A stretch of 25,044 bases of DNA, from the IMG/VR virus record IMGVR_UViG_2529293240_000020, positions 1-25,044 of that record; one strand, written 5' to 3'. A program made the translations under genes and the position numbers. Every line of letters starts with the position of its first letter. Within the stretch, counting starts at the first letter, position 1. The notes below the pieces were generated by a model that saw only the letters and a list, made by a program, of their open reading frames with translations, did no database searches and was not told the DNA's origin. The stretch is from a virus. Taxonomy: Duplodnaviria > Heunggongvirae > Uroviricota > Caudoviricetes. This document shows positions 1-25,044 of this stretch, one piece after another.

Positions 1-399
1 AAAGAACGGCGAACCAGCTATAGCCGTGAATTTAAGGTCCGTCTGGCTAAGCAGGCGTTACAGCCTGGGGCTGTTGTTGCCCGGATCGCCAGAGAACACG
101 ATATCAATAATAACCTGCTGTTTAAATGGAAAAGCCAGTACGAGGACGGCTTACTGAGCGATGATGACATACAGGAATGCATGCCTGTCCCGGTGGCTCT
201 GACTGATACGCCGGAGCCGACCAGACCAGTTACAAATCCCTTCTGGCGTAACAAGCATGATGAGCGCCCTGAGGGGGCTCCCGGAAACGTCCCACGGTGC
301 GAGCTGCATCTTAAATCAGGTGTGGTAAAACTGTTTGACCCTCTCACTCCGGAACTGTTACGGGCGCTAATCCGCGAAATGAAAGGGGGTATCCGATGA
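1..399 (+). CDS. IS66-family TnpA (orf1), 5-prime partial at window edge
   Basis: Frame 1 is open from position 1 (KERRTSYSREFKVRLAKQAL...), stop at 397..399 overlapping the tnpB start; helix-turn-helix-like N-terminal region. Confidence 0.7.
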   Translation, partial: KERRTSYSREFKVRLAKQALQPGAVVARIAREHDINNNLLFKWKSQYEDGLLSDDDIQECMPVPVALTDTPEPTRPVTNPFWRNKHDERPEGAPGNVPRCELHLKSGVVKLFDPLTPELLRALIREMKGGIR

Positions 400-635
400 T
401 AACGCTGCCGACCGGTACCAAAATCTGGATCATCGCTGGCATCACAGATATGCGTTGTGGCTTCAATGGCCTGGCTTCGAAGGTGCAGAACACGCTGAAA
501 GATGACCCGTTCTCCGGGCATATCTTCGTCTTCCGGGGCCGCAGTGGCAAAATGGTGAAAATACTGTGGGCCGATCGTGACGGGTTATGCCTGTTCGCCA
601 AACGCCTGGAACGGGGCCGCTTCTCTGGCCGGTGA
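396..635 (+). pseudogene. IS66-family TnpB (orf2), apparently frameshifted
   Basis: ORF ends ...KRLERGRFSGR* at 635, but the expected TnpB continuation (LLWPVTREEVHLTPAQLSMLLEGI) is readable in another frame from ~620, consistent with a 1-nt deletion near 624..626; a second shift may precede the C-terminal WQHPKRTERPGIRI segment. Confidence 0.55.
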
Positions 636-757
636 CCCGGGAGGAAGTGCACCTGACGCCAGCTCAGTTATCCATGCTACTGGAGGGGATCCGTGGCAAC
701 ATCCCAAACGGACAGAACGGCCTGGCATCCGGATATAACCCGTGATAAAACAAGGGA

Positions 758-2359
758 ATGAACAATGAACTCCCCGATGATATTGAGCTGCTTAAAGCCA
801 TGTTGCGTAAGCAACAGAGTCGGCTTCGACAGTATGCCTGTCAGATCGCGGGCTATGAGCAGGAAATTGAACGGCTGAAAGCGCAACTCGACAGGTTGCG
901 TCGTATGTTGTTCGGCCAGAGTTCAGAGAAAAAGCGTCATAAGCTTGAAAATCAGATCCGACAGGCAGAAAAACGACTGTCGGAACTGGAAAACCGGCTG
1001 AACACAGCCAGAAATCTTCTGGAAGATGCATCGACAGTCACAGATTCACCTGACACCAGTCCCCCGTCAGAAAACCCGATCGCCAGTAAGCCTGAATCCC
1101 CAGGACGAAAATCTTCACGAAAACCGCTGCCGGCAGAACTTCCCCGGGAGACACATCGCCTTCTGCCTGCTGAAACCAGTTGCCCGGCCTGTGGAGGTGT
1201 TCTGAAAGAAATGGGGGAAACAATCTCAGAGCAACTGGATATCATTAATACCGCCTTTAAAGTTATCGAAACCATACGTCCCAAACTGGCCTGTAGCCGG
1301 TGTGATGTCATCGTTCAGGCACCACTTCCCCCTAAACCGATCGAACACGGTTATGCCAGTGCAGGGTTACTTGCACGGATCCTGGTCAGCAAATATATGG
1401 AACATATCCCTTTATATCGCCAGTCAGAAATATACGCGCGACAGGGCGTGGAGCTGAGCCGTAATACCATGGTGCGCTGGGTATCAGAAATGGCAGACAA
1501 ACTCCGTCCTCTGTATATAGCGCTGAATGACTATGTTCTGGAGGCAGGAAAGGTGCACGCAGATGACACTCCGGTGAAACGTACTGGCCCCGGGGAACGG
1601 AAGACGAAAACGGGTCGTCTGTGGGTATACGTCAGGGATGATCGTAATGCGGGTTCATCCCTGCCGGCAGCCGTCTGGTTCGCGTATTCGGCAGATCGCA
1701 AAGGAGAACATCCGCAGCTCCACCTGGCAAAGTATCAGGGCGTACTGCAGGCTGATGCCTATGCAGGTTATAACGTACTGTACGAAACGGGCCGGGTGAA
1801 GGAAGCCGGGTGCCTGGCCCACGCCCGCCGAAAAATCCATGACGAGGATGTGCGCCGTCCGACAGAAATGACTCAGGAAGCGCTCAGACGGATAGCAGAG
1901 TTATACGACATAGAAGCGGAGATACGTGGCAGTCCGGCAGAGGAACGGCTTGCAGTCAGAAAAGCCAGAAGCGTCCAGTTGATGCAGTCGTTGTACGACT
2001 GGATACAGTTGCAGAGGAAAACGCTGTCGAAACATGCGGAGATGGCGAAGGCGTTCGACTATATCCTGAATCACTGGAATGCGCTGAACGAGTTCTGTCG
2101 TGACGGCTGGGTGGAAATAGACAACAACATCGGTGAAAACGCGTTACGATCGGTGGCGGTTGGAAGAAAAAATTATCTCTTTTTCGGCTCAGACAAGGGA
2201 GGAGAAAGTGCGGCGATCATCTACAGTCTGCTGGTCACCTGCAAACAGAACGAAGTGGAGCCGGAGGACTGGTTGCGCGAAGTGATCGAGAAGCTCAATG
2301 ACTGGCCGTCGAACCAAGTGCATGAACTGCTGCCCTGGAACTTCTCGTCTGTAAAATAA
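758..2359 (+). CDS. IS66-family transposase TnpC (orf3), 533 aa
   Basis: Long ORF with N-terminal coiled-coil/leucine-zipper region, zinc-finger-like CPACGG...CSRC motif and the large catalytic region characteristic of IS66 TnpC. Confidence 0.8.
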
Positions 2360-2391
2360 TCCTTACGCTACGTACTTCTCGGGGCGCTTAC

Positions 2392-2683
2392 TGTTGACCT
2401 GCTCTGCGTTTAATTTGGCATTGGTTCCCATACGCCGCATCTGAGCATCAAAATCAGCCACGCCTTTTACCGTCATGCTGCCACCAAGCTCGGCAATCAT
2501 CGCCGTGTAGCGGTTGCCAAGCGCATCCAGACTGCGCCCAGCGGCGTCGGTTGTGGCTTTGACCAGGCGCATGGCTTTCTGGTTATTCCGGGCGAACTGC
2601 GACATATTCGCGCCATACTGCCGGGCTTTGGCGGTCAGGTTCCCGGCAAGGTTGATCATGATTTCCGTGCTGAGACGGCTACC
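2392..2683 (-). pseudogene. Tail tape-measure gene fragment (N-terminal ~90 codons); codons 1-3 lie at 3950..3958 across the IS600 insertion; 3-prime end truncated by IS66
   Basis: Removing IS600 and one TSD copy restores GGAG-N7-ATG GCA ACA GGT AGC CGT CTC AGC ACG GAA ATC ATG ATC AAC... in frame with ORF 2363..2659; the last ~10 codons of that ORF (SKRPEKYVA*) are read from the IS66 terminus. Position directly after the tail-chaperone gene and the alanine-rich sequence fit a tape-measure N-terminus. Confidence 0.5.
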
Positions 2684-2725
2684 TGAGGTGTACTGGCAAT
2701 AGCGGACACTACCATTTGTTCTTTT

Positions 2726-3544
2726 TTAAGCAGCCATCTGATGATATTTTTCCCTGAAGGCTGCCGGGGAGATATTCCCCAGACGAGAGTGACGACGCTG
2801 ACGATTGTAGAAAATCTCAATGTATTCCCGTATTACTGAGATGGCTTCATCCCGGTTATTAAAACGATAGTGGCTCAGGCTCTCATTTTTCAGCGTTCCC
2901 CAGAAGCTTTCCATCGGAGCGTTGTCGTAACAGTTACCTTTACGCGACATTGATGTTTTCAGACCAGACTGCTCCTGTATGACCCGGTAATCGTATGCGC
3001 AGTACTGTGAACCTCGATCAGAGTGGTGGATTAGCCCGGCAGGTGGGCGCTGGCTCCTGAGCGCCATAAACAGGGCTTTACCTGTCAGCTCTTTTGTCAT
3101 GCGCTCTCCCATGGCGTAGCCGACAATTTCGCACGTATAAACATCTTTGATGCCAGCGAGGTACAACCATCCCTCCTGTGTGGCAACATACGTCAGGTCC
3201 GCCACCCAGACCTGATTTGGTGCTGTAGGAGCGAACGTCTGGTTCAGCAGATTTGGCGCAACTGGCAGATTGTGGTTCGGGTTCGTAGTCGCTCTGAACT
3301 TGCGTTTCTGCTTACAGCGTAGCCTTAGCTCCTTACGAAGACGTGCCAGTCGGTCACGACCAACGATGATGCCATTCTCTGCCAGCTCCGTCTGGAACCG
3401 CCGGGTTCCATATGTTTCGCGAGTGCGGATATGTGCCACCTTAATCTCCAGTTTTAGCCGCTCATCACTTTGTTTTCTGTCTGAGGGTTCATGCTGTACC
3501 CAGTTGTAATAACCGCTCCTGGATACACCAAATACCTGACACAT
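2726..3544 (-). CDS. IS600-like transposase OrfB (DDE integrase domain), expressed as an OrfAB fusion by -1 frameshift
   Basis: IS3-family OrfB with DDE catalytic region (HSDRGSQY... and downstream E); the frame overlaps the orfA 3-prime end. Confidence 0.8.
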   Translation of the reverse strand: MCQVFGVSRSGYYNWVQHEPSDRKQSDERLKLEIKVAHIRTRETYGTRRFQTELAENGIIVGRDRLARLRKELRLRCKQKRKFRATTNPNHNLPVAPNLLNQTFAPTAPNQVWVADLTYVATQEGWLYLAGIKDVYTCEIVGYAMGERMTKELTGKALFMALRSQRPPAGLIHHSDRGSQYCAYDYRVIQEQSGLKTSMSRKGNCYDNAPMESFWGTLKNESLSHYRFNNRDEAISVIREYIEIFYNRQRRHSRLGNISPAAFREKYHQMAA

Positions 3545-3579
3545 CGCTTCAATGGGAAATTGTTGTCGCCATTGTTCGA

Positions 3580-3882
3580 TTAACGCGTATTTTTCAGCGA
3601 CTCCTGTGCAAAATACGCTGTTGCTTTTTTTAATATATCTCGCTCAAGGCGAGCTTCATTTAACGCCTTACGCAGTTGCAGAATTTCAGATTCCAGTTCA
3701 GCCACCGTGCGGGAACCAGGAGTACCGAGCCCTTTTCTGGCGGCGGTAACCCATTGTCCTAAAGTGCCTTCAGGAAGGGATAATCGGGAAGCGCCTTCAC
3801 TGATCGAAAGTTGATTTTCAAGAACCGTTCTGACAGCTTCGGCTTTGAACTCTTTAGAGTAACGTTGGGTTTTTCTGCTCAT
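3580..3882 (-). CDS. IS600-like OrfA (HTH plus leucine zipper), 100 aa
   Basis: ATG at 3882..3880, typical IS3-family OrfA length and sequence. Confidence 0.8.
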   Translation of the reverse strand: MSRKTQRYSKEFKAEAVRTVLENQLSISEGASRLSLPEGTLGQWVTAARKGLGTPGSRTVAELESEILQLRKALNEARLERDILKKATAYFAQESLKNTR

Positions 3883-3946
3883 TATTAGCTCCTTCTGATG
3901 CCATTCTATTTCAGGAAGGAGTGTCCGTTAAACTCAGGCTACCTCA

Positions 3947-4154
3947 ACCTGTTGCCATACTGTTTCTCCAGTTGCTTTATCAGGCGGAACAACTGCCGCA
4001 GGGGCAGTTGTTCCAGGTACTGAATGCTGAATCGCGAAGACAGGTTAACCAGCAGGTTCATCAGTGCCGCCGCCAGCGGCATCAGTTCGCCCCCGCGTTG
4101 CCACCTCCTCAAGCATGTCATCCAGCACAGCCGCTTTCGTGCTGATAAGCTCAA
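3947..4154 (-). CDS. Overlapping +1-frame ORF at the 3-prime end of the tail-chaperone gene; possible frameshift extension. Its current stop is IS-derived; natively it ends at a TAG overlapping the tape-measure start
   Basis: Frame open from a TGA near 4178 through the chaperone stop (4045) to the IS600 junction; no ATG start (the ORF track begins it at TTG); translation is protein-like and amphipathic. Confidence 0.3.
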
Positions 4155-4440
4155 GGTCTGCCGGGTGGAGCATTCGCAGCTGTTTCATGTCCAGCGGGCC
4201 GGGGATATTACCGATTGACGCAACCTGACGGCGCATCATCTCCAGTCCCATCAGCACCTCAGAACAGTAGGCCACCGCCTTTCCGTTCCCGCCCATGACG
4301 ACGCGTTCTGCGGCCAGTTGCGCATCAATCACATCACTGGCGGTCAGTTCGCGCAGTTTCACGGTTTTATGCAGGGTTTCATCTGCCGTGCCTTTGCCGG
4401 TCAGAAGCCCGTGTTTCAGTTCAAATTCCATTGCGGCCAT
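4045..4440 (-). CDS. Phage tail assembly chaperone (Mu-type), 131 aa
   Basis: Small acidic protein immediately after the tail tube gene and before the tape-measure start, the conserved myovirus order. Confidence 0.5.
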   Translation of the reverse strand: MAAMEFELKHGLLTGKGTADETLHKTVKLRELTASDVIDAQLAAERVVMGGNGKAVAYCSEVLMGLEMMRRQVASIGNIPGPLDMKQLRMLHPADLELISTKAAVLDDMLEEVATRGRTDAAGGGTDEPAG

Positions 4441-4441
4441 G

Positions 4442-4798
4442 TCACACCTTCACGCATTTTTCACCGATAAAGTTGGCACTGATGGTGCCGGAATCCTCGT
4501 CCAGCTCTGCCGGGTTATCCGTGGCGGAACCCGTCATCATGTAGTTCAGGCCGTTGTCGCCGTAGAACATCACCGTGACATCTTCCCAGCTGCTGATTTC
4601 AATCACGTCCATATCCGCTGCCGCCGCAATGGTTACCTTGATGGACGGCGAGGCCATCTTGCTGGAGATACCCCAGACCTTGCCGCCGCCCATATGCTGG
4701 GTGCGGCTGAAGCCGCCCGGATTCAGCGTGGATTTCCCCTCGGTTTTAATTTCGCGGCCATTCACGCGAATGGTCGCCATGCCAAGAATTTTTGCCAT
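4442..4798 (-). CDS. Phage tail tube protein (Mu gpM-like), 118 aa
   Basis: Size, position directly after the sheath gene, recalled similarity to Mu-like tube proteins. Confidence 0.7.
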   Translation of the reverse strand: MAKILGMATIRVNGREIKTEGKSTLNPGGFSRTQHMGGGKVWGISSKMASPSIKVTIAAAADMDVIEISSWEDVTVMFYGDNGLNYMMTGSATDNPAELDEDSGTISANFIGEKCVKV

Positions 4799-4807
4799 GT
4801 GGCCCCC

Positions 4808-6283
4808 TTAAAGCTTGAACTGAATCAGGCCTGCCAGCACACGCAACTGGTTCACCAGATTCGGGTGGCAGATAAAGTTCAGGCGGTTTTTATCGCTGCT
4901 GTCGCGTGTCACCTGAAGCGTGTCCCTGTAATCGCTGAAGTTTTCCACAAGGCCCGCCGGGAGAAGTTCGGTCTGGCAGATATCCAGCAGCTCTGCAGTG
5001 CACAGCTTCGGCGTCATCACCGGCTGCCCCGCATCCAGCGAGTCCAGCACGTCATCATCCGCCAGCTTGTGGCGCGGATAACGGTTCGAGAAACGGTTTT
5101 TAATGATGTAACGGATACGGCCCAGCGTGGCGGGTGACTGCACATCAAGATACGACACATCCGCATCACCGTACTGGTTAACCCAGTACATGGTGATTTC
5201 ACGCTCGATGCAGACGTTATCCCCGGCGTCCACCATGTGCGTGGCAATGCCGTCATGCAGCAGCAGGTTACGTTCCGGCATATCCCAGCGAACATTACGC
5301 GCAGGCGGCAGAATGCCGGTCAGGACCAGCGTCTGAAGCGGACGCGCCGGGTCAATGGCAAGGTGATACGCTGCCGTTGCGCCGTATGACGCGGCCCACA
5401 TCCACGCCGGATGCGGCGACAGGTTGGTGCCGATGCAGCTAATCAGCCAGTCATTGCGGGTTTCACCAAACGTGCCGGTTTCCCCGTGCGTGCCACGAAA
5501 CGCCGTCCACAGCTGCGCTTCCATCATTTTGAGCGGCCCCCAGCGGTTCAGCAGTTCATCACGCAGGGTGTTCAGGCTTTTCGTGTCGGTGAACGGGGCG
5601 ATGATATCGGTAAACCACTCCGGGCCGATGGCCGCAACGGCGTCTGCCATTTCCGGTGTCCCGGTGCCGCCGGTAAACGCGGTTGCGGTCACCTTCACAC
5701 CTGCCGGGAAGGCTTCACCGGTGTGGTAGTTCAGGCGAACGTCGGCACCGTTGCCGGTGACGCCGTGCCAGTTCACGGTCAGCTCCACGGTATCCGTGGC
5801 ATCATCCTTCACCGCAGCGGCCACCTGCGTGGCAGGCTTTTTCGTCACCGCATCAGCAATGGCTTTTGCAATGTTTTCCTTCGTATCCCCGGCGCTCACG
5901 CTCACCTGAACGGACACACCGTTAATCAGCAGTGCCACCGTTCCGGCTTCGGTCGCTGTACCCAGCACGGTCAGCGTGGCTTTTGCGGCAGCGCCTTCAG
6001 GAGCGGCAACCGGCATCGCCCAAGTTTCCGTGTACGTGTTGGCACGACGCAGCATTTTGAGCATTTCAGCCAGCATCGACCCTTTGCCATAAAGCTGGTC
6101 TGCCTGGCTGTCACTGGTGATACGGGTCAGTGACAGGGCGTCTGCGCTGCCGGACGATACCGCATGGCCCATGACCAGAATTTTTCGGCTTTGCGCGGAT
6201 GCACCCTCCAGTGCCTGTGAATTGTCGATATCGATCCAGACAAGCGGGACGCGGATATCATCAGGAATGGAACCCAGCGACAT
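4808..6283 (-). CDS. Phage tail sheath protein (Mu gpL-like), 491 aa
   Basis: Length and sequence character of contractile tail sheath proteins of Mu-like phages; start ATG overlaps the upstream stop (TAATG). Confidence 0.8.
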   Translation of the reverse strand: MSLGSIPDDIRVPLVWIDIDNSQALEGASAQSRKILVMGHAVSSGSADALSLTRITSDSQADQLYGKGSMLAEMLKMLRRANTYTETWAMPVAAPEGAAAKATLTVLGTATEAGTVALLINGVSVQVSVSAGDTKENIAKAIADAVTKKPATQVAAAVKDDATDTVELTVNWHGVTGNGADVRLNYHTGEAFPAGVKVTATAFTGGTGTPEMADAVAAIGPEWFTDIIAPFTDTKSLNTLRDELLNRWGPLKMMEAQLWTAFRGTHGETGTFGETRNDWLISCIGTNLSPHPAWMWAASYGATAAYHLAIDPARPLQTLVLTGILPPARNVRWDMPERNLLLHDGIATHMVDAGDNVCIEREITMYWVNQYGDADVSYLDVQSPATLGRIRYIIKNRFSNRYPRHKLADDDVLDSLDAGQPVMTPKLCTAELLDICQTELLPAGLVENFSDYRDTLQVTRDSSDKNRLNFICHPNLVNQLRVLAGLIQFKL

Positions 6284-6468
6284 TATTTTTTCCCTCTGGT
6301 TTTGTTGTTATTTTTCGGAAGTGTGGTTATTTCCACATCTCCCTCGGCTTCACGGCGCAGCCAGTAAGCGCAGACGTTGAGACGTTCCCCTTCCGGGGAT
6401 AAATGTGCGCCATCCGGTTTACGGACACGGACGTTTTCCCGCGCTGGCTTAATCAGTTTCTGTTCCAT
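6283..6468 (-). CDS. Small Mu-like phage protein preceding the sheath gene (about 61 aa from ATG 6468; alternative ATG at 6483)
   Basis: Conserved small ORF position between neck genes and sheath; stop overlaps the sheath start. Confidence 0.4.
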   Translation of the reverse strand: MEQKLIKPARENVRVRKPDGAHLSPEGERLNVCAYWLRREAEGDVEITTLPKNNNKTRGKK

Positions 6469-7060
6469 CGTCACCCCGTACATGGATCACGTCGTTAATT
6501 TCAGTGTGTTCGCCGCTGCGCAGTGTCGCCCCGAGGCGCAGGAAATCCGGGAGCGCGGCGAGATCAATCTCTTCATCCAGCCGGAATTCCTGCTCCCACG
6601 TCACCGCCCACATGGTGACACCCAGCCCGTCGAGGCTGACGGAGTAAATGTTGTCTGCCCGCACATCAGCAGCCATGCGTTCAGCCCCCATGCCCGCTGT
6701 GGCATCCGACGACAGCAGGCGTTTGATCACCTTTCCGGCCAGCACTTCACAGCGCACGTCGCGGGAATACCCCCACGAATCCGTCGCCATGATGTAAGCC
6801 ACCCAGGTGACCAGACCGGACAGCCCGCCGCGCGGGTTGATATCCCGGACACGCAGGGCCGCGACACGGATACAGCCGGTGCGACCGGACAGATAGCGTT
6901 TCACTTCATCCGGGCTGTTGAACTGGCCGATGTGACGCTCCACCACGTCAGCCCGGTCAGGGGTGTCCCCCTGAAGGGCCGTCTGCAGCCAGGCCACAAT
7001 GTGCTCTGCGGCCGCAACGGTGCTCCCCGGTGTGCGCAGTTCAGGGCGTTGTTCTGTCAT
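6449..7060 (-). CDS. Mu-like phage protein (gp37/gp38-like; putative neck or tail-completion component), 203 aa
   Basis: Position between the virion morphogenesis gene and the sheath; start overlaps the upstream stop. Confidence 0.45.
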   Translation of the reverse strand: MTEQRPELRTPGSTVAAAEHIVAWLQTALQGDTPDRADVVERHIGQFNSPDEVKRYLSGRTGCIRVAALRVRDINPRGGLSGLVTWVAYIMATDSWGYSRDVRCEVLAGKVIKRLLSSDATAGMGAERMAADVRADNIYSVSLDGLGVTMWAVTWEQEFRLDEEIDLAALPDFLRLGATLRSGEHTEINDVIHVRGDDGTETD

Positions 7061-7602
7061 GGCAGAACCTCCTTCCAGAAATGACTGATAACCTGTTGCA
7101 GCTCCTGCTGGCTGGCAGAAGACAGCCCCAGAAATTCACGTTGCGGAATGTTCATCATGCGGTGATGTGCGCCGACGGTCTGCCAGACCGGATATTTCAG
7201 CGCCCGCCCGAAACACTGCGAGATAAGCCGTTTGTGGGCGCTGACCGGCACGCTGCCGGAAAAGCCGTCATTCATGATGCGGGCATAATCCAGCGGTGAA
7301 CCGATACGCACCACGCGGTTTTCCACGATGTACTGGATACTCTCCAGCAGATGGCCTTCACCGCGCAGCAGACTCTGGTTGCCGTGGCGGGTCTTTTTGT
7401 ACCCGTCAGACCAGTCCGGCCAGCGTTCGCCACCCGGACTGGTTTTCTCATCGATGATGCGGCGGCGGGTCTGTGATTCCACCACCGCACCGATGCTTTC
7501 CAGCAGCTCTGACTGCAATGAACCCTCTGCCAGCTTTTCAACGGCGCGGCGGATATCCTCCAGACGCTGGTCACCGCTGACCTGTACAGAAATCCCCATC
7601 AC
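7057..7602 (-). CDS. Phage virion morphogenesis (tail completion) protein, Mu G-like family, 181 aa
   Basis: Sequence character and position; ATGA-type overlap with the upstream gene. Confidence 0.5.
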   Translation of the reverse strand: MMGISVQVSGDQRLEDIRRAVEKLAEGSLQSELLESIGAVVESQTRRRIIDEKTSPGGERWPDWSDGYKKTRHGNQSLLRGEGHLLESIQYIVENRVVRIGSPLDYARIMNDGFSGSVPVSAHKRLISQCFGRALKYPVWQTVGAHHRMMNIPQREFLGLSSASQQELQQVISHFWKEVLP

Positions 7603-8036
7603 AGCACCCCTTTCAGGTTGTTACGGGTGAACAGCCGGGCATTGGCACCCACCACAATAATTTTCCCGTTGTCGGTTTCTGCCGGGGTGGCATACGTCGG
7701 CAGGCCCAGGTCACGGGTGCCGTTCGCCATTTCACGCAGGGTTTTAATGGCGTCGTCGTAGCGTTTCTGGATCAGCTCCGTGATTTGATTGTCACGCTCT
7801 GATAACCAGTAAAACGCCAGCGATACCGCCACGCGTTGCAGCGGGCGCGGGATTTCCGTCACCCCCAGCGGCAGCTGGTAGCGGCGGGACAGAAACGAAT
7901 CAATTTCCGCTTCCGCATCACTGATGGCCTGACGGATTTTGTCTTCATCCAGCCCGTTGGTTTCCCGGTTAATCGCCATGTTCCAGACAAGATTGCCGTC
8001 CGCGCGTAACAGATCTTCCTGCGTGATGTATCCCAT
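7599..8036 (-). CDS. Mu gp36-like head-tail connector protein, 145 aa
   Basis: Position downstream of the major head gene in a Mu-type order; overlapping start/stop. Confidence 0.5.
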   Translation of the reverse strand: MGYITQEDLLRADGNLVWNMAINRETNGLDEDKIRQAISDAEAEIDSFLSRRYQLPLGVTEIPRPLQRVAVSLAFYWLSERDNQITELIQKRYDDAIKTLREMANGTRDLGLPTYATPAETDNGKIIVVGANARLFTRNNLKGVL

Positions 8037-8347
8037 CAGCCTTTCTCCGCTTCCCGGACAATCAGATTCGGCTCTGCCATCAGGCGGGTGGCAACCGCAG
8101 CGCTCACCGCCACATCCTCACCGATATGTGACCAGAAACGGCCACAGCGCCAGAACCCGTTTTCAGACACGGCCCTGACGTTCAGCCGGACAGGGACGTC
8201 ACCCTGTACAGCAACCGGGTCTTCAGCCGGACGTGGTTCATTCGCCTGACCGTCAGCCACAATAACGTCTGCCAGCGGTGCCGGGTTTTCCTGTGCAGCG
8301 CTGTTCTTTGCGGCTTTCGCGCCTTTGGTTTCTGCTTTTTCACTCAT
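8036..8347 (-). CDS. Mu-like phage protein (FluMu N-terminal-domain-like), Ala/Pro-rich N-terminus, 103 aa
   Basis: Small ORF directly after the major head gene, typical of Mu-like head modules. Confidence 0.45.
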   Translation of the reverse strand: MSEKAETKGAKAAKNSAAQENPAPLADVIVADGQANEPRPAEDPVAVQGDVPVRLNVRAVSENGFWRCGRFWSHIGEDVAVSAAVATRLMAEPNLIVREAEKG

Positions 8348-8418
8348 GACTCTGCCTTTTAAAAGGCAGTTAAAAGGGCATTCACAGCACCTTTTAACTG
8401 CGGTTTACGGATGACGGG
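8348..8418 (-). promoter_or_regulatory. Structured intergenic region after the major head gene: perfect 18-bp palindrome CTGCCTTTTAAAAGGCAG (8351..8368) and a 9-bp-stem hairpin GTTAAAAGG-N12-CCTTTTAAC (8368..8397)
   Basis: Inverted repeats read directly from the sequence; an mRNA stem-loop after the capsid gene is a common phage arrangement. Confidence 0.35.
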
Positions 8419-9324
8419 TTATGCCGGGGGGGTGATGTACGGGCTGTCCACGATCTCCACATCCTTGTACCAGATGTTGGAATCGCCGCCGTTAACCAGC
8501 ATGGCGTCAATAATGAGCTTCGCGTCCGCACGGTTTTTCGGCCCCACCACAAGGGTGGTCGGGCGGATGCCCAGCGGCTCACCGTTGGTGCCCTTCATGC
8601 CCCGCAGCAACTCATTGGCTTTTTTGTAGTTCTCCACCGTCAGTGCTGCACGGGAACCGACGGCGGTCTGCCAGAAGCCGAAGCCCGCATTACAGCGACC
8701 GTCCACGCCGTACAGGAACTCGTGGTTCTTGAAGGTGTGCTCGCTGTTCAGATCGTCCAGGGCTTCAAACTTAAAGGCGCGTCGCGTCTGCCAGATGATG
8801 GGTTTCAGCACCTGCGACTCATCAATCAGGAACCACGGTTCGCCCTTGTCTGATGCCGGGGTGCCGACAACGTTGCTGTACGTACCGTCACCCAGCGGGT
8901 GGTCTTCATCAAAGAAGTTCTGGCCGTCAAAGCACAGGGTGTTAAAACCGGCACACAACAGGGCGTAACACAGCTTGTCCGGGAACACAGCAGTCATACG
9001 GCCATAGCGTTCGGCGGTAATGCTGTACTGACCAATCTGGTCATCTTCAATGTGTTCACGCTTAACGCGAATGGAACTTTCCCAGAGTTTGTTGGTGATG
9101 GTGTAACCATAACCGTCCAGCGTTGCCAGCTGACGCTCACCGACCCATTCTTTGATGTCCGGTAAATCTTTCATCCAGCCGTAAGTGTTGGAGGCGGACG
9201 AACTCGGCACCTCAGAAGCAATACGATTCCACTGCGGTTCGACACCACTCAGTCCACGGGTAAAGGCGGCGCTCAGGCAGGTGGTCAGTGCATGAAGGAT
9301 TTCAGAACTGATAGTCTGTGACAT
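8419..9324 (-). CDS. Major head (capsid) subunit, Mu gpT-like, 301 aa
   Basis: Length and sequence typical of Mu-like major head subunits; position after the protease/scaffold gene. Confidence 0.8.
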   Translation of the reverse strand: MSQTISSEILHALTTCLSAAFTRGLSGVEPQWNRIASEVPSSSASNTYGWMKDLPDIKEWVGERQLATLDGYGYTITNKLWESSIRVKREHIEDDQIGQYSITAERYGRMTAVFPDKLCYALLCAGFNTLCFDGQNFFDEDHPLGDGTYSNVVGTPASDKGEPWFLIDESQVLKPIIWQTRRAFKFEALDDLNSEHTFKNHEFLYGVDGRCNAGFGFWQTAVGSRAALTVENYKKANELLRGMKGTNGEPLGIRPTTLVVGPKNRADAKLIIDAMLVNGGDSNIWYKDVEIVDSPYITPPA

Positions 9325-9331
9325 GTGTTAC

Positions 9332-10288
9332 TTACTCCTGTTTCGGTTTAGCGGCGAGGAACTCTTCCCCGGTAATACCCATGCTGCGACACATCGCCAG
9401 TTCGGCATCGGTCAGTGTCTGCGCGGGTTTATCCTTGCCCTGGCTGGGCTTGTCGTTGTTAACCAGCGGCTGTGCACCTTTGGTGTACTCCGCAAACTGT
9501 TTGCGGCCTTCTTCCGTGCGGCAGGTGGCAAGGAACATGTCACGGTTTGCCGGGGCGACTTTTCCGGCCCCGATGGCCGCATCCACAAGCGCCTCGGCTT
9601 CCTTCTCTTCCAGTTGCTGAAGGCGTTTTTCTGCGGTTTCGGCACGGTTCAGTGCCAAATTGTGGGTTTCCACCGGCACAAACTTCGTCAGGTCAGGTGT
9701 CTGTGCGCGGTTCAGCGCCACCTGTTCGTTCTCCTGAAGTTGTTTAATGGCGGCCACGGTATCGTCCACCGTGGCGGATTCAGCCAGCCCAAGCAGGCCG
9801 GTGATTTGCACAGGTACTGTCATCGGGTTTTTCTCCGTATTCAGTGCAGGAAAATCCAGGTTAGGTTTGTTGGTCAGCCCGACGCTGGACAGGCGCGTCA
9901 CCGCACCGTCTGCGTCATGGAAAAACGCCGGGCTGTAATAGCGGTAGCGGCGCTCGCTCAGCATCCACCGGGCGGACTCACTCCAGACAACACGCCCTTC
10001 AATGGTGCCGCTGTCCGTCACCCGCAGTGCTTCCACCCAGCCATACGCCGGAGCCTCTTCACCCCGCGGGCCTTTAATTTCGGTGGCATGTTCAATGTCC
10101 ACCGGAATGTTGATGTCGGACGAACGGGCAACCACCTCATGTGGATTGCGGTTCATCCACGTCCGGCCATCGCGCCCGGTGAACTCACCCGCAGGAACGA
10201 GTTCAAGCCATTCCGGCAGTTGAGCGGGTGTCAGCTCAGGGATGGGTTCTGGCAGGGAAAAACACAGCGCCAGCAGTTCCGGTTGCAT
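9332..10288 (-). CDS. Head maturation protease / scaffold protein, Mu gpI-like, 318 aa
   Basis: Protease-like N-terminal half and coiled-coil, charged scaffold-like C-terminal half (EKRLQQLEEKEAEALV...); GGAG SD 9 nt upstream of ATG 10288. Confidence 0.7.
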   Translation of the reverse strand: MQPELLALCFSLPEPIPELTPAQLPEWLELVPAGEFTGRDGRTWMNRNPHEVVARSSDINIPVDIEHATEIKGPRGEEAPAYGWVEALRVTDSGTIEGRVVWSESARWMLSERRYRYYSPAFFHDADGAVTRLSSVGLTNKPNLDFPALNTEKNPMTVPVQITGLLGLAESATVDDTVAAIKQLQENEQVALNRAQTPDLTKFVPVETHNLALNRAETAEKRLQQLEEKEAEALVDAAIGAGKVAPANRDMFLATCRTEEGRKQFAEYTKGAQPLVNNDKPSQGKDKPAQTLTDAELAMCRSMGITGEEFLAAKPKQE

Positions 10289-10331
10289 GTCAGTCTCCGT
10301 CGTCTGGGGTTACCGACGGTCAGTATGCGGA

Positions 10332-10367
10332 AGGCAGAAAAAAAGCCGGATTTACCGGCTTCACTGA
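10332..10367 (-). promoter_or_regulatory. Copy B of a ~35-bp repeated dyad element (AAGCCGG-ATTTA-CCGGCTT hairpin plus T-run on the minus strand), 50 nt upstream of the protease gene start
   Basis: Near-identical to 17871..17906 (two substitutions and one A-run length difference); minus-strand RNA would fold as a 7-bp stem, 5-nt loop, followed by UUUUUU. Confidence 0.45.
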
Positions 10368-10502
10368 AAACGGGGAAATACCCCCTTCAAAACCCCTTCA
10401 AAAACGCCACGGACGCTTCAAAAAAGCCAGGGTGTACATTCATGCCATCAGAATAAAAAACGCGTTTCTGATGCGTTTCAGGGGCATTTACGGCGGGGAG
10501 GG

Positions 10503-11255
10503 TTATTCACTGTTAAAACGGGCCTGTCTGGCCGCCAGCTCCTGCTCACGGTTTATGCCGGGATTGTAGTTCCAGCCCGGATCAATCCCTTCCGGCACCT
10601 CTTCCTCTTCGCCCGTACGTTTGTTCACCCAGCGGACAGTTCTGATTTCCGGCGCTTCGGTGTGAATGGTGCCCTGTGCCGCCAGTTGCGCATACTCACC
10701 ACGGCTGACCTGACGGATGGTGCATTTGCAGCCCCAGCCGTTAGGGGCAAAATGCGTCTGCCAGAACGGATGCTCTACCGGCAGACACAGACGCGCCCAT
10801 TTCACATGCTCCACCCGGTGCTCACGGGATGGCCCCAGCTCGTACATCAGATACGGCATGGCCTGCTTTGTCCGCTGAATGCGTTCCCACTGGCCCGCCG
10901 CGCGGGCGGTGCGCATGTTGGTATCAAAAATCGTGCGGAGGCGGCGGTCGCTGCCCAGTTGCACGGTGCGGGTTTCACCCGTCAGCGGATCATCCATCTC
11001 CTGTACGCCCCACCATCCGCGTTTTATCAGCAACGGTTGCAGCATCTCCCGGAACTCGCTGAACGTCTGCCCGCTTTGCAGGGCGTCTTCCACAAGGGCT
11101 TTCACATCCGACAACAAATCCAGTTGCAGCATTCTGGCCACGGGGAAGCTGTACCGGTGCTCTTCCCGCCACACATCCCGGTAATCAAAACCGGGACGCA
11201 GCTTCTTCGCCTTCAGCCACGCCAGCGCCTCTTTCGGGATGAGGGTTTCACGCAT
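10503..11255 (-). CDS. Head morphogenesis protein, Mu gpF-like, ~250 aa from ATG at 11255
   Basis: Position after the portal gene; ATG at 11255 overlaps the portal stop by 8 nt (the track ORF extends to 11312). Confidence 0.65.
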   Translation of the reverse strand: MRETLIPKEALAWLKAKKLRPGFDYRDVWREEHRYSFPVARMLQLDLLSDVKALVEDALQSGQTFSEFREMLQPLLIKRGWWGVQEMDDPLTGETRTVQLGSDRRLRTIFDTNMRTARAAGQWERIQRTKQAMPYLMYELGPSREHRVEHVKWARLCLPVEHPFWQTHFAPNGWGCKCTIRQVSRGEYAQLAAQGTIHTEAPEIRTVRWVNKRTGEEEEVPEGIDPGWNYNPGINREQELAARQARFNSE

Positions 11256-12819
11256 GAGCAGTGTCTCCCAGCGCACGCGCCTTAAAGCACACCTCCGCCA
11301 GTTGCAGGGCAAAGTCGTCCGCGTTCAGCGTTTCCTGAAGCTCAGGCAGGCGTTTCAGAAAGTCATCAAAACTGTCGCACTCCTGCGCCAGTGTCAGCAC
11401 CGGGTTCGTGAACGCCTCGCCGGTTTTCTGCCAGTCACGCAGGGCATCATCCACCATCTGTGCCAGTTCGTCGGGGTGTTCCCTGTTCAGGGCGACGCGC
11501 TCGCGGTTCATCGCCATATCACCCGGCATCCCGGCAGACACCGGATGCAGAACATCAGCCCCTTCGTCTGGCTCAGCCAGGCCGAACCGGTCCCGCAGCG
11601 CCGACTCCTGAACCCGCATCCCCCGGTCAATCAGCGCCACCAGAGCATCTGTCAGCGCCTTCAGATCTTCGGCTTCACTGATACGCAGAACAACACGGGG
11701 GTAGTGCGCCTGTGGCCCGTAGTTGGCCTCGATGTAGGGCCGCACCAGATATTCATTCAGCGTGTTAGCCAGCTGCCGCGCGTCCCAGCGCACAATGTCC
11801 ATGCGCACCTGATTGTGCACGTCCGCCTGTGAACGCGAACTGCCGTTATCCGTGGTCATGGTCTGCCCCAGCACAGCCTTACTGATTTGCGCATCACACC
11901 ATTCCGCCATTTCACGGAACAGTGCGCCGCCGTTATTCCGGCTGGCGGTTTCCTGCATCTCCAGTTGCATGGACTGCGGAATGGCACACCCGGCATCCGA
12001 GGCAATGGAGGCAATCGCATCAATCAGTACGCGGATTTGCTCCTCCGTGGCGTTGGGACCGTATTTCCCCACCGTGACCGGAATGCCGAATTTTTCCGCG
12101 AATGCCCACCAGTCACGCACGGTAAAGGATTTCAGCATGTACATTACCGCCACCAGACGGGCCAGACCGTTACGCAGCGGCAGACCGGATTTCAGGCGCG
12201 GCTGGTGAACAATGAATTTTCCCGGTGTCAGTGGTACACCATCCACCGGTTCATCATCCGTCAGCAGGCGGAACTGGCGCAGTGTGGGCTTTTCGGCTTT
12301 CAGAAAACGGGGATCAACCCACTCATAATCACGGGGCACCCAGTGATTGTTACGGGTGTTCCACAGAATTTCACAGACCGCCACGCCTTTTCCCAGCCCG
12401 TCGAGCAGATCAAACATCAGCTCGGGGATTTGCGGGGCTTCCATCAGCGCACGGATGGCGTCCGCCAGCTGCACGTCAGCATCGTCATCACTGGCCGCCA
12501 CCACCACCGGTTCGATACCCGCCACCGTCAGCTTGCGGGTGCGCAGTACCGAGGCGTAATGCAAATCGCGTTCTTCCATCTCTTCAGCAAGGATAAAAAA
12601 ATCACGCGTGATACCGTCGGCGGCATTGCGCAGAATACCGGCCAGTCTGCCGGGATTCAGCCCGGAGGCGATGCTGATGCCCGGAGAGGCCGGACGCACA
12701 CCCGCCTGACGCGGACGGGCCTGTACTTCATCGAGCCTCTCTTTTTTCAGCGTGTCTTCCTCACCGGTTGCCGGGTTCAGCAGACGGCGAACGGCCCCGG
12801 CCAGTTGTTTCAGGTTCAC
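11248..12819 (-). CDS. Portal protein, Mu gp29-like, 523 aa
   Basis: Size and position immediately after the large terminase gene with ATGA-type overlap. Confidence 0.8.
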   Translation of the reverse strand: MNLKQLAGAVRRLLNPATGEEDTLKKERLDEVQARPRQAGVRPASPGISIASGLNPGRLAGILRNAADGITRDFFILAEEMEERDLHYASVLRTRKLTVAGIEPVVVAASDDDADVQLADAIRALMEAPQIPELMFDLLDGLGKGVAVCEILWNTRNNHWVPRDYEWVDPRFLKAEKPTLRQFRLLTDDEPVDGVPLTPGKFIVHQPRLKSGLPLRNGLARLVAVMYMLKSFTVRDWWAFAEKFGIPVTVGKYGPNATEEQIRVLIDAIASIASDAGCAIPQSMQLEMQETASRNNGGALFREMAEWCDAQISKAVLGQTMTTDNGSSRSQADVHNQVRMDIVRWDARQLANTLNEYLVRPYIEANYGPQAHYPRVVLRISEAEDLKALTDALVALIDRGMRVQESALRDRFGLAEPDEGADVLHPVSAGMPGDMAMNRERVALNREHPDELAQMVDDALRDWQKTGEAFTNPVLTLAQECDSFDDFLKRLPELQETLNADDFALQLAEVCFKARALGDTAHA

Positions 12820-14351
12820 AGTAAACCTCCCTCATTTTTCAGGCCACGCGTCAGCTTCATCTGGCGGCGTGCGTTGCGCTCTTCCGGTTTCGCCGGGCGG
12901 TTCAGGCGGTGCAGCTCGTAACGGTGGCAGTCATCTTTACTGGCAAGGAAGCCCAGGAAAATAGCCACAGCGGCGTCGCCGTGACGCTTGCGGCCATCGC
13001 TGCCTTTAGTACGGGCATCGTCAATACCGGGAACGCCACGCAGTAACTGAATGGCCCCGAGGTCATTGATCACGTCTTCATGCTTCGGAAGGATCAGCTC
13101 ATCATCTTCAAACGCCGCACGGAAACGGGGCATGTTTTCGCGGTAGAACGCCACGGACAGCATCACCTGTTCCACCTCGTCGCCGTATCGTTCTGCCGCC
13201 TGTTCTGCCAGATACTGACCATTACCCCGCGCATCCATTTTGATACCGTCACGACGGGGCAGACGATCGCAAAGCCAGAACAGCACCTGCTCCTGCTGTT
13301 TAAACGGCACATTGGCAAGCTCAACCAGAAACGGCACCTCGCGGGTGGTGTCGTCGTTCACCGTCACCGGGGCCAGCACGGTCAGGTCACCCGAACGCGC
13401 AAAGTCTTCCCCCAGACAGTGGCGCAGATTCTTCGGGAGTTTTTCCAGCTCGGGGCGCACCACCGTTTCCAGCCATTCCCGGATATCTGCCCGGCGCTGA
13501 CTTTCCGTCAGTGCGTTAAATTCCGGTGTGCCGGTAAAGCGCAAGACTTTCCCGGTGCCACGGGCCGCACGTTCACGCAGTGAGCGGGGGATATACGTGC
13601 CGCCGCCGTTTTTCGGGACGCAGTAATATTCCTCCAGCGCATCTTCGCGGGTGGCGGTATTTCGCAGCAGGCCTTCTTTCCATTCGGCCTCGGCTTCCGG
13701 TGACCACACCATGCCGCGCACCTGACAGATACGCCGGTACAGCCCGTCATTGCAGGCATCATCCAGCGTGATGGTGTGAATACGGTAATCTTTTTTGCCT
13801 GCGCGGCTTTCCTGAATCAGCTGGTTAAACGGGTTGTCCACGCCGTCATGGGTGGAGATAAGGCGAACCTTACCGCCCCACGTGGTCAGTGGTGTGACCG
13901 CTTTGAGTACCTCATCCAGCTTTTCATGAAACGCCGCTTCGTCGATGGTGACATTCCCCTGCATCCCGCGAATGTTGCCCGGATTACTGGACAGCGCCTT
14001 GACCTTAAATCCGCTGGCGAAGTACACGACGAACGTCAGAATGTCCTTGTCTTCGTCGGTGATCACTTCCTCGCGGATTTCTTCCGCGGCTGCATTAAAC
14101 GCTTTTGCCCACATCGCCACGGCGTCGATAAATTCGCGGGCCATCTCCTTATTCGAACCGATGTAAAAGTGATCGCATCCGCCGTTTTCCTTCTTCAGTG
14201 ATGCGGTCAGTGCCGCATCTGCCGCTTCCGCCCAGGTTAAACCGGTACGGCGGGATTTTTCGGCGATTTTCAGTTTTGAATCATCCGCCACCCAGCGTTT
14301 CTGATACGGCAGCAGAACATCGGATTCACTGAATGCGTTCATCTGTGTCAT
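12816..14351 (-). CDS. Terminase large subunit, Mu gp28-like, 511 aa
   Basis: Size, ATPase-like N-terminal region and acidic nuclease-like C-terminal region, position upstream of the portal gene. Confidence 0.8.
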   Translation of the reverse strand: MTQMNAFSESDVLLPYQKRWVADDSKLKIAEKSRRTGLTWAEAADAALTASLKKENGGCDHFYIGSNKEMAREFIDAVAMWAKAFNAAAEEIREEVITDEDKDILTFVVYFASGFKVKALSSNPGNIRGMQGNVTIDEAAFHEKLDEVLKAVTPLTTWGGKVRLISTHDGVDNPFNQLIQESRAGKKDYRIHTITLDDACNDGLYRRICQVRGMVWSPEAEAEWKEGLLRNTATREDALEEYYCVPKNGGGTYIPRSLRERAARGTGKVLRFTGTPEFNALTESQRRADIREWLETVVRPELEKLPKNLRHCLGEDFARSGDLTVLAPVTVNDDTTREVPFLVELANVPFKQQEQVLFWLCDRLPRRDGIKMDARGNGQYLAEQAAERYGDEVEQVMLSVAFYRENMPRFRAAFEDDELILPKHEDVINDLGAIQLLRGVPGIDDARTKGSDGRKRHGDAAVAIFLGFLASKDDCHRYELHRLNRPAKPEERNARRQMKLTRGLKNEGGLL

Positions 14352-14929
14352 ACACTAATCCCCAGAATTTCACGTTTGATGGTGTCAGCCGCACCGCCTG
14401 ACAGACCGCCCGCTCTGACCAGCTCTTCGGTTTTCTCTGCCATTTCCTGCGCAAACGCATCGCGGATTGCTTTTTCGCGTTTATGGCTGGTCATGGCTGC
14501 CGCTTCCAGACGCTGGGCAACCAACGCCAGTTGCCCCAGCGCCTTCGGTGCAACAGGTTTGTCGTCTTCTGTCATCGACATGGACGTTTCAAAGGCCAGC
14601 GTTTTTACAAACTCCATCAGCAGCCTGCCGACATCTAACGTCGGCGCGGAACCCAGCTTTGCCGCCCAGACTTCGGCCATTTCGCGGGAGGCGCGGATTT
14701 TTGCCCCGACTTTTTCCATGCGGCTGGCATAGCGGTTTAAGCCCGTCCGGCTTAACTGCATCCCCCCCGGCAGGTTATGTTCGTCAATCAGGGCATTGAT
14801 GGCTTCGCGGATTTCTTCCTGCGTGTGCCGCTTTTCCCGCAGCATCTGGTGTAACTGCTCACGGATGCTGTCCGGGAGTAAATCCACTTTGGAAAGACGG
14901 CCACGGGTGGGGCGTTGTTCATTTTCCAT
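14348..14929 (-). CDS. Putative small terminase / DNA-binding protein, Mu gp27-like, 193 aa
   Basis: Immediately upstream of and overlapping the large terminase gene; charged helical protein. Confidence 0.5.
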   Translation of the reverse strand: MENEQRPTRGRLSKVDLLPDSIREQLHQMLREKRHTQEEIREAINALIDEHNLPGGMQLSRTGLNRYASRMEKVGAKIRASREMAEVWAAKLGSAPTLDVGRLLMEFVKTLAFETSMSMTEDDKPVAPKALGQLALVAQRLEAAAMTSHKREKAIRDAFAQEMAEKTEELVRAGGLSGGAADTIKREILGISV

Positions 14930-15206
14930 CTTCTGTCCTCTGTGTTTTCAGACCGGCGTATATTTCTTCACGAACGGACTGAATATCCTTACCCAGCAGC
15001 TTCCACAGCCGCGCATATGCCGGTGATGAACGCAGGGCACGTTTCACGGGGGTATCCGGTGCATCCGGGTTCCAGGGCTTTCCGGTCTGTTGTTCGTATG
15101 TACGGACAATGGCGTTTTGCTCGATATCTGCCAGCACAAGGCAGTACGCCAGCTGCCGCACGACGGCCCGTTCTCCACGACTTAACGGCTTCAGTTTTCG
15201 GGCCAT
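14919..15206 (-). CDS. Hypothetical phage protein, 95 aa, basic
   Basis: ORF with ATG start, overlaps the downstream gene start by 11 nt, same-strand operon context. Confidence 0.4.
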   Translation of the reverse strand: MARKLKPLSRGERAVVRQLAYCLVLADIEQNAIVRTYEQQTGKPWNPDAPDTPVKRALRSSPAYARLWKLLGKDIQSVREEIYAGLKTQRTEDGK

Positions 15207-15208
15207 GT

Positions 15209-15502
15209 TCAGTCCCTCGCACGGGGTTTTTTAACGCCCGGCACACCGGACAGGCCGTTTGCCACATCCTCGCCGCTGCCGGTGATTTCAGCCACGTAAC
15301 AGCCGCCCACATCAGACAGACGAACCAGCCCCTGCTCGCGCAGCCATGCAAGCTGGGTGCGCACCACATCACGGGATACCTTATGACCGTAGGCCTGAAG
15401 GCAGGTCTGCAACACGGATTCATTCGCGCTGTCGCCACAGTCCAGCAGGGAACGCAGCAACACCAGACGACGGTCTTCAGTGAGGATCTCTTTCATCGCC
15501 AT
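15209..15502 (-). CDS. Hypothetical phage protein, 97 aa, possible winged-helix DNA-binding fold
   Basis: ORF in operon context; ATG at 15502 or 15496. Confidence 0.4.
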   Translation of the reverse strand: MAMKEILTEDRRLVLLRSLLDCGDSANESVLQTCLQAYGHKVSRDVVRTQLAWLREQGLVRLSDVGGCYVAEITGSGEDVANGLSGVPGVKKPRARD

Positions 15503-15806
15503 TAATTTTTTCCTTTAATTCGTTCTCTAATAACAAATCGCTGATGCGGGATACCTGGCGGATGGATGGCCCCAGCTCTTTGATTTCACCCCGCAGGTTG
15601 CTGATATCCAGTTGCAGGCGGTGAAATTCATTGCGGTCGGGTAGCTGATTCACCAGGCCTTCCATCACCGACACGCGGGAACGCAGCGAATCAAACTCTT
15701 CGCGTTTGACGTAAGTCTTCGCCAGAATCAACTGGAGAAAGTTAATCCCCGTCATCAGCAATGCCCACAGAATGGGCCAGTTGGCTCTGATCACTTCCCA
15801 GGACAC
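15477..15806 (-). CDS. Membrane protein with N-terminal transmembrane helix (WPILWALLMTGINFLQLIL) and coiled coil; possible lysis accessory protein (Mu gp25/releasin-like or i-spanin-like). Start ambiguous: GTG 15806 or GTG 15794, the latter forming a GTGA overlap with the traR-like stop
   Basis: Hydrophobic N-terminus followed by a heptad-like charged region; position in the lysis cassette. Confidence 0.4.
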   Translation of the reverse strand: MSWEVIRANWPILWALLMTGINFLQLILAKTYVKREEFDSLRSRVSVMEGLVNQLPDRNEFHRLQLDISNLRGEIKELGPSIRQVSRISDLLLENELKEKINGDERDPH

Positions 15807-16018
15807 GTTTTCCTCCTGCGCTCCCGCGCCTGCTGACAGTCAATACAGGTCACCACATCAGGCAGTGCCGCAAGGCGCTGTGCCGGAATAACGTTCCCGC
15901 AGTCATTGCAGAAGCCCCGACTGTGGGGTGCTTCTTTTATCCGCATCAGCCAGGCGTTAACGACGTCCTGACGTTCGTTTAAAACCACTTCACTGATGCG
16001 GTCGGTTTCATCGGTCAT
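15791..16018 (-). CDS. TraR/DksA-family C4 zinc-finger protein, 75 aa
   Basis: CNDCGNVIP...(17 aa)...CIDCQ four-cysteine motif and size typical of phage TraR-like proteins; ATGA overlap with the upstream gene. Confidence 0.7.
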   Translation of the reverse strand: MTDETDRISEVVLNERQDVVNAWLMRIKEAPHSRGFCNDCGNVIPAQRLAALPDVVTCIDCQQARERRRKTCPGK

Positions 16019-16623
16019 TTCGGCCCCGCTGATATTTTGTGACAGCTCGATTTGCTGTAACGGGCAAAGCCGTCAAGGGTTCTTACCCCGAGATAGCCCA
16101 GCGCCGGGGTAAACAACATCAGCGTGATATCCCAGTCCGGTGACGGCATATGCAGCGTGATACCGTTCGCACCGGCAACCGCACCGGCAATCTGGCCACA
16201 GGAGAGCAACAGCACATAGGCCAGACTGCTGTAACAGGACAGACGGGCCAGCAACGGGCGCGTCTGGCGCACATAGCTGTCCGTGGCGTTGTCACCGTTG
16301 CGGATGGTTTCCTGTTGTTCGTGGTGAGCGGCCTGCTGGTCAGCCAGCACCAGCTTCTGCCGCTCCACCTCCAGCTGTTGCAGCTGGACTTTCAGGGTTT
16401 CCAGCTGCACCAGTTGCTCCGGTGACAGCATCACCAGTTTTTGTTCCAGAATGCGTTGCTGTTCAGCCACCGGCAGGCTTTCCCGGACGCTTTCCACCAT
16501 ACCGGCCACCGAGTCAGCGGCGGCAGATGTGCTGCCACCAAACCAGCGCCCGACGGAACGAATCAGCCCCGGCCCGGCTTTCAGCAGAACGGAGGCGATG
16601 CCTGAAAGGGTTAACGGGTCCAT
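16015..16623 (-). CDS. Phage membrane protein, 202 aa: soluble coiled-coil N-terminal region and hydrophobic C-terminal segments; possible holin-like or lysis-associated protein
   Basis: Hydrophobic stretches LSCYSSLAYVLLLSCGQIAGAVAGA and ITLMLFTPALGYLGV; position downstream of the endolysin gene. Confidence 0.45.
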   Translation of the reverse strand: MDPLTLSGIASVLLKAGPGLIRSVGRWFGGSTSAAADSVAGMVESVRESLPVAEQQRILEQKLVMLSPEQLVQLETLKVQLQQLEVERQKLVLADQQAAHHEQQETIRNGDNATDSYVRQTRPLLARLSCYSSLAYVLLLSCGQIAGAVAGANGITLHMPSPDWDITLMLFTPALGYLGVRTLDGFARYSKSSCHKISAGPK

Positions 16624-17021
16624 GAATCCCCCTTATGAAAACGGCGCTGATGTTTATAAAGTGCCGCACAAAAGATACCGCCCAGCCAGAACGCCAGCTG
16701 ATAAGGCTCCTTCAGATAAAGAAGGCCGAATGTCAGCATGAAAAAACCAACGGCCCAGACCACCCATGACCACACGACAATTCGAAGGGAGGCGGCCCGG
16801 AAACGCCTTTTGGGTTGCAGGCGATAAGGTACGTTGCCCAGCTGGAAACTGTGAATCAGGCAGAGTGTCGCGCCGTATGCCAGCACCATGACCGCAAACG
16901 CCCGCCATCCGGCAAAACAGCTCGCCAGAAAAAGTACTGCCGACAGCCCCAGAAACGACCACTGGCACAACATAAAGCGGGAGTAAATAACGCGAACAAA
17001 AAGACTATTCATTCTGTGCAT
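16611..17021 (-). CDS. Integral membrane protein with four predicted transmembrane segments, ~136 aa from ATG 17021; holin candidate
   Basis: Four hydrophobic helices; the likely start overlaps the stop of the upstream small ORF. Confidence 0.45.
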   Translation of the reverse strand: MHRMNSLFVRVIYSRFMLCQWSFLGLSAVLFLASCFAGWRAFAVMVLAYGATLCLIHSFQLGNVPYRLQPKRRFRAASLRIVVWSWVVWAVGFFMLTFGLLYLKEPYQLAFWLGGIFCAALYKHQRRFHKGDSWTR

Positions 17022-17232
17022 TGAGTTTTTCCTTGTACTTCTGGCACTGCCAGAAAATGTCCCGTGTATCCACGGTGTTCCAGCCACGCATGTAGTAGCT
17101 GGCGTGTGTGCCGTCATGGCCGGTATAGTCCAGCGGTTTCGGAGGCGGACCTCCGGCCATACGGTGCAGAACCTCCTGACGCAGGCGGTCGCGTCGCCCG
17201 GCTTTCAGTGAGGCATCCCAGCCTTTGCCCAT
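17005..17232 (-). CDS. Hypothetical small phage protein, 75 aa, no transmembrane segment
   Basis: ATG one nucleotide after the endolysin stop (TGA-T-ATG); operon context. Confidence 0.4.
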   Translation of the reverse strand: MGKGWDASLKAGRRDRLRQEVLHRMAGGPPPKPLDYTGHDGTHASYYMRGWNTVDTRDIFWQCQKYKEKLNAQNE

Positions 17233-17233
17233 A

Positions 17234-17821
17234 TCACCCCCGCGTGGCGGACGGCGCGTTGTCGATGATTTCCAGACAGGCGTCGGTCAGTTCTTCCATG
17301 CGGTTAAACCATCCGTTCAGGTATTTGCCCTGGGCGGGTTTTGATTTGATGATGTCGGCATAAAAGCGGGAACGACGGACAATACAGCGGGTCAGCAACC
17401 AGTCCGGGTTAGACAGGTTCACGGCCCTGCGGGTACGCGGGCCGATGATGCCGTCAGCATCCACATCAGCGGCTTCCTGCAAAATTCTGATGGCTTTTTT
17501 AACGCCATGCTGAACCGCCGCATCGAACACAAACAGCGCTACACCATCAGGCCACTGCTCACACCCGGCTGGCAGCCAGTAATCGCGCCAGTAAATCTGC
17601 GCAGCCTGTTCGCGGGTCAAATCTTTGATGCGGGTATCCGGTTTGCCGTCTCCGTTGACGTCGGTTTTGCCGTCAATCACACCGTCGCGGCGGTCAGAAA
17701 TGCCGTATCTGGTTTCGCCGCCACGGTCAGTGGGGTCATTGACATAGACGCCTTCGATATCGGGACGCAGAATAAAATTCAGCGCATACTCAAAGGCCGG
17801 GGAGAATTTTTGATTTTCCAT
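17234..17821 (-). CDS. Endolysin: glycoside hydrolase family 108-type lysozyme domain with C-terminal peptidoglycan-binding domain, 195 aa; no N-terminal signal-anchor
   Basis: Motifs EGVYVNDPTDRGGETRYGI, REQAAQIYWRDYW and DGIIGPRTRRAV are characteristic of GH108 plus PG-binding endolysins. Confidence 0.75.
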   Translation of the reverse strand: MENQKFSPAFEYALNFILRPDIEGVYVNDPTDRGGETRYGISDRRDGVIDGKTDVNGDGKPDTRIKDLTREQAAQIYWRDYWLPAGCEQWPDGVALFVFDAAVQHGVKKAIRILQEAADVDADGIIGPRTRRAVNLSNPDWLLTRCIVRRSRFYADIIKSKPAQGKYLNGWFNRMEELTDACLEIIDNAPSATRG

Positions 17822-17833
17822 AAAAGCACCTGT

Positions 17834-17860
17834 GAAGCAGATTTAAACGTGGTCTGCTTC
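17834..17860 (-). promoter_or_regulatory. Perfect 8-bp inverted repeat GAAGCAGA-N11-TCTGCTTC, 13 to 39 nt upstream of the endolysin start codon
   Basis: Read directly from the sequence; lies in the presumed 5-prime UTR or operator region of the lys operon. Confidence 0.3.
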
Positions 17861-17870
17861 ATGGTGCCGG

Positions 17871-17906
17871 AGGCATAAAAAAAGCCGGATTTACCGGCTT
17901 CATTGA
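17871..17906 (-). promoter_or_regulatory. Copy A of the ~35-bp repeated dyad element (hairpin AAGCCGG-N5-CCGGCTT plus T-run on the minus strand), beginning 6 nt after the Mor/C-like stop codon
   Basis: Near-identical to 10332..10367; has the structure of a Rho-independent terminator for the minus strand and sits at the distance from the lys start expected for an activator site. Confidence 0.5.
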
Positions 17907-18356
17907 TTAAGGACGTCGTGGCGGACGACGAACGGGGTGAGGCAGGTTCGGGGAGTGGTAAAACAAATCCGGCTGGTATTTATTACACTCCAGACGCCGC
18001 ATCCGCTTGATGGCCTTGTAGACGGTTTTATACGTCACCCCGTAACGCTGAACCAGTTCAGGAATATTATGGCCGTTAAAATCACGCCAGATACGCATAT
18101 CCCGGACAAGATTCTCCAGAATATTCCCCCTCGGAACATAAACCTGCATCCCGCCGATATAGCGACAAATCGCCACAACCAGCTCAAGGGAATGGGCAGG
18201 GTCTGCGCCAATCCTGGCCAGCTCTTTACGCAGCAGTGCGTTCAGTTCAGAAAGTAACGCCGGATAAGCCGTGTTTTCCTGGTAATCGTTAAGGTATTCC
18301 AGAACGCTGTCGTCCCGGAAGTCTTCGAATAAATCCTGCTCTTTCATCTGTTTCAT
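17907..18356 (-). CDS. Mor/C-family transcriptional activator (Mu middle/late gene activator family), 149 aa
   Basis: C-terminal HTH-like region (IPELVQRYGVTYKTVYKAIKR) and size typical of Mu Mor/C proteins; position between the gemA-like gene and the late genes. Confidence 0.7.
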   Translation of the reverse strand: MKQMKEQDLFEDFRDDSVLEYLNDYQENTAYPALLSELNALLRKELARIGADPAHSLELVVAICRYIGGMQVYVPRGNILENLVRDMRIWRDFNGHNIPELVQRYGVTYKTVYKAIKRMRRLECNKYQPDLFYHSPNLPHPVRRPPRRP

Positions 18357-18904
18357 ACAGCAATTCTCCCGCTGTTTCGTGCGCGGGCATACGCACTGGT
18401 CAGTGCATCATAGCCGCGCAGCTCCTGCCCGGTTTCGCTCACAGGTAAAGGCACACCATGTCGGGCAAAGGCTTCACGGATGCAGCGCATATGCCACTGT
18501 TTGAGCGTTTCGAGCACAACCTGCAACGATTCCCCGTGACACCAGGCCAGCGTGGAAACACCCTGACCGCCATTACGTCTGGCTGTCAGGCGTTCAACGT
18601 ATTTGTCCAGCGCAGCGTCGCTGATATCGGAGACGAAACCATCAAGGAACATCTGCTGCCAGATTTTATAAATCTTCTCGCGCGGTGTGACATGCCCCTT
18701 AAAGCGACGGCGGGGATGTTTTTTCTGCTTCTTAAAACCGCGCTCTTTCATGGCATCGAGCACACGTTCCAGTTGTGCAACGGAAAGCTCGCGGCAACTG
18801 GTTTTGCCCGTGCACTGCACCAGAAAGGTGCGGTAAGTGTCATCGTCGAGTTGCAGGTCACGACGGGCAACATGAATTAATTTAATCAGGGATGTGCAGC
18901 TCAT
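18353..18904 (-). CDS. Mu gp16/GemA-like regulatory protein, 183 aa
   Basis: Sequence character (LIKLIHVARRDLQLDDDTYRTFL...GKTSCRELS) and position immediately upstream of the Mor-like gene with ATGA overlap, as in Mu. Confidence 0.55.
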   Translation of the reverse strand: MSCTSLIKLIHVARRDLQLDDDTYRTFLVQCTGKTSCRELSVAQLERVLDAMKERGFKKQKKHPRRRFKGHVTPREKIYKIWQQMFLDGFVSDISDAALDKYVERLTARRNGGQGVSTLAWCHGESLQVVLETLKQWHMRCIREAFARHGVPLPVSETGQELRGYDALTSAYARARNSGRIAV

Positions 18905-19217
18905 TATGTCCCCCCGGATTTAAAATTAATTCGGTGTTGAATAGCTCTTTACTCATTCGATGTAGCACATCGAGGGCGGCAACTGCCGCTACTTTATCCT
19001 GGCTGGCAATGATTTTTCGTAATTCCTCAATAATCCAGGCTGGACTTAATGATTCGGCAATCATCGTGCGTTTTTCTGAAATTAAATTTTCTCTGGCCTG
19101 CTCATAGCGTTGGTATACGACATTATCCAGAAAATCATTTACCTTTTGTTCTGACATGCCACTGGAAATTAAGGTTGCAGCCATTAAATCAGCATCAGTA
19201 ATCATCTGTATTTTCAT
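18882..19217 (-). CDS. Hypothetical early-region protein, 111 aa, AT-rich
   Basis: ATG at 19217; its first 23 nt overlap the reconstructed stop of the IS911-disrupted gene; its end overlaps the gemA-like start. Confidence 0.45.
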   Translation of the reverse strand: MKIQMITDADLMAATLISSGMSEQKVNDFLDNVVYQRYEQARENLISEKRTMIAESLSPAWIIEELRKIIASQDKVAAVAALDVLHRMSKELFNTELILNPGGHNELHIPD

Positions 19218-19301
19218 CTCTTAATACCTTTTCTGGATTCAGGAAAACTGCGCCGGTAACCTCCAGCAGATTCACCAGAGCATGGGTCGCAATTGCTGCA
19301 G
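19195..19301 (-). pseudogene. 3-prime fragment of an early gene disrupted by IS911 (reconstructed ~118-aa ORF)
   Basis: Removing IS911 and one CAG copy joins 20554..20809 to ..19301 in frame: ...NGDCLA/AAIATHALVNLLEVTGAVFLNPEKVLRDENTDDY*. Confidence 0.5.
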
Positions 19302-19373
19302 TGAAGTGGCACACTGAATTTGGCCACCTGAACAGAGGTGATATGCTCACCTCAGAACAACACAGGTGCTCCA

Positions 19374-20542
<1,169 letters not shown>

Positions 20543-20550
20543 CCACTTCA

Positions 20551-20809
20551 CAGCCAGGCAATCACCGTTGTAGCAGGCATTGTCGATAACGCTTTTTATT
20601 ATTCTTATCAGCGATGGCAGTGTGGTGTTTTCCAGAATTTCCAGCCTGAACTGCTTCAGCCAGTATTCATATTCAGCTTCATCAAATGGACGCTCACCCA
20701 TCAGTTCCGTCAGTGTTGCATCGGCCTGCTCTGGCGTATATCCACTGACAACCAGTTGCGCCCGCATTTCAGCCCGATATTTCGGGTCGTCATAAATACG
20801 TTTACTCAT
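20551..20809 (-). pseudogene. 5-prime fragment (86 codons) of the early gene disrupted by IS911; the remaining 24 codons of track ORF 20477..20809 are read from the IS911 end
   Basis: ATG at 20809 overlaps the upstream stop (ATGAGTAA); the frame runs into the IS terminal repeat at 20550. Confidence 0.5.
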
Positions 20810-20984
20810 TTCTTAATGCATCCTCACAATAAAAGATTTCACCGGGATAACGTTTTTGTATGCGCTCCATCACCTGCATACATGCCTGCTCTGTGGGCCA
20901 GATTTTTTCTGTTACAGGTATGGCATCGCAGGCATCATTCCCACAGGTGCCAACCAGCAGGACAAAGCCAATTGACTTAATCAT
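20802..20984 (-). CDS. Small exported protein, 60 aa: N-terminal signal peptide (MIKSIGFVLLVGTCG, possible lipobox) and four cysteines
   Basis: ATG at 20984 overlaps the upstream stop (ATGATTAA); hydrophobic N-terminus followed by Cys. Confidence 0.45.
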   Translation of the reverse strand: MIKSIGFVLLVGTCGNDACDAIPVTEKIWPTEQACMQVMERIQKRYPGEIFYCEDALRNE

Positions 20985-21516
20985 GCCCGCTGATTTCCTG
21001 TGTTTCCGCCGGAACCGGTGAATAATCAAGAATGAGATAGCGCAGGACGTGGTCGGTGATATTCCAGCCACTGGAGCCACAAATAAAACGACCCAGCCGG
21101 ATATCGATATACGCCATCACAAAACGGGGCATTCCCTGTTTGCACATCTCGTCATCCACTTCAGCAACGATGTAAACCGGCTCGCAGGTCAGTACGCCTG
21201 TCGCAAATTCTTTTGCCAGTGCCGGAATGGCGTTACCTTCCAGCCAGGGCAAAGAACGACGGAACGTGCACCATGCAGCATCATCAACCCCTGGCAGCTC
21301 CGTTGTGTTTCGCCTTACAGGTGACGTCAGACGAGGGCGCGGAACGTCATAAAATCCGTTGCATTCGGTGAGCACTCCGGCATCAACCGCATCACGCAGG
21401 AAATACACCATTGACGAGGGCAGCATATTCATTTTTTCAGCCAGAACCCCGCAGGTCAGACGCCCGTAAGCCCGTAATAATGTGCTGACACCGTTCAGAA
21501 CTTTTGCATCAATCAC
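20977..21516 (-). CDS. Hypothetical protein, 179 aa, GTG start with GGAGG Shine-Dalgarno 8 nt upstream
   Basis: GTG at 21516 lies 3 nt after the upstream TAA; the SD is embedded in the last codons of the upstream gene. Confidence 0.5.
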   Translation of the reverse strand: MIDAKVLNGVSTLLRAYGRLTCGVLAEKMNMLPSSMVYFLRDAVDAGVLTECNGFYDVPRPRLTSPVRRNTTELPGVDDAAWCTFRRSLPWLEGNAIPALAKEFATGVLTCEPVYIVAEVDDEMCKQGMPRFVMAYIDIRLGRFICGSSGWNITDHVLRYLILDYSPVPAETQEISGHD

Positions 21517-21519
21517 CGG

Positions 21520-22068
21520 TTATTCCTCCGTCAGTGCCACAAATTCAGAATGTTTAATGCGCTGGCATTCGGCAGGAACCGGTCCCTTAACCTCACCATC
21601 CAGCAGGCACACCTCAAACAAAATGCCGAATCCGTCACGGCTGTGGTGCATCGTCCAGACTGATTTGAGATCAAACATGTTGGGTACAACATCAACCCCG
21701 AGTTCATTACACAACCAGACCGGGAATGTGGGATATTTCCGGAGTTGCTCTTCATGTTCCTGAATAAGCGTCGCATTGTTTCGGCCTTCCGGTGTTGTTA
21801 TATCCGGTACAACGCCATAAAACTGAAATCCACCAATAAACAGTCCGTCTGATTTACCACGCCATAATTCCGGCGCTAATTGATTCATCCAGATACATTC
21901 AACCCGTTCATACCCTCTGTTACTGACAAGGGAAACACCGTCTGCGCCAAACGCACGCTGCAATGAGCAGATGATTTTGTCACGCTTAACAGAAACATCT
22001 TTCAGCCAGCGAATCGTATAACCGTTAGCGGCTGCGTCACTCAGTTTAAAATAAGCATATGCTTTCAT
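21520..22068 (-). CDS. Hypothetical protein, 182 aa (MKAYAYFKLSDAAANGYTIRW...)
   Basis: ATG at 22068 with GAGG 8 nt upstream; the track ORF extends to 22125 but those ATGs lack a comparable SD. Confidence 0.5.
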   Translation of the reverse strand: MKAYAYFKLSDAAANGYTIRWLKDVSVKRDKIICSLQRAFGADGVSLVSNRGYERVECIWMNQLAPELWRGKSDGLFIGGFQFYGVVPDITTPEGRNNATLIQEHEEQLRKYPTFPVWLCNELGVDVVPNMFDLKSVWTMHHSRDGFGILFEVCLLDGEVKGPVPAECQRIKHSEFVALTEE

Positions 22069-22299
22069 ATTCATTTCCTCTGGTCCTGATTCAGGCGCGA
22101 GCAATCCCCTGACGCATCGCGCCATAATTAAAAGAAAGTGAATTAATTAAATATTCGTCGTGGTATTAAATACCGGCTTCCTGTTCAAACGGAATAATAG
22201 AAAAATCTTCAATGCCTGATTTAACTGTAATTCCGGCGACACCTGCGACTGCTTTCGGCTCCAGTAAAATCGCTTCCTTGTTGAGGTAATGACTCCAAC

Positions 22300-22803
22300 T
22301 TACTGATAGTGTTTTATGTTCAGATAATGCCCGATGACCTTGTCATGCAGCTCCACCGATTTTGAGAACGACAGTGACTTCCGTCCCAGCCTTGCCAGAT
22401 GTTGCCTCAGATTCAGATTATGTCGCTCAATGCGCTGAGTGTAACGCTTGCTGATAACGTGCAGCTTTCCCTTCAGGCGTGATTCATACAGCGGCCAGCC
22501 ATCCGTCATCCATACCACGACCTCAAAGGCCGACAGCAGGCTCAGAAGACGCTCCAGTGTGGCCAGAGTGCGTTCACCGAAGACGTGCGCCACAACCGTC
22601 CTCCGTATCCTGTCATACGCGTAAAACAGCCAGCGCTGACGTGATTTAGCACCGACGTAGCCCCAATGTTCGTCCATTTCAGCGCAGACAATCACATCAC
22701 TGCCCGGTTGTATGCGCGAGGTTACCGACTGCGGCCTGAGTTTTTTAAGTGACGTAAAACCGTGTTGAGGCCAACGCCCATAATGCGTGCACTGGCGCGA
22801 CAT
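22300..22803 (-). CDS. insB: IS1 InsB (transposase catalytic part, made as an InsAB-prime fusion by frameshift)
   Basis: Sequence characteristic of IS1 InsB (...[28 protein letters not shown]...). Confidence 0.8.
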
Positions 22804-22997
22804 CCGACGCCATTCATGGCCATATCAATGATTTTCTGGTGCGTACCGGGCTGAGAGGCGGTGTAAGTGAACTGTAGTTGCCATGTTTTACGGCAATGAG
22901 AGCAGAGATAGCGCTGATGTCCGGCAGTGCTTTTGCCGTTACGCACCACGCCTTCAGTAGCGGAGCAGGAAGGACATCTGATGGAAATGGAAGCCAC
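22722..22997 (-). CDS. insA: IS1 InsA (zinc-finger DNA-binding regulator), 91 aa
   Basis: [40 protein letters not shown]... characteristic of IS1 InsA. Confidence 0.85.
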
Positions 22998-23196
22998 GCA
23001 AGCACCTTAAAATCACCATCATACACTAAATCAGTAAGTTGGCAGCATTACCGAACTTCTGGAGTGCAGAATCACCAATCCTAATATTACTACTAAATAG
23101 CTGCGCCTAATAACGCGACACCCGCCGTTTACTGTCTGGTGGCTTAACCTGCAAGGGCTGGCTGAAAGTGGGACACTATGCCGCGCAGCTATTTAG

Positions 23197-24438
23197 TCAC
23201 CCAACTAGCTTCATTCCTTTTATCCCACCTTCAATCATGCTTCCACGATCCGCTGCCATCACAAAATTTGCCCACCATTGCATCATCGGGCGACGCTGTT
23301 CCAGGTAATCGCTGCGGTTATAAGCACGACGAACCTCATTCTTATCCACATGGGCCAATGCTGCCTCAATGGCATCAGGCGGAAAGCCTTGTTCATTAAG
23401 AGCCGTACTGGCAATTGATCTCAGACCATGCGAAACAAGCACACCACCAAAACCTGCGCGTTTTAGTGAGGCGTTAACAGTCTGACTGTTCATAGGCTGG
23501 TTGGGCTTGATACGGCTAGGAAAGATAAATTCTCGGTTGCCGCTTAGCGGTTTCATCATCTCCAGCACAGCTATTGCTTCATCTGACAATGGAACAGTAT
23601 GGTCGCGGTTCATTTTCATGCGTGCTGCGGGAATCTTCCACTCTTGCGCTTCTATGTCTACTTCTTCCCAGCGAGCTTCAGCCGCTTCGGCAGGGCGGGT
23701 AATAGTAAGAAGTTGCCACATGAACAGGCAGCGTGTGGAAAGGCTAATGCTGGCTGTTCGCATTGTCTGCATCAGTTGAGATAGCTGATCCGGTCGAATG
23801 CTGGGCATGTTCTTTTTCTGAGGCTTTTCGAAGGCTTTACCGATATTAACGCTGGGAACAGCATCAATCAGCCCTGTGTTCTGGGCATAGATCATGACCT
23901 CATTAATACGTTGACACAGGCGACGAACCGTTTCCAGTGCTCCTCTGGCCTGAACCGGTTGTACGGCCTGAACCAGTGTATGAGCTTTAATATCTGTAAC
24001 GCTAACGTCGCCAATCGCAGGAAAGACATCTCTTTCAAGAGAGCGCCAGATATCTTCCGCATAGTCCTCTGTCACACTGGCTTTCTTCACATTCCACCAA
24101 CGTTCAGCTACGAGCTGGAAAGTATTGGTTTTGGCTTCCAGCGAACTACGCAATTGTTCTTGCTGATGTTCCTGCGGATCAATCTGTTTAGCTAGGAGTG
24201 AGCGGGACTCTGCACGGTAGTTTCTGGCATCGGCAAGGGTAACTGACGGGTAAGGGCCTATGCTTTTCTTTGCTCGTTTCTTGGTGACAGGGCGAATGTA
24301 GCGAAACTGCCAGATTTTACTCCCGCTGGATTTAATGAGTAGCTCAAGGCCATCGCCATCATAGAGAACGTAGTCCGCTTCCTTGGGTTTAGCAGATTCG
24401 ATTTCCTTAACGGATAGAGGTTTGGTTTGTCTTGCCAT
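23197..24438 (-). CDS. int: Tyrosine recombinase / integrase, P4-type (CP4-57 IntA-like), 413 aa, apparently intact
   Basis: Downstream of ssrA in the same orientation with a 204-bp gap; catalytic H-x-x-R (HGLRS) and Tyr (AYNRSDY) motifs; N-terminus MARQTKPLSVKEIESAKPKEADYVLYDGDGLELLIKSSGSK typical of P4-family integrases. Confidence 0.85.
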   Translation of the reverse strand: MARQTKPLSVKEIESAKPKEADYVLYDGDGLELLIKSSGSKIWQFRYIRPVTKKRAKKSIGPYPSVTLADARNYRAESRSLLAKQIDPQEHQQEQLRSSLEAKTNTFQLVAERWWNVKKASVTEDYAEDIWRSLERDVFPAIGDVSVTDIKAHTLVQAVQPVQARGALETVRRLCQRINEVMIYAQNTGLIDAVPSVNIGKAFEKPQKKNMPSIRPDQLSQLMQTMRTASISLSTRCLFMWQLLTITRPAEAAEARWEEVDIEAQEWKIPAARMKMNRDHTVPLSDEAIAVLEMMKPLSGNREFIFPSRIKPNQPMNSQTVNASLKRAGFGGVLVSHGLRSIASTALNEQGFPPDAIEAALAHVDKNEVRRAYNRSDYLEQRRPMMQWWANFVMAADRGSMIEGGIKGMKLVG

Positions 24439-24458
24439 TGCCGGGTTTCCATAGTTTT

Positions 24459-24509
24459 AGGCACCTCAAAGACAATATAGCTTTATGAAGTGCCTAACAA
24501 GGTGCCTAA
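24459..24509 (-). promoter_or_regulatory. Three copies of an 8-mer (AGGTGCCT / GTGCCTAA) in the ssrA-int intergenic region; candidate arm-type or operator sites and promoter region of int
   Basis: AGGCACCT at 24459..24466 (inverted), GTGCCTAA at 24490..24497 and 24502..24509, within 70 bp upstream of the int start. Confidence 0.3.
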
Positions 24510-24563
24510 AAGGATCGGATTTAATTAGTTGGCATCAGACTTCGCGGGACAAATTCGGGGCAC

Positions 24564-24596
24564 AAAAAAGCCCGCAGGGCTTGCGCCGTGCGGGCT
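24564..24596 (-). terminator. Rho-independent terminator downstream of ssrA (GC-rich 11-bp stem with one mismatch, then UUUUUU on the minus strand)
   Basis: GCCCGCAGGGC-TTGC-GCCGTGCGGGC followed by the complement of the A-run at 24564..24569; lies ~45 nt past the tmRNA 3-prime end. Confidence 0.5.
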
Positions 24597-24642
24597 CTTA
24601 GGACTTCATCGGATGACTCTGGTAATCACCGATGGAGAATTT

Positions 24643-25005
24643 TGGTGGAGCTGGCGGGAGTTGAACCCGCGTCCGAAATTCCTACATCCTCGGTACTACA
24701 TGCTTAGTCAGTCTTTACATTCGCTTGCCAGCTGCGGACGGACACGCCACTAACAAACTAGCCTGATTAAGTTTTAACGCTTCAACCCCAGGCAGGGCTT
24801 CCACGCGATCTCTTTTGGGTTTGACCTCTCTTGATCCCCGTCCTAAGAGCGGAGGCTAGGGAGAGAGGGCTCTAAGCAGGTTATTAAGCTGCTAAAGCGT
24901 AGTTTTCGTCGTTTGCGACTATTTTTTGCGGCTTTTTACGAGGCCAACCGCCCCTCGGCATGCACCTTGGGTTTCGCAAATCCCGTCGAATCCAGAATCA
25001 GCCCC
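24643..25005 (-). ncRNA. ssrA: tmRNA (SsrA, 10Sa RNA), 363 nt
   Basis: Reverse complement reads GGGGCTGATTCTGGATTCGACGGG ... GCAAACGACGAAAACTACGCTTTAGCAGCTTAATAA (tag-peptide ORF) ... GGACGCGGGTTCAACTCCCGCCAGCTCCACCA, matching enterobacterial ssrA as recalled. Confidence 0.9.
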
Positions 25006-25044
25006 AATGTGTAAAGGTAAGTATACCAGATTTATGAGCGCCAT

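Follow-up and report, generated by a model that had tools for sequence, protein, structure and literature searches.

IS1 transposes replicatively and makes deletions adjacent to itself, and IS1-mediated inversions and deletions are a standard route of genome scrambling and reduction in Shigella. Large inversions and translocations mediated by insertion sequences are reportedly described for S. flexneri in the genome papers of strains 2a 301, 2457T and 5b 8401. In classical IS1 rearrangements, the 9-bp target duplication is lost at the recombined copy, and a duplication may be found split across a pair of inverted copies. Mu-like prophages of Escherichia and Shigella are characterized by a common gene order and by the Pfam families Gam, GemA, Mor, Mu gp27, portal, Mu F, gpT, gp36 and gp41. 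P4-type islands at ssrA, such as CP4-57 of E. coli K-12, place a tyrosine integrase immediately downstream of ssrA.

The window, which here denotes the whole stretch of 25,044 nucleotides analyzed (bases 1-25044 of contig AFOW01000037.1, from the 2011 draft assembly GCA_000217895.2), contains representatives of all three systems: an IS1 copy lies between a Mu-like prophage remnant and what is left of a P4-type island at ssrA. This IS1 is very likely one endpoint of an IS1-mediated inversion of ∼110 kb that brought the decayed prophage beside the ssrA integrase. The event is an IS-mediated inversion of a kind long known in Shigella and is conceptually nothing new; as in the known S. flexneri cases, IS copies bound a large inverted stretch of the chromosome, and genes have been lost locally.

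The IS1 element and its flanking 9-mers

The element and its borders are composed as follows.

22285-23052, minus strand: intact IS1 of 768 bp, left end abutting gam, right end abutting the ssrA island remnant
22722-22997, minus strand: InsA, open frame, 91 aa
22300-22803, minus strand: InsB, open frame, 167 aa
22276-22284: left flanking 9-mer CCTTGTTGA, target site within gam
23053-23061: right flanking 9-mer GAACTTCTG, original IS1 target site in the ssrA island

Structurally, the element conforms to classical IS1 in its length of 768 bp, its imperfect terminal inverted repeats of 23 nt (22285-22307 and 23030-23052, 87% complementary) and the arrangement of its insA and insB' frames. Its sequence identity to IS1 copies elsewhere in S. 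flexneri is 99.5-100%, in keeping with the ≥99.5% identity to other Shigella IS1, and the identical element in strain J17B matches the Pfam families DDE_Tnp_IS1, Zn_ribbon_InsA and HTH_Tnp_IS1. The flanking 9-mers CCTTGTTGA and GAACTTCTG, which an earlier sequence-only reading of this DNA had described as different, match at 1 of 9 positions, and the 9-bp target duplication of a simple IS1 insertion is absent. Neither 9-mer, nor its reverse complement, has a further copy within the whole window.

Three other insertion elements interrupt the prophage, two of which served as controls for a normal insertion signature (IS911 and IS600).

19302-20550, plus strand: IS911, simple insertion, 3-bp duplication CAG on both sides
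2684-3946, minus strand: IS600, between gp41 and the tape-measure gene, simple insertion, 3-bp duplication ACC on both sides
1-2391, plus strand: IS66-family element truncated by the contig start, in the Mu tape-measure gene, with matches to Pfam DDE_Tnp_IS66 and others

The perfect duplications that the sequence-only reading had ascribed to IS911 and IS600 are thus present, and relatives lacking either element align straight through both insertion sites; the IS911 site is empty in CP026836.1 and UGYT01000001.1. The IS600 insertion is common to S. flexneri 2850-71 and, judged from gene calls, UGYT01000001.1, which indicates that these prophage copies are orthologous rather than independent insertions. 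The IS66-family element is complete in J17B, where the remaining tape-measure gene follows beyond it, and is absent at this place in 2850-71. A control of the same family is provided by another IS1, within this prophage in UGYT01000001.1: CAAAATCCG flanks it on both sides as a perfect 9-bp duplication, so that ordinary copies of IS1 in these genomes do keep theirs.

A simple insertion whose 9-bp repeats later mutated can be dismissed, as 8 of the 9 positions differ although the surrounding DNA is 99.9-100% identical to that of relatives, and the two flanks belong to different loci. The absence of the duplication is what is expected of a recombined copy, and membership in the IS1 family is unaffected by it. 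The element most probably lacks a duplication because its flanks are two different IS1 target sites joined by recombination; compared with classical IS1, nothing about it is mechanistically new, the duplication being missing since this copy is a recombinant.

Loci of origin of the two flanks

To the left of IS1, the window is occupied by prophage genes.

22166-22282, minus strand: 3' remnant of gam, last 38 of 174 codons plus the stop codon
2392-22284, minus strand: Mu-like prophage remnant delimited by Pfam matches, continuing past the window start into the tape-measure gene

The gam remnant translates as NKEAILLEPKAVAGVAGITVKSGIEDFSIIPFEQEAGI followed by the stop, which is the C-terminus of the complete Gam encoded in CP026836.1; full-length relatives match Pfam Phage_Mu_Gam. 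With decreasing coordinates, the early genes after gam are followed by gemA, mor, lysis, terminase, portal, head, sheath and tube genes and gp41. The middle and late gene set is of Mu type, with Pfam matches to Mor, GemA, gp27, Mu portal, Mu F, gpT, gp36, gp41, sheath and tube, and both the gene order and these families, together with Gam, agree with the Mu-like prophages of Escherichia and Shigella. The prophage is 97.9-100% identical to CP026836.1 and UGYT01000001.1 and about 96-97% identical to the prophage of E. coli FDAARGOS_943; its late region is 98.4% identical to CP026802.1 and 99.8% to 2850-71. Searches of the phage collection returned no close relative of this Mu-like prophage, the matches being mostly to IS600.

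The IS1-free prophage of FDAARGOS_943 reveals what the junction has replaced. There, CCTTGTTGA runs directly into the remaining part of gam, and beyond gam, as also in CP026836.1 and UGYT01000001.1, lie three small ORFs, kil, B (an AAA ATPase), A (the Mu transposase), ner and c. The window prophage is without this left 6.07 kb, comprising c, ner, A, B, kil, the three small ORFs and gam codons 1-136, and transposase A, ATPase B and a repressor or ner gene at the left end were not found within the window. As the sequence-only reading had noted, the early operon begins without repressor or transposase genes; the phage relatives do carry the module (c, ner, A and B), whose absence from every relative would have spoken against that reading. 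Since these genes are missing here and present in close relatives, the prophage is a remnant of a Mu-like phage and is not functional. Unlike its relatives, which occupy varied insertion sites (e.g. fepB and yclC), the window copy is a dead remnant that has lost its left 6.07 kb including the transposase and is broken by IS911, IS600 and the IS66-family element.

To the right of IS1, a short piece from the 3' edge of the P4-type island leads into the integrase gene and ssrA.

23053-23196: ssrA island remnant of 144 bp, between IS1 and the integrase stop codon
23197-24438, minus strand: P4-type tyrosine integrase, 413 aa, Pfam Arm-DNA-bind_3, Phage_int_M and Phage_integrase
24643-25005, minus strand: ssrA (tmRNA), the attachment site of the island, detected with ARAGORN, tag peptide ANDENYALAA

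The remnant thus has exactly the 144 bp past the integrase stop that had been noted before. A protein identical to the window integrase adjoins ssrA in many Shigella assemblies, and the region 23053-25044 has a 96.5% match to the intact island of E. coli RMDEC465. Two IS1-free E. coli strains, FEX669 and RMDEC465 (the latter at ssrA), encode integrases 96-98% identical to that of the window, followed by the same 144 bp. In both, AT-rich island DNA ending in TTAATATTAACTTT immediately precedes GAACTTCTG, and the island body carries genes for a DUF2290 protein, a DEAD/DEAH helicase and a 1283-aa protein. The arrangement of integrase and ssrA is that of CP4-57 in K-12. However, the integrase allele differs from IntA, the intact relatives carry the DUF2290/helicase cargo, and only the integrase and 144 bp survive here.

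Each flank of IS1 accordingly continues into its own locus in IS1-free relatives, where the two flanks are not contiguous. This supports the view that IS1 marks a rearrangement junction between two unrelated loci, and it separates the case from that of a mutated duplication.

Gene order around the junction in J17B

The junction lies in a draft contig and runs through an element present in very many copies, so a chimeric join through repeated IS1 had to be considered. Assembly GCA_000217895.2 is listed as S. flexneri J1713 (PMC6397287), and CP100042.1 is the closed chromosome of S. flexneri serotype 3a strain J17B, obtained with PacBio RS II and Illumina reads (PMC10732043). CP100042.1 matches window positions 10978-25044 with 0 mismatches and 1 gap, with an identical junction, and positions 1-14440 at 99.92% identity. 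An independent closed chromosome with the same junction and 0 mismatches over 14 kb leaves mis-assembly with next to no probability. The integrase-IS1-gam junction was found in J1713 and J17B, and none of the E. coli complete genomes carries it; J1713 and J17B are probably the same strain, the names looking like transcription variants of each other. The integrase, gp11 and gp41 are each located at only one place in CP100042.1, and a tandem-duplication junction was rejected on this ground.

The original location of the prophage can be read from relatives. In other S. flexneri, it lies within yclC, a ubiD-like decarboxylase gene (subunit C), between mutS and rpoS. UGYT01000001.1 has the 5' part of this gene directly against the Mu left end, with the gene for the flavoprotein subunit B before it, and the gene order in E. 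coli O121 is pcm, nlpD, rpoS, marR, B, C, D, ygbN ... mutS. Together, these place the prophage insertion site in the mutS-rpoS region, its home lying ∼70 kb of K-12-equivalent chromosome beyond gabP. From left to right, the prophage runs toward mutS, that is, toward ssrA on the K-12 map, so that its right end faces ssrA. In the window, it is the 3' part of gam that is joined to the left end of IS1, and the late genes read away from IS1. This geometry is expected from an inversion and not from a deletion.

The inversion was deduced from the gene list SFJ17B_1645-1826 of J17B (Data Set 1, PMC10732043), compared with the K-12 order. The list reads as follows.

SFJ17B_1645-1648: smpB, one hypothetical ORF, intA and a 'putative transposase', which is the window IS1
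SFJ17B_1649-1697: Mu remnant, Mom last
SFJ17B_1698-1710: UbiD-family 3' fragment (3' part of yclC), bsdD, ygbN, ygbM-I, pphB, mutS
After mutS, first stretch: fhlA, hyp, hyc, asc, hypF, norWV, srl, mltB, recA, recX, alaS, csrA
After csrA: gshA, luxS, emrAB, proXWV, nrdFEIH, two hypothetical genes (ygaM, ygaC)
After ygaM and ygaC: alaE, stpA, ygaP, ygaV, yqaE, csiR
SFJ17B_1787-1789: amino-acid permease (truncated gabP), a lone 'putative transposase', nlpD
After nlpD: pcm, surE, ispF, ispD, ftsB, cysCND onwards

The block from the truncated gabP (gabP') through ygbN and the Mu remnant is reversed relative to K-12, and the DNA outside it is colinear with K-12. It comprises 139 genes between the ssrA-integrase-IS1 side and the second transposase beside nlpD, and J17B therefore shows a reversed segment between two annotated transposases with colinear DNA outside, as expected of an IS-bounded inversion. 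The inverted segment is estimated at ∼110 kb, made up of ∼71.5 kb of K-12-equivalent DNA and the prophage remnant, which adds ∼35 kb including its IS elements. The second transposase (SFJ17B_1788) is probably also an IS1, its label 'putative transposase' being shared by the window IS1 and by one IS66 ORF. A text search of the main text of the J17B paper yielded no mention of an inversion between the ssrA-island IS1 and Mu gam (PMC10732043).

The same gene order bears on a simpler history, in which the Mu-like prophage lay near the ssrA island and a single deletion from the left end of IS1 took out the island body and the Mu left end along with all DNA between them. Such a deletion would leave no target duplication and would account for the absence of both the Mu left end and the island body at the junction; IS1 classically makes adjacent deletions, and one of 639 bp occurred at this same IS1 in strain Shi06HN006. 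However, the prophage right end is still joined to the 3' part of yclC, bsdD, ygbN and mutS, and behind these the entire block of recA, alaS, nrd and gabP' runs opposite to its order in K-12. In a colinear ancestor, moreover, the Mu right end and not the left faces ssrA, an orientation from which no deletion could produce the observed one. Since a direct deletion from IS1 to gam would remove alaS and recA, their presence inside the inverted block excludes it, and a deletion history as a whole is highly improbable. Inversion is thus retained as the explanation. The sequence-only reading had proposed an IS1-mediated deletion or recombination: recombination, in the form of an inversion, stands, whereas a local deletion between neighbors does not, given the J17B gene order and a prophage that was never in or next to the ssrA island. 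The locus is a clean worked example in which the missing duplication rightly flagged a breakpoint, and the breakpoint is an inversion endpoint rather than a local deletion.

Deletions nevertheless accompany the inversion. The same reading had the Mu left end and the island body removed at the junction; both are indeed lost and the deletions are real, but they are located at the former flank of IS1 and at the far endpoint of the inversion, and neither inversion end retains the Mu left end. In the J17B gene list, none of the Mu early genes, the 5' part of yclC, subunit B, marR or rpoS lies between SFJ17B_1787 and SFJ17B_1789. Clusters with BSR ≥0.8 in 2457T and CCH060 and <0.4 in J17B were taken from Data Set 3 (PMC10732043). 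Among them are csiD, lhgO (FAD-dependent oxidoreductase), gabD (aldehyde dehydrogenase) and ygaQ (alpha-amylase-domain protein), as well as two sigma-70 fragments, read as rpoS, which is split in 2457T, and an M23 peptidase, read as the 3' half of nlpD. Two lost blocks can be inferred. The first would comprise the island body and all that follows from ileY, by way of ygaQ, csiD, lhgO and gabD, as far as the 5' part of gabP; in the second, gam codons 1-136 would be followed by Mu B, A, ner and c, the 5' part of yclC, pad1, rpoS and, at its far end, the 3' part of nlpD.

Consequently, rpoS has probably been lost in J17B. The apparent removal of rpoS at the far end of the rearrangement is a practical side effect: if true, it could influence stress and acid-resistance phenotypes of the Sf3a archetype J17B, which serves as a reference strain in vaccine and challenge studies. 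A loss of rpoS or of the 3' part of nlpD goes without mention in the J17B genome paper (PMC10732043). MuA-, MuB- and Gam-type clusters appear in the LS-BSR table of clusters present in 2457T and J17B, and 2457T carries several Mu-like remnants at other loci; pieces of the Mu left end, or another Mu-like remnant, may therefore survive elsewhere in the J17B genome.

Left partners of the island IS1 and the route of the inversion

Comparison of the ssrA locus across S. flexneri reveals an old right junction and a changing left one. The right junction, ATTACC followed by GAACTTCTG, is identical in at least five chromosome arrangement types. This shows that IS1 inserted long ago in the P4-type ssrA island at GAACTTCTG, 144 bp downstream of the integrase gene, and that the arrangements differ in the partner to which its left end was later joined.

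J1713 and J17B: gam of the Mu-like prophage, with the partner point at gam codon 136/137
2850-71 and 71-2783: region 131 bp upstream of fucP
K-227, K-272 and 89-141: ygaC, with a second, inverted IS1 bearing the matching 9-mer AACCGACCG
Shi06HN006: a 38-bp DUF2290 remnant, then an IS3-family element, ileY, ygaQ, csiD and lhgO, in K-12 order

Of these, the Shi06HN006 arrangement, with a loss of just 639 bp beside the left end of IS1, seems nearest to the ancestral one. The ygaC arrangement has the segment between ygaC and the truncated gabP inverted, and an oppositely oriented second IS1 lies 6 kb away, with AACCGACCG on its right side. A 9-mer split in this way across an inverted IS1 pair is the textbook signature of an IS1-IS1 inversion, and K-227 and 89-141 thereby reproduce the split duplication of classical IS1 rearrangements. 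In these two strains, gabP' ends at IS1 with GGTGATCAAC, and the IS1 copies on either side of the small inversion are distinguished by positions 507 and 711, a pattern that fits the recombination of two distinct IS1 alleles better than the duplication of one.

For the window, the favored route to the inversion would be homologous recombination of the island IS1 with a second, oppositely oriented copy at the gam site. This second copy would have reached the gam site either by inserting there or by deleting up to it, and separate IS1-adjacent deletions of the classical type would have removed the two flanking blocks. Allelic differences among the aligned copies point in this direction. The window copy has C at IS1 position 121, near its left (gam) end, where all other copies at the same integrase site have T; this difference from all four other island alleles favors homologous recombination, and the sister inversion of K-227 and 89-141, with its allele differences between copies, is likewise taken to reflect it. 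The 121 difference is synonymous in InsB, and the C variant is rare, with an exact 200-bp match in only one E. coli record. As a single substitution, it could also be a later mutation, and replicative transposition is thus compatible with it.

In a one-step alternative, the island IS1 would have transposed replicatively within the chromosome into gam in inverse orientation, generating a second copy together with the inversion and with no need of an earlier IS1 at gam. Replicative transposition is established for IS1, and the model predicts the observed structure, with gabP', the old left flank, on the second copy and the gam 9-mer on the island copy. Under this model, both copies should have started out identical to the island IS1, yet the window copy carries 121C, and the copies of the K-227/89-141 inversion differ at two shared positions; both objections are weak, as later mutation or gene conversion could have produced these differences. 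Replicative transposition is accordingly a minority possibility, perhaps one to be kept in mind rather than preferred, and recombination between two pre-existing, oppositely oriented IS1 copies is the reading followed here. As a candidate for such a copy, the IS1 between the early ORFs of the UGYT01000001.1 prophage was rejected: its orientation is direct relative to the island IS1, and recombination there would therefore delete essential genes.

On balance, the comparison leans toward a broader role for the IS1 beside the ssrA integrase, as a recurrent pivot of S. flexneri chromosome evolution that has acquired at least five left partners and, in J17B, is linked through the inversion to the deletion of rpoS and the 3' part of nlpD.

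Erosion of the ssrA island

Intact relatives of the ssrA island are present in E. coli RMDEC465 (positions 1445-8693 of locus L035) and FEX669 (positions 1-5693 of locus L001). In both, the genes beside the integrase encode a DUF2290 protein, a DEAD/DEAH helicase and a 1283-aa hypothetical protein, which may constitute defence-type cargo. All of this cargo is gone from S. flexneri, except for 38 bp in strain Shi06HN006. E. coli DX6 carries a different IS1 variant (91% identical; positions 6001-6771 of locus L034); ∼44 bp lie between it and the related integrase (93% identical) upstream, and past the insertion is a truncated ygaQ. This locus appears to be the equivalent island, and DX6 is an independent instance of IS1 eroding such an integrase island.

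The Mu-like prophage in other strains

In UGYT01000001.1 (locus L027), the left end of the orthologous prophage is retained, but an IS600-like element (L027 2684-3839) interrupts the gene for its A transposase. The same prophage also harbors an IS1 between two early ORFs (L027 7329-8096), flanked by a perfect duplication; therefore, the prophage was already dead prior to the rearrangements. S. flexneri 2850-71 (loci L004 and L016, contig AKMV01000036.1) carries this prophage ∼100 kb from ssrA, on its other side, and its integrase-IS1 segment is joined to fucP; explaining this arrangement needs at least two nested inversions.

Two further features lie in the prophage in the window:

1-2391, IS66-family element; the contig starts inside it, and it splits the Mu tape-measure gene
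10326-10367 and 17865-17906, direct repeat of 42 nt (90% identity) with an internal hairpin of the type AAAAAAAGCCGGATTTACCGGCTT

In J17B, the IS66-family element is whole (three ORFs) and is followed by the remainder of the tape-measure gene, while the gene in 2850-71 is free of this insertion. The 42-nt repeats resemble an intergenic, terminator-like element present twice.

The far end of the inversion

The other inversion end lies outside the window, at genes SFJ17B_1787-1789 of CP100042.1, where a lone transposase is located between a truncated gabP and nlpD. Published J17B tables score two sigma-70 clusters and one M23 peptidase cluster as absent from this strain (PMC10732043), which we read as corresponding to rpoS and to nlpD (its 3' half), respectively. 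The main text of that genome paper makes no mention of rpoS (PMC10732043).

The IS1 copy and its junction with the island

One ORF crosses from IS1 into the island:

22878-23084, + strand, 68-aa ORF starting within the right end of IS1 and reading into the island remnant

Several draft assemblies annotate this ORF as a gene, a call that is almost certainly an annotation artefact; here, it served as a junction-specific query for look-ups. The IS1 copy itself is marked by a C at its position 121 (window 22405), which is T in every other integrase-site copy and in the further IS1 copies of S. flexneri that were compared. The change is synonymous, leaving InsB unaltered, and the first 200 bp of this IS1 are matched exactly in only one E. 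coli complete-genome record.

Follow-up and report, generated by a model that had tools for sequence, protein, structure and literature searches.

An intact P4-type integrase gene beside ssrA in Shigella flexneri is most probably a stranded remnant of an IS1-truncated CP4-57-like island

The full-length integrase gene located next to the tmRNA gene ssrA in the DNA analysed here is very probably a stranded and fixed remnant of a CP4-57-like island truncated by IS1, and not a working mobile element. The analysed stretch (25,044 nucleotides, positions 1 to 25,044 of IMG/VR record IMGVR_UViG_2529293240_000020; hereafter the window) is Shigella flexneri DNA; its coordinates coincide with AFOW01000037.1, and CP100042.1 has the same configuration. 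From the comparisons described below, we infer the following order of events. In an ancestor of S. flexneri, a CP4-57-like island with a class-A integrase would have entered the 3′ end of ssrA by integration and thereby have formed attL, contributing int, the terminator of ssrA and the three arm-type sites next to int. An IS1 would have inserted 144 bp downstream of int, and the remainder of the island, with the excisionase gene and the attR arm, would later have been removed or relocated by IS1-mediated events, either adjacent deletion or recombination between this and other IS1 copies, or both. S. flexneri lineages would thereby have ended with differing DNA past one shared IS1. The integrase is regarded as stranded because neither a partner site nor a directionality factor is located nearby, and it may have stayed intact because the truncation was recent and nothing selected against it.

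The ssrA gene (24643–25005, minus strand) was identified by ARAGORN and by Rfam (RF00023, 295.8 bits); it codes for the tag peptide ANDENYALAA according to ARAGORN and is identical to ssrA of Escherichia coli K-12 at 363 of 363 positions. Judging from related loci, the att core region for IntA-type integrases would correspond to the last ~36–52 nt of ssrA (~24643–24694, minus strand), since nine of these loci, representing att sites of tandem islands, carry just the last 36–52 nt of ssrA upstream of the integrase gene. Between ssrA and int lies a spacer of exactly 204 bp (24439–24642), in which a terminator scan detected the intrinsic terminator of ssrA (24568–24582, minus strand) as a terminator-like hairpin with a T-run. 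The terminator sequence matches that of K-12 CP4-57 almost base for base and is conserved in the 204-bp spacers of related loci, pointing to a supply of the ssrA terminator by island DNA. Among 80 related loci, drawn from GTDB species representatives of other Enterobacterales and including no Shigella genome, about 70 display the same geometry of ssrA, 204 bp and int. A simple scan of the spacer revealed no sigma-70 promoter for int; the arm-type sites probably overlap this promoter.

The integrase gene (23197–24438, minus strand) was recognized by its ORF and by Pfam matches and codes for a protein of 413 aa. Its Pfam domains are Arm-DNA-bind_3 (DUF4102; PF13356, E 5.9e-21), Phage_int_M (PF22022, E 3.4e-24) and Phage_integrase (E 3.2e-36), such that both the N-terminal arm-binding domain (Arm-DNA-bind_3) and a central core-binding domain are present; PDB domain matches are 3ju0/3jtz ("CP4-like integrase") and 2kj8. 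The residues R248, K275, H337, R340, H363 and Y373 are all present, are essentially invariant in 73 relatives and align with those of P4 Int; from its conservation, K275 is presumably the catalytic lysine. The protein shares 84 % identity over 413 aa with IntA of K-12 and 34 % over 402 aa with P4 Int (E 6e-82), and the exact protein is labelled in the sources as "integrase [Shigella flexneri]" or "Prophage CP4-57 integrase". Together, these features mark the gene product as a full-length P4-type (CP4-57 IntA-like) tyrosine recombinase, which is apparently competent and accompanied by an intact attL. The family-wide dN/dS is ~0.03. The preliminary description had likewise read the integrase as full length with catalytic motifs, placed it 204 bp from the 3′ end of ssrA with the terminator and three 8-mer repeats in between, and counted 144 bp of island sequence before IS1, all of which is borne out by the coordinates.

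Three copies of the 8-mer TTAGGCAC are present in the 25-kb window (24457–24464 on the plus strand, 24490–24497 and 24502–24509 on the minus strand), all inside 53 bp, with ~0.65 copies expected window-wide. Based on repetition, conservation and the layout of P4 attP, the three 8-mers are predicted to represent arm-type integrase binding sites (24457–24509, read on the minus strand) arranged like those of P4. On the int strand they form two direct sites, TTAGGCACC at 24501–24509 and TTAGGCACT at 24489–24497, and one inverted site, GGTGCCTAA at 24457–24465. The positions of the arm sites are conserved over the 80 loci, and their sequence changes in step with the integrase clade: 47 loci combine a class-A N-terminus with GGCAC sites, 33 combine a class-B N-terminus with GGCCC sites, and mixed combinations are absent. 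At residues 9–11 of the N-terminus, SVK goes along with TTAGGCACC sites (class A, to which the integrase of the window belongs), versus TDT with TTAGGCCCA sites in the other IntA subfamily. This covariation represents a natural specificity switch and could guide experiments on how the arm-binding domain of P4-type integrases reads DNA.

Downstream of the int stop codon, homology revealed the 144 bp that are left of the original island (23053–23196, intergenic, minus strand). By direct reading, this tail is near-identical to the sequence downstream of int in E. coli RMDEC465 (the identity of 96.5 % to RMDEC465 applies to the entire 1992-bp query rather than to the tail), and it shares 94.4 % identity with Scandinavium manionii. 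In both relatives the sequence runs uninterrupted past the point at which IS1 begins in the window (...CAGAAGTTC directly followed by AAAGTTAATATT...), the continuation of the island beyond the tail being AAAGTTAATATTAAACC. The tail also holds a 15-bp perfect inverted repeat. A structured RNA closed by this 15-bp stem was considered and rejected, with a fold z-score of only −1.09 and no Rfam match. The IS1 that follows (22285–23052, minus strand; 768 bp, insA/insB) was delimited by its 23-bp terminal inverted repeats and Pfam matches. It lacks the 9-bp target duplication of a simple insertion, the flanks in the window being CCTTGTTGA and GAACTTCTG, whereas an IS1 that lies in the Mu early region at another locus (L022), serving as positive control, has a perfect 9-bp duplication (CAAAATCCG on both sides).

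Comparison with further S. flexneri records, including CP024470 (strain 71-2783) and CP026803 (strain 89-141), revealed the int-side junction of IS1 to be identical in 10 loci. Six of the contigs run past IS1 and display three different configurations on the far side: the Mu-like prophage cut within gam (as in the window), fucPIKUR, or ygaC...nrdHIE, with the 9-bp target duplication missing in all three. The block of ssrA, int, 144-bp tail and IS1 differs by 0–3 nt over 2950 bp among the six loci spanning IS1, and by 0–1 nt in the four further contigs that stop at the IS1 edge; identity of int among these loci is partly given by construction, because they were retrieved by exact protein match. 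The int-side junction is older than the split of the three configurations. In two loci (L004 and L006), reverse-complementing the far flank CGGTCGGTT gives AACCGACCG, the flank of a second, inverted IS1. This relation proves an inversion between two IS1 copies and implies an earlier deletion state in which int, IS1 and gabP′ were contiguous. For the configuration of S. flexneri K-227/89-141, such a pre-inversion arrangement of int, IS1 and gabP′ would imply that the rest of the island and attR had been deleted. The earlier view that the island had been replaced is imprecise; the sequence points to truncation by IS1 rather than to replacement.

Searches of the window for an excision partner were negative throughout. 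A second att core (21-mer core, up to 3 mismatches) was not detected in the window, neither were the degenerate E. coli attR core or the attR flank of K-12/RMDEC465, nor any TAGGCAC arm site beyond the three adjacent to int. Using K-12 AlpA and P4 Vis as tblastn queries against the window for an AlpA/Vis-type excisionase, the best match had an E value of 0.16. With respect to cargo contiguous with int, just the 144 bp homologous to RMDEC465 and Scandinavium precede IS1. Hence, of the hallmarks of an intact excisable ssrA island, attR, a directionality factor and contiguous cargo are all absent from the window. IS1 takes the place that alpA occupies in K-12, and AlpA is said, in older work, to be required for CP4-57 excision. 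Overexpression of AlpA induces CP4-57 excision in E. coli K-12 (PMC10107115). E. coli has a degenerate attR core, so that CP4-57-type excision leaves ssrA without T357 and the tmRNA inactive, a defect that is synthetically lethal when arfA is lost as well (PMC10107115). In S. flexneri, which is devoid of arfA, ssrA is essential (PMC3581467).

These results bear on the two alternatives raised in the preliminary description, a remnant kept by chance or an integrase still acting on a larger composite element. The latter would consist of int, IS1, the Mu-like prophage and more, with attR beyond the window and the whole block excisable. It could draw on the intact integrase and attL and on the fact that the window stops within an IS66 element, leaving the distal end of such a block outside the view. 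It is nevertheless extremely improbable: other S. flexneri strains carry core genes (the fuc operon or ygaC-nrd) past the identical junction of int and IS1, the inversion signature implies deletion of the attR-containing region in one lineage, the Mu-like prophage simply runs on past the window in CP100042.1, and an AlpA/Vis-type directionality factor is missing from the window. Moreover, an excision yielding inactive tmRNA (PMC10107115) would kill S. flexneri, which lacks arfA (PMC3581467). Nothing in support of a composite element was found, the att searches having covered the window. The remnant alternative, by comparison, agrees both with the window, which is devoid of a second att core, an attR flank, an extra arm site and an excisionase, and with the other S. 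flexneri strains, in which the identical int–IS1 junction abuts ordinary chromosomal genes.

On its far side, IS1 is abutted by the 3′ remnant (~119 bp; 22166–22284, minus strand) of gam from a Mu-like, SfMu-related prophage, as recognized by comparison with complete copies in two other loci (L019 and L022). The prophage runs from the gam remnant to the start of the window, is broken by IS911-like, IS3-family and IS66 elements, and was assigned from Pfam matches to Mu genes, similarity to SfMu and comparison with L019 and L022. In the window it lacks ~6 kb at the left end, with c, ner, A, B and kil gone entirely and gam for the most part. Other strains carry the prophage in full, with c, ner, A, B, kil and gam, and at chromosomal positions that vary; on contig AKMV01000036.1 it is located ~110 kb away from int. 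Derivation of the window arrangement from this contig by a single IS1 inversion was ruled out, since the gene orientations do not fit; hence, at least two events took place or Mu inserted independently.

Arrival of the Mu-like module by transposition, as proposed previously, thus applies to its original insertion somewhere in the chromosome, as attested by the complete copies at differing sites elsewhere, and does not extend to its position beside int, which is defined by an IS1 junction inside gam without target duplication and appears to be made by rearrangement. Direct transposition of the Mu-like phage beside int, with the present junction being the original Mu end or the result of trimming by an IS1 adjacent deletion rather than of recombination between IS1 copies, is possible though unlikely. 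Mu-like phages insert almost at random, which agrees with the differing sites of the complete copies between strains, and IS1 adjacent deletions are established likewise to leave no target duplication. However, the junction is not a Mu end, as ~6 kb of the left end are gone and the break falls within gam at the IS1 terminus, and the int-side IS1 junction predates the split of the three configurations. Additionally, the IS1 of the window carries a lone private SNP (G648) within its far-side 120 bp, which would fit, if weakly, a hybrid IS1. The absence of a 9-bp duplication together with the inversion signature favours IS1-mediated deletion or recombination, and not direct Mu transposition, as the process that set the prophage beside int. 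Either recombination between two IS1 copies or adjacent deletion by IS1 may have made the junction with gam′, G648 being the sole hint between them.

The intactness of int raises the question of selection. The gene could be maintained because it acts in trans on class-A elements, because it was domesticated as a recombinase or regulator, or because the "locked" state is favoured. Such maintenance would be consistent with the wide occurrence of the exact protein in S. flexneri (128 contigs; 259 collection blocks), with its survival in intact form amid the numerous IS elements and pseudogenes of this genome, and with the very strong conservation of the integrase family (92–98 % amino-acid identity across genera). 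It is nonetheless highly unlikely: the 0–3 nt differences over ~3 kb, in loci retrieved by exact protein match, suggest too little time for decay with or without selection, a second class-A arm or att site is absent from the window, and E. coli 55989/O104:H4 displays the same retention of int after loss of the right end of its island to IS3. A converse case for decay or relaxed selection was built on P220S and V356A, which are both non-synonymous, fall at codons invariant in 73 relatives and, in a comparison of 37 class-A genes, are the only nucleotide states that the window shares with no other gene. It was rejected, because at least two such singletons occur in 13 of 74 sequences, because the test is biased by homoplasy where synonymous sites are saturated, and because P4 Int has alanine at the V356 position. 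Overall, int displays neither measurable decay nor any sign of selection. For the stranded remnant favoured here, recent truncation, suggested mainly by S. flexneri being a young lineage, would suffice to account for the intact gene without selection; in addition, the target for neutral deletion is small, with about 1.5 kb before the terminator of ssrA, which is essential in S. flexneri.

A further proposal, in which loss of alpA and of the attR arm was favoured rather than neutral in S. flexneri, is very unlikely. It follows from the notion that an excisable ssrA island is a lethal liability in S. flexneri, because excision inactivates tmRNA and this organism, lacking arfA, depends on ssrA. 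If true, an IS1-"locked" remnant would represent a safe state, with the 3′ end of ssrA and the terminator still provided, and the intact integrase a harmless passenger of selected immobilisation. Irrespective of this proposal, the locus is of low importance for new biology and provides a clean example of IS1 reshaping the S. flexneri chromosome, with one breakpoint and three partners. It also carries a warning for annotation, as an intact integrase gene by ssrA is no evidence for a mobile island; software that predicts islands from an integrase gene beside a tRNA or tmRNA gene would wrongly assign the neighbouring Mu-like prophage to the cargo of an ssrA island.

Among known systems, CP4-57 of E. 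coli K-12 shares with the window an integrase of the same length (IntA, also SlpA; 413 aa), located 203 bp (K-12) or 204 bp (window) downstream of ssrA and transcribed away from it, a nearly identical stretch of ~150 bp after ssrA including the terminator, and three arm-type sites at the same positions. The two differ in the arm sites, (T/A)TAGGCCCA in K-12 versus TTAGGCACC in the window, and correspondingly in residues 9–11 (TDT versus SVK). K-12 furthermore retains alpA, ~22 kb of cargo and a degenerate attR (psaA), in contrast to just 144 bp before IS1 in the window. P4 Int has the same three-domain architecture, and the logic of attP is shared as well, with the core ~110–150 bp upstream of int and two direct plus one inverted arm repeat in between; the other arm holds two more repeats in P4 attP, as it does in the attR arm of RMDEC465. 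The P4 arm repeats are TTGGGGGCAT-type 12-mers, unlike the sites in the window, and P4 integrates into the leucine tRNA gene leuX, whereas the integrase family of the window targets ssrA. P4 also possesses both arms and an annotated excisionase gene, known as vis, compared with a single arm and no directionality factor in the window.

The closest E. coli relative is the island of RMDEC465, the integrase of which shares 99.0 % protein identity with that of the window and which has the 144-bp tail and the class-A arm sites in common with it. This island retains ~23 kb of cargo (DUF2290 plus DEAD-box helicase, GTPase, DUF932, RadC and a CbtA/YeeU toxin-antitoxin pair) and an attR arm with two TAGGCAC copies ~70 bp from the degenerate core. 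Since dS between the two int genes is about 0.2, it represents a cousin rather than the source. The truncated state itself has its counterpart in E. coli 55989/O104:H4, where int is kept as in the window and the island has lost its right end to IS3 in ypjA; this parallel suggests that int is generally left beside ssrA as a side effect when an island is truncated distally.

The tmRNA gene ssrA is complete in the window (24643–25005, minus strand; detected by ARAGORN and Rfam) and identical to that of Escherichia coli K-12 at 363 of 363 positions. It is followed on the same strand, after a spacer of exactly 204 bp, by an integrase ORF (ORF call) of 413 amino acids (23197–24438). The spacer harbours a terminator-like hairpin with a T-run (24568–24582; terminator scan) and three copies of the 8-mer TTAGGCAC (24457–24464, plus; 24490–24497 and 24502–24509, minus), which are the only ones counted across the 25-kb window and lie no more than 53 bp apart in total. 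An IS1 element of 768 bp with 23-bp terminal inverted repeats and insA/insB (22285–23052; repeats and Pfam) leaves exactly 144 bp behind the integrase stop codon. The preliminary description, which had reported this order of tmRNA, spacer and integrase, the terminator and three 8-mers between them, and 144 bp before IS1, was accurate throughout. Window coordinates correspond to positions 1–25044 of AFOW01000037.1. Directly after the int stop codon begins a 15-bp perfect inverted repeat (CTAAATAGCTGCGC...GCGCAGCTATTTAG, 23093–23196) enclosing a loop of ~75 nt, which is conserved in E. coli RMDEC465 and, in part, in Scandinavium manionii; the fold of the region does not surpass that of shuffled sequence (z = -1.09), and an Rfam search gave no match.

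The integrase carries the three Pfam domains of P4-type integrases (Arm-DNA-bind_3, Phage_int_M, Phage_integrase) and the residues R248, K275, H337, R340, H363 and Y373, all (nearly) invariant among 73 full-length relatives, which bears out its earlier assignment as a full-length P4-type enzyme with catalytic motifs. It shares 84 % identity with IntA of the K-12 cryptic prophage CP4-57 and 34 % over 402 residues with P4 Int (E 6e-82); the PDB offers as relatives only single domains (N-terminal or core-binding) of "CP4-like" integrases. The exact sequence was found on 128 contigs from public sources, under the names "integrase [Shigella flexneri]" and "Prophage CP4-57 integrase, S. flexneri K-227". 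Two unannotated records of ~46 kb, labelled Klebsiella phage Kp4865-2 (OK490418.1, H41) and Kp4866-6 (OK490421.1, H42), also encode integrases close to that of the window (96.4 % and 94.9 % identity, respectively), so that this type of integrase apparently serves full-size prophages in addition to CP4-57-like islands.

Scanning bacterial genomes, one per species, yielded 80 related loci from many Enterobacterales genera, with integrases 82–98 % identical to that of the window. About 70 of them show a full ssrA, an equivalent spacer of ~180–205 bp and int, the spacer being exactly 204 bp in all closest relatives. In the P4 GenBank record, the attP core is located ~150 bp upstream of int, with two direct and one inverted arm repeat in the interval and two direct repeats in the other arm; the window likewise has two direct sites and one inverted, the latter 19 bp ahead of the ATG. 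Site positions are constant across the 80 loci, and the site sequence occurs in two forms: TTAGGCACC, TTAGGCACC and GGTGCCTAA accompany integrases starting with MARQTKPLS(V/A/F)KE (class A, including that of the window; 47 loci), and TTAGGCCCA, ATAGGCCCA and TGGGCCTAA those starting with MAR(K/R/Q)TKPLTDTE (class B, the K-12 IntA type; 33 loci). None of the 80 loci combines the site form of one class with the N-terminus of the other, a match that at attL alone is explicable by linkage. In RMDEC465, whose class-A island is intact, the attR arm lies ~23 kb from int and contains two direct TAGGCAC sites ~70 bp from the core (about 27480–27520 of this locus, L109), whereas the attR arm of K-12 has TAGGACC/TGGGACC instead. 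Based on the P4-like layout and the class-matched attR arm, the 8-mers of the window are regarded as putative binding sites of the N-terminal arm domain, with attL contributing three sites and attR two to the full set. The pairing of TTAGGCACC with PLS(V/A/F)KE versus TTAGGCCCA with PLTDTE has the appearance of a natural switch in the specificity of the P4-type arm-binding domain, and the window integrase belongs to the class-A arm-site subfamily within the well-known CP4-57/P4-type family. The int promoter of P4 is autoregulated; by analogy, autoregulation via the three sites, located on either side of an AT-rich segment immediately before int, is plausible, and a simple promoter scan of the spacer found no int promoter.

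K-12 CP4-57 as annotated extends from 15 nt inside ssrA to the 14-bp degenerate repeat psaA. The first ~150 bp past ssrA, including the terminator, are almost identical in K-12 and the window, hence the ssrA terminator is derived from the island. At nine loci, merely the last 36–52 nt of ssrA are present upstream of int; these fragments represent junctions of tandem islands and set bounds on the size of the att repeat. At five loci (L029, L031, L047, L060 and L064), the class-A island is separated from ssrA by another island, observed ~250 bp upstream of the partial ssrA. This intervening island ends with a separate tyrosine integrase gene facing the ssrA fragment of 36–45 nt and has tandem repeats of its own (AGGAGCCG, twice) directly before this fragment. 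At these loci, which come from several genera, unrelated ssrA islands are arranged in tandem.

The 144 bp past int match intergenic DNA behind the orthologous int of RMDEC465 and S. manionii, where the sequence reads ...CAGAAGTTC|AAAGTTAATATT... and continues into island cargo; the window IS1 breaks in precisely at this point. A search of public assemblies for the exact integrase protein retrieved ten loci. Six pass through IS1 and differ by 0–3 nt over the 2950 bp from ssrA via int and the 144 bp to IS1, and four stop at the IS1 edge of their contig (0–1 nt differences over ~2.2 kb compared). Past IS1, three continuations were observed: the Mu-like prophage (AFOW, i.e. the window, and CP100042.1), fucPIKUR-rlmM-gcvA (AKMV01000036.1 and CP024470.1), and ygaC-alaE-stpA...gabP' followed by a second, inverted IS1 and ygaM-nrdHIE (AFGY01000046.1 and CP026803.1). 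CP024470 and CP026803 are S. flexneri 71-2783 (serotype 3a) and 89-141 (serotype Y), respectively (PMC5754485, PMC9455713). A 9-bp IS1 target duplication is absent in all three configurations; the test itself works, since an IS1 in the Mu early region of another strain's locus (L022) has a perfect one. In the ygaC configuration, the sequence adjoining the int-proximal IS1 on its far side (CGGTCGGTT) is the reverse complement of that bordering the second IS1 on the outside (AACCGACCG), a trace left by an inversion between two IS1 copies in opposite orientation. Reversing this inversion gives int-144 bp-IS1-gabP' as the earlier state, which corresponds to an IS1-associated deletion that took away the remaining island together with attR, ypjA and all genes as far as gabP, judged by the gene order in reference genomes.

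Most of the window (1–22284) is occupied by an SfMu-related Mu-like prophage, which is cut inside gam by IS1 at 22284 and in CP100042.1 runs on beyond the window start, where tail and baseplate genes follow. It is interrupted by an IS911-like element of the IS3 family (~19300–20550), and its tape-measure gene by a second IS3-family element (2726–3882) and an IS66 element (about 1–2359). Only ~119 bp of the gam 3' end remain beside IS1, hence the Mu left end lacks ~6 kb, and the junction is an IS1 terminus rather than a Mu end. Other genomes have the same prophage complete, with repressor (c), ner, A, B, kil and gam, elsewhere in the chromosome, and in AKMV01000036.1 it lies on one contig with int, ~110 kb away. 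Arrival by transposition, as proposed previously, holds for the original entry into a chromosome, but the place beside int was made by IS1-mediated rearrangement, as attested by the gam/IS1 junction. This step may have been recombination with another IS1 copy or an adjacent deletion. The window IS1 has a private G at 22405 (position 648 from the int side), which is A in all others compared (the copies next to int in the other two configurations, the second IS1 in the ygaC configuration and the L022 Mu-region IS1). Located in the far-side 120 bp, it weakly hints at a hybrid IS1 made by recombination, and could also be a simple mutation. Two 42-nt direct repeats inside the prophage (10326–10367 and 17865–17906; 90 % identical), each containing a hairpin with flanking A/T runs (AAAAAAAGCCGGATTTACCGGCTT), probably mark bidirectional terminators at module boundaries.

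Family-wide, dN/dS is ~0.03 (e.g. 48 synonymous and five non-synonymous differences between the window and RMDEC465 int), a value shaped by selection within mobile islands rather than within Shigella. Two private substitutions of the window protein, P220S and V356A, affect otherwise invariant columns; they were rejected as signs of decay, as 13 of 74 sequences have at least two such singletons and P4 Int has Ala at the position of V356. The S. flexneri copies differ by at most one synonymous change, a comparison biased by retrieval via the exact protein. From the family dN/dS, the singletons and these copies, neither decay of int nor selection on it is measurable. S. flexneri is a young lineage, and mainly from this we infer that the IS1 junction common to its loci is recent, which would be enough to account for the intact ORF.

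No second att core was found in the window at up to three mismatches in 21 nt, nor an E. coli-type degenerate core, an attR flank, a further arm site or a homologue of AlpA or Vis. In combination with the IS1 deletion and rearrangement, the integrase is best explained as a stranded remnant, one of the two readings proposed initially; the other, action on a larger composite element, finds no support in a window devoid of such partners. AlpA-induced excision of CP4-57 yields ssrA without T357 and an inactive tmRNA, and is synthetically lethal with arfA deletion (PMC10107115); S. flexneri has no arfA, and its ssrA is essential (PMC3581467). The attR cores of K-12 and RMDEC465 are degenerate in the same way as the T357-lacking ssrA. 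S. flexneri would probably not survive excision of such an ssrA island, so that loss of the excision apparatus would be at least harmless and, more speculatively, possibly favoured. The ssrA island of E. coli 55989 (NC_011748.1, 2979298–2993342) encodes an integrase 94.6 % identical in DNA, and its right end consists of a GTPase pseudogene, IS3 and a partial ypjA; by this truncation, its attR is probably also gone. The pattern in E. coli 55989 (O104:H4) is thus the same as in the window: int is kept at ssrA, and the right end of the island was lost to an IS element, there IS3 in ypjA.
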